Positions 1-38,868 of a DNA stretch of 38,868 nt are shown piece by piece; the first letter of the stretch is position 1, and the number at the start of each line of letters is the position of its first letter. Below the pieces are notes generated by a model. The model was not told where the DNA came from. It saw only the letters and a list, made by a program, of their open reading frames with translations, and ran no database searches. Made by a program: the position numbers and the translations under genes. Source of the DNA: a virus. Location of the stretch: the IMG/VR virus record IMGVR_UViG_3300045988_060923; one strand, 5' to 3'.

Positions 1-2
1 AT

Positions 3-49
3 AAGCGTGCAAGAGCTTGTTTTTCACTCTTGCACGCTTTCTTTTTCTC
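3..49. terminator. Bidirectional intrinsic-terminator-like hairpin (second copy at 38752..38798)
   Basis: Perfect 13-bp stem 3-15/27-39 (AAGCGTGCAAGAG / CTCTTGCACGCTT) with an 11-nt loop. The plus strand continues TCTTTTTCTC. The minus strand continues ATTTTATTTTC across the junction. Confidence 0.6.
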
Positions 50-54
50 GCCGT

Positions 55-98
55 AAATAAAAAAGAAATCCGGCAAGAGATTTTTCTATCTCTTGTCG
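55..98 (-). terminator. Intrinsic terminator (minus strand; second copy at 38804..38847)
   Basis: Stem 71-81/88-98 (11 bp, one non-Watson-Crick position) with a 6-nt loop. On the minus strand it is followed by GATTTCTTTTTTATTT (70->55). Confidence 0.6.
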
Positions 99-104
99 AA
101 TTTC

Positions 105-133
105 ATTCTACAATTTATCCCTAAAAATTTCAA
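105..133 (-). promoter_or_regulatory. Sigma-70-type promoter facing the junction and the early genes
   Basis: Minus strand reads TTGAAA (133->128), exactly 17 nt, then TAGAAT (110->105). The predicted TSS near 98 lies immediately before the two hairpin/U-run elements. Confidence 0.45.
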
Positions 134-304
134 CCTTTTTTTCGACAAAAATTCAATATCGTTATTTTGCACAAAACAGGTGCGTGTTCTTTGTAGAATT
201 TGTTTCTTTTCTATTTCCTATCATATCCTCTTTCTTTTGTGATAGCATTCTAATAAGGCCGCCAGGTTCATGCCGGCCGTCTGAGATTCTGTAGCTGAAA
301 TATA

Positions 305-1381
305 TTAGCTAATTCTCTGCAATTCCTCCTCAAACATTTCCGCTGCAGATTTATACCCATGGATACGCCGTGGGTATTGATTTATCCAGTTTTCAACCTC
401 CTGGATGTCCTCAGCCGTTCGATCATCAAAATTCGTTCCTTTAGGGACTTTTCTCCGCACCATTTTGTTTGTGACTTCGTTTGTCCCTCTTTCCCAGCTG
501 CTATATGGATGACAGTAATACATCTTTGTTCTCTTTCCTGCTCCTATTGCGGATCTCTCCAGTTCTTCACAATAGGCAAATTCTGTCCCATTGTCTACAG
601 TTATGCTTTTGAATACCGTTTTGAATAATTCTCCCCAGCGTTTTTCCAACCGGTCCACTGCTGCCACCACTTCCTCAGCACTATGGTTATTCAATTTGAA
701 TATGATTTCCGCTCTTGTTTTTCTTTCTGTAAGTGTTAATAATGTATTTTTAGATTTTCCTCGGCACCCCAGAACGCTATCCATTTCCCAGTGGCCAAAC
801 TCCTCTCTGCTGTTTATGATCTCCGGTCTATTTTCTATGCTTTCGCCCGCCTCTGCTCTCTTTTGCTTCTTTACCTTATTATATTTTCTTTTCCTATTCT
901 TTTTTACAGGCAGATTTTTATTGGTTACTCTCAGAAAAATTCCTTTATCTATATAACTGTATACAGTGGTTGTGCATATTTTGGTCTGGAACTCGCTCCA
1001 TCGGCCTGATGCTGTCAATTCTCCTATGATTGCATCCGGACTGTAATCCTCATTTATTATTTTATTCTCAATATAATTGGCTAGCTTGATATCATTTCCT
1101 ATTTTCAGCTGTGTTCCCCTTACTTTCAGGTTTTCATCACATTTTCGTTGTGCCAGATCTGAACTATATCGCATTTCGGTGGTATAGTCGCTGTTTAAGT
1201 GTTCATATCGGCCTCGTTTAAGTTCATTGTAGATTGTACTGCGGTGTACGTGCAAAATCTCAGCAATTTCCACAACTTTATGGCCAGCATTATATAAAGC
1301 CTCCAGTCTGATTCTATCGCTGTGTTTTAATTGTCTACTTCCTTTTTGATTTGCCATACTCCTGCCTCTTTCGTAAAACAA
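305..1381 (-). CDS. IS30-family DDE transposase (probable true start ATG at 1357, MANQKG...)
   Basis: N-terminal HTH (VVEIAEILHVHRSTIYNELKRG). DDE contexts HWEMDSV, ITVDNGTEF and SWERGTNEVTN are typical of IS30 transposases. RBS AAGAGG lies 7 nt before ATG 1357. The ORF-track start 1381 lies inside the upstream terminator stem. Confidence 0.9.
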   Translation of the reverse strand: MFYERGRSMANQKGSRQLKHSDRIRLEALYNAGHKVVEIAEILHVHRSTIYNELKRGRYEHLNSDYTTEMRYSSDLAQRKCDENLKVRGTQLKIGNDIKLANYIENKIINEDYSPDAIIGELTASGRWSEFQTKICTTTVYSYIDKGIFLRVTNKNLPVKKNRKRKYNKVKKQKRAEAGESIENRPEIINSREEFGHWEMDSVLGCRGKSKNTLLTLTERKTRAEIIFKLNNHSAEEVVAAVDRLEKRWGELFKTVFKSITVDNGTEFAYCEELERSAIGAGKRTKMYYCHPYSSWERGTNEVTNKMVRRKVPKGTNFDDRTAEDIQEVENWINQYPRRIHGYKSAAEMFEEELQRIS

Positions 1382-1411
1382 CCCGCAGGCATCGGTGTCC
1401 TGCGGGTTGTT
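1372..1411 (-). terminator. Intrinsic terminator after the 1424..1618 gene
   Basis: Perfect 13-bp stem 1377-1389/1399-1411 (AACAACCCGCAGG / CCTGCGGGTTGTT) with a 9-nt loop. The minus-strand 3' side is GTTGTTTTAC. It sits 13 nt after the stop at 1424. Confidence 0.55.
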
Positions 1412-1423
1412 ATGTGCTTCTTA

Positions 1424-1618
1424 TCATTTGCCTTGTATTATTTTATCTACTATCAGCTTTTCAATGTAATGCGGACAGCTCCGCACTCCAGTCTCCCAGT
1501 TCGACAGTGTTCTATATGGTATTTCTAACCACTCTGACACCTCACGCCTACTCATTCCCTTTTGTTTGCGTGCTTCTTCAATCGTCATTTTGTCTGCTTC
1601 CTTACGCTCCATATCCAT
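1424..1618 (-). CDS. Small XRE-type helix-turn-helix protein
   Basis: MTIEEARKQKGMSRREVSEWLEIPYRTLSNWETG fits the XRE/HTH_3 pattern. 64-aa ORF, followed by a terminator. Confidence 0.7.
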   Translation of the reverse strand: MDMERKEADKMTIEEARKQKGMSRREVSEWLEIPYRTLSNWETGVRSCPHYIEKLIVDKIIQGK

Positions 1619-1883
1619 TTTCTCTCATTTCATTTATAATTGTTTCATCATATCCTTTTCCGTAGTATCTAAAAATAACGCTTTCATCTTCAAAGAAAAC
1701 CCAGTCACAATTAGTATCATTGATAATTCTTGCAACCGCTTCTTTTTTTGAAGAACCCGGCAAGAATTTTGCAATATATTCGACAGCTTCGCGCATTGAT
1801 TTGAAATTAAAGACCTCTCCGCCCTCTTCCTCTTTGCAGATTGCAATATAATCGTTTTTTGTATATCCCTTTACTGCTTTCAT
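1602..1883 (-). CDS. Hypothetical protein (93 aa, acidic)
   Basis: ORF with RBS AAGAGGTG about 7 nt upstream of the ATG. No recognisable motif. Confidence 0.6.
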   Translation of the reverse strand: MKAVKGYTKNDYIAICKEEEGGEVFNFKSMREAVEYIAKFLPGSSKKEAVARIINDTNCDWVFFEDESVIFRYYGKGYDETIINEMRENGYGA

Positions 1884-1996
1884 TCTATTACACCTCTTGC
1901 CTTTTATTTTTTTCCTGCTATAATCTAATTAAGCACTTGGGGCGGTTAGCAGGATTGTTTAGGTATCCGCCCCTCGTGTGTTCCCTTTATTCTATT

Positions 1997-2125
1997 TTAC
2001 TTTCTTACCTCTTCAAGGATTTTTTCAATATGTTCTACTGTATGTGTTTCTCCGTTTGTTCTCGCTACTTCTCTTATTGATACTAACATTGCTATCAGAT
2101 CTGCTTTACTCATTTCGTTCTCCAT
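1997..2125 (-). CDS. Hypothetical small protein (42 aa from MENEMSK...)
   Basis: RBS GGAAAGGAG lies 6 nt before ATG 2125. The longer ORF-track start (2185) lies upstream of the predicted TSS of the 2164..2192 promoter. Confidence 0.5.
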   Translation of the reverse strand: MENEMSKADLIAMLVSIREVARTNGETHTVEHIEKILEEVRK

Positions 2126-2163
2126 GTTTAACTCCTTTCCTGCTGTTCCCTTGCTACAATTAT

Positions 2164-2192
2164 ATAATACACCCATTGAGTGCATTTGTCAA
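2164..2192 (-). promoter_or_regulatory. Near-consensus sigma-70 promoter (minus strand)
   Basis: Minus strand reads TTGACA (2192->2187), 17 nt, then TATTAT (2169->2164), just downstream of the XRE-gene terminator. Confidence 0.6.
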
Positions 2193-2216
2193 TCATTTTC
2201 TACTCATTGGGTGTAT
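2167..2216. promoter_or_regulatory. 15-bp inverted repeat bracketing the -35 box (candidate operator)
   Basis: ATACACCCATTGAGT (2167-2181) and ACTCATTGGGTGTAT (2202-2216) are reverse complements at 14/15 positions, separated by 20 bp that contain the -35 hexamer. Confidence 0.4.
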
Positions 2217-2223
2217 TTTTTTA

Positions 2224-2258
2224 CAAGAAAAAAACACCGTAACATACTGTTACAGTGT
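2224..2258 (-). terminator. Intrinsic terminator of the XRE gene
   Basis: On the minus strand, ACACUGUAAC-aguau-GUUACGGUGU (10 bp including one G-U) is followed by UUUUUUUCUUG. The stop codon lies within the 5' arm. Confidence 0.7.
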
Positions 2259-2519
2259 CCCACTTTCATCAGTCAGCCATTCCATGCTCACGCCCAGTGC
2301 TTTAGAAAATATTTTCAATTCATAATCTGTTACGATTCTTGTGCCTCTTTCTATGCGACTTATTGAATCTCGTTCTATCGCAACTCCGGCCACCTGCATA
2401 CGCGCCGCTAAATCACTTTGTGTAATTCTGTTTTTTGCTCTCGCCAACCTTATGCGTTCCCCGCACAAGTTATCTTTTCCCTTGTATGCGTATATCTTCA
2501 TCCGGTACGCCCCTATCAT
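2250..2519 (-). CDS. XRE-family (cI-like) transcriptional repressor, no peptidase domain (probable start 2501)
   Basis: LCGERIRLARAKNRITQSDLAARMQVAGVAIERDSISRIERGTR is an HTH_3/XRE domain. It sits in the lysogeny-module position next to the divergent promoter region. Confidence 0.8.
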   Translation of the reverse strand: MIGAYRMKIYAYKGKDNLCGERIRLARAKNRITQSDLAARMQVAGVAIERDSISRIERGTRIVTDYELKIFSKALGVSMEWLTDESGTL

Positions 2520-2541
2520 ATGTTAATAATCAGAATTTTTC

Positions 2542-2570
2542 TTGACTTTACCACATTTCAAAAGCATAAT
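2542..2570 (+). promoter_or_regulatory. Sigma-70 promoter for the plus-strand moron
   Basis: TTGACT (2542-2547), 17 nt, then CATAAT (2565-2570). A second TATAAT at 2592-2597 is preceded by TTGTGT at 16 nt. Confidence 0.6.
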
Positions 2571-2624
2571 TGTGTTAAAGGTCAGCATGACTATAATTTT
2601 CACATTTATCTAGGAGGATGCACT

Positions 2625-3128
2625 ATGGATTTATTCACAAAAGCTGATAAGCAAAAAGAGTTCCCTGATAGTAATACCGTTCTTATACATTTGAAAAGCA
2701 ACGGAAAATTCAATGTAACTATTCACGATAACTTTCTTACGGTAGAGCCGCGTGGTTTCACTAATGCTGTTAATAAGGGACTGATCGGGCAAAAGACCTA
2801 TGATCTCAATAATGTTTCCGGTGTACAATACAAAAAACCCGGATTTACCACTGGATATTTGCAGATTGTTCTCATCGGCGGCAGAGATGCACGAAACGGC
2901 GTCTCCGGAGCTGTAAAAGATGAAAATTCCATCACTTTCTCTAAAAAAGAGGATCATCTGATTCTTGAAATAAAAGAATATATTGAAAATTATATCCATG
3001 AACGCTCCGCTGGTTCCGCTACAGCCTCTAATCTTGATGAAATACGAAAACTTAAAGAGTTGCTTGATATTGGAGCAATCACAGATGAGGAATTTGAAGC
3101 CAAAAAGGCTCAGTTGCTTAACATTTAA
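2625..3128 (+). CDS. PH-like (YokE/DUF4429-type) domain protein with C-terminal SHOCT domain
   Basis: Strong RBS TAGGAGGA lies before ATG 2625. The C-terminus IRKLKELLDIGAITDEEFEAKKAQLL is a SHOCT motif. The N-terminal beta-rich region (KTYDLNNVSGVQYKKPGFTTGYLQIVL...SITF) resembles bacterial PH domains. It is the only convincing plus-strand gene. Confidence 0.7.
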   Translation: MDLFTKADKQKEFPDSNTVLIHLKSNGKFNVTIHDNFLTVEPRGFTNAVNKGLIGQKTYDLNNVSGVQYKKPGFTTGYLQIVLIGGRDARNGVSGAVKDENSITFSKKEDHLILEIKEYIENYIHERSAGSATASNLDEIRKLKELLDIGAITDEEFEAKKAQLLNI

Positions 3129-3135
3129 AGAAATC

Positions 3136-3175
3136 ACAAAAAGCCCCGGCATTTTGCAGGGGCCTTTCTGTTTGT
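3136..3175. terminator. Bidirectional terminator between convergent genes
   Basis: GCCCCgGC-atttt-GCaGGGGC (3143-3163) is flanked by an A-run upstream and CTTTCTGTTTG downstream, so it is U-rich on both strands. Confidence 0.6.
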
Positions 3176-3188
3176 CACATGTCTGATA

Positions 3189-4952
3189 TTATTTCACATA
3201 TACATTTCCATCATAGTATGCTGCAATCCATCCAGACGGTACCAGAATCCATATATCACTGCCTACATTCTTGATAGCCTGGCACGTTACCTGAGTACCT
3301 GCATCCAGGCATCCATCATGATCTTTATCATGTCTCCGTCCGTCCAGTGTCAGCTGGCTGTAGCTCTTGGTTGGGCAGCCTGTTCCTGCTCCTGTTCTCA
3401 CTTTCAGTTCAACCTGCAGAGCGTACACTGTTCCCACTTTGTAGGTCGGCGCCTTGTTGGAGCTGTTTCCGGAATTTGATCCAGCCTGTCTGATATACGA
3501 TGAATCTACAAAACCATAAACCTTTTTAGCAATCAGGATATAATACCAATCATGGCCGCTGTTGTCCTTGATCGTATCGCAAATATCCACCAGGTTTCCT
3601 GCTCCCAGTACCGGCCAGGACTTGATGCTTGTGGAGCTGCCTGCCCAGGTCTTAACCGGAACATTGTCCTGTGTGATTTCTCCCACCCACTTCGGAGTCT
3701 TATTGATTCCTCCGGATGCTGATCCGCTGGAAGTCGTTCCGGAGTTCGTTCCAGAATTAGAACTGTTTCCTTTACCGGTTGCTTTGGATGCATAGTCAGG
3801 TATTCCGTATCCACGGATATATCTGCCGTTAATTGTGATCTTTCTTGTTCCGACCAATCCGCCGCCCATGTTGCACTCTCCTATTAGAATCTCTCTGGTG
3901 TTCTTATTGACCTCCAGAACAATTCCAACATGATCCGGCCAGCTTGTACAATCCGTTGTTGCATAATTCGTTCCATCTTTCCAATAATAGAACACGAAAT
4001 CTCCATTATCTGGGATATATGCATCATTTTCAACCCACCGGCCCATTTTCTGGAACAGCTGAATCATATATCCACAGCTGCACTCTCTTGGAATAATGTC
4101 CGTGAGTCCGGCCTTGATTCCCGCTGCAGATGCTCCTGTTGCACAGTAGTCATCTGTTGGTTGTACTTTGTACCCTCTGGCCAATGGCAGGCAGCTATTG
4201 TATAAGTTGATAATGACCATGTGTGATCTATCTGACCGTTTCAGTCCGATCCATCCTCTCATGTTGTTTGCTACCATCTGTCTCAATTCATTCTCTGTCA
4301 TTCCTGCGCTCTCCTTTTCTTCTCCTACATACTGCTTGATCCATTTCACACAGCACTGATGTCTGGACTGATACATCTTGTCTCCAACCTGGTTGTTGTT
4401 TGATGTATCCTGCTGATCCAGGATCAATGATGCATAGACGCTATCCGGCGTGTACGGTTTGGCCGCACGTCCGAAAATTCTTTTTGTCGGTTTCAGGCCT
4501 CCCAGGTGTTCAATCTCGCACCACATCATCTGAGCTGGTACAGTATTGACTCCGTATGCCACGGCCTGTTTGATGTATGTCTCCATCAGCTGTTCAAACA
4601 GCTCATCCTGGCATTTCTTTCCGCTCGGTGTCGTTATGATTGCGATCAGCGCCGCTTTCTCTGTTGCAGATGGATTCCAGCCGATTGCCTCCCAGTCCTG
4701 GCTCAGTCTGGACTCAATTCCTGCAGTGTCAGCTCCGCGAAATGCTCCCGGATCTTCTTTCAGAATCATCTGACAGAGTTTTCTGGCCTCATTGCCATAA
4801 TTCTGTGCCCAGCCCAACGTGCAGGTTTTTTCATTCGCTGAGTTTGCTCCCTTTCCGGCGTATGCTTCATATCTTCGTTTTCCATATGCCTGTCCGCCAG
4901 ACTCTACTGCTCCGATAATATTCGTCAAAATTTCAAGCTGCTTTTTGTCCAT
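3189..4952 (-). CDS. Multidomain endolysin (CHAP/NlpC-P60-like amidase-peptidase plus C-terminal SH3b-like repeats)
   Basis: 587 aa directly after the holins. Cys context DDYCATGASAAG and His context WPDHVGIVLEV resemble CHAP/NlpC-P60. C-terminal WYYILIAKKVYGFVDSSYI and DIWILVPSGWIAAYYDG resemble SH3b. A Ser/Gly/Asn linker separates them. Confidence 0.8.
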   Translation of the reverse strand: MDKKQLEILTNIIGAVESGGQAYGKRRYEAYAGKGANSANEKTCTLGWAQNYGNEARKLCQMILKEDPGAFRGADTAGIESRLSQDWEAIGWNPSATEKAALIAIITTPSGKKCQDELFEQLMETYIKQAVAYGVNTVPAQMMWCEIEHLGGLKPTKRIFGRAAKPYTPDSVYASLILDQQDTSNNNQVGDKMYQSRHQCCVKWIKQYVGEEKESAGMTENELRQMVANNMRGWIGLKRSDRSHMVIINLYNSCLPLARGYKVQPTDDYCATGASAAGIKAGLTDIIPRECSCGYMIQLFQKMGRWVENDAYIPDNGDFVFYYWKDGTNYATTDCTSWPDHVGIVLEVNKNTREILIGECNMGGGLVGTRKITINGRYIRGYGIPDYASKATGKGNSSNSGTNSGTTSSGSASGGINKTPKWVGEITQDNVPVKTWAGSSTSIKSWPVLGAGNLVDICDTIKDNSGHDWYYILIAKKVYGFVDSSYIRQAGSNSGNSSNKAPTYKVGTVYALQVELKVRTGAGTGCPTKSYSQLTLDGRRHDKDHDGCLDAGTQVTCQAIKNVGSDIWILVPSGWIAAYYDGNVYVK

Positions 4953-5003
4953 GATCTTCCTCCAATCAAAGAAAAAGGGACGGTTTCCCGTCCCCTGTTC
5001 CTG

Positions 5004-5219
5004 TTATTTTTCTGTCTCGTCCTCAATGCACGCTGCATCTGTCAGTCCCTCTCCGATGATGTACGCCACCACGGATGCTCCAGCCATAATCAGTGCTGTG
5101 ACCTGTGTTGCTGTGTTCTCAGCTCCACCTGTGGCCACAATCATCATGCTCACGAATGATGCAACTGCAGTCCATAACTTTCTACTTGTCAGTTTTCTTA
5201 CCCAGTTAATTTTCTTCAT
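5004..5219 (-). CDS. Small holin-like membrane protein
   Basis: 71 aa with two predicted TM segments. The N-terminus MKKINWVRKLTSRKLW resembles phiLC3-type holins. RBS GGAGGAA. It sits between the holin and the endolysin. Confidence 0.6.
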   Translation of the reverse strand: MKKINWVRKLTSRKLWTAVASFVSMMIVATGGAENTATQVTALIMAGASVVAYIIGEGLTDAACIEDETEK

Positions 5220-5643
5220 TTCTATGTTCCTCCTCTGATTTCTTTGTTAAAATCTCTATTGCTTTTGTGATCTGTGGCGGCATCGGAATCCCCATCAGAC
5301 CCGCATTCTCCACAATGCTGATAGCCTCATTGGATATAAATCCGATAATCACGGCGTCACGTATGTAGTTCACATGAATCAGCATATCGAACCGGTACGC
5401 CATCAGCACGATCAGCAAAATCACGGCTTTTCTGCAGAGTCCTTTGAATCCCGCCTTGCTTTCCAGTGCTCCGTTTTTCGTCTTTGTAGACTTGTGGAAC
5501 ACTCCGGCCACAATCAAGCCGGTCAGGTAGTCTATGCCGATCAGAATCATCAGCGTCTGCAATCCTGTATCCCAACCACCCAAAAGTGCTGCTATGAATC
5601 CGCCGACCATTCCAACCGTGGTGCATAACTGCTCTTTCATCAT
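5206..5643 (-). CDS. Holin, toxin-secretion/phage-lysis (TcdE / Phage_holin_4) family
   Basis: GGWDTGLQTLMILIGIDYLTGLIVAG...FISNEAISIVENAGLMGIPMP matches the family signature. RBS GGAGG lies 9 nt before ATGATG at 5643. Confidence 0.85.
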   Translation of the reverse strand: MMKEQLCTTVGMVGGFIAALLGGWDTGLQTLMILIGIDYLTGLIVAGVFHKSTKTKNGALESKAGFKGLCRKAVILLIVLMAYRFDMLIHVNYIRDAVIIGFISNEAISIVENAGLMGIPMPPQITKAIEILTKKSEEEHRNEEN

Positions 5644-5666
5644 CTTTCTACACCTCCCCTCTGCCC

Positions 5667-5837
5667 TCATACATCATCCACATCGTCCACATCAGCGTAT
5701 GGCCTGCAGTAGTATTCCGTTATATCCAGCTCGTCCTCAATCTGTTCCAGCGTCTTGCTGCTCTGTCCTCTGATATACAACCGCAAGTCCGTGATGTGCG
5801 ACCATAGCCTTGATATAATTCTCAGCTTAGTCATCAT
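5667..5837 (-). CDS. Hypothetical small protein (56 aa, below the ORF-track cutoff)
   Basis: Hand translation gives MMTKLRIISRLWSHITDLRLYIRGQSSKTLEQIEDELDITEYYCRPYADVDDVDDV*. The start overlaps the upstream stop (ATGATGA) and the ORF fills an otherwise empty gap. Confidence 0.4.
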   Translation of the reverse strand: MMTKLRIISRLWSHITDLRLYIRGQSSKTLEQIEDELDITEYYCRPYADVDDVDDV

Positions 5838-6040
5838 TCCTCTGTGATCTCTCCCATTCCGGATCTAACCAGAATATCTTTCACTTTTGTCTTTAAGAGA
5901 CGTGGAACTCTTTCATACATTTTCTTTGCGTCCTCTACTGTCTCCTGGTTCATAATTTCCTGTGCCCATAACATTGCCATCATTTCAATACCATCCTTTC
6001 CTGTACATAATAAAAATAAATTGATTAGTAACTTACGCAT
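5834..6040 (-). CDS. Hypothetical small protein (68 aa; possibly XkdX-like)
   Basis: ORF in the fibre-to-lysis gap, translationally coupled to its neighbours. The XkdX resemblance is weak and by eye only. Confidence 0.5.
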   Translation of the reverse strand: MRKLLINLFLLCTGKDGIEMMAMLWAQEIMNQETVEDAKKMYERVPRLLKTKVKDILVRSGMGEITEE

Positions 6041-6389
6041 AAACCGCCTCCGACATTTCCAGCAGGCATGATTTCAGCATCCTGATTGTTTCCTCCTGCT
6101 CCTGAACCTTTTGTTCCAGTGTCTTTTCTTTCTGTGGCTCATATTCCAGATATTTCTCCGGATTTTTCTCCACAGCTTCACGGTTTACGTTTTCCGCTTT
6201 TTCCCGGAATTGGTGGAAATCATATTCCCAGAACGTATCTGTCACAGTGATATACTGTTCTTTTTCTACCATCTGCTGATTTTCTTCTGTAACTTCCTGC
6301 CCGTTTAGGCAGATTGTCACGTCCACCATTCCGTTATCAAGCGGCTGCCAGCTGACCGCCGGCTGTTCTGTTGTGAATCTTGCTTTCAA
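6033..6389 (-). CDS. Hypothetical acidic coiled-coil protein (118 aa, TTG start)
   Basis: Strong RBS AAGGAGGG lies 6 nt before TTG at 6389. It overlaps the RT 3' end by 53 nt. It is Glu-rich and not Avd-like. Confidence 0.6.
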   Translation of the reverse strand: MKARFTTEQPAVSWQPLDNGMVDVTICLNGQEVTEENQQMVEKEQYITVTDTFWEYDFHQFREKAENVNREAVEKNPEKYLEYEPQKEKTLEQKVQEQEETIRMLKSCLLEMSEAVYA

Positions 6390-7563
6390 TGCTTACCCTC
6401 CTTTTCGCGTATTTCATCAGTTGCTCTATTCCATACTTCTTTTTGAAGTGATTGGAATCTGAATTTTTGAACCACCCATAATATGAAATGCAGCGGTACG
6501 CCAAATCTAGTGCTATTTCCATACGCCGCTGCACCTGTTTTCTCAATCTCAGATATGCCCGTCTTGCCCGGAGGAATATGCTCCGGCGGACTTCTGTGTG
6601 GTCCCTGTAAATTTTGTATCCCATCATATCAATGCAATCTCCGTGATGCTTTCCGTCTTTTCCGATATAGTCAACCTGGAACAGTTTCCAGTTCGGTTTT
6701 ATCTCCAGACCCAGCTCATCTCTGAAAAATCGGATCAGCATGAGCATGGCTTTTTTGACGTCTGCCTTTCGTGGTCCTAGGATCAGGATATCGTCCATAT
6801 AAAAGATAATTTTGTAGAACAGTCTTGTCCGTTTCTCCTGGCCACGTCTTTTCTGCACCTTAAAGAGCTTTTGCTGTGCATAGTGGTAGGCAAAACTGAG
6901 GTAGTAATTGCATAGCCACTGGCTCAAATATGAACCGATGGATAGCCCCTGCTTGTACGATGCAATCAATGTCTCCACTAAATAAAGCAGGTCATCATTT
7001 TTGACCTGCTTTCTCAGAAATCTCATGAGCTTTCTTGTGTTAATAGATGGATAACAGTGCCGCACATCCGCCTTGGCTCCTGCCCTCGTTTTGTCCGGAT
7101 TCTTCCGAATCCATCTCTCTATTGCATTCTTTCCGTATACCTGGCCACGGCCCGGCACACTAGCGCATTGATATTTTCCTATCTTTCTTTCAAATAATTC
7201 TTTCAGAGCATTGACAGCTACATAATTGTATATCTGCTGTTTTATGCTCTCCACGCCTATCTCCCTGAGCTTTCCGGAGTTTCCGTCATACCTCATGGAG
7301 TAGTGTATTTCCGGGAAATGAACATCACGCTCCTTGATTTCCCTTGCCAGATCTTCCGCTGCTCTTTCCAGCAACGGGTCCACATTGCTCCTTTTCTCCT
7401 GGATCAGTCTGCTCACAGCCCTGACGGACAGTGGTTGACCGGTTTGGTATCCGGCCAGGAACCCTGCCACATCACGCCGTTTCCATTTATCTGAAAAACA
7501 TTCCAGCATACAGGCCATGATCCAGTCTTTATCCAGTCGTATATTTTTACAGTATCGTTTCAA
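6337..7563 (-). CDS. DGR reverse transcriptase
   Basis: YMDD box (IIFYMDDILILG). Motif-4 LSIGSYLSQW fits the IGxxxSQ signature of DGR RTs. Other RT motifs are CASVPGRG and KADVRHCYPSI. It lies immediately downstream (minus strand) of the TR. Confidence 0.9.
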   Translation of the reverse strand: MKRYCKNIRLDKDWIMACMLECFSDKWKRRDVAGFLAGYQTGQPLSVRAVSRLIQEKRSNVDPLLERAAEDLAREIKERDVHFPEIHYSMRYDGNSGKLREIGVESIKQQIYNYVAVNALKELFERKIGKYQCASVPGRGQVYGKNAIERWIRKNPDKTRAGAKADVRHCYPSINTRKLMRFLRKQVKNDDLLYLVETLIASYKQGLSIGSYLSQWLCNYYLSFAYHYAQQKLFKVQKRRGQEKRTRLFYKIIFYMDDILILGPRKADVKKAMLMLIRFFRDELGLEIKPNWKLFQVDYIGKDGKHHGDCIDMMGYKIYRDHTEVRRSIFLRARRAYLRLRKQVQRRMEIALDLAYRCISYYGWFKNSDSNHFKKKYGIEQLMKYAKRRVSIESKIHNRTAGGQLAAA

Positions 7564-7779
7564 CTGTGAGTCCTCGTTTCTTGATACAGGAGTTTCCGGT
7601 TTTTCTACTCACTCCGCGTCATGGCCTACTGCACCATGCGCCCGTCCAGTCAGGCTCCTTGGCTCCCAGCTGGGCGGTGTGGCTTCAATCGTATTTTGGG
7701 GATATGCCCCACGCACCTGCTTTCCGGTGGCTCCGTTCCTACAGAGCGAAATGTAACGCTGAAATTCAAATAAATTTCA
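7564..7779 (-). ncRNA. TR-to-RT spacer, probable non-coding part of the DGR RNA
   Basis: 216 nt with no credible ORF, GC-rich relative to its flanks. It contains the palindrome CCCAGCTGGG (7665-7674) and a hairpin TGGGG-atatg-CCCCA (7697-7711). The position matches the spacer RNA of characterised DGRs. Confidence 0.45.
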
Positions 7780-7888
7780 AGAAAATCCAGAGACGATATT
7801 CCAGTTCGTGTTCGACCAGCCATTGTTCGCATTCAGAATCCAGAGGCCAGCATTCGCGCCATTGTTCAAATTGCCCAGCGCAAGCCAC
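7780..7888 (-). repeat. DGR template repeat (TR)
   Basis: 7787-7888 aligns without gaps to 7998-8099 (offset +211), 90/102 identical. All 12 mismatches are at + strand T, which is adenine on the minus (TR) strand. In frame, the TR carries 10 AAY codons. Confidence 0.9.
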
Positions 7889-7951
7889 AGAGGAAACCGC
7901 CCGTTTAGCGTTACAAGTCCGTTATTTATTTATAATGGGAAAGCCCCTCTG

Positions 7952-10261
7952 TCAGGCCGTTGCCTGCCATTCACCCCTGGTGCCGTTTGGAGAAACGCCA
8001 GAGACGATAAGCCAGTGCGTGCCCGACCAGCCAAGGTTCGCAAACAGAATCCAGAGGCCAGCATACGCGCCATTGTACAAACTGCCCAGCGCAAGCCACT
8101 CTCTCTGTCCAGATGTTCCTGCATCTGTATACAGTCCATCAGCAAATCCAGTGGTTGAGCCTCCGCCTACTTTCGTAGGAATCATGATTCCCAGGTTTGG
8201 GTCTGTTGTTTCTTCCGTGATATATTTCCAGGATGCTGCTGTATAGGCCACCTGTGCGATAGCCTTTTTATAATTTGCCCGCACCGTTGCAATGTTGCTG
8301 GACAGTGTGCTGGCATCCTCGCATACATAGACATCTCTTGCCGGATTCCCGTCCGCACCGGTAACAATATCCATGACCACATTTCCCAGAACCTCATAGG
8401 CTCCGATACAGGTCTCAATGCCCTGGATCTTGTATGGATCTTTTCCGTTGGTGTTGCTGTTCGGAGATCCATCCGAACCGGCCACCTCATCAGTTGCTCC
8501 GCTGTGCCATGGCATTGTTGTGATCCATGTGGTCAATGTCGTATCGAATGCCTCCGGAGCATCCACATATACTGCTGCATTGCTGTCATCCACGTCCTCA
8601 ATCTTTGTGACTTTGACGCTGTATGCTTTGTTGTGTATATAGGAAAAATACCGGTCTTTGTTTGTGTTTGAGCCAACGTCTCCGATGGAAACATATGAGC
8701 CGATCACATAACCAGCCGCCTGTGCCTTTGTTAGTACCACTCTCATCACTCCGGTTTCTTCTACCAGGTTCTGGTTCTGATTGCTGTATGAGGTACATCC
8801 GGCCATGATGCTCTGGCTGTGTGTAGTTGCATATTTAATAATCATCATGAGCTGTCTATAGAACAGATCCCAGCTTGTCGTGCCGCAATAGTGACCGCCC
8901 AGCTTGTGCATATAGGTTATCATTCCGGTGTAGCTGACCGGATTTCTCGCCTGTGTTGCCTGGCAGCCATTGGCCGGTGCCAGGCCTTTTGATGAATACG
9001 GCACTCCATCAATGTCTCCCGCCGCATACTTGGCATGGATCATGAATGGGCTGATTGTTCCGTCCGGATTGATAGATTCTTTCATCGGATACGGTGTCAG
9101 CTCTGTCTGGCTGTCAGAATAATGATATAGGACTGCCTCGGTAGTGTCCTCGATACCGAACCAGGCGCTCATTGTAACCTCTCCGACCTGCACCTTGCCG
9201 TACTTTGTAAATCCAATCTGGCCCTCCAGGGCATCTACATGGTTGAAACCATTCTCGTCTACAGAAAAATTGCAGGTAAAATGATGAAATAGGCCATACT
9301 GAGCATAATCATCTCTGCCCTCTGTTCTTCCCACAGATGGCTCCGCAACCATATTCTCATTGGCATTCATTTTCACGCCCACAGGGCTTGTGGATGTCTC
9401 CCATTTATAAATCTTTGTTGTGAATACCTTTCCGTTTCTCCTGAGTGCAAAATAATTGGAGAGTGCATTTTCAACGCCCCCTCCGTTCTGCTTAATCAGA
9501 TCAATCTGTGTCTGGCCAGCTGTTTCAATTTTCGTGACGCTGGCTGCTGTATTCTGTTTCAGATCTTTTGACGCCTGCTGTGCATTGTTCAGGTCAGTCT
9601 CCAGTCCTGTTTTGATCTGGTCAGCATTCTGGACCAGATTCTGCATGGTTGTGATGTTTTCTCCGGATGTTTTGATGCTTTTGTCCAGTTTTGTTTTGGC
9701 TTCTCCAGCCGCTGTCACATCTGCCTCCAGACTTCTTTCTGCCTGTCCTGCTGCCGTGATATCCGCCTCAAGGCTCTGCTTTGCTTTTCCTGCAGCTGTG
9801 GTATCCGCCTCCAGTGTCTTGGCCGCCGTGTTAGCCGCCGTGGTATCTGCCTCCAGTGTCTTGGCCGCCGTGTTGGCCGCCGTGATGTCTGCCTCCAATG
9901 TCTGCACCGTCTTTGTGGCTGCTGTGTTCTTTTCTCCCAGGCTCTTGTCCAGGGAGGTTGCTGTTGTGTTCTTCTTTTCCAGGTTTTCTGCCAGTGCAGT
10001 CCCTGTGTTCATTTTAGCCGCCAGGTCTTTCTGGACTTCCTTTGCCTGCTGTAAATTGCTGTTAAATGCCTGCTGTATCTGCTGGTTTTTTGTCACGTCT
10101 GCATTGATTGACTTTTGTGCCGCCTGGATGTCCGCCTTTGTCTGATTGTATGTATTATTCTCATCAGACACCTCATTGATTGCAGAAACAATCGCAGCTC
10201 TGACGTCCTTTCCTTTCTTGGCGCTGGCAATCTGTTCCGTGTACTTCCTTACGTTTGCCAT
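7952..10261 (-). CDS. Tail fibre / receptor-binding protein, DGR target (C-type-lectin-like variable C-terminus)
   Basis: 769 aa after Tal, with RBS AGGAGG. The N-terminal coiled coil has 14-aa repeats. The C-terminal GxW-rich VR has a pattern typical of CLec-fold DGR targets. Confidence 0.85.
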   Translation of the reverse strand: MANVRKYTEQIASAKKGKDVRAAIVSAINEVSDENNTYNQTKADIQAAQKSINADVTKNQQIQQAFNSNLQQAKEVQKDLAAKMNTGTALAENLEKKNTTATSLDKSLGEKNTAATKTVQTLEADITAANTAAKTLEADTTAANTAAKTLEADTTAAGKAKQSLEADITAAGQAERSLEADVTAAGEAKTKLDKSIKTSGENITTMQNLVQNADQIKTGLETDLNNAQQASKDLKQNTAASVTKIETAGQTQIDLIKQNGGGVENALSNYFALRRNGKVFTTKIYKWETSTSPVGVKMNANENMVAEPSVGRTEGRDDYAQYGLFHHFTCNFSVDENGFNHVDALEGQIGFTKYGKVQVGEVTMSAWFGIEDTTEAVLYHYSDSQTELTPYPMKESINPDGTISPFMIHAKYAAGDIDGVPYSSKGLAPANGCQATQARNPVSYTGMITYMHKLGGHYCGTTSWDLFYRQLMMIIKYATTHSQSIMAGCTSYSNQNQNLVEETGVMRVVLTKAQAAGYVIGSYVSIGDVGSNTNKDRYFSYIHNKAYSVKVTKIEDVDDSNAAVYVDAPEAFDTTLTTWITTMPWHSGATDEVAGSDGSPNSNTNGKDPYKIQGIETCIGAYEVLGNVVMDIVTGADGNPARDVYVCEDASTLSSNIATVRANYKKAIAQVAYTAASWKYITEETTDPNLGIMIPTKVGGGSTTGFADGLYTDAGTSGQREWLALGSLYNGAYAGLWILFANLGWSGTHWLIVSGVSPNGTRGEWQATA
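7991..8099 (-). repeat. DGR variable repeat (VR), 3' end of the fibre gene
   Basis: This is the counterpart of the TR. It encodes WLALGSLYNGAYAGLWILFANLGWSGTHWLIVSG, against TR-encoded WLALGNLNNGANAGLWILNANNGWSNTNWNIVSG. It ends 40 nt before the stop codon. Confidence 0.9.
9717..9926 (-). repeat. Five tandem 42-bp (14-aa) coding repeats in the fibre shaft
   Basis: Units start at 9717, 9759, 9801, 9843 and 9885. Units 9801-9842 and 9843-9884 differ at 2 nt. They encode (T/S)LEADxTAAxxAxx heptad-like repeats. Confidence 0.85.
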
Positions 10262-10263
10262 GT

Positions 10264-10461
10264 TTAACCTCCTAACTTCATCGTATGGGCTGTATCTTCC
10301 AGAGCTACCGTTTCCAGATCCTCCGGATGTCCTGGTCTCGCAAGTCTTTTTTCTTCCGGTGTCTCTTGCCAGATATCATATCCTTGGACGCAATACAGCG
10401 CCAACTCATACGGTCTTATCATTGTTGCTCTGTTGTTTTTCTTCGCTGAGAATGTCTGCAT
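10264..10461 (-). CDS. Hypothetical protein (65 aa)
   Basis: RBS GGAGGAG lies 6 nt before the ATG. Located between Tal and the fibre. Confidence 0.55.
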   Translation of the reverse strand: MQTFSAKKNNRATMIRPYELALYCVQGYDIWQETPEEKRLARPGHPEDLETVALEDTAHTMKLGG

Positions 10462-10762
10462 TTTTGTCTCCTCCCTTTATTCCAACTTTTTTCTTGAAAT
10501 CTTCGATATCATCCACCTCTGTTCCTGATTTTGGTTGCTGTTCTTCTGTGCCGGTCTGCTCCGTATTAGCTACCGCCAGATCAATCTGTGTTTTCATCAA
10601 TTCCTGGGCGTATTCTTCTGACTTCATCTGCCTCATGTGTGACTGGATTCTATCCAGCACCTTATCCATGAGACTCGGTGGAATTGCGTACTCCTGCATA
10701 TATGCCAGCACCTGTGCGTCCAGTTCTCCTGCTACATTATCCAAAATTGCTCCTACGTTCAT
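10406..10762 (-). CDS. Hypothetical acidic protein (118 aa)
   Basis: ORF following Tal, with no recognisable motif. Confidence 0.6.
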   Translation of the reverse strand: MNVGAILDNVAGELDAQVLAYMQEYAIPPSLMDKVLDRIQSHMRQMKSEEYAQELMKTQIDLAVANTEQTGTEEQQPKSGTEVDDIEDFKKKVGIKGGDKNADILSEEKQQSNNDKTV

Positions 10763-10772
10763 GATTCTCCTC

Positions 10773-13700
10773 CTATCCCATCAATAATCCATTTCTATAG
10801 GTTTCATCTGTCCACGACCATTCTATAGCTCCGTTTCCGATGTCTCTTATATTCGTGATTTTTCTGCGCGTTCCGGTGTAAGTCGTGTATACTGTTCCAG
10901 CGTTCCAGCTGGTAGCTGTACACAGCTTTCCTTTGATATCCACGCAAGTGTTTCCCATGATTCTCAACGTGTGTTCGTTGGTGTTGTTGTAAGCTCCGTT
11001 GAAATCAATGTATCCATAGGTCGAACCGCTGTATCCTCCAGTGATTTCTCCATAGCTCATTTTTATCCACCAGTCTCCATTTTTCGCCTCGAAACTTCCC
11101 TGACAACTTGCACCTTTCATGGTTACATATCCAGATGCCGTAAGCGTAAAGTTTGTGGAACTGATGCTGATTCTGTTCGACTTAATTGAAATAGAGCCAG
11201 ACTCTGCACTGATCTCTGAGGAAATTTTTCCTTTTGACACTCTCAGCTTGATAGCATCCGCATTGACCCGGATACTGCTTTTCAGTGTATCCTCTGCTTT
11301 TTTCGCTCTTGTGACTTCCGCCGTGATATCGTTGGCTGTCAGTTTCAACTGAGACTCAGTATAGGCCGCCGCATATCCCATGATTTCCACGTCTGTGATG
11401 TATACCGTTGTATTGGCCACGTTATTGTAGAAATATGTATAAAAATATGGCGGTGTTGCAACATTCTCAAATTCAAATGTTTTCCAGGATGTGCTCAAGT
11501 CTCCTGCATTTGTATAGTGTGACGTTCCATCTATTGTCACTCTGATTCTGGCTGTTTTCTCCTGCCCTGATGCACAGGCCGCTTTGAACCTTACTCTGAC
11601 TTTTCCCTTTTTGTCGAACGGTTTCTGATACCATCGTAGATAATAGGTGCTTGTCGTGTTCGTGATCTGAGCACATGATTTTCCGGAAAACGTGTTCTGT
11701 GTGACCTGTGTATTGTTAGACCGGTACCAGCCAGTGAACTTATCTTCGCTATCTGAAAAAGATCCGTTTGTGCAATAGTTATGACTGTTGCTCTCATACA
11801 TCTCAGATACCTGCTGAGTGATCTTTCCGGCCTCTACCGTGATTCTTGCGTCCACATCGTCAATCAGTTCTTTCACGTTTCTTAACACCCGGATATCCGT
11901 CAGATAGATCTGCTGTCCGGATGAGCCAGTAATAGAAAGATAAAAGGATCTTGTCCCGGCGCTTGTGTAGGTAACGGTTCTTTTCAGTGTGTACCATTTA
12001 TCACAGTTTACCGTTGACAGGTACTGTGAGATTGTATTTCCGGAAAAGCCAAAATAACAATAGCTCGGTTTCTTTCCAGTAGGCGTGTACACCTTAACCT
12101 CTATCTCATAGGTGCCTGCCGGCAATGTTCCCAGGTTCTGCTGGATTGATGCTGTGTTTCCGTCTGTTTTGGTCATCAGGATGGCGTTCATATTCCCGGC
12201 TGTGCTCTTTGCCACTGTGGCATTGGTCGATGCCGTGAACTTTGAAACGTCCAGACTCTGGTTGTCTCCGCCTTTGATATAATCATACCGGTTCGTGATG
12301 CTTTTCTGATCCGTAACCGCCAGCTGTATCTTGTCCTCCATCGACTTGATGCTAGTTGTGATAATTTCTTTCACAGCGGTTTCCCGCTTGTCTGTATAAT
12401 CATTGGCATTCTTTGTGGCCTGTGAGAATTTCCCCTCCAGTTCGGATTTATACTCAACCGTCAGCTTTTCTGAGCTGACAGAGTTGGCCGTGATCCGTTC
12501 GCCTATAATCTGGCCGTCCAGTGTCATTCCCACTGTGTACGGTCCTGCATATCCGTTGTGACTGCCTCCGATGCCCTCCTTGTTTATCTGCAGAATCTTT
12601 GTGGCCTTTTCTTTGCTCGGAGCGTCCATGTATAGCTCTCTGAGCCAGAGTCCATTTTCGTCAAATTCCTCCAGATGATATCCTCCGGCCGTTCCTGTCA
12701 TTTTTGCTGTCAGGTTATCAATGGCCGTCCGGATCTCCTGATTCTGGATTTTCCGGCGTTCCTCAGCCGTTGCTGTGACTCCGGAATAGATTCTGCTCTG
12801 CTGTTCTGTATAGGTCAGCTTTCTGTTCTCTCCCAGTGTCAGTGTTGCTCCGTCTGGTTTCTGCAGAGGAATCTGCATCTCCATGACCGGAAAAACTCTG
12901 TTCATTCCGTATGGCTTGGCTCTGCATTGAATCCGGTCTCCGCACTCAAAAGCATCATAGTCACTATCCATCATGGACAGGTCTACCGCCGTCAGTTCCA
13001 GTGTCAGATTCTCAAACTGGTTATCCTCCAGCCACTCTTTTCCTTTTCTGAGCAGGTTTGATGGCTCTGTTACGTCCTGCCAGGTGTTAGTTATCCACAC
13101 CCACCCAAAGTTTTCCACAGCACTCTGGTTATAAATGTAATTTGATCCACCATTTACGCTGGTAATATCCACATATTTCTCCAGGGCGTCAATCTCTGAC
13201 TCTCCCTCCAGACGTGCACCCAGCGGAATCAACGCTGTGGCAATGTTCTCCGCCGTTCTGCTCAGTGAGTAGTCCAGCATATTCAGCCCGAACTCAATCG
13301 GCTGGCTGCAATACTTTCCGTATTCTTCCAGCGTTATCCAGTCCAGATATAGCTTGTCATTCTCATGCCGGAGTTTCAAATATCCTCCCAGTTTCTCCAC
13401 CAGTTTCTCTCTGATCGCTTTCAGCGTGTTCTCAAAGTTGGTGTACCTGTATAAGGAATCGTTTGCATCTGTAATGGTCACTTTTCCCAGATAGATCTTT
13501 TTTCTATCCTCTACCTGGTTGTTGTGAATATCCAGAAACGTCTCCAGCATCTGCCGTGGTGTCATATCATGGTACTCAGCTTGTGGCTGTATGGAGTCCG
13601 CCAGGAAACTCATTGCGCCGGCGCAATAGACATTTTTGTTTCTGTAACGGTCTACTTTCGGCTGTTTCCGGACCTCTCCATAGAACAATTCTGTTGTATC

Positions 13701-13883
13701 CCGGAACACACTGACCATGCTGCTCCGGTTCTTGATCTTGTCATACAGTGGGTTGTTTGGCGGTACCGAAAACTCAAAGGTTCCCGCATATCCCGTCTGC
13801 AGGTTTAGCGTTGGATTGGTCAGTACCGCCTCTTTATCTCCTGGATAGTAGAGGGTCTGACCGTCCATTTTAACTTTATACAA
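10773..13883 (-). CDS. Tail-associated (Tal-like) minor structural protein / baseplate hub
   Basis: 1036 aa directly after Dit. The N-terminus (MDGQTLYYPGDKEAVLTNPTLNLQTGYAGTFEFSV...) resembles the siphovirus 'minor structural protein N-terminal region'. The C-terminal part is beta-rich. Confidence 0.75.
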   Translation of the reverse strand: MYKVKMDGQTLYYPGDKEAVLTNPTLNLQTGYAGTFEFSVPPNNPLYDKIKNRSSMVSVFRDTTELFYGEVRKQPKVDRYRNKNVYCAGAMSFLADSIQPQAEYHDMTPRQMLETFLDIHNNQVEDRKKIYLGKVTITDANDSLYRYTNFENTLKAIREKLVEKLGGYLKLRHENDKLYLDWITLEEYGKYCSQPIEFGLNMLDYSLSRTAENIATALIPLGARLEGESEIDALEKYVDITSVNGGSNYIYNQSAVENFGWVWITNTWQDVTEPSNLLRKGKEWLEDNQFENLTLELTAVDLSMMDSDYDAFECGDRIQCRAKPYGMNRVFPVMEMQIPLQKPDGATLTLGENRKLTYTEQQSRIYSGVTATAEERRKIQNQEIRTAIDNLTAKMTGTAGGYHLEEFDENGLWLRELYMDAPSKEKATKILQINKEGIGGSHNGYAGPYTVGMTLDGQIIGERITANSVSSEKLTVEYKSELEGKFSQATKNANDYTDKRETAVKEIITTSIKSMEDKIQLAVTDQKSITNRYDYIKGGDNQSLDVSKFTASTNATVAKSTAGNMNAILMTKTDGNTASIQQNLGTLPAGTYEIEVKVYTPTGKKPSYCYFGFSGNTISQYLSTVNCDKWYTLKRTVTYTSAGTRSFYLSITGSSGQQIYLTDIRVLRNVKELIDDVDARITVEAGKITQQVSEMYESNSHNYCTNGSFSDSEDKFTGWYRSNNTQVTQNTFSGKSCAQITNTTSTYYLRWYQKPFDKKGKVRVRFKAACASGQEKTARIRVTIDGTSHYTNAGDLSTSWKTFEFENVATPPYFYTYFYNNVANTTVYITDVEIMGYAAAYTESQLKLTANDITAEVTRAKKAEDTLKSSIRVNADAIKLRVSKGKISSEISAESGSISIKSNRISISSTNFTLTASGYVTMKGASCQGSFEAKNGDWWIKMSYGEITGGYSGSTYGYIDFNGAYNNTNEHTLRIMGNTCVDIKGKLCTATSWNAGTVYTTYTGTRRKITNIRDIGNGAIEWSWTDETYRNGLLMG

Positions 13884-14633
13884 TTACAGTGACCCCCTCC
13901 TGTACCGGATCGTGAGTGTGCCCGTTCCAGTGAAACTGAGCACCACGTCCTCTGTATTGACTGTGATATCCGCAAAACGGTTCTTTCCTTTCATCAGTGT
14001 GTAGGTTTCCCCATTTGCTGTCATTTTGAGTCCCGCTGGTCCCAGAACGCTCACGTATATTGTCGGAACGAACGGCATCTGATCCGGAACGATAGTGTAC
14101 GTCTTTGTCTCTCCGGTCCTTACCGTGATTTCTGTACCCTCGTCTATGATCCCAGTCTCAAAATCAAACGAATCCCACAACCAGTCCTCTGTAGAATCCG
14201 CCACATTGTACTTGTATGGGTCAGCTTTCGGAATGGCCAATGTGAATGTGCCTATCTCCCTATTTCTGTCGTATCCCTGGATAGATGCTCTGCCTGTCCA
14301 GTAGAACCTAGAGTCATTGTCGAAAATGACCTTGATTTCTCTGCCCTCTACAAGGTTTCTAAGATCTGAGATAAAAATATCCCAGTTGTCTCTTGGTTTC
14401 TTACCGCCCAGCTCGATGCTGATCGGACGGTTTTTGAATATGCGGCGGCCCGTGATGGCTTCTGAGAAATCCAGAAAGCCATCCGCTCCAGGCACGTCCA
14501 CATAATAGTTTTCCTGTTCCACATCTCCAATATAATCATTGTTTCCTATTGCCAGTCCCCAGTCATTCAGAGTGTGGAATCTTTCGCCGGTGGCCACGAT
14601 CTCAATCGTTGCTCCGTTTGTAATTGCGTCCAT
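13884..14633 (-). CDS. Distal tail protein (Dit)
   Basis: 249 aa immediately after the tape measure, start overlapping the TMP stop. Size and position are canonical for Dit. Confidence 0.7.
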   Translation of the reverse strand: MDAITNGATIEIVATGERFHTLNDWGLAIGNNDYIGDVEQENYYVDVPGADGFLDFSEAITGRRIFKNRPISIELGGKKPRDNWDIFISDLRNLVEGREIKVIFDNDSRFYWTGRASIQGYDRNREIGTFTLAIPKADPYKYNVADSTEDWLWDSFDFETGIIDEGTEITVRTGETKTYTIVPDQMPFVPTIYVSVLGPAGLKMTANGETYTLMKGKNRFADITVNTEDVVLSFTGTGTLTIRYRRGSL

Positions 14634-17600
14634 TATAGGAATCCTCCCTCCTCTGCCAGGATGCCCAGCTCTCTATCCATATCTCTTGCCAGTTTCGCTG
14701 CTACACCTCCGGTATCCCATTCGATGTTTAAGCTCTTGGCCAGGTATGGCAGATACTGAGCCAGCAATGATGTGATATTCATGATGGCGTTTGTCTGTTT
14801 TGCGTTGCTCTGGTCCATCATTGCGTTTGCATTGATGGTCATGTCTTTGCTCACGCCCTCGATTGCATCAGCCACCACTGATTTACTCTTTTCGATGCCT
14901 TTAGCTAATCCCTGCATAAAGTCCGGCATCCAGGACTCATACTCTGTCAGTGGTCCCTCATCAGGCACTGAGAAATGCAGAAATGAGCGGATTGTAGATG
15001 CCACGTCTGACACGGCATCTCTGACTCTGCCAATGGCGTTCCTGATTCCGGAAACTATTCCGTCTATGAAATCTCGTCCCCACTGTACCGCCTGGCTTGG
15101 TAGTGATGTGATAAAGCTGATTGCTGACCAAAATCCGTTCCGCACAGTTGATCCCAGACTGCTCAGTGCGTTTCCGATTCCGGAAACCATATTGTGGAAC
15201 GCCTGCACCGCTGACTCTTTCAGATTTTGTGCGGTTTGAACCACACTGCTCTTTAAATTCTCCCAGCTGTCGTGTGCGTTCTGCTTCATTTCCTGCCACT
15301 TCTGGTATGCAGATTCTTTCAGATTCTGTAGCGCCTGGATTGCAGAATCTTTCAAATTTGTTGCTGTTTGAACCACAGAATTTTTCAAATTTTCCCAGGT
15401 ATTGATCGCCGTCTGCTTTATCATGTCCCACAAACTTGACAGAGTGTCCATAAATCCTGTAACCAGAGTGACCACATGAGTGACCAATCCCTCTGCAAAT
15501 GATGTGACCACCTGCTGTATTCCAGACCAGATCTGTGATGCAGCGCCCTGGATATTCTGCCAGATATTTTGTGCATCGGACGCCAACTGAGTGAAATCTC
15601 CCGTTACCAGGTCGATCAACAAAAGCACCGGTGCAAGTATCGTATTTTTCAGCAACTCCCAGGCTCCTGATGCAATCTCCGTCAGACCTGACCAGATGCC
15701 CTGCAGTGTAGTGACTGCATTCTGCCACAATTCCTGTATGGTTGTTACGATTGATGACAGCACAGGGTTTTCCATCATGGACTGCCAGATTCCTGAGAAG
15801 AAATCAGCCACCTGCTGCCAAATTCCTGCCCACCACTCCGGGATGCCCTGGAACCATGAAACCACGTTCTGCCATGCCTGCGGTATTGTATCCGTAAAGA
15901 ATGAACAGATTGACTGCCAGATCTGAGAAAAGAAATCTCCGACCTGCTGCCAGATTCCTGCCCACCACTCCGGGATGCTTTGAAATTTTGATACCAGACT
16001 GTCCCATGCCTGCGGTATTGTTTCGGTAAAAAATGAACAGATCGACTCCCACACCTGAGAGCATTTTTCTTTCACTTTCTCCCATATTTCTCCAAACCAC
16101 TCCGATATAGCGCCCCAGTTTTTCACAATGGCTATAATCGCGGTAATTGCTGCAGCTACACCGGCAATGATTCCGATAATCGGCCCCAATGTTGCCACGC
16201 CTAAAATACTTACGATATTTATCACGGCCAATATGGCAGGGGCTAGAGTGGTAAAGGCGGCAATCACAGCCCCCAGTATAACCACGAAATTCTGTACCGG
16301 TTCTGGTAATTTTCCGAAAAATTCTCCTATCGTTTTTATTCCAGAGGCAATCGGCGGTATGATATTGTTTGCCAGATTCATCAGTGCCTCTCCCAGCGGA
16401 ACCAGACTCTGCTCCAGCTGTCTCATGCTTGCCTCAAACGTCTGGGAGTCTGTCGTGGACTGGTCGAACATATTCTCTGCTGATCCAGCCACGTCATCAT
16501 AGGTGTCCCCTACCGTAGTGAGCGACTCGATAAACTTCGCATTGCCGTCCTCGGCCATTGTACCGAATGCCAGCGCTGCTTTGTTCAGTTTGTCCTGCTG
16601 GTTCTCTGTGTTTTGAATATCTGTCACAATGGCATCAATAACATCTTTCTGTGTAGCTCCGCCCTGCTGCCACTGTTTGAATACATCCTCAACTTCTTTG
16701 CTCCAGCCTCCGGTTCCGGCTTGTACCTCCCCGGTCTTTTCATCAATTTTGCTCAGGGAATCCGCTATTGTTCCATCAACCAGTCTGGTCGTGACTTCGT
16801 TAATGGCATCGTTTACCTTGTCCAGGTTATACGCTCCATTGTCCAGTCCGTTCTGCAATAGTTGGAAATACTCCTGAGCGGAATAACCGGCCTGAGCGAA
16901 CTTTCCAGAATACTCTGAGAGGTTATCCCCCAGCTCGTTTGTCTTATCCAGGCCATTCTGTGTACCCTTTACGATATAGTCCATGGCCTGCTGTGCCGTG
17001 AGTCCGTACTGCTCCATGAGGCTGTTGACACCTCGGAGAGTCTCATTCATGTCAATTCCATACAGCTCATCCAGCGTGATTGCCTGCTCTGTCAGATGTG
17101 TCAGTGTAGTCTCATCCAGATCTTTCAGGTTCTTTTTGACCGTAATGACTGCATTTGATACAGAGTCCATGGAATCTCCCACGCCCTCAGCATATACGTC
17201 CTTGATGACTCCGGCTGTTTCCTCAGCCGCTTTCCCGGTTTCTCCAAAATAAGTGGACGCTTTTACTGTGGCATCTTGTGTCTCCAGAAAAGCGCCCTTT
17301 GCTTTGTCTCCTAATTCTGTTATTTTATCCCCCAGTCCAGAAAGCTGATCGGCAGCCTCCATCAATGCGCCTGCTGAGAGGGTTTTCCCCATCTCGTCCA
17401 GTTGTTCTGATGTGTTGTCTGCCTGTGTTCCTGCTTCTTTTAAGTCCTGGATGAGGTTTTTGATTGCCTGTCCATCGTCAACCGTGTCCAGAGCGTCTGT
17501 CATCTGTTTGATGTCAGCTTTTCCGTCTGTGGCTGATCTTCCAATCTTTTCAATGGCAAGTTTCAACTGATCTGATGATGCAGATCCGTTTTTGATTGCT

Positions 17601-18079
17601 GTTACCAGCTTACTGCCCAGGACGTCCGCATAATCATCCACGTCCGCTCCCAGAGCATCAAATAATTTGCTGAGACGTTCGGTATTTGTAGCCAGTCTGT
17701 CCTGTTCGGTGTTTAATCCGTCCAGTTCTGACTGATATCGGCTCAATGTTGCCTTGGTTGCCTCAACTTCTCGCTGGAAAGCCATGTACTCCTCCTGACC
17801 AATCTTTCCGGCCTCCAGAGCTGCTGTCACATCTTTCTGTGCCGCCTCCAGCGTGTCCAATTTGCTTGCTGTGTCTGCTATCGCATTTTTCAGTAATTCC
17901 TGTTTTTGCGCTACCAGCACCGTATTTGATGGATCTAATTTCAGCAGAGTGTTCACGTCTTTCAGCTGTGCCTGAGTATTTTTCAGCTTGTCGTTTACAC
18001 CGCTTAGGGCTTTCTGCAGGCCTGTGGTATCTCCGCCGATTTCAATCGTTATTCCTTTGATATTCCGTCCTGCCGCCAT
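14633..18079 (-). CDS. Tape measure protein
   Basis: 1148 aa, helical, with a central hydrophobic segment (VILGAVIAAFTTLAPAILAVINIVSILG...). It has Trp-rich repeats and follows the G/GT chaperone. RBS AAGGAGGTG. Confidence 0.9.
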   Translation of the reverse strand: MAAGRNIKGITIEIGGDTTGLQKALSGVNDKLKNTQAQLKDVNTLLKLDPSNTVLVAQKQELLKNAIADTASKLDTLEAAQKDVTAALEAGKIGQEEYMAFQREVEATKATLSRYQSELDGLNTEQDRLATNTERLSKLFDALGADVDDYADVLGSKLVTAIKNGSASSDQLKLAIEKIGRSATDGKADIKQMTDALDTVDDGQAIKNLIQDLKEAGTQADNTSEQLDEMGKTLSAGALMEAADQLSGLGDKITELGDKAKGAFLETQDATVKASTYFGETGKAAEETAGVIKDVYAEGVGDSMDSVSNAVITVKKNLKDLDETTLTHLTEQAITLDELYGIDMNETLRGVNSLMEQYGLTAQQAMDYIVKGTQNGLDKTNELGDNLSEYSGKFAQAGYSAQEYFQLLQNGLDNGAYNLDKVNDAINEVTTRLVDGTIADSLSKIDEKTGEVQAGTGGWSKEVEDVFKQWQQGGATQKDVIDAIVTDIQNTENQQDKLNKAALAFGTMAEDGNAKFIESLTTVGDTYDDVAGSAENMFDQSTTDSQTFEASMRQLEQSLVPLGEALMNLANNIIPPIASGIKTIGEFFGKLPEPVQNFVVILGAVIAAFTTLAPAILAVINIVSILGVATLGPIIGIIAGVAAAITAIIAIVKNWGAISEWFGEIWEKVKEKCSQVWESICSFFTETIPQAWDSLVSKFQSIPEWWAGIWQQVGDFFSQIWQSICSFFTDTIPQAWQNVVSWFQGIPEWWAGIWQQVADFFSGIWQSMMENPVLSSIVTTIQELWQNAVTTLQGIWSGLTEIASGAWELLKNTILAPVLLLIDLVTGDFTQLASDAQNIWQNIQGAASQIWSGIQQVVTSFAEGLVTHVVTLVTGFMDTLSSLWDMIKQTAINTWENLKNSVVQTATNLKDSAIQALQNLKESAYQKWQEMKQNAHDSWENLKSSVVQTAQNLKESAVQAFHNMVSGIGNALSSLGSTVRNGFWSAISFITSLPSQAVQWGRDFIDGIVSGIRNAIGRVRDAVSDVASTIRSFLHFSVPDEGPLTEYESWMPDFMQGLAKGIEKSKSVVADAIEGVSKDMTINANAMMDQSNAKQTNAIMNITSLLAQYLPYLAKSLNIEWDTGGVAAKLARDMDRELGILAEEGGFL
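15775..16040 (-). repeat. Tandem 132-bp (44-aa) Trp-rich repeats inside the tape measure
   Basis: CCTGCTGCCA recurs at 15811 and 15943 (132-bp period). The peptide units are QVWESICSFFTETIPQAWDSLVSKFQSIPEWWAGIWQQVGDFFS and QIWQSICSFFTDTIPQAWQNVVSWFQGIPEWWAGIWQQVADFFS. Boundaries are approximate. Confidence 0.75.
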
Positions 18080-18093
18080 CCTGTTCCACCTCC

Positions 18094-18644
18094 TTAGAAC
18101 TTGTCAAAATCCTCCTGTGTGGCCATTCTTGGATATTTGTATGAATCATTCTGTTGCTCAGTAAACATATCCATGACCATTCCGACCGTAACCAGATCCA
18201 GATCCCGGATAGAGATCCCGACCTGACAGCATCTCAGGAGAAATAATGGAGTGTTTAGCTCCCGGCTACTCGGTCTAAGTTTTTTTTTGCCTGACTTTTC
18301 GTCTCCTCATTCATATTCCAGAGTTCCAGAATGGCAGGCAGGATCTGGTAAATAGAGAATGTGTTGAACTGCTCCAGCCAGTCCATAATGTCCGGCGGCA
18401 CATTCTCCGGATCTGCGTGCTGTGCCATGACATACGCGATATTTTCAAACATTTCCAGGTCCTCAATCGGAATCTCACTTGACTCCTTATCCTCTTTTTT
18501 GCCTTTCTTTTTCACAGACTTTGCAATTTTCTGCAAATCCACGAAAAGATCTCTGCGGAATTTCATCCGGTAGATTCTCGGCACCGCTGCTGACGCCTTG
18601 AACTCCACCTCTCTGCCATCAATTTCCACCTTTTTTCTCAGCAT
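18094..18644 (-). CDS. Tail assembly chaperone frameshift product (gpGT-like, -1 PRF)
   Basis: After G GCA AAA AAA AAC, the -1 frame stays open for about 62 codons to TAA at 18094-18096, just before the TMP RBS. 551 nt plus 1 re-read nt gives 184 codons. Confidence 0.65.
18255..18644 (-). CDS. Tail assembly chaperone (gpG-like, zero-frame product)
   Basis: 129 aa between the major tail protein and the TMP. It ends shortly after a slippery A9 run. Confidence 0.75.
   Translation of the reverse strand: MLRKKVEIDGREVEFKASAAVPRIYRMKFRRDLFVDLQKIAKSVKKKGKKEDKESSEIPIEDLEMFENIAYVMAQHADPENVPPDIMDWLEQFNTFSIYQILPAILELWNMNEETKSQAKKNLDRVAGS
18280..18288 (-). promoter_or_regulatory. Slippery sequence for programmed -1 ribosomal frameshift
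   Basis: A run of nine A on the minus strand (T9 on +) sits 8 codons before the zero-frame stop. Confidence 0.65.
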
Positions 18645-18656
18645 AATCTATCCCTC

Positions 18657-19271
18657 CTATTTCTTTGTTCCAGCTGCCTGTGCCACCTCGCTTGTCGCGG
18701 CAACCGGCTCATATACTTTGTTGTACCAACCTGTATATGTTCCATCTGCTGTGTCCGGTCCTGTCTGTACTTTTACCAGACCGTCTTTTCTCGGACTATT
18801 TGTGATTGTCAGTGTCTCTGTTCCAGGGTCTACTGTCTCCTCTTTTGTTTCTGATGCAATAGACGGTCTTGTGCATGTGCAGTTATATAAGCATCTGCGG
18901 ATTGCTTTCACATCTCCATCAAATTCAAACAGCAAAGCGAACGGATTCGTTGTTTTGTCTGCATTTTCCGCCAGAACACCATTTTTATCCTGCTCCTCAT
19001 TGAGAATTTCCACGCGGAACCAGCTCGGAATGAGTGCCATTTCCAGATCTCCCTCATATCCGTTGTTTGCGCTCGTCACATAGTACGCAATTCCGTCCGC
19101 GTAGAACTTGGAAATCTCTCCCTGTGCGTCCAGGCTGATGCTGACCGCTCCAGGAATACTTTTCGGAGTATCATACGTGTATGTAGTAGCTCCCTCTGTG
19201 GTCTTTTCTGTCTGCTTGGCCACATGAACGTTTTTAATGTTGTACTTGACTTTGTTCTCTGCTCCAGTCAT
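18657..19271 (-). CDS. Major tail protein
   Basis: 204 aa, beta-rich, immediately upstream of the chaperone/TMP genes. Size and position are typical (phi13/TP901-like). Confidence 0.75.
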   Translation of the reverse strand: MTGAENKVKYNIKNVHVAKQTEKTTEGATTYTYDTPKSIPGAVSISLDAQGEISKFYADGIAYYVTSANNGYEGDLEMALIPSWFRVEILNEEQDKNGVLAENADKTTNPFALLFEFDGDVKAIRRCLYNCTCTRPSIASETKEETVDPGTETLTITNSPRKDGLVKVQTGPDTADGTYTGWYNKVYEPVAATSEVAQAAGTKK

Positions 19272-19274
19272 TTT

Positions 19275-19601
19275 CTATACCTCCATTTCATATAATGACT
19301 CCCACATTTTCTCCGACTCCAGCCATTCAGATGCCGTCTGTTCCCAGGCAATGCCATATTTGTCCAGGACTTCCTCCAGCTTTTTCTCCAGCTCCCAGTC
19401 TTTGTCATCTGTGTAGAGTTCAATATCCAGTTTCGTGATCTTTTTGTATGTCTTGCCATCTGCGAAAAAATTATCTGTTCCCGGTGTCAGCCATACAACA
19501 ATAGGGAGCGGGATGTCCTGCATCTCTTTCTGTGTGAAATGATGATATCTGAACGGGATTCCCATTTCTCCCAGCATCTGTTCAATTTGATCTTTGGTCA
19601 T
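19275..19601 (-). CDS. Tail terminator-position protein (hypothetical)
   Basis: 108 aa between the gp10-like protein and the major tail protein. Assignment is by synteny only. Confidence 0.5.
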   Translation of the reverse strand: MTKDQIEQMLGEMGIPFRYHHFTQKEMQDIPLPIVVWLTPGTDNFFADGKTYKKITKLDIELYTDDKDWELEKKLEEVLDKYGIAWEQTASEWLESEKMWESLYEMEV

Positions 19602-19984
19602 AATCTCGTCCTCAGCTCCTTTTCCAGCTCATCTACTGCTGCCTCCTCTGCAGGTGCAATATGCACTATGGCCTTGGTTCTTCCACCGCCCCGTTTCTGG
19701 TGTCCTTTCTCCAGCAGATGTGTCAGAGCATATTCCGGTTTATCCGCATGGACAACCATTGTATGTTTTGTCCTTTTTGTCTCTCCCGTCCCATAGGTCC
19801 ATGATGCTGCATAGTCTCCTGTCAGCTTTGGGGATGTTTTATTCAGTATTTTTGCCGTATCCTCGGCAACTTCCTTGGACACTTTCTCGACTTCCAGGCC
19901 GACTGCCACGCCATAATCATCCAGCTCTTTCATGACTGCCTTGGCCAAATCTCCGATTTTAATTGCCACCAGAATCCCTCCCAT
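19598..19984 (-). CDS. HK97 gp10-like tail-completion protein (start uncertain: ATG 19984 or GTG 19969)
   Basis: DKPEYALTHLLEKGH and the overall size resemble the HK97-gp10 family. The ORF-track start 20044 overlaps the upstream gene extensively. Confidence 0.6.
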   Translation of the reverse strand: MGGILVAIKIGDLAKAVMKELDDYGVAVGLEVEKVSKEVAEDTAKILNKTSPKLTGDYAASWTYGTGETKRTKHTMVVHADKPEYALTHLLEKGHQKRGGGRTKAIVHIAPAEEAAVDELEKELRTRL

Positions 19985-20387
19985 CTTTGAACGGGTGCAC
20001 CAGCTTTTCCAGTGATAAATACAACGCCGGTGGTTTCGTGTCATACTTCGGTTGTACCTGCTTGATCTGATAATGCCCGGCTCTGTCTTTCATCTCCGAC
20101 TCATCAAATGTCATATTGTCCCATAACCAGTCCGTCTCATTTTCCAGAATAATCACATCGTTGACCTCGATCTGCTCCGCATCCAGTACCTCCAATGGAA
20201 CTGCCAGGAGCTTATCCACCTGGTTTCCGGCCGTTTGTGCCTGCCAGTATCTTGTTACGCCTACCGTCCTGTTTCCGAAACGTATATGCTCCAGCTTTGT
20301 TCTGGTCAGGCTTCGTTCGTCCGCTTCACAGATCGTCAGCAGGCCATCTCCAAAATTTTCAAAATGCTTACTACTGATCCGTGGCAT
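19959..20387 (-). CDS. Head closure / head-tail adaptor protein
   Basis: 142 aa following the gp6-like connector. Synteny matches the HK97-type head-tail joining module. Confidence 0.6.
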   Translation of the reverse strand: MPRISSKHFENFGDGLLTICEADERSLTRTKLEHIRFGNRTVGVTRYWQAQTAGNQVDKLLAVPLEVLDAEQIEVNDVIILENETDWLWDNMTFDESEMKDRAGHYQIKQVQPKYDTKPPALYLSLEKLVHPFKDGRDSGGN

Positions 20388-20670
20388 ATCCGTCCACCTT
20401 TCTGTCTATCTGCAGAGAAATGATCTCATCTCTGTAATTCTGCCAGAACTGTGGTATCTCCCCCGCTCTGGCATACATGACATAATCAAAAAGGAGTGCT
20501 TTTTCCTGAGTTTCCTCATAGAAATTGCACTCCCCTATTTTTCCGCTTATGGCAGCCATTCCTCTTTTGACCATGCCCCTGATCTTCTCATCTCCTAGGG
20601 AATCGTCCCATGTTATCTCCAGATAATTTTTGATCTCGTTTAGGAGCTTGTTGTCTTTATCGTCTGCCAT
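20371..20670 (-). CDS. Head-tail connector (gp6-like)
   Basis: 99 aa. LNEIKNYLEITWDDSLGDEKIRGMVKRGMAAI resembles the Phage_connect_1 pattern. It lies directly after the capsid gene. Confidence 0.7.
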   Translation of the reverse strand: MADDKDNKLLNEIKNYLEITWDDSLGDEKIRGMVKRGMAAISGKIGECNFYEETQEKALLFDYVMYARAGEIPQFWQNYRDEIISLQIDRKVDGYATDQ

Positions 20671-20677
20671 AATTCAT

Positions 20678-22138
20678 TTACTCCTTTGTCACTGTTACTT
20701 TGTAGCTCTTTGTCTGTGCTCCGTCAGTCACTTTTACAGTCACAGTATTGGAACCCTCGGACCAGTTTGCTGCTGCTCCATTTGTCACTTTCACATCTCC
20801 CACCGTGATCTCAATTTCCGCTGTGGAACTTGCCGGTACTGCTGTGATTGTGTTGGACGCATTCTGTGTGGTTGCTGTGTATTCTGTGGTTCCTGCTGCA
20901 AATGTCGGAGACAGTTTCAGCGCACCAATTTTTAAGTCGGCCAGTGTTGCATCATCTGTCTTTGTTTTTTCTGTCTCGCTTACAACCTTAAAACGTAACG
21001 GCTGGAGATCCTTGATATCCAGAACCTGGAAAGCATTGTTATCCAGTGCGAAACCATGAGCATACAGCTTGATGAGATATACCCTCTCATCTTCCAGGAA
21101 TCTGTATTCGTCAGAATATTCAATTTTTCCATTTTTAGCCATTCCAACGCCCAGGAAATACTTGGTTGCCATTCCATATACTGCTTTTCCCTCCGGAACA
21201 GCTGCGCTCTGAATGATTTCAGCGTCCACCGGGAGCACAGATGCATAGATTCCATCCGGAGTCAGCATCCTTGTGGCTGGGAGCACTCTACGGAAATAAT
21301 CTACCGGATTAACCAGCAGAATGAGACTTGTGACAGTTCTTGCCTGTCCTTTGTCGTTTCTGGCCATGATTGCTGTAACATTTCCCATCTGTGTCATGTC
21401 CAGTGCAGTCATTTTGATAGCGTTTTTGTCCGGATATTTTCCGCCTGTCACAACAACGCCCTCTCCGACCTGTTTCATCATACCGATTGGCTCATCTTTT
21501 CCAGTTCCCTGTACAATACCGTACTCCAGCCCGTTTGCCAGTGCCTCATAGAGCACCTGACGCACGTATGTATCCAGCCATGTCGGCCCTAAATCCAGCA
21601 TAGCCTTGGAAACCGGCAGGAATGCGCTCAGTTTTTCCTGTGTTACATCTACCTCTTTGAATCCAGATGTCAGCTCCTCGATGATCTTGGCTGTCAGCTT
21701 GCCCCATGCGGCTTTCTGCTCTCCGTTTGTATTCATCATCATTCTTGTCAGACCTGTCACTGTGGTTGCATTCAGCTTGGACAGGAGCGGGTGGTTTGTC
21801 TGGAGTTCATCAAAGACAGAATCAATGATTGTTTCCGGCATAACCACTTCAACGTCATTGAGCGCCTGTTTCGGATCTGTGGATCTCATAGCCTCAATGA
21901 TTTTCTCGTAATACTGTTTTTCCTTGGATGTCAGCTGGCGTACACCTCTCTGTGCCAGGATTGTTGCATCCTGCTCCACCAGCATCTCTTTGGCCTGCTC
22001 CAGAACATTGTCCTCAATCTTCTGGCACAGCTCAGTGAACGCCTCACTGAATGCTTTTGTATCGTCATCTTTGATGGCCTGATTCATTTTTTCAACGATC
22101 TTGGCCTTTTCCATTGCTAATACGTCTTTATTCTTCAT
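20678..22138 (-). CDS. Major capsid protein, HK97 fold, with C-terminal Ig/cadherin-like domain
   Basis: 486 aa after the protease, with an N-terminal coiled delta-like region. The C-terminal ~90 aa (LADLKIGALKLSPTFAAGTTEYTATT...TVKVTDGAQTKSYKVTVTKE) matches the cadherin-like beta-sandwich pattern. Confidence 0.85.
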   Translation of the reverse strand: MKNKDVLAMEKAKIVEKMNQAIKDDDTKAFSEAFTELCQKIEDNVLEQAKEMLVEQDATILAQRGVRQLTSKEKQYYEKIIEAMRSTDPKQALNDVEVVMPETIIDSVFDELQTNHPLLSKLNATTVTGLTRMMMNTNGEQKAAWGKLTAKIIEELTSGFKEVDVTQEKLSAFLPVSKAMLDLGPTWLDTYVRQVLYEALANGLEYGIVQGTGKDEPIGMMKQVGEGVVVTGGKYPDKNAIKMTALDMTQMGNVTAIMARNDKGQARTVTSLILLVNPVDYFRRVLPATRMLTPDGIYASVLPVDAEIIQSAAVPEGKAVYGMATKYFLGVGMAKNGKIEYSDEYRFLEDERVYLIKLYAHGFALDNNAFQVLDIKDLQPLRFKVVSETEKTKTDDATLADLKIGALKLSPTFAAGTTEYTATTQNASNTITAVPASSTAEIEITVGDVKVTNGAAANWSEGSNTVTVKVTDGAQTKSYKVTVTKE

Positions 22139-22150
22139 ATCAGTTCTCCT

Positions 22151-22939
22151 TTACATATTTTGGAATAATTTTGCCAACTGGTTTGTGAGTTTCTTTTCTT
22201 CCGGCTCTGGTTTTGGAGTCGGTACCGGAGGTTTTGGTTCTCCTCCCTGCTGCCGCATAGACTCCAACTGTTCCCGGAATGATTTCTGCTGTGCAATCAC
22301 ACCGGACAGCTGCTGCACGCGGCTCATCAGTCTCTGCTGTACATCCTTATCATCAGCCTGGTAGCTGTCTACCCTGTCAATGAGGCCGTATTCCAGAGCT
22401 TTCTCCGGTGTTAGGAATGTTTCTGCCTCCATCATGTCAATGAGCTGCTGTTCTTCCAGGTTTGATTTTTCAAGAAAAATCTGTCTGTTTGACTCCATGA
22501 GTGTATCCAGATCATCTGCTGCTTTTCTGAGTTCTTTGGCATTTCCATCCACACTCATCCACATATTGTGAATCAATGCAGATGTTCCCAGTCCCATGAC
22601 GCGCTCATCACACGCCTGCAGGATCAGGAACGCTACGCTGTAGGCAACTCCATCCACATATCCAACCTTTTTGCAGTTCTTCTGTTTCAGCTGGCTATAG
22701 ATCGCCACGCCCTCTTTGACAGATCCTCCGTTTGAGTTGATATGCAGCTCAATGGTTGCTGTATCAGGAATGGCTGCAAGCTGCTCCTGGAAATACTTTG
22801 CAGATGTCTCCGATTCCTCATAGCTCCATGTGCTCCAGTTAAATGTGCCGTATGCTGTTACATCGTCATAGATGTATAATTTGTGAGTATCGTTCTCTGC
22901 TTTCTGAAAACATACAAATACTTTATCCTGTCTTGGCAT
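22151..22939 (-). CDS. ClpP-type (S14) prohead protease with scaffold-like C-terminus
   Basis: IELHINSNGGSVKEGVAIY...GVAYSVAFLILQACDERV...EKALEYGLIDRV is the ClpP-family pattern. RBS GGAGGTGGG lies before ATG 22939. The ORF-track start 23029 is inside the portal gene. Confidence 0.85.
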   Translation of the reverse strand: MPRQDKVFVCFQKAENDTHKLYIYDDVTAYGTFNWSTWSYEESETSAKYFQEQLAAIPDTATIELHINSNGGSVKEGVAIYSQLKQKNCKKVGYVDGVAYSVAFLILQACDERVMGLGTSALIHNMWMSVDGNAKELRKAADDLDTLMESNRQIFLEKSNLEEQQLIDMMEAETFLTPEKALEYGLIDRVDSYQADDKDVQQRLMSRVQQLSGVIAQQKSFREQLESMRQQGGEPKPPVPTPKPEPEEKKLTNQLAKLFQNM

Positions 22940-24122
22940 TCTTCCCACCTCCTTTCTGCTGTTCTTCCAGGATTTCCTGGATAGTTGAGTAGTTTTTCGT
23001 GATGAAATGCTGGTCTGCCCAGTCCTCATCTATCGGAATCTCTCCCAGTGCTCTCAGAATCATATTCACTGTACAGGTTCCGGAGCTTATGAGCTTGTCT
23101 GCCGATGTTGCAATGTCGAACATATCAATATGTTTGACTCTCATGGTGTTGATCTGCAGCTTTGTTCCTTTCTGTATCCCGTTTTTTCCAATCCTCTTGC
23201 GGTTGATCTCCTGCATAAGCATCTGCGCAAGCGGGTCCAGACAAAATGTCAGCATCTCGTCCACTGCTTTCTCGGTGTCCTGCACGTCTCCCTTGGCCAG
23301 TGTAGGCGGCATGGAGAATCCTCTGGCCGTGAAATCAAAAATATCATCATACTGGCTTTTGATATCCCGGCTAGTTCCCTCGCTGTAAGTCTTTGAGCCA
23401 ATGTCTGTGTATGAATATCCCTCAAACAGCGGCAGGACAGCGTTTGGGCTTTCAAAGAATGACTTGAAATACTCATTCATGAGCTTTTCCAGTTTCTCAT
23501 TGAACAATTTGTCACTCTGAGCCATTGCCGAAATGTTCAGGGTTCCCCTGCTGCCTCTGCTTTTGAGATACGATTTTGCAGAATAATCAATCAGCTTGCT
23601 GTATGAGTCATACAGGTGCTGTATGATCCGGTTTACATTCTTGTTGTTGAGTGTCCAGTGAAGCACGTCTGAACTTCGGAATGACCGCGAAAATGTGTAG
23701 TCATCCACCTGCACATTGGTATAGGTGTCTCCATACAGTGCATTTTTCGTCACGGAAAAATCATCAGCCACCAGGAGCTGTCCGTCATAGCTCTCTACAA
23801 TCAAAAGCTCATTGTTCCGGAACAACTGCTCCATAGCCTTTGATAAAAATTCTGCTTTGTTCTGGTTGCGGTTCGGTTCGTAGTTCCATAGATAATATTC
23901 ATCTTTGAACAATTCCTCTCCCTCGTAAAACGTGCGAAATTCACATTTTGTCAGAGCGTTGGCAATCTTCCCTACACAAGTCCAGAACGCCAGCTCTCTC
24001 AGACATATTTCTGTTACTGCATCACGAACCTGTTGATCTGCAATTTCCACAGATGATACTCTTTGCACATCTTCTCCCGGTTTTTCTCTTGCCTTGAATA
24101 GCTTTCTAAGACTCAATCCCAT
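22923..24122 (-). CDS. Portal protein (HK97 family)
   Basis: 399 aa between TerL and the protease, the typical size and position. Confidence 0.85.
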   Translation of the reverse strand: MGLSLRKLFKAREKPGEDVQRVSSVEIADQQVRDAVTEICLRELAFWTCVGKIANALTKCEFRTFYEGEELFKDEYYLWNYEPNRNQNKAEFLSKAMEQLFRNNELLIVESYDGQLLVADDFSVTKNALYGDTYTNVQVDDYTFSRSFRSSDVLHWTLNNKNVNRIIQHLYDSYSKLIDYSAKSYLKSRGSRGTLNISAMAQSDKLFNEKLEKLMNEYFKSFFESPNAVLPLFEGYSYTDIGSKTYSEGTSRDIKSQYDDIFDFTARGFSMPPTLAKGDVQDTEKAVDEMLTFCLDPLAQMLMQEINRKRIGKNGIQKGTKLQINTMRVKHIDMFDIATSADKLISSGTCTVNMILRALGEIPIDEDWADQHFITKNYSTIQEILEEQQKGGGKNAKTG

Positions 24123-24143
24123 GTCTGTTTCCTCCTTTCTGCG

Positions 24144-25841
24144 CTAATATGTGAATACGCCCAGATCCGGTGCGCTTACGCTCTGAGCATACGGCAGGTC
24201 ATCCTCTACCGTCATAGATGCAGCCAATGCCATGAAAGGGTCTGTCTTTCTTGACTTTGCCTCAATCTTTGCATATACAAAGTTTCCAATATCGGCATCA
24301 TCTTCCTTTCCCGGTTTCCGGCCGTATCTAACCATCTTTGTGTTATTTGTTGCCCAGCGCAACACTGGGTTATCTCCCCACACGAAATAGTCATTTGCAA
24401 AACAGCTGTCTATAACCGGCGCAACTTTCATGATGTCTGACGGTCTTACCAGTTTTAGGTTTTTGTACACTTTTGCATCAAAACCAATGTTCTGCAGATA
24501 CTTGGCCAGCAGAGCATAGCGGAAATCATCTATTGCCATTTTATTGATCGAATAGTATTCCATCTGCGCTGCAATATAGTCCACGATCAGCTCCGGGTGG
24601 ATTTCCACATCATCAACCAGTGTGATATGTCCCTGATCCGCCCATTCTTTCCATGGTGCCTTTATTCTTGGCAAGTCTTTTGACTGCAGGCAGAGCCAGG
24701 AATGGTTTAGATCATACCTGGTATCCACGTCTCTGAAATGGAGATTGACAGAAATCATATCAGTGACTTTTGAGAAGTCGATGCCACAGGTGCACATTCT
24801 TCCCACCAGATCATCTACCGGTACAGGTCTGTTAGTGGCTTTGATTCTTTCATAAGCACACACTTTGATCTCGCTGGAACCGTCTGGGAGGTTCATTCTC
24901 TTGGTCATGAATGCCGTGAACTTCTCAGGCCGTTTCAACCAGTCTCTGTATTCTTTCCGGATCTCCTCCATGAGATCCGGTAGGTATCTCAACGATGGGT
25001 TTGCCTTTTCCCAGTTCTTCTCATCGTGTACCTCTGCCTTGCTGTCCAGCCGGCAGATAAACGGCAGTAGTCCGTTGTCCGGTTCTCCTCCGAACAGGAT
25101 TCCCTCTGCTGTCTCCAGCAGATCATCCAGCGGTCCCTCCCTGACATCTCCCTGGGTAGTGTAATATGACCGGCGTGGGTGTTTCTTCTTTCCCAGGCCG
25201 GTCGTAAATACATTGATATTCTTATAGTCTTGATACTGATGAATCTCATTGAGCACTACCATTCCGGAGCGGAGACCATCTTTTCCGCCCGGATTGTTTG
25301 TATGTCCCTTTATCGTTGACCTTGTGCTCTTGCAGACCACTTTCTCCCTTGTCCACTTAAAAAATCGCTGGAGCTTTTTGAGCCACTTAGGCTGCTCGAA
25401 TGCTCCAACGATATCCTGCACCGGCCGGAGAGCCTGGTCCTCATTGTTCGCACAGATATCAACGTCATATTCTCTGATTCCGTTGTATTCGGATGCCAGT
25501 GCCGTTGATTCCAGCGCTATTGTTCCGTCTTTTCCCGCACCTCGCCCAATCAGGCAGAACAGATCCGGCCACCTTGGTCGTCCATTCTCCCGCCAGTACG
25601 TGCAGTCATGCAGTCCAATCACGAACTGCTGCCACGGAAAAACCTCATCATACGGGAAATATCGTGCCAGCCCCAGGTAGTCCGTCAGCTGCTGCTGGTC
25701 CACATAGATGTCCTCCGTCTCAAAACACTTTCTGACATGTTTCATCAGTGCCTTGACATCTTTGGACGCCTCCACTTTTCCTGTCTCCACTGCCTCCATG
25801 TAGGCTTCTATTCGTGGATCACAGTTTGTCATCATCGTCAT
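24144..25841 (-). CDS. terL: Terminase large subunit
   Basis: 565 aa with a Walker A-like LIGRGAGKDG. It sits in the position between TerS and the portal. Confidence 0.9.
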   Translation of the reverse strand: MTMMTNCDPRIEAYMEAVETGKVEASKDVKALMKHVRKCFETEDIYVDQQQLTDYLGLARYFPYDEVFPWQQFVIGLHDCTYWRENGRPRWPDLFCLIGRGAGKDGTIALESTALASEYNGIREYDVDICANNEDQALRPVQDIVGAFEQPKWLKKLQRFFKWTREKVVCKSTRSTIKGHTNNPGGKDGLRSGMVVLNEIHQYQDYKNINVFTTGLGKKKHPRRSYYTTQGDVREGPLDDLLETAEGILFGGEPDNGLLPFICRLDSKAEVHDEKNWEKANPSLRYLPDLMEEIRKEYRDWLKRPEKFTAFMTKRMNLPDGSSEIKVCAYERIKATNRPVPVDDLVGRMCTCGIDFSKVTDMISVNLHFRDVDTRYDLNHSWLCLQSKDLPRIKAPWKEWADQGHITLVDDVEIHPELIVDYIAAQMEYYSINKMAIDDFRYALLAKYLQNIGFDAKVYKNLKLVRPSDIMKVAPVIDSCFANDYFVWGDNPVLRWATNNTKMVRYGRKPGKEDDADIGNFVYAKIEAKSRKTDPFMALAASMTVEDDLPYAQSVSAPDLGVFTY

Positions 25842-26136
25842 CCCTTATGGTTTTCTCCGTGGTCAGACCCAGCTTGTCCAATATCATAAGCATTTGCTTA
25901 TTTACGGCCACCAGATCTTTGACGGATTGATTTTGTTTTATGATGGTGGCCTTGCCGGATGCAGATTGTGCCTCATAGGATACTCCTCTCTTTTTTATGT
26001 CTGTTTTTAGCTTTTTCTTGATATCGTAGAGGGCCATATAGTCATCTATGAGGTCCAAAAAACATGAAATATCAGCCTGTTTTTTCTCAAGCTGAGAAAT
26101 TAAACTTTCTAATATATCCGATTTTTTTTGCGCCAT
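25819..26136 (-). CDS. terS: Terminase small subunit (P27-like)
   Basis: 105 aa overlapping the TerL start. The C-terminal KQNQSVKDLVAVNKQMLMILDKLGLT resembles P27-family TerS. Confidence 0.65.
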   Translation of the reverse strand: MAQKKSDILESLISQLEKKQADISCFLDLIDDYMALYDIKKKLKTDIKKRGVSYEAQSASGKATIIKQNQSVKDLVAVNKQMLMILDKLGLTTEKTIRDDDDDKL

Positions 26137-26230
26137 ATTCCCACCCCCTATTTTTTATTTTTTTATCATGTGCGAACTTTCTCGGCGTTGTCGAGGCCAC
26201 CCACCGGTCTCCGTGGTCGAAATTAAAACG

Positions 26231-26443
26231 CTAATTTTTTCGACCGGGGGTATACGCTTTTTTCTGTGCTTTCTGTCCAATTTCCAGAGCAAAATCCGGA
26301 TTCGTTGTGTGATTGCACAGCCCGTCTATTGCATTTATATTATGCATACAGAACTCTTTGTCACATTGCGTATTCTTTTCCGGATCACAGTTGAATACCT
26401 TTATCTTTTGTCCTCCGCATTTGATGATCTGTTCCTGCTTCAT
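26231..26443 (-). CDS. Hypothetical Cys-rich protein (70 aa)
   Basis: RBS AAGAGGGA lies before the ATG. It contains six Cys residues. Confidence 0.55.
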   Translation of the reverse strand: MKQEQIIKCGGQKIKVFNCDPEKNTQCDKEFCMHNINAIDGLCNHTTNPDFALEIGQKAQKKAYTPGRKN

Positions 26444-26444
26444 G

Positions 26445-26735
26445 TTATCCCTCTTTTATTTTTCCTATCTTCTGAATGATTCCGTCCACAGTTTCATTGA
26501 CTGCTGCCACATCATCAATCAATCTGTCTAACTGGTCACGTTCCACATCTACCTGCACCGTGACTCTGCTCGTTGGTCTCTCCTGCAGTATTGCGTATCC
26601 CATCGGCATCAATGGCCCTTCGGAACAATCCGCACACACTCGACCGTCTGAATACTCTCTCGGTATCACATTCAGCATTCCGCACGCCTGGCATTGCGTA
26701 ACCATATAATCTGCTGTATCGCTTGTCCTTGCCAT
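26445..26735 (-). CDS. Hypothetical zinc-ribbon-like protein (96 aa)
   Basis: CQAC...CADC pairs. RBS GGAAAGGTGGG. Confidence 0.55.
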   Translation of the reverse strand: MARTSDTADYMVTQCQACGMLNVIPREYSDGRVCADCSEGPLMPMGYAILQERPTSRVTVQVDVERDQLDRLIDDVAAVNETVDGIIQKIGKIKEG

Positions 26736-26736
26736 A

Positions 26737-27078
26737 TCAATCCCACCTTTCCTCTGTCAGAGTTTCTTTCTTCTCTGGTTTCCTGTATCCATGCACTGCC
26801 TCATGGCAGTCGTGGCACAGACTGACCAGGTTCCTTTTTCGTACACCATGCCACTCATACCATATCTCCAGAGCCATGTCCGGATGTTTCTTGACATAGT
26901 TCACATGATGCACTGTCGTAGCTTTCGTGTATATCTTCTTTGCCTTGCATCTCTGGCACTCTCCATGATCCATCTGCAGAACCTCTCTGCGTACTTTCTT
27001 CCACGGTCCCCACACGTAGAATCTGTGAATGTCCTCTCTGATGCACTTTTTCACATAATCAATCTGTTCTTGTGTCAT
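26737..27078 (-). CDS. HNH endonuclease (terminase-associated)
   Basis: CQRCKAK...TTVHHVNY...LVSLCHDCHEAVHG is an HNH motif. It lies upstream of TerS/TerL, as in cos-type HNH phages. Confidence 0.9.
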   Translation of the reverse strand: MTQEQIDYVKKCIREDIHRFYVWGPWKKVRREVLQMDHGECQRCKAKKIYTKATTVHHVNYVKKHPDMALEIWYEWHGVRKRNLVSLCHDCHEAVHGYRKPEKKETLTEERWD

Positions 27079-27090
27079 GTCTCCTCCAAC

Positions 27091-27118
27091 GAAAAAAGCT
27101 CCGGGTTTTCCGGAGCCT
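27091..27118 (-). terminator. Intrinsic terminator between the late activator and the packaging operon
   Basis: The minus strand reads GGCTCCGG-aaaac-CCGGAGC followed by TTTTTT, 13 nt before the HNH RBS GGAGGAG. Confidence 0.7.
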
Positions 27119-27206
27119 TTGTGAGGGATAATGTCTGAGAATCTTGGTTCTCATCTTTTGGACCTTATCAATATAACATAAAAGTTGTCCTGTGAGTACC
27201 GCACTT

Positions 27207-27620
27207 TCAGATCCGCTTTGCCATGAGGTAATAGAAATATCTTCTGACCTCATAGAAATATGTCCTCTCACATGGTATCCCTTTCTGCTTCATCCAGTGA
27301 AACGTTGCTCCCTCCGTTGTCACATATTCCAGCAGATACTCATATAGACTCTTATTGTCCCCTACCGCCTCCCTGACTGTATCCTCAACTTTCTGCATCT
27401 TCTCACGCAACTCTACTCTGCGCTCTGCCAGGTTGGCTGTTGCATCACTGCCACTGTGCGCCCCTGGCATTCCGGTTATCTGAGGACTCTTGACGGTTGA
27501 TGTCCTGCTGCCCAGCTCCTCTCTCCATTCCGGATATTGCAGACAATATGAGTATGCCGTTCCGAATGCGTGTTTGCTTATCCCATATTTCTTTTTGTTC
27601 AGTGGTCGCACGTTTGGCAT
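27207..27620 (-). CDS. RinA/ArpU-like late-gene transcriptional activator (sigma region-4-like)
   Basis: 137 aa. YSYCLQYPEWREEL..., a central GMPGAHSGSDATANLAERR, and the C-terminal FHWMKQKGIPCERTYFYEVRRYFYYLMAKR follow the RinA/ArpU layout. It lies just upstream of the packaging genes. Confidence 0.5.
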   Translation of the reverse strand: MPNVRPLNKKKYGISKHAFGTAYSYCLQYPEWREELGSRTSTVKSPQITGMPGAHSGSDATANLAERRVELREKMQKVEDTVREAVGDNKSLYEYLLEYVTTEGATFHWMKQKGIPCERTYFYEVRRYFYYLMAKRI

Positions 27621-27632
27621 CTTTATTCCTCC

Positions 27633-27977
27633 CTACTCGTTACAATCTCCCGCAAAGTCCTCAGTATCCAGAAATTTTATATATCCCGGAGATACCTGTC
27701 CCACGGTTCCGTCCATAAATTCCACGATTCCCAATGTGTACGCTATCTGGCCTCCTGGGTGTCCTCCGATCATCGGAGACGCATCTATAACCTGTTTGAT
27801 TTCATCCCATTTATGAAACAGTGCCTTTCTCTGTACTTTTCTCGTCCTGCCCTTTGGATTCTTTTCAGAGCAAGTGACCAGACACTTTCTGTATCTGTTT
27901 TTCTTTGATACCTGATGAAACTCCTCCAGTCTTTTCAGATTCTCCTCATGAACCTGTCCATGATATGATCCTGCCAT
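27633..27977 (-). CDS. Hypothetical protein (114 aa)
   Basis: Strong RBS AAGGAGGAAA before the ATG. Confidence 0.6.
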   Translation of the reverse strand: MAGSYHGQVHEENLKRLEEFHQVSKKNRYRKCLVTCSEKNPKGRTRKVQRKALFHKWDEIKQVIDASPMIGGHPGGQIAYTLGIVEFMDGTVGQVSPGYIKFLDTEDFAGDCNE

Positions 27978-28375
27978 GTTCTTTCCTCCTTATCCTGCTG
28001 ACATTGATACTCCGCAAATTCTTCCAGAGCCTTTCCCCACTCCTCTACAGTGTGCTTTTCTCCGATGCTCGTGGAAAAATGTCTCTGCTGCTCTTTCATC
28101 AAATTCCTGACCATTTTTGCCCTGTTCTTCTCCAGGTAATTCTCCCATTCCCGTTCCATCTGTTCCATGAGCTTTTTCTGTCTGTAATGTCGGACAGGAG
28201 CTGCGATGATGTCATGGATCACTGCTCCTATATCGCACATTCCGTCTTTTATACAATCGAATCCGACTATAATCACAAACACGGCCACTATCACAAGGGC
28301 CAGTATTGCAATCATTTCCTGTGTTTCTATCAATGTGTTCCTCCTCTCCTGTATGGTTTCGGCAACGGCATCCAT
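27935..28375 (-). CDS. Hypothetical membrane-anchored protein (146 aa)
   Basis: One TM segment (MIAILALVIVAVFVIIVGF). Confidence 0.55.
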   Translation of the reverse strand: MDAVAETIQERRNTLIETQEMIAILALVIVAVFVIIVGFDCIKDGMCDIGAVIHDIIAAPVRHYRQKKLMEQMEREWENYLEKNRAKMVRNLMKEQQRHFSTSIGEKHTVEEWGKALEEFAEYQCQQDKEERTWQDHIMDRFMRRI

Positions 28376-28674
28376 GCGTTTACCGTCATATCCATCTCGT
28401 AATATGGCATATTTCCGATATAGCTATCCCATGGATGAAATGCCTCTTTTCCGTCATCGTAAATGATTCTTTGGCCAACTTCCGTATGGTCGCATTCTTC
28501 AAACGATAACAGCACCAATGTTTCCGGCTCTGGTAAATCATCCGCAATGTCTATCCATCCGTGTTTTTCCGGTATATCCCACCTGCATATATCCCAGTAT
28601 TCACACCAGAGACAGCAATGGCGGCATTTCTTCTTTCTGGCCTCAATCAGCCAGTGTCTCAGTCTTTTTATCAT
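28330..28674 (-). CDS. DUF551-like phage protein
   Basis: WIDIADDLPEPETLVLL ... VNAWMPLPKPY fits the DUF551 pattern. RBS GAGGAGAAAAGAC lies before ATG 28674. The ORF-track start is 28728. Confidence 0.55.
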   Translation of the reverse strand: MIKRLRHWLIEARKKKCRHCCLWCEYWDICRWDIPEKHGWIDIADDLPEPETLVLLSFEECDHTEVGQRIIYDDGKEAFHPWDSYIGNMPYYEMDMTVNAWMPLPKPYRRGGTH

Positions 28675-29140
28675 GTCTTTTCTCCTCGCAACGCTCGCAT
28701 TGATTCTCTGATGCACCAAAACAGCCAATACAGTCCGGTTCCAGGAACATGAACCCGTCTTTTGTGTCCTTTTTCGGTTCTTCCTGTTTTTCTTCGTCCA
28801 GATAGTTCCTGCCGATCAGACTCATGAACTCTGCTCTGCTGTGTGTTCTCTCGTAGGCTCTCTGGCCGTCTCTGTGCAGTATCCGCATATTCTTGTGATT
28901 GTTATGTACTGCCTCCGGCCCCATGATATGATGGTCTAAGCATAAATACACCTTTAAGCCCTCCGCCTCAGAGTTCTGGCGGTTAGGGCCATCGTAGATG
29001 TGATGTTCATGGACTACCGGATATCTCCGATAGTCCCCTTTTAATTTCATGCAGAGATAGCAGGTGCCGTCCTTGCAGTGCAGGATACTGGCTTTGTGTT
29101 TTTTTCTCTTTTTCTTTCGTTGTGGTTTTGGGTACATCAT
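28643..29140 (-). CDS. Cys/His-rich HNH-like (zinc-binding) protein
   Basis: CYLC...VHEHHIY...LCLDHH...HNNH arrangement. The N-terminus is basic. The nuclease function is inferred only. Confidence 0.4.
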   Translation of the reverse strand: MMYPKPQRKKKRKKHKASILHCKDGTCYLCMKLKGDYRRYPVVHEHHIYDGPNRQNSEAEGLKVYLCLDHHIMGPEAVHNNHKNMRILHRDGQRAYERTHSRAEFMSLIGRNYLDEEKQEEPKKDTKDGFMFLEPDCIGCFGASENQCERCEEKRHDKKTETLAD

Positions 29141-29736
29141 TCCTCTGGCACCTCCGGCGTGATATCTACACCTTTGAGACTTTTCAAAACCTTGATGTTC
29201 TTGTCATCTGTCCGGAAATGTGCTCTCAGCTTGCAGACATTGTTTTTCCACAGGATTCCTCTTAACGGATTGAAAAGCGGCTCCGTGACTGTATATTCTC
29301 CCTTGTCCTCTTCTACCATTGCATTATTGATAATCGAAACAAACACGTTGTTGACCGGATAGATCTGGCCGGTCTGCTCATCCTGCTGGAGCCTTTGAAC
29401 GGTTCCCTGTGTTCCGATCAGTAGCACGTCAGTGATGGTCAGAGTATCCGTTCCGAATCCCTCCTCGTTTATTGCCATCGGCATCTCAATCTCGATCTGG
29501 TTTCCCTCTTTCGTTGCCTTGAATCGTTCTCCCGGTCTTGGCAGCTCTCCGATCAGTGTGATGATGTCTCCCAGTGTTTTTTTTGGAATGAAATCCTTGT
29601 TGGCACTTACCTCCCAGTATGATCCGGCCAGATACAGCCAATCATTTCCTTGTGCATCTTGCGTCCTGGCTACCACCAGGCCGGTCTTGTATGCCTTTTT
29701 CATCAAATTGTTTAATACGCTCGTTGATAAAAACAT
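29137..29736 (-). CDS. Hypothetical protein (199 aa)
   Basis: RBS AAGGAGG before the ATG. No motif recognised. Confidence 0.6.
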   Translation of the reverse strand: MFLSTSVLNNLMKKAYKTGLVVARTQDAQGNDWLYLAGSYWEVSANKDFIPKKTLGDIITLIGELPRPGERFKATKEGNQIEIEMPMAINEEGFGTDTLTITDVLLIGTQGTVQRLQQDEQTGQIYPVNNVFVSIINNAMVEEDKGEYTVTEPLFNPLRGILWKNNVCKLRAHFRTDDKNIKVLKSLKGVDITPEVPEE

Positions 29737-29738
29737 TG

Positions 29739-30107
29739 TTATGCCTCCTTTTTCTCCTCAATCGAAAATACGGCCATCAGTAACGCCAGAATGATGTATG
29801 TGAGTTTTCCGTGTATCTCAAATCCAGGAACAAAATGCACTGCTGCCATCAGCTGTATTATTCCGGATGCTAATGCCATGATGATCGTTATCAGCATGGC
29901 TATTCCTATTCCCACCCCGTTTCCTGGCAGTGCCGCCAGAATCAAGACTCCCATCATTATCACTGTCAGAACGATTGACGCTATCAGGAGCGTTGCCACT
30001 ACCAGAACCATTGTCCTTGTATCCTGTATCTTTACATACTCCGGGAACATCCATGCTGCTCCCCAGATGATTGCAATTTTGATTATCATGTTGATTATGT
30101 TTCTCAT
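29739..30107 (-). CDS. Hypothetical integral membrane protein (122 aa, about 4 TM)
   Basis: Hydrophobic throughout. The start overlaps the upstream stop (ATGA). Confidence 0.6.
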   Translation of the reverse strand: MRNIINMIIKIAIIWGAAWMFPEYVKIQDTRTMVLVVATLLIASIVLTVIMMGVLILAALPGNGVGIGIAMLITIIMALASGIIQLMAAVHFVPGFEIHGKLTYIILALLMAVFSIEEKKEA

Positions 30108-30442
30108 AGCTTCATGCCTCCTATGTTCTCAATCGTTAAAATATAATATTTCTTTCCTGGTTCTGCTCCCCATTCTTCCCGGCCATATCCGGCCGATAGT
30201 GAGCACTCTGTCCATATTGTCGGTACATCTTTCCCGTATCCGTTCCGGAATGCCACCAGTTGCACTCTGTTTTTCTGCAGTTCCGGCATCGGAGCGCGGA
30301 TCAGTTCATCTCCCACCCAGATCATTCCGAATGCGTCCAGGAGCCTTGTGTCATAATATGGCTTGATATCTCTGTACTCCTCTTTCTTCTCTCCGGAGAG
30401 GATCATATCAAACCATTTTCGTTTTATTGGTAATATCAGCAT
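30104..30442 (-). CDS. ASCH (PUA-like) domain protein
   Basis: MLILPIKRKWFDMILSGEKKEEYR... and YYILTIENI match the ASCH-domain layout. RBS AGGAGG. Confidence 0.6.
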   Translation of the reverse strand: MLILPIKRKWFDMILSGEKKEEYRDIKPYYDTRLLDAFGMIWVGDELIRAPMPELQKNRVQLVAFRNGYGKDVPTIWTECSLSAGYGREEWGAEPGKKYYILTIENIGGMKL

Positions 30443-30451
30443 CTTGTCCTC

Positions 30452-30865
30452 CTAGTTGAATGGAATATTGTCCTCAATGCCGTCCGGAATGTTCATGAAT
30501 CCATCTCCAGCATCTGCAGGTTGTGGAACCGGTGCATTTCCGTCTCTTTTGCTTTCTGCGAACTCCTGCTCCTCCAGGACTACCTCAGTGGTATAGATCT
30601 TTCTGCCCTCTCTGTTGGTGTAGCTCCCTGTCTGGATTCTTCCAGAAATTGCCACCTGCATTCCCTGGCGAAACCATTTCTCTGCAAACTCCGCCGCCTT
30701 ACCGAACGCCACACACGGAACAAAATCCGCTGTCGGTTCATTATCTCTCTTGAATCTCCTATTGACTGCCAGTGTGTACCTGGCAACTGCTGTGGAATTG
30801 TCTCCTGCTGAGTATCGCACCTCTGGATCTCGTGTGAGACGTCCCATCAAAATGACCTTATTCAC
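30452..30865 (-). CDS. ssb: Single-stranded DNA-binding protein
   Basis: NKVILMGRLTRDPEVRYSAGDNSTAVARYTLAVNR... is an OB fold. The acidic C-terminal tip is DGIEDNIPFN. GTG start with RBS AAGGAGA. Confidence 0.95.
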   Translation of the reverse strand: MNKVILMGRLTRDPEVRYSAGDNSTAVARYTLAVNRRFKRDNEPTADFVPCVAFGKAAEFAEKWFRQGMQVAISGRIQTGSYTNREGRKIYTTEVVLEEQEFAESKRDGNAPVPQPADAGDGFMNIPDGIEDNIPFN

Positions 30866-31115
30866 TCTTTTTTCTCCTTTTCACTACCTGTGTGTTTCTG
30901 ATCCGGATTGCTCTCTGTGTTCCCGGTTCTGCATCGGTCTCCAGAATGCCCTCATCAATCATGTCAATGAGGTGTCTGTGCACTGTTGTTCCGGATATTC
31001 CTACAGTCTCTGCTATCTCTTTGTTACTTGGCGCGTATACGTGTTTTGTTATGTATGCGCCGATAAATCTATAGATTTCTTCCCGTATTGCTTTGTATTC
31101 CTTTGCACTTCTCAT
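30858..31115 (-). CDS. LexA-N-terminal-type winged-helix DNA-binding protein
   Basis: YAPSNKEIAETVGISGTTVHRHLIDMIDEGIL resembles the LexA DNA-binding domain. There is no peptidase domain. Confidence 0.6.
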   Translation of the reverse strand: MRSAKEYKAIREEIYRFIGAYITKHVYAPSNKEIAETVGISGTTVHRHLIDMIDEGILETDAEPGTQRAIRIRNTQVVKRRKKSE

Positions 31116-31127
31116 ACTGCTGCCCTC

Positions 31128-31388
31128 CTACATCCAGACGCCCACCAGAGACGGCACATCTGCCGTCCCTCTTGGAATGAATGTCATGGCCGTGTGCTCT
31201 TTGATATCCATTTCTATTTCTTCCAGTGTCTCTTTGACCATGATTGTATCTGTCGCTCTGTCCAGTTCGTAGATTCTGGCCACGTATTTGTCCGGGAAAT
31301 CGTCCGGATGACCGTATACCGCTACAAATGGGACTTTCAGACCAGAGAAATCTACCTCTCTGATACTCTCCACCCTTTTCTCCTGCAC
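31128..31388 (-). CDS. Hypothetical protein (86 aa)
   Basis: ORF in the replication module with no motif. Confidence 0.5.
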   Translation of the reverse strand: MQEKRVESIREVDFSGLKVPFVAVYGHPDDFPDKYVARIYELDRATDTIMVKETLEEIEMDIKEHTAMTFIPRGTADVPSLVGVWM

Positions 31389-31702
31389 TTCTTTCTCCTT
31401 TCTGACAGGGCTCTGGCCACTACCACCGGCGGCTCCTCTGTCTCTATAACTGGTCTGCTGTATTTCTTTCCCATATCTTCAAACGCTCTGGCCATGCTCT
31501 CCGCAACTCTTTGGAGTGCTTTGAACATTTCTGCGGCTGCACTTCTCAGATTGTTCGCTATTCTTTCAATATCCTCTGGTGTGAGGTTGTTGTATATCTT
31601 CATTGACTCTATTTCCTCTGGCGTGTACACTGCTACCGCTGTTTTTGGGGGATTGTGACCGTGGATCTTTTTATACTGTTTCTTTGCCTGTCGTTTGTTC
31701 AT
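31352..31702 (-). CDS. Hypothetical protein (116 aa)
   Basis: ORF in the replication module with no motif. Confidence 0.5.
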   Translation of the reverse strand: MNKRQAKKQYKKIHGHNPPKTAVAVYTPEEIESMKIYNNLTPEDIERIANNLRSAAAEMFKALQRVAESMARAFEDMGKKYSRPVIETEEPPVVVARALSERRKKCRRKGWRVSER

Positions 31703-32054
31703 TTTGTTCTCGGAATCTTTTGCAGGCTCTCGCTCGTCCGTTTCTCACTTCCGATGGTCTGAGTATCCTGCATATTCCTTTCTTCCCTCCTCTCGGCCCT
31801 TTTCTGATTTCTTTATAGTTTTCACATTCTTCACAATGTCGTTTCTTCTCGTCTATATCCTGCCTTGTTAGCCTCGCATACTCATTCATGATTTTCTGCA
31901 ATGTACAATTCTCACACTCTTTTTCACATCCGTTCTCGCATGGCATATCTACATAGTCAACTTCCTCAGTTCCTCCACTCGTTACCGGATTTGTAAACGT
32001 GCAATACTCTCTTGGCACATACATATCTCCGTAAACTCTTGTCATCTTTATCAT
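31671..32054 (-). CDS. Hypothetical Cys-rich protein (127 aa)
   Basis: CENGCEKECENC and CEECENY clusters, with a basic C-terminus. Confidence 0.5.
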   Translation of the reverse strand: MIKMTRVYGDMYVPREYCTFTNPVTSGGTEEVDYVDMPCENGCEKECENCTLQKIMNEYARLTRQDIDEKKRHCEECENYKEIRKGPRGGKKGICRILRPSEVRNGRARACKRFREQNEQTTGKETV

Positions 32055-33403
32055 CTTGCGTCCTCCATCGGCTTTCCGAACCGGTCAACTTTTTCGCTGA
32101 GCCATTTGCGTAGATTCCATGTATTTGCCAGATCTGTCACTAGCAACCGGTGGCTCTTGTATTCATCAGCCATATATTCCGCCATTCCCTGCTCTGACAG
32201 CCTGTCCATGTACTCTTTTCTGGTACCATATGCCGCCTCTATGACTTCTGTTTCTTCTGTCTGCTCTCTCTCGGCCGTTTCCGGTTCAGATTCTGCTGTT
32301 TGATTTTCTGCGTCTGAGCTTTCATTTTCTCCGGTTCCATCATCCTCAACCTCCTCTTTTTCTAGTGTTTCCGTGGATTTTTGCGCGGGCGCAATTTCCT
32401 CTCTCTGGCTCTGCGCTCCTGTCTGTTCATCGGTCCTCTCTGCAGGTTCTTCACAATCTGCTTGGCCGCTTTCTTCTCCATCGGTGTCATCTTCCTCTTG
32501 TCCTGTTCCTGCTTCATCAGCTGCTCCATGATCTTCCATGCCTCCTTTCTCAATCTCCTGGACATCATCAGCGCCAGTTTCTCCAGCTGCTCCACCGTCA
32601 TCCTCTGGCTTAGGAGCTTCTGTTGCATTTTCTTCTCTTCCTGGCTCATCGGCCGTATCCTGTACTGTGCTTTCTTCATCGTCTGCTCCTCCAAAATGGT
32701 TCTGCCATGTCTTAGGTCCTGCTGCCGTATCATCGAAAATCTCCCTTGTCAGCTGATAGAACTCCCACCAGGTCATATCCTTTGGCGTATCTCCGAATTT
32801 CTTAAATGTGACACGGTTTTCATACATCATCATGAAATACAGTCCTTTTTTGTACGAACGGTTTCCGGCCGGATTTACTATTTCAATGAATCTGTTGATT
32901 GTCTGCTCATCAAACTCCTCGCCATATACTGCATTGAGTATGAGTTCGTTGTCCTGATAGAATTTTTCGACCAGCTGACTGATATCATCAGCCACGCCTG
33001 CTGCCGGTTCGGTTTTGTTAAACCTTTTCAGCTCTCTGATATCCTCTCTGGACGTTTCCGGTTGAATCATCTGTCTGTCAGCGTCTGGCAGTTTCAGCAT
33101 CTCCTCCAACTGGCTCCTGCCCAGTTCTGCATATTCCGGCCGGAGCTGTTCGGAATATCCGTCAATAGAATACTCCCGGTTGATGCTCATAAACCTGCTT
33201 GTGATAGACGGTCCCAGGCCATACTCGGCCTGAGCAAATTCCGCTATGCTTTTGTATCCGTCCTGTTCGTAGAGCTTCTGATCGTCAATCTGTCTCAGAG
33301 CGTATCCGATCCGGACAAAACTCTGTTTCACTCCCAGGAGTTCCTGTTTCAATTTCTGTTTCATCTGTACCCAGTCATCCAGGGTCATCTGCACATATTC
33401 CAT
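32051..33403 (-). CDS. ParB/KorB-like DNA-binding protein with long acidic disordered region
   Basis: The N-terminal FVRIGYALRQIDDQKLYEQDGYKSIAEFAQAEYGLGPSITSRFMSI resembles ParB-type HTH regions. Residues ~240-400 are a D/E/T/G-rich low-complexity tract. Confidence 0.4.
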   Translation of the reverse strand: MEYVQMTLDDWVQMKQKLKQELLGVKQSFVRIGYALRQIDDQKLYEQDGYKSIAEFAQAEYGLGPSITSRFMSINREYSIDGYSEQLRPEYAELGRSQLEEMLKLPDADRQMIQPETSREDIRELKRFNKTEPAAGVADDISQLVEKFYQDNELILNAVYGEEFDEQTINRFIEIVNPAGNRSYKKGLYFMMMYENRVTFKKFGDTPKDMTWWEFYQLTREIFDDTAAGPKTWQNHFGGADDEESTVQDTADEPGREENATEAPKPEDDGGAAGETGADDVQEIEKGGMEDHGAADEAGTGQEEDDTDGEESGQADCEEPAERTDEQTGAQSQREEIAPAQKSTETLEKEEVEDDGTGENESSDAENQTAESEPETAEREQTEETEVIEAAYGTRKEYMDRLSEQGMAEYMADEYKSHRLLVTDLANTWNLRKWLSEKVDRFGKPMEDAR

Positions 33404-33413
33404 CTTTACCTCC

Positions 33414-35546
33414 TTACGCTATGGCCGCCGTCTGGATTGTTTCCGTCAGCGTTCCTGTTTTCAGTTTCATCAGCCAGTTGTTCAGCCATGACTGCATATT
33501 CTTTTCATCTGGTTTTTTGTCCTTGTCCCCGTACCACTGCAATATCCTTGGATTTTTTGCGTCTATCTCAACCGTGATGTACGGAATGTCCGGCTCTGCT
33601 TTGAATCTCAGCATCAAAATATATGTCTCTCCTTTGTTATGTCTGCCCAGGTACATATTTCCTCCCACGCAATGATGGAGCAGGCGCCCCTCCATGACAA
33701 TTTCCTCTGCCGATCTGGCCGGTCTGATGATATATTTATCATCTTCGTAGAGATATTTATTTCTGAGTCCTCTGTAAACGTGCCGAATCTCTGGATAACG
33801 TTCTGCCACCTCTTTGAGGTGTTTGTCCATTTCTTCTTTGTTGGTTTCCATGACCATTTTGTTATGTTCCGCCTCTAAGTCCTGTGGCTGTTGATATACC
33901 GTGTTGTTGAGGTCGTATCCCAGGTTTATTCTCATGCTCAGATAGTCTGCATAGGTTGTGGCCGTGTGTCTGATTCTGGCTAAAGCACTGCTGCACTCTG
34001 TCCCATACTTACAGCCAGCGTATTTCTCTATACGGTTGAGTAATTTTTGCAATGTCATGTATCTGGTGGCCGTTTCCACCTGTGTTCCACTCAAATCCGT
34101 TTCTGCCAGATGCTCCACCTGTTCATCCGTCCAGTTCTGTCCCTGGCGTTTCTCCATCTGCATGACTCCCAGTAGGTGTGTGTCTCCTTTCTTTCTGATG
34201 AGCTGCTTTACTCTTTCCTTTCGGATTCCCAGAAACTGATCCGGCCGTCTTGCATTCTCATCAGCAACAATGCCGTAGTAACATTTGACCAGTTTTTCTA
34301 CCACATCGGTCAGTCCCATTTTTACCAGAACCTCAATCTGTGGCGTCTGACTGTAACGCTCCAGGTAGTTAATCGGATTGACCTCCCTGACGTTCTTTGC
34401 ATATTCCTGTAATGCACTGTACTGGAATATTGTCCCTTTCATTTCTTCGTATGTCTCTGACATGATCAGACCGGCACTGATAGGGATATTTGCCATTCCA
34501 TACAAATTGCAGTCATCCCAGAAATCTTTCCCCATGTACGGATTATGTTTGTGATAGTCTATCTGGACTTTTTTCCCTGGCTCAAAATATGCTCTCGCAA
34601 TCTCCACTCCGGAGAGTTCTTCACTTGCGTTGTACATCTCCGGACCTTTATCCCCACAAATGAATCCTAGTGTCCACTTTTTCCCAACTTCCACATAACG
34701 CATGACCATTCCGTTTTCTTTGTACTTCTGTCCCAGGAATAGATAGATATATTTGTCATGAGTGCCTTTCACTTTTCCCTGGCACTTGTACTCTCCACGC
34801 GCTCCGCACATTGGACAGGTGCCATAGTGCCCCTCTCTCGGTTCTTCCGTCCATCTCTGGAACTGGCTTTCGTAGGAAATTCCGCTTTTCCATCTCGCAT
34901 CTGTAACTCCTCCGCACTTGCTGCAGGCTATATGTGCCCAGCAACCATGCTTTTTGTAATACAGATAATGCTGATTGTGAAAATACAATCTGTCAGCTCT
35001 GTCCAGGATCTCTTTCTCCGGCAGTTCTTTTGTGTGCGCCATTCTATCTGCCAGTGCCTCCTGGCGGCGCATATACACCTTGTGTTCTCTGTTCCGTCTT
35101 GCCGTTGTTACAATATCGTCCTCATGTTTGTATATGTATTCCCACCAGTGCTCCTCGTTGTATACGTTGGCTTTGCAGAACTTCTTTATCCTTTCCAGAT
35201 CCTCTGTGCTCTGGAGTATATTTTCTTTTTTCTCCTGCTCCCATGTGGGATGTTCTTCTCCCCATATCACTCGGCCATAACAGCTGTCCGGCTTTATTTT
35301 CTGCCTCGTCCATTCTTCCTTTTCCGGCCAATATGTGCCGAAATCCTTTTTTGTGAGCACGATCCGCACCATCGGTATTTCTTTTGATGCTTTTTTGTTC
35401 CTGTATACTTCCAGGAAAAGATGCTTTTCGTGTCCAACAATCTTGACCGCCGTGACACCAATGTATTTGACATCTTTCTTTCTGCTGGTTTTCTTTAACC
35501 CGAAATACGGTATTTTTTCAATCGCTTTCTTTTTCATCCGTCCCAC
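33414..35546 (-). CDS. PcfJ-like protein
   Basis: 710 aa. The C-terminal MEGRLLHHCVGGNMYLGRHNKGETYILMLRF matches the PcfJ-domain signature as I recall it. There is an internal zinc ribbon (CSKCGG...CPMCG). A PcfK-like gene is adjacent. Confidence 0.5.
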   Translation of the reverse strand: MGRMKKKAIEKIPYFGLKKTSRKKDVKYIGVTAVKIVGHEKHLFLEVYRNKKASKEIPMVRIVLTKKDFGTYWPEKEEWTRQKIKPDSCYGRVIWGEEHPTWEQEKKENILQSTEDLERIKKFCKANVYNEEHWWEYIYKHEDDIVTTARRNREHKVYMRRQEALADRMAHTKELPEKEILDRADRLYFHNQHYLYYKKHGCWAHIACSKCGGVTDARWKSGISYESQFQRWTEEPREGHYGTCPMCGARGEYKCQGKVKGTHDKYIYLFLGQKYKENGMVMRYVEVGKKWTLGFICGDKGPEMYNASEELSGVEIARAYFEPGKKVQIDYHKHNPYMGKDFWDDCNLYGMANIPISAGLIMSETYEEMKGTIFQYSALQEYAKNVREVNPINYLERYSQTPQIEVLVKMGLTDVVEKLVKCYYGIVADENARRPDQFLGIRKERVKQLIRKKGDTHLLGVMQMEKRQGQNWTDEQVEHLAETDLSGTQVETATRYMTLQKLLNRIEKYAGCKYGTECSSALARIRHTATTYADYLSMRINLGYDLNNTVYQQPQDLEAEHNKMVMETNKEEMDKHLKEVAERYPEIRHVYRGLRNKYLYEDDKYIIRPARSAEEIVMEGRLLHHCVGGNMYLGRHNKGETYILMLRFKAEPDIPYITVEIDAKNPRILQWYGDKDKKPDEKNMQSWLNNWLMKLKTGTLTETIQTAAIA

Positions 35547-36032
35547 CTACTTTCCCATGTAGTAGTCCGTGATGATCTGCTTTGCTCTGGCCATGCCCGG
35601 GATCCCCAGCGTGACCTTTCCTGCAGATACGCCTGCTGCCTTGATGATATCCTTGTCCACGGTCTGCTGATTCTTGAACGACCACATCAAAAGCGCTGCT
35701 ATGCAGCCTTTCAGTGACTTTCCTTTCTTCCGGACATTGAATGCCAGCAACTCATTTTCCATGCACTGGCCTCTCAGGTACTCCACCCAGTCCTCCATGA
35801 TTTCTTTCGGTTTCAGTTCTGCCACCTCAACGTCAATCTTTCCCAGTGCCGCTGTCAGCTGATCGCACAGTACCGGGATTTCTCCCTGCAGATACATATC
35901 CACGAAATCACTCTGGATTCCGTTCTCCTTTGCCATGGCTTTCAGTGACTCTGTATCTCCCTCATTGAACAGATTCTCTGCAAGCTCATTGATTTCTCCA
36001 AAAGAATTGAGTTCTCCAAACTTCTCAAACAT
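35547..36032 (-). CDS. PcfK-like / AcrIIA9-family protein (candidate anti-CRISPR)
   Basis: 161 aa. VEYLRGQCMENELLAFNVRKKGKSLKGCIAALL and the C-terminal GIPGMARAKQIITDYY resemble PcfK-like proteins. It pairs with the PcfJ-like gene, as on pCF10-type elements. Confidence 0.45.
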   Translation of the reverse strand: MFEKFGELNSFGEINELAENLFNEGDTESLKAMAKENGIQSDFVDMYLQGEIPVLCDQLTAALGKIDVEVAELKPKEIMEDWVEYLRGQCMENELLAFNVRKKGKSLKGCIAALLMWSFKNQQTVDKDIIKAAGVSAGKVTLGIPGMARAKQIITDYYMGK

Positions 36033-36034
36033 GT

Positions 36035-36325
36035 CTATTCCTCCTTTTTTCCAAATTCCAGACCCAACTTTTTCCCATCTTCCAGGATCTGCTGCATCTC
36101 TGCCTCACACTCTCCAGGACGCTGCACCGGTGCAAACGTCATTCTGGTGCCGTTCTTTGTCGGTTTTCCCATTTTCTGTAGTACCGCGCCTTTTGTCTGG
36201 AGTTCGTCCAGTCTGATGCAGATGGCTGCGATCTGGTATATTCTCTCTTTCTCATCGAACAGCTTTTTTGTCATTCTCGGAAACATCAGCTGATATTTCA
36301 TGATTGTGATCTTGTGTTCCATCAT
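36035..36325 (-). CDS. Hypothetical protein (96 aa)
   Basis: RBS AAGAGGGA before ATGATG. Confidence 0.5.
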   Translation of the reverse strand: MMEHKITIMKYQLMFPRMTKKLFDEKERIYQIAAICIRLDELQTKGAVLQKMGKPTKNGTRMTFAPVQRPGECEAEMQQILEDGKKLGLEFGKKEE

Positions 36326-36752
36326 CGTCCCTCTTTCGCTTTTCTATTTCTCCCTGCAGCCAGCCGGTGTATTCATGCTTTCCCGGCTCTGTCAGTATGA
36401 GATGCCTGTTTGACAGTCTCCATATCTCCATCCACTCCTGCTGATTGGCCACTGGTTTCCTCTTACTTGTCAGAAACTCATTTCCGGCCCATATTGCCAG
36501 GTTGCGTTCCAGCATATTGAGAACGAAATCATCCTCTGTGCAGATGCAGACCTCGCAGGACTGGTTGAACCTGTCCAGGGCTTTTGCCAGTGCTGTCAGT
36601 ACGGTCTGATGATATGTCCCTGTTATCTTTCCAAAACCCTCACGGGTTACTGCCTGGCCGGAGACCATTACCTCCAGCACATATCCATAGTGTTTCTCTG
36701 TTGCTTTCGGAGAGGAGCTGTCTGTCTCTATGTAGATTTTTACCTGCTGCAT
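36252..36752 (-). CDS. RNase H-like domain protein
   Basis: VKIYIETDSS / HYGYVLE / TYHQTVLTALAKALDRF / CEVCICTEDDFV align by eye to RNase HI motifs (IFTDGS / GYGAIL / NNRMELMAAIVALEAL / VILSTDSQYV). Confidence 0.55.
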   Translation of the reverse strand: MQQVKIYIETDSSSPKATEKHYGYVLEVMVSGQAVTREGFGKITGTYHQTVLTALAKALDRFNQSCEVCICTEDDFVLNMLERNLAIWAGNEFLTSKRKPVANQQEWMEIWRLSNRHLILTEPGKHEYTGWLQGEIEKRKRDDDGTQDHNHEISADVSENDKKAVR

Positions 36753-36753
36753 T

Positions 36754-37515
36754 TTATTCCCGCCTCCTTTTCAACCGGATCATGGTATATCTCCGGTATT
36801 TGTACCCCGTTACCGGATTGATACCCTCATGGATCTTGGCAATGTAATATCCTTTTTTGGGTTTTGGTTCTTCTTTCCATCTTCGGAGCTTGTCAACCTT
36901 TGGCTCCGGCAATGGCATATTGCGACTTGTGTTATAACTTGCCTCGCTGAGTCTCGGTTTTCCCGGTTTCCCGTCTTTCTTCTCCTCAGTTGTATGCTCA
37001 TCCTTGGTCATGTAGTTGGCTAGCTTTGTGAAATCCTCGTCATAGTATTTGCTATTCTTGATTTCAATGGACCAGGTTCCTCCCTTTGTCCATGCCTTTG
37101 TGATGATACTGGCTGTGTCTCCAATCTCATTGATGACCAGATGGATATGCCAGGCTCCCTTTGTGCCTCTCTCTATGTTTCTGATCCAGAAAACCTCATA
37201 TCCTCGTTTCTTGAACTCACGTCTCACATATCTCATAGCTTTCTGAAAATCTTTCAATGCCGCCTGCATATCTGGTGGCCTGTTTCTCACTTCATAGGTC
37301 CATGTCGCAAAGATGTCTCCCTGTCTGAAATACTCCAGCATTCTCTGTCTGCACCTCTTGGCTTTGTTCTGAGCATTGACCGCCCTCATCTGTTCCTCTG
37401 TCGGTTTGGCTCTCTTTGCTCTCCCTGTTCCAGGACCTCCATACCTGCCATCATGGAACTCTTCTACATCAATGACATCTCCCTGTCTGAACCTGTATCT
37501 TTTTCTCTTAACCAT
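36754..37515 (-). CDS. HUH-superfamily rolling-circle replication initiator (Rep)
   Basis: Motif I FATWTY, motif II (HUH) AWHIHLVIN and motif III YMTK (LANYMTKDE) occur in canonical order. 253 aa. Confidence 0.75.
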   Translation of the reverse strand: MVKRKRYRFRQGDVIDVEEFHDGRYGGPGTGRAKRAKPTEEQMRAVNAQNKAKRCRQRMLEYFRQGDIFATWTYEVRNRPPDMQAALKDFQKAMRYVRREFKKRGYEVFWIRNIERGTKGAWHIHLVINEIGDTASIITKAWTKGGTWSIEIKNSKYYDEDFTKLANYMTKDEHTTEEKKDGKPGKPRLSEASYNTSRNMPLPEPKVDKLRRWKEEPKPKKGYYIAKIHEGINPVTGYKYRRYTMIRLKRRRE

Positions 37516-37553
37516 AGTCTCTGTGTCCTATCTTTAATATCTTTATCAAGTCC

Positions 37554-37584
37554 GAACGGGGTCAGCTCATGCCCCGTTTTTCTT
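37554..37584 (+). terminator. Hairpin plus T-run (plus-strand terminator-like; also lies in the rep 5' leader)
   Basis: AACGGGG (37555-37561) pairs with CCCCGTT (37572-37578) across a 10-nt loop, followed by TTTTCTT on the plus strand. Confidence 0.4.
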
Positions 37585-37611
37585 GACTTTTTCGGCCCAC
37601 AATGGTACTAT
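37583..37611 (+). promoter_or_regulatory. Extended -10 sigma-70 promoter on the plus strand
   Basis: TTGACT (37583-37588), a 17-nt spacer ending in TGg, then TACTAT (37606-37611). Confidence 0.5.
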
Positions 37612-37612
37612 G

Positions 37613-37640
37613 ATTCTAGGTTATTCACGTTTATTGTGAA
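37613..37640 (-). promoter_or_regulatory. Candidate rep promoter overlapping the opposing plus-strand promoter
   Basis: The minus strand reads TTCACA (37640->37635), 16 nt, then TAGAAT (37618->37613). Confidence 0.35.
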
Positions 37641-37672
37641 CCGGCTGGCGTCTCCGAAACGTCAGCTTTTTT
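37618..37672 (+). ncRNA. Predicted ~55-nt small RNA (promoter plus orientation-specific intrinsic terminator), antisense to the inter-ORF region upstream of rep
   Basis: The terminator is GCTGGCGT (37644-37651), a 7-nt loop, then ACGTCAGC (37659-37666). One pair is G-U on the plus strand but A-C on the minus strand. It is followed by TTTTTT. There is no ATG in the unit. Confidence 0.4.
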
Positions 37673-37677
37673 ATTGT

Positions 37678-37857
37678 TCAAATTACTGCCTCCACGGTTA
37701 CTCCGAACTCTTTCGCTACCTGTTCGGCATATTCCCGGCATTCTTCCAAACTTCCGGATCTGCAGATCATATATCCAACCTCTCCGGATGGAAATGTCAC
37801 AGGTCCGCTCCATCTGATAATCTTCACAGGATTCTCTCCCATTACATGTCTACTCAT
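37678..37857 (-). CDS. Hypothetical small protein (59 aa, one codon below the ORF-track cutoff)
   Basis: Hand translation gives MSRHVMGENPVKIIRWSGPVTFPSGEVGYMICRSGSLEECREYAEQVAKEFGVTVEAVI*. RBS AAAGGA lies 7 nt before the ATG. Confidence 0.5.
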   Translation of the reverse strand: MSRHVMGENPVKIIRWSGPVTFPSGEVGYMICRSGSLEECREYAEQVAKEFGVTVEAVI

Positions 37858-38136
37858 TGATTTATCCTTTCGGCGGCGCTCTTATCATGTTGACCGCTCT
37901 CCTTTGTTCGGCTCTTGTATACCGTGTTTGCCTTTTCACATTAAAAAGGACGAAAACCTGTTGAACATCCACACTCTCTCTGGTTTGGAGTGACCACCGC
38001 CATTTTTTCACGGTACCTATGCGCCAGCTGTTGGCTTGCTGTGCATATTCGCGGATGCCTTTCCGCGGATTGCGCTCTGCCGGAATCGGACCGGCCTATG
38101 GACTGCCCATGCAGAGAGCGCTCTTTCTTTTCCTCA

Positions 38137-38238
38137 TTATTTCCGTTTTGCCATTACCAGTGCGATCACTACCACTGTTAGTGCACCCAGAAAAGCTCCT
38201 GCTGCCATTCCACTCAGGAAAATCCCTACTCCTCCCAT
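38137..38238 (-). CDS. Possible 33-aa single-TM peptide
   Basis: Hand translation gives MGGVGIFLSGMAAGAFLGALTVVVIALVMAKRK*. The ATG overlaps the upstream gene's 3' end and is preceded by GAGGA. Confidence 0.3.
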   Translation of the reverse strand: MGGVGIFLSGMAAGAFLGALTVVVIALVMAKRK

Positions 38239-38501
38239 GGCTCATCCTCCTCATCTTCGTCATCATATAAATCCATCTCATCGAAAGCTCCGTTTGCGGC
38301 CATGAACATTATCAGCCACCCCCCGCCGATCACAACCATGCAGATCTGCACCGGATACCAGTCCGGTCCCCATTCTGGCATCTCTGTGATCCCGACTCCG
38401 CACAATACCAGGTATGCCGCCATGATTGCCATGGCCGTCAAAATCCATCCTCTGATTTTTCCCGCGATTCTCCGTATCTTTCGTCTCTGTTTTCTGTTCA
38501 T
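38226..38501 (-). CDS. Hypothetical membrane protein (91 aa, 2 TM, acidic tail)
   Basis: RBS AAAGGAGAAAAG before the ATG. The N-terminus is basic, followed by two hydrophobic segments and a DDEDEEDE tail. Confidence 0.6.
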   Translation of the reverse strand: MNRKQRRKIRRIAGKIRGWILTAMAIMAAYLVLCGVGITEMPEWGPDWYPVQICMVVIGGGWLIMFMAANGAFDEMDLYDDEDEEDEPWEE

Positions 38502-38527
38502 CTTTTCTCCTTTTTGCGCCCGCGCAA

Positions 38528-38776
38528 TTAGATTTCTCTCTGTGCTTTTTCTGCACTATACGTTTCTTTAGTGGCTCCGCATCGTGTAAATTCTTTATAG
38601 ATCGTATCTCTATGAACGCCGATCTCATTGGCTATATCAGCCACTTTTTTTCCAGCCTTGCTCATTCTCTCAATAATTACTCTGTCCTCATACCGGAGTC
38701 TCTTTGTCTTTTTTCTTGCCACTATGTTCACATCCTTTCCGAAAATAAAATAAGCGTGCAAGAGCTTGTTTTTCAC
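38528..38776 (-). CDS. Stand-alone IS30-type HTH (HTH_38-like) protein, paralogous to the transposase N-terminus (probable start GTG 38722)
   Basis: LRYEDRVIIERMSKAGKKVADIANEIGVHRDTIYKEF...YSAEKAQREI parallels the transposase's LKHSDRIRLEALYNAGHKVVEIAEILHVHRSTIYNEL...YSSDLAQRKC. The ORF-track start lies inside a terminator stem. RBS GGAAAGGA precedes GTG 38722. Confidence 0.65.
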   Translation of the reverse strand: MKNKLLHAYFIFGKDVNIVARKKTKRLRYEDRVIIERMSKAGKKVADIANEIGVHRDTIYKEFTRCGATKETYSAEKAQREI

Positions 38777-38868
38777 TCTTGCACGCTTTCTTTTTCTCGC
38801 CGTAAATAAAAAAGAAATCCGGCAAGAGATTTTTCTATCTCTTGTCGAATTTCATTCTACAATTTATC
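38750..38868. repeat. 119-bp terminal direct repeat, right copy
   Basis: Identical to bases 1-119 by direct reading. Confidence 0.95.

Follow-up and report, generated by a model that had tools for sequence, protein, structure and literature searches.

The prototype of the diversity-generating retroelements (DGRs) is that of Bordetella phage BPP-1, with the gene order mtd-avd-TR-brt. Accessory genes are absent from 29% of a curated DGR set (PMC5758913), and an Avd-less "Architecture A1" (target-TR-RT) has been defined (Wu et al. 2018), as found in the cultured Faecalibacterium phage FP_Epona and Butyrivibrio phage Arawn. The Bacteroides "Lineage 3a" DGRs encode CH1 proteins, which are small, acidic (pI about 4.7), and devoid of motifs, and which were found only in DGRs without avd, HRDC, and MSL (Wu et al. 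2018).

Here we describe a DGR on a viral sequence of 38,868 nt (IMG/VR record IMGVR_UViG_3300045988_060923, which is called the window over its full length). Very probably, it is an active DGR with the Avd-less target-TR-RT architecture, carried by a temperate, siphovirus-like phage from Lachnospiraceae of the human gut. The system is a known one, and this is a good example of its less-studied kind, without the usual helper Avd. New detail comes from a covarying spacer RNA, a duplex enclosing the template repeat (TR), a helix between the TR 3' end and the spacer, and the link of a small gene (ORF118) to the clade of the reverse transcriptase (RT).

The cassette and its repeat pair

The cassette comprises the following features:

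7952..10261, minus strand: target (variable protein) gene, 769 aa, likely a tail fibre or receptor-binding protein
7998..8099, minus strand: variable repeat (VR), codons 722-754, 13 of them diversified
7986..8009, minus strand: candidate IMH, the invariant VR 3' end, TATCGTCTCTGG-CG-TTTCT-CC-AAA
7950..7969, minus strand: hairpin or cruciform-forming inverted repeat, TG-G-CAGGC AACG GCCTG-A-CA, including the target stop codon
7907..7915, minus strand: 5' arm of the long-range RNA duplex enclosing the TR, UGUAACGCU, pairing with 7752-7760
7775..7888, minus strand: TR, with 7787-7888 as the mutagenic template and 7775-7798 as the candidate IMH*
7752..7760, minus strand: 3' arm of the TR-enclosing RNA duplex, AGCGUUACA
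7564..7774, minus strand: structured spacer RNA between TR and RT start, 211 nt, six or more hairpins
6337..7563, minus strand: DGR RT, 408 aa, TTG start, YMDD, SIGSYLSQ
6033..6389, minus strand: ORF118, a small acidic protein (pI 4.5), its start overlapping the RT 3' end

A repeat search returned a direct repeat of 114 nt (7775-7888 and 7986-8099, offset by 211 nt), and only one VR-like copy is present within the window. The initial annotation had claimed a gapless TR/VR alignment of 102 bp with 12 mismatches, all at adenines of the TR, and comparing 7787-7888 with 7998-8099 base by base reproduces it exactly, down to the individual positions. Each of the 12 mismatches lies at a T of the plus strand, which is an adenine on the coding (minus) strand. 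Consequently, the VR differs from the TR at 12 of its 23 adenines and at none of its 79 other bases, a distribution expected by chance with p = 1.0e-9 (hypergeometric test), and the reading as adenine-specific divergence holds. Read in frame, the TR contains ten AAY codons plus ATT, ACG, and ATC, and the VR recodes eight of the ten Asn codons, again as claimed. The next differences past 7787 are found at 7786/7997 (A to C), 7785/7996 (T to G), and 7779/7778, the first two being those that had been put forward as the 3' boundary. Four fixed positions set the candidate IMH apart from the TR, and nearly all related loci preserve the fixed differences of VR versus TR (GGCGTTTC vs GGATTTTC). The coordinates first assigned to the target and RT genes agree with the list of open reading frames, and the gaps of 63 nt (target to TR) and 216 nt (a TR end at 7780 to the RT) are likewise correct.

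The target had been annotated as a tail fibre. No annotation names it as such, but its gene position and predicted-fold matches favor this view, and we infer that it is most likely a receptor-binding tail fibre. It is preceded by genes for a tape measure protein (14633-18079), Dit (13884-14633), a Tal-like protein (10773-13883, 1036 aa), and a small ORF of 118 aa, and it is followed by lysis genes, which is where siphoviruses typically encode their fibres or receptor-binding proteins. The N-terminus is a long coiled coil with 14-aa repeats. At the other end, a domain of ~230 aa finishes with the VR, in which Gly, Trp, and Asn-derived positions abound. This domain is found again as the C-terminal part of 585 protein clusters (listed members measure about 100 to 1,400 aa), much like modular receptor-binding tips, and in a fold search its model resembles predicted phage proteins, with "tail fibre" and "tail collar fibre" among their names. 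Alternatively, the target could be another surface protein of the virion or lysogen, for example for decoration or adhesion, in which case the DGR would vary something besides host range. We consider this unlikely, albeit the most serious of the alternatives. In its favor, the target belongs to a family of unknown function (PHROG 17147) with homologues called "hypothetical protein," a Pfam search of it found no domain, and the upstream Tal-like protein could itself be receptor-binding. A C-type lectin fold of the C-terminus, which had been proposed as a check on the fibre, was not confirmed by structure comparison. The usual DGR target fold is unconfirmed because the VR-bearing domain has no sequence match in the PDB, contains neither Pfam FGE-sulfatase nor DUF1566, and gave no C-type lectin or Ig match in a Foldseek search against solved structures (best E about 1).

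Diversification across related loci

Polymorphism confined to TR adenines in reads of the source sample had been named beforehand as a check; across related loci and among target proteins, variation is concentrated at TR adenines. In 27 TR/VR pairs (26 related loci and the window), 325 mismatches are located at adenines and 31 at other bases, ten of the latter belonging to a single decayed locus (L019). Eight loci share a TR identical to that of the window and have eight distinct VRs, with 86 of their 88 mismatches at adenines (33 A to T, 33 A to G, and 20 A to C). Full-length target proteins of 97-100% identity tell the same story, as 116 of them contain 116 distinct VR segments. Their 13 high-entropy columns (727, 729, 730, 733, 738, 740, 742, 743, 747, 748, 749, 751, and 752) are exactly the 13 adenine-containing TR codons, and 1504 of the 1508 residues found there can be reached by adenine substitution alone. 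Natural diversification is thus limited to adenine-containing codons.

These data also bear on whether the cassette might be a fossil, once functional but now inert in this phage lineage, with VR differences of old date. Decay does occur in this DGR family, because the TR of L019 retains only eight adenines and shows the ten non-adenine mismatches mentioned above; in another locus (L001), the target is fused directly to the TR. However, VRs differ even between genomes with identical TRs and 99% identical RTs. Furthermore, the 116 near-identical targets all differ in their VR, whereas the rest of the domain is ~90-fold less different per site (pairwise diversity of 0.68 at the 13 columns vs 0.0073 in the other 496 of residues 261-769). 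The window retains an intact RT reading frame with its motifs, the adenines of the TR, and an intact RNA structure. A fossil is therefore very improbable, and the sequence comparisons point to a DGR that works in nature, an activity pertaining to the phage lineage and not to this exact copy. The overall DGR interpretation is hereby supported, as the same TR/VR pattern returns in the related loci.

Reverse transcriptase, structured RNA, and a candidate accessory gene

The RT is a basic protein (pI = 9.9) whose TTG start is preceded by a GAGG ribosome-binding site; distant relatives have an ATG in the same alignment column. It matches Pfam RVT_1 (E = 3e-12) and PHROG 1423 (E = 6.5e-74). The YMDD and SIGSYLSQ (IGxxxSQ) motifs of the initial annotation are both present, and assignment to the DGR type is borne out by the best match in the PDB, Bordetella bRT (8ub7, E = 2.6e-7), where SIGSYLSQ aligns with PIGSLTSQ and YMDD with YMDD. 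That the repeats are an ordinary duplication or recombination cassette next to a group II intron, retron, or Abi/DRT RT has a negligible probability. A group II intron maturase model (54 bits vs a cut-off of 300) and defence RT models match weakly, but each alternative RT model either misses its family cut-off or scores far less than PHROG 1423. The adenine-only divergence (p = 1e-9) recurs in about 25 loci. The TR is invariant, does not code for protein, and lies 5' of the RT in every case; the RT itself has the IGSxxSQ motif and a DGR RT as best solved homologue, and Rfam gave no intron RNA, retron ncRNA, or other family.

Between TR and RT, RNAalifold (17 loci) predicts 42 pairs in the spacer RNA, 19 of which have compensatory changes (vs 8.9 +/- 1.7 in shuffles), and 95% of the cells are paired (vs 39-51% in slid controls); an Rfam search of this RNA gave no match. 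The 9-bp duplex enclosing the TR shows compensatory changes at six of its nine pairs, with 96.5% of cells paired (vs 14-45% in slid controls). By eye, complementary arms of different sequence flank the TR in loci L036, L037, and L040 and in phages Arawn and FP_Epona. An additional 7-bp helix joins 7778-7784 (UUUCUUG, inside the IMH*) to 7577-7583 (CAAGAAA) in the distal spacer, and covariation is neutral on this helix because it is invariant. The hairpin at the target ORF end is predicted by DNA folding and conserved in 14 loci. Its stem is perfect (7-8 bp) in L018, L019, L022, and L026; in the window, it has one mismatch and an AACG loop rather than the GRNA consensus reported for phage DGRs.

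The earlier reading of the sequence had missed the absence of avd, the canonical accessory gene. The 115 ORFs of 75-200 aa in the window matched 26 families, of which the 25 listed do not include Avd (Pfam 23S_rRNA_IVP), nor did NCBIfam, its four-helix-bundle model included, reveal it in the cassette ORFs. With no detectable Avd in the window, the cassette therefore has the known target-TR-RT architecture. ORF118 adjoins the RT in all 33 related loci whose sequence continues beyond the 3' end of the RT, and in L036 it is present beside an RT of 45% identity. Among 50,697 phage records it has three matches, all abutting an RT of 35-40% identity. It has no similarity to Pfam, NCBIfam, PHROG, or Avd, and its genomic neighborhood makes it a candidate accessory gene.

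Combining these elements, a minus-strand RNA from roughly 7915 to 7577 would contain the 114-nt TR and then the multi-hairpin spacer of ~210 nt, with the 9-bp duplex of the flanks closing the TR. The RT, encoded just downstream, would bind this TR-spacer RNA and copy the TR into cDNA, misincorporating opposite the 23 template adenines; the UUUCUUG:CAAGAAA helix may allow cis-priming from the spacer. The mutagenised cDNA would then take the place of the VR, where the gene of the 769-aa target ends. This replacement would be bounded 3' by the IMH with its fixed differences from the IMH* and probably aided by the hairpin at the ORF end. As an outcome, 13 codons would be re-randomised: the ten AAY codons could each yield 15 amino acids and never a stop, and ATT, ACG, and ATC four each. 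Since the target is most likely a receptor-binding tail fibre and these codons belong to its C-terminal domain, host recognition would change.

Comparison with known systems

Similar to BPP-1, the window has its VR at the 3' end of a (likely) tail receptor-binding gene, a TR upstream of the RT, and mutagenesis specific to adenines, of which the TR has 23, mostly within AAY codons. In both, IMH and IMH* differ where the repeats end 3', the RT has the motifs IGSxxSQ and YMDD, and an inverted repeat ends the target ORF, the BPP-1 hairpin occupying the same position (PMC3240598) but with a GAAA loop. They also share a structured TR-RT spacer RNA, a duplex of TR-flanking sequences, and a short helix of the TR 3' end with the spacer, which in the window recalls the Bordetella priming duplex. 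Unlike BPP-1, the window has no avd between VR and TR or elsewhere. Its RT is longer (408 vs 328 aa), with extended N- and C-termini and an insertion before YMDD, as is its spacer (about 211 vs about 140 nt), and the target domain has no similarity to Mtd (hhalign probability 0.9%).

In FP_Epona and Arawn, target, TR, and RT also sit between tail-fibre genes and the holin/endolysin module, with no annotated Avd and in Firmicutes hosts. Their RTs are only about 30% identical to that of the window and lack its N-terminal ~90 aa, because the alignment starts at residue ~82-93. No ORF118 homologue was found in either phage at E <= 1e-3, and the FP_Epona target is annotated as Mtd-like, whereas that of the window is not.

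A BFVD viral model named from Treponema denticola TvpA matches the predicted C-terminal domain (E = 3e-6, TM 0.49-0.55 over 150 columns), but this domain differs from TvpA and other C-type-lectin-fold DGR proteins in having no match to solved structures, FGE-sulfatase/DUF1566, or PDB sequences. By description, ORF118 is reminiscent of CH1, as both are small, acidic (pI 4.5 for ORF118), and without motifs, and both go with DGRs that lack Avd (for ORF118, those of one RT clade), whereas CH1 measures 160-169 aa and comes from Bacteroides, and ORF118 measures 116-118 aa and comes from Clostridia phages.

The template and variable repeats and their reverse transcriptase

The element is laid out around a direct repeat, recovered by repeat computation, whose two copies hold the template repeat (TR) and the variable repeat (VR) of a diversity-generating retroelement (DGR).

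7775-7888 and 7986-8099: direct repeat of 114 nt, offset 211 nt

The VR takes up codons 722-754 of the 769-codon target gene, and the noncoding TR lies in an intergenic gap, 216 nt upstream of the start of the reverse transcriptase (RT) gene; no second VR-like copy was found in the window. The initial annotation had claimed twelve TR/VR mismatches, all of them at adenines, and a base-by-base comparison of 7787-7888 with 7998-8099 reproduced them exactly. The twelve fall on 12 of the 23 TR adenines and on 0 of the 79 other bases (p = 1.0e-9 for all 12 landing on the 23 adenines), each being a T on the plus strand and an adenine on the coding strand, and substitution at non-adenine positions, which would speak against adenine specificity, is thus absent from the computed alignment. 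In frame, the TR reads as ten AAY codons plus ATT, ACG, and ATC. Two further details of the earlier description, namely the recoding of 8 of the 10 Asn codons in the window VR and the 3' boundary differences at 7786/7997 (A to C) and 7785/7996 (T to G), were likewise recovered, and these boundary differences are followed towards the 3' end by two more at 7779/7778.

The 408-aa RT (6337-7563, minus strand) had been described as DGR-type on account of its YMDD and SIGSYLSQ motifs, and database comparison bears this out. It matches Pfam RVT_1 and PHROG 1423 ('reverse transcriptase', E = 6.5e-74), and of all PDB chains it is most similar to bRT, the RT of the Bordetella phage DGR (8ub7, E = 2.6e-7), in an alignment that sets SIGSYLSQ on PIGSLTSQ and YMDD on YMDD. 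DGR-type RTs are recognized by RT motifs 1-7, with [LIV]GxxxSQ in motif 4, and by YxDD, a description into which the window RT fits through these two motifs and its top PDB match. Models of group II intron, retron, and defence RTs score far lower (group II far under its 300-bit cut-off), and these assignments were rejected. A GAGG ribosome-binding site speaks for the TTG start of the gene, as do distant relatives that have ATG in the same alignment column. With RT homologues from cultured phages, the alignment does not begin before residue ~82-93 of the window RT, which marks its N-terminal ~90 aa as peculiar to its clade.

Natural variation and the target protein

An RT search yielded 26 viral contigs and eight genome loci. 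Prophages of Coprococcus intestinihominis and Dorea acetigenes contain relatives with 99% RT identity; those in Hespellia and Blautia are more distant. Across 27 TR/VR pairs (26 related loci and the window), 325 mismatches are located at adenines versus 31 elsewhere, 10 of the latter being supplied by one decayed locus, L019. Eight loci have a TR identical to that of the window and carry eight distinct VRs, in which 86 of the 88 mismatches are at adenines (A to T 33, A to G 33, A to C 20). The same picture emerges at the protein level, where the VR segments of all 116 full-length target proteins (97-100% identity, among the matches listed) differ from one another. The 13 target columns of high entropy (727, 729, 730, 733, 738, 740, 742, 743, 747, 748, 749, 751, and 752) are exactly the 13 adenine-containing TR codons, and adenine-only changes account for 1504 of the 1508 residues observed there. 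At the AAY codons, up to 15 amino acids are seen, which is the full, stop-free NNY set, and per-site diversity amounts to 0.68 at the 13 columns versus 0.0073 elsewhere in residues 261-769. Sequence data can hardly come closer to proving that mutagenic retrohoming is ongoing in the phage lineage, as distinct from the window copy as such. For the window element, RT-dependent synthesis of adenine-mutagenised cDNA and its retrohoming are putative activities.

Some neighbouring observations deserve mention. When a protein database nominally clustered at 90% identity was queried with 7955-9481 (minus strand), it returned more than 5,700 matches, the best 120 of which are separate entries of 97-100% identity that differ mainly in the VR; protein databases seem inflated, and homology searches swamped, by variants of DGR targets, and further searches with the target also gave such variants in place of diverse homologues. 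In the related locus L019 (IMGVR_UViG_3300029822_000353, ~3270-3395), the 'TR' has 8 adenines, shows 10 non-adenine mismatches, and is without an IMH*-like end (IMH and IMH* being the 3' ends of VR and TR), and its template looks decayed or overwritten. In another related locus, L001 (IMGVR_UViG_3300045988_001944, 3640-5790), the target open reading frame (ORF) continues directly into the TR through a 211-bp VR-to-TR deletion, and there is no separate VR. This fusion would reflect either real recombination, yielding a truncated, TR-encoded fibre tip, or a repeat collapsed by the assembler.

The target itself (7952-10261, minus strand, 769 aa) is encoded downstream of the tape measure, Dit, and a Tal-like 1036-aa protein and upstream of holin and endolysin. 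It belongs to PHROG 17147 (of unknown function), starts with an N-terminal coiled coil, and contains no Pfam domain. Its last 230 aa recur as the C-terminal end of proteins in 585 clusters (50% identity level), the listed members of which range from ~100 to 1,400 aa, with a VR-like pattern in those inspected. Sequence and profile searches of the target against PDB gave no meaningful match, nor did Pfam with 39 diverse C-terminal domains, and hhalign of the domain against Mtd of the Bordetella phage BPP-1 was negative. An AF2 model of residues 261-769, built on a shallow alignment of two lineages, was unusable (pLDDT 27), whereas the last 230 aa with 38 diverse representatives reached pLDDT 76.8, the VR segment staying below 50. 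Foldseek found no PDB match for the 230-aa model (best E ~1); in BFVD it matched uncharacterised siphovirus proteins, one model named after TvpA of T. denticola (E = 3e-6), and proteins that bear the name tail fibre or tail collar fibre in crAss-like phages and others. These fibre-named matches give the reading of the target as a tail fibre modest support from predicted folds. Known DGR variable proteins display the VR on a C-type-lectin (CLec) fold of the Mtd, TvpA, or FGE-sulfatase-like kind, and such a fold is possible for the window target. The shaft has a peculiarity of its own: codons ~115-185 (9707-9917) of the coiled coil hold five tandem repeats of 42 nt (14 aa), and four of the 120 near-identical relatives reach only 727 aa, which is 42 aa or three repeat units short of 769 aa. 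Shaft length may thus vary by repeat number.

The repeat ends and the template RNA

Fixed differences separate the 3' ends of the two repeats, GGCGTTTCTCCAAA in the VR versus GGATTTTCTTGAAA in the TR, and are retained in nearly all related loci, which fits a role as candidate IMH and IMH*, respectively, the pair whose fixed non-identity determines in which direction DGR sequence is transferred. A short inverted repeat follows the VR.

7950-7969, minus strand: conserved hairpin that includes the target stop codon, 16 nt past the end of TR/VR homology

Its stem has seven pairs with one internal mismatch, and some relatives show a perfect stem of 7-8 bp. The loop is AACG in the window and GACA, GGCA, or GGTA (GRNA-like) in relatives. 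Phage DGR hairpins or cruciforms are described as GC-rich, with 7-10 bp and a 4-nt GRNA loop, 4-34 bp downstream of the VR (PMC3240598), and the window hairpin may be compared with the target hairpin of BPP-1 in that study. Just past the target stop, a small GGGG-CTTT-CCC(A) stem followed by TTATAAATAAATAA (7930-7948, minus strand) is kept in all relatives. Lying between the target gene and the TR RNA, it may serve as a terminator or attenuator; a simple terminator scan left it unflagged. A sigma-70 promoter and terminator scan of 6200-8200 found no site upstream of the TR and gave counts at the level of shuffled sequences, and we therefore claim no promoter for the TR RNA.

Structure in the spacer between TR and RT (7564-7774) is evident only from covariation and not from a single-sequence fold, as the minimum free energy of 7550-7900 is no better than that of shuffles (z = -0.65). 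RNAalifold on 17 loci predicts 42 pairs; compensatory changes occur in 19 of these, compared with 8.9 +/- 1.7 in shuffles, and 0 of 500 shuffles reach the observed values; 95% of the spacer cells are paired versus 39-51% when the partners are slid. Searches for known RNAs came back empty, both in Rfam (searched with the whole window at gathering thresholds, then with 7400-8200 at E <= 1) and in a tRNA scan. The TR is furthermore enclosed by a 9-bp duplex between 7907-7915 upstream and 7752-7760 downstream, in which six of the nine pairs show compensatory changes and which is 96.5% paired versus 14-45% in slid controls. By eye, complementary arms of quite different sequence flank the TR in the related loci L036, L037, and L040 and in the phages Arawn (Butyrivibrio) and FP_Epona (Faecalibacterium). 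A further helix of 7 bp joins UUUCUUG (7778-7784, inside IMH*) to CAAGAAA (7577-7583, just before the RT ribosome-binding site); it is invariant, and covariation is therefore neutral on its reality.

Both helices have a counterpart in the Bordetella DGR RNA, where cryo-EM revealed a template-primer duplex between the 3' end of the TR and the spacer that is used in cis-priming, as well as base pairing between the two flanks of the TR, upstream and downstream (bioRxiv 10.1101/2023.10.23.563531). The survey of DGR RNAs in that work covers Avd-containing DGRs only (bioRxiv 10.1101/2023.10.23.563531). The TR-enclosing duplex and the IMH*:spacer helix of the window mirror these features, and by analogy we infer that the Bordetella RNA logic applies to the window RNA as well.

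Accessory genes, host phage, and known DGRs

Avd, a basic protein of ~128 aa that forms a four-helix-bundle pentamer (Pfam 23S_rRNA_IVP, TIGR02436), marks the canonical BPP-1-like Architecture B. A Pfam scan of the window on both strands (115 ORFs of 75-200 aa) matched 26 families, and Avd was not among the 25 of them that were listed; the ORFs adjoining the cassette gave no NCBIfam or Pfam match to accessory families. A small ORF that follows the RT is a candidate accessory gene.

6033-6389, minus strand: ORF118, 118 aa, pI 4.5, with its own AGGAGG ribosome-binding site and a start that overlaps the end of the RT gene

Of the related loci, 33 reach beyond the 3' end of the RT gene, with RT identities as low as 61%, and every one of them has ORF118 next to the RT; the 45%-identical RT of L036, a different prophage, has it as a neighbour too. 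It has no similarity to Pfam, PHROG, or NCBIfam families, and its family profile aligns to BPP-1 Avd with an hhalign probability of 0.3%. Weak leucine-zipper-like PDB matches of the profile to Max (E ~0.01) were set aside as coiled-coil noise. By description it resembles the CH1 accessory proteins, which are small, acidic, and confined to Avd-less DGRs (Wu et al. 2018, PMC5758913), although ORF118 is shorter. Alternatively, it could be an XkdW/XkdX-type gene that follows fibre genes and is linked without any DGR role. Against such passive linkage, all three ORF118 matches in 50,697 phage records adjoin an RT (35-40% identity) in otherwise very different records, two of them contigs of 84 kb and 176 kb. 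All in all, we consider a DGR role for ORF118 possible but doubtful.

Two relatives show what else may occur around the cassette. In L040 (MT835469.1, a 176-kb phage contig whose RT is 40% identical), an RNase H (4150-4659; PF00075, E = 6e-12) occupies the usual place of avd, between VR and TR, and an ORF118 homologue comes after the RT; stand-alone RNase H is not included among the accessory genes of Wu et al. 2018 (PMC5758913). The window has an RNase H-like protein of its own (36252-36752, minus strand, 166 aa), whose PF00075 score of 26.5 bits narrowly clears the cut-off; its gene is part of the replication module and 29 kb away from the DGR. A tblastn search of the window with the L040 RNase H gave no match. 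We claim no DGR role for the window protein; a link to the DGR is possible. L037 (ENA ERZ28579003 scaffold_29, 5096-7203) has a short ORF between VR and TR with an ORF118-like C-terminus, as judged by eye. Its RT and neighbouring genes, each called as a single gene, contain in-frame stops under table 11, which suggests a stop-codon-reassigned phage carrying a related DGR.

Taken together, these data allow a joint reading that we put forward tentatively and hold to be rather unlikely as a whole. The clade of ~400-aa RTs with an N-terminal extension of ~90 aa would retrohome without Avd by means of a larger, self-scaffolding spacer RNA with Bordetella-type TR-enclosing and priming duplexes, assisted by a small acidic accessory protein new to the literature, the ORF118 family, and would place its VR on the fold of the 585 clusters, unlike the known CLec and Ig scaffolds. 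The joint reading also cites the apparent presence of ORF118 in the avd slot of one relative and of RNase H there in another.

The phage is bounded by a transposase gene and a remnant.

305-1381, minus strand: outward-facing transposase, 358 aa, HTH_38 and rve (rve at 28.1 bits, below the 32.6-bit cut-off)
38531-38776, minus strand: 82-aa remnant, HTH_38 only

No further integrase was found among the window ORFs scanned. The 'IScream' gut prophages, recently linked to broad host range, are flanked on one side by a full, outward-facing IS30 transposase and on the other by what is left of a decayed IS30, and have no other integrase (PMC12247996); the window ends, with a putative IS30-type transposase, resemble this layout. 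The phage (99% RT identity) is present in several Lachnospiraceae genera: Coprococcus and Dorea carry near-identical copies, and Mediterraneibacter faecis is given as the source of a near-identical target protein. Diversification of the fibre tip may contribute to this host breadth.

To our knowledge, DGRs are the only system in prokaryotes that naturally directs hypermutation at particular proteins. Since gut phages very commonly have them, one more is unsurprising, and large surveys have probably already counted relatives of the present one. What it adds is a clean record of natural variation, a covarying RNA scaffold without Avd, and the ORF118 lead. Thousands of natural VR variants of one target in public data form a ready map of tolerated sequence space, and near-identical prophage copies are at hand in the cultured strains Coprococcus intestinihominis CLA-AA-H190 and Dorea acetigenes Sanger_03. 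Moreover, the mechanism of Avd-less DGRs, roughly one quarter of the total, is an open question in Wu et al. 2018, and the window cassette is a compact, clearly active example of such elements.

As for its place among known systems, megablast of 6000-10400 against the 50,697 phage records returned no match. The Avd of canonical Architecture B was not detected among the 25 of 26 matched Pfam families listed, and the layout of the window cassette is therefore target-TR-RT. This order, with no Pfam or NCBIfam match to an accessory domain (avd, HRDC, MSL; CH1 by description alone), corresponds to Architecture A1. Target-TR-RT is Architecture A of Wu et al. 2018, found in 29% of curated DGRs, and such elements imply an Avd-independent mechanism according to the same authors (PMC5758913). 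Judged at the level of sequence, the window element shows the features that define a DGR, as far as computation can assess them; only Avd, a non-universal mark of the canonical subtype, was looked for without success. By the same measure the element belongs with the known DGRs of target-TR-RT order that lack Avd, and two cultured Firmicutes phages, Arawn and FP_Epona, share its layout, with the cassette likewise placed between fibre and lysis genes.
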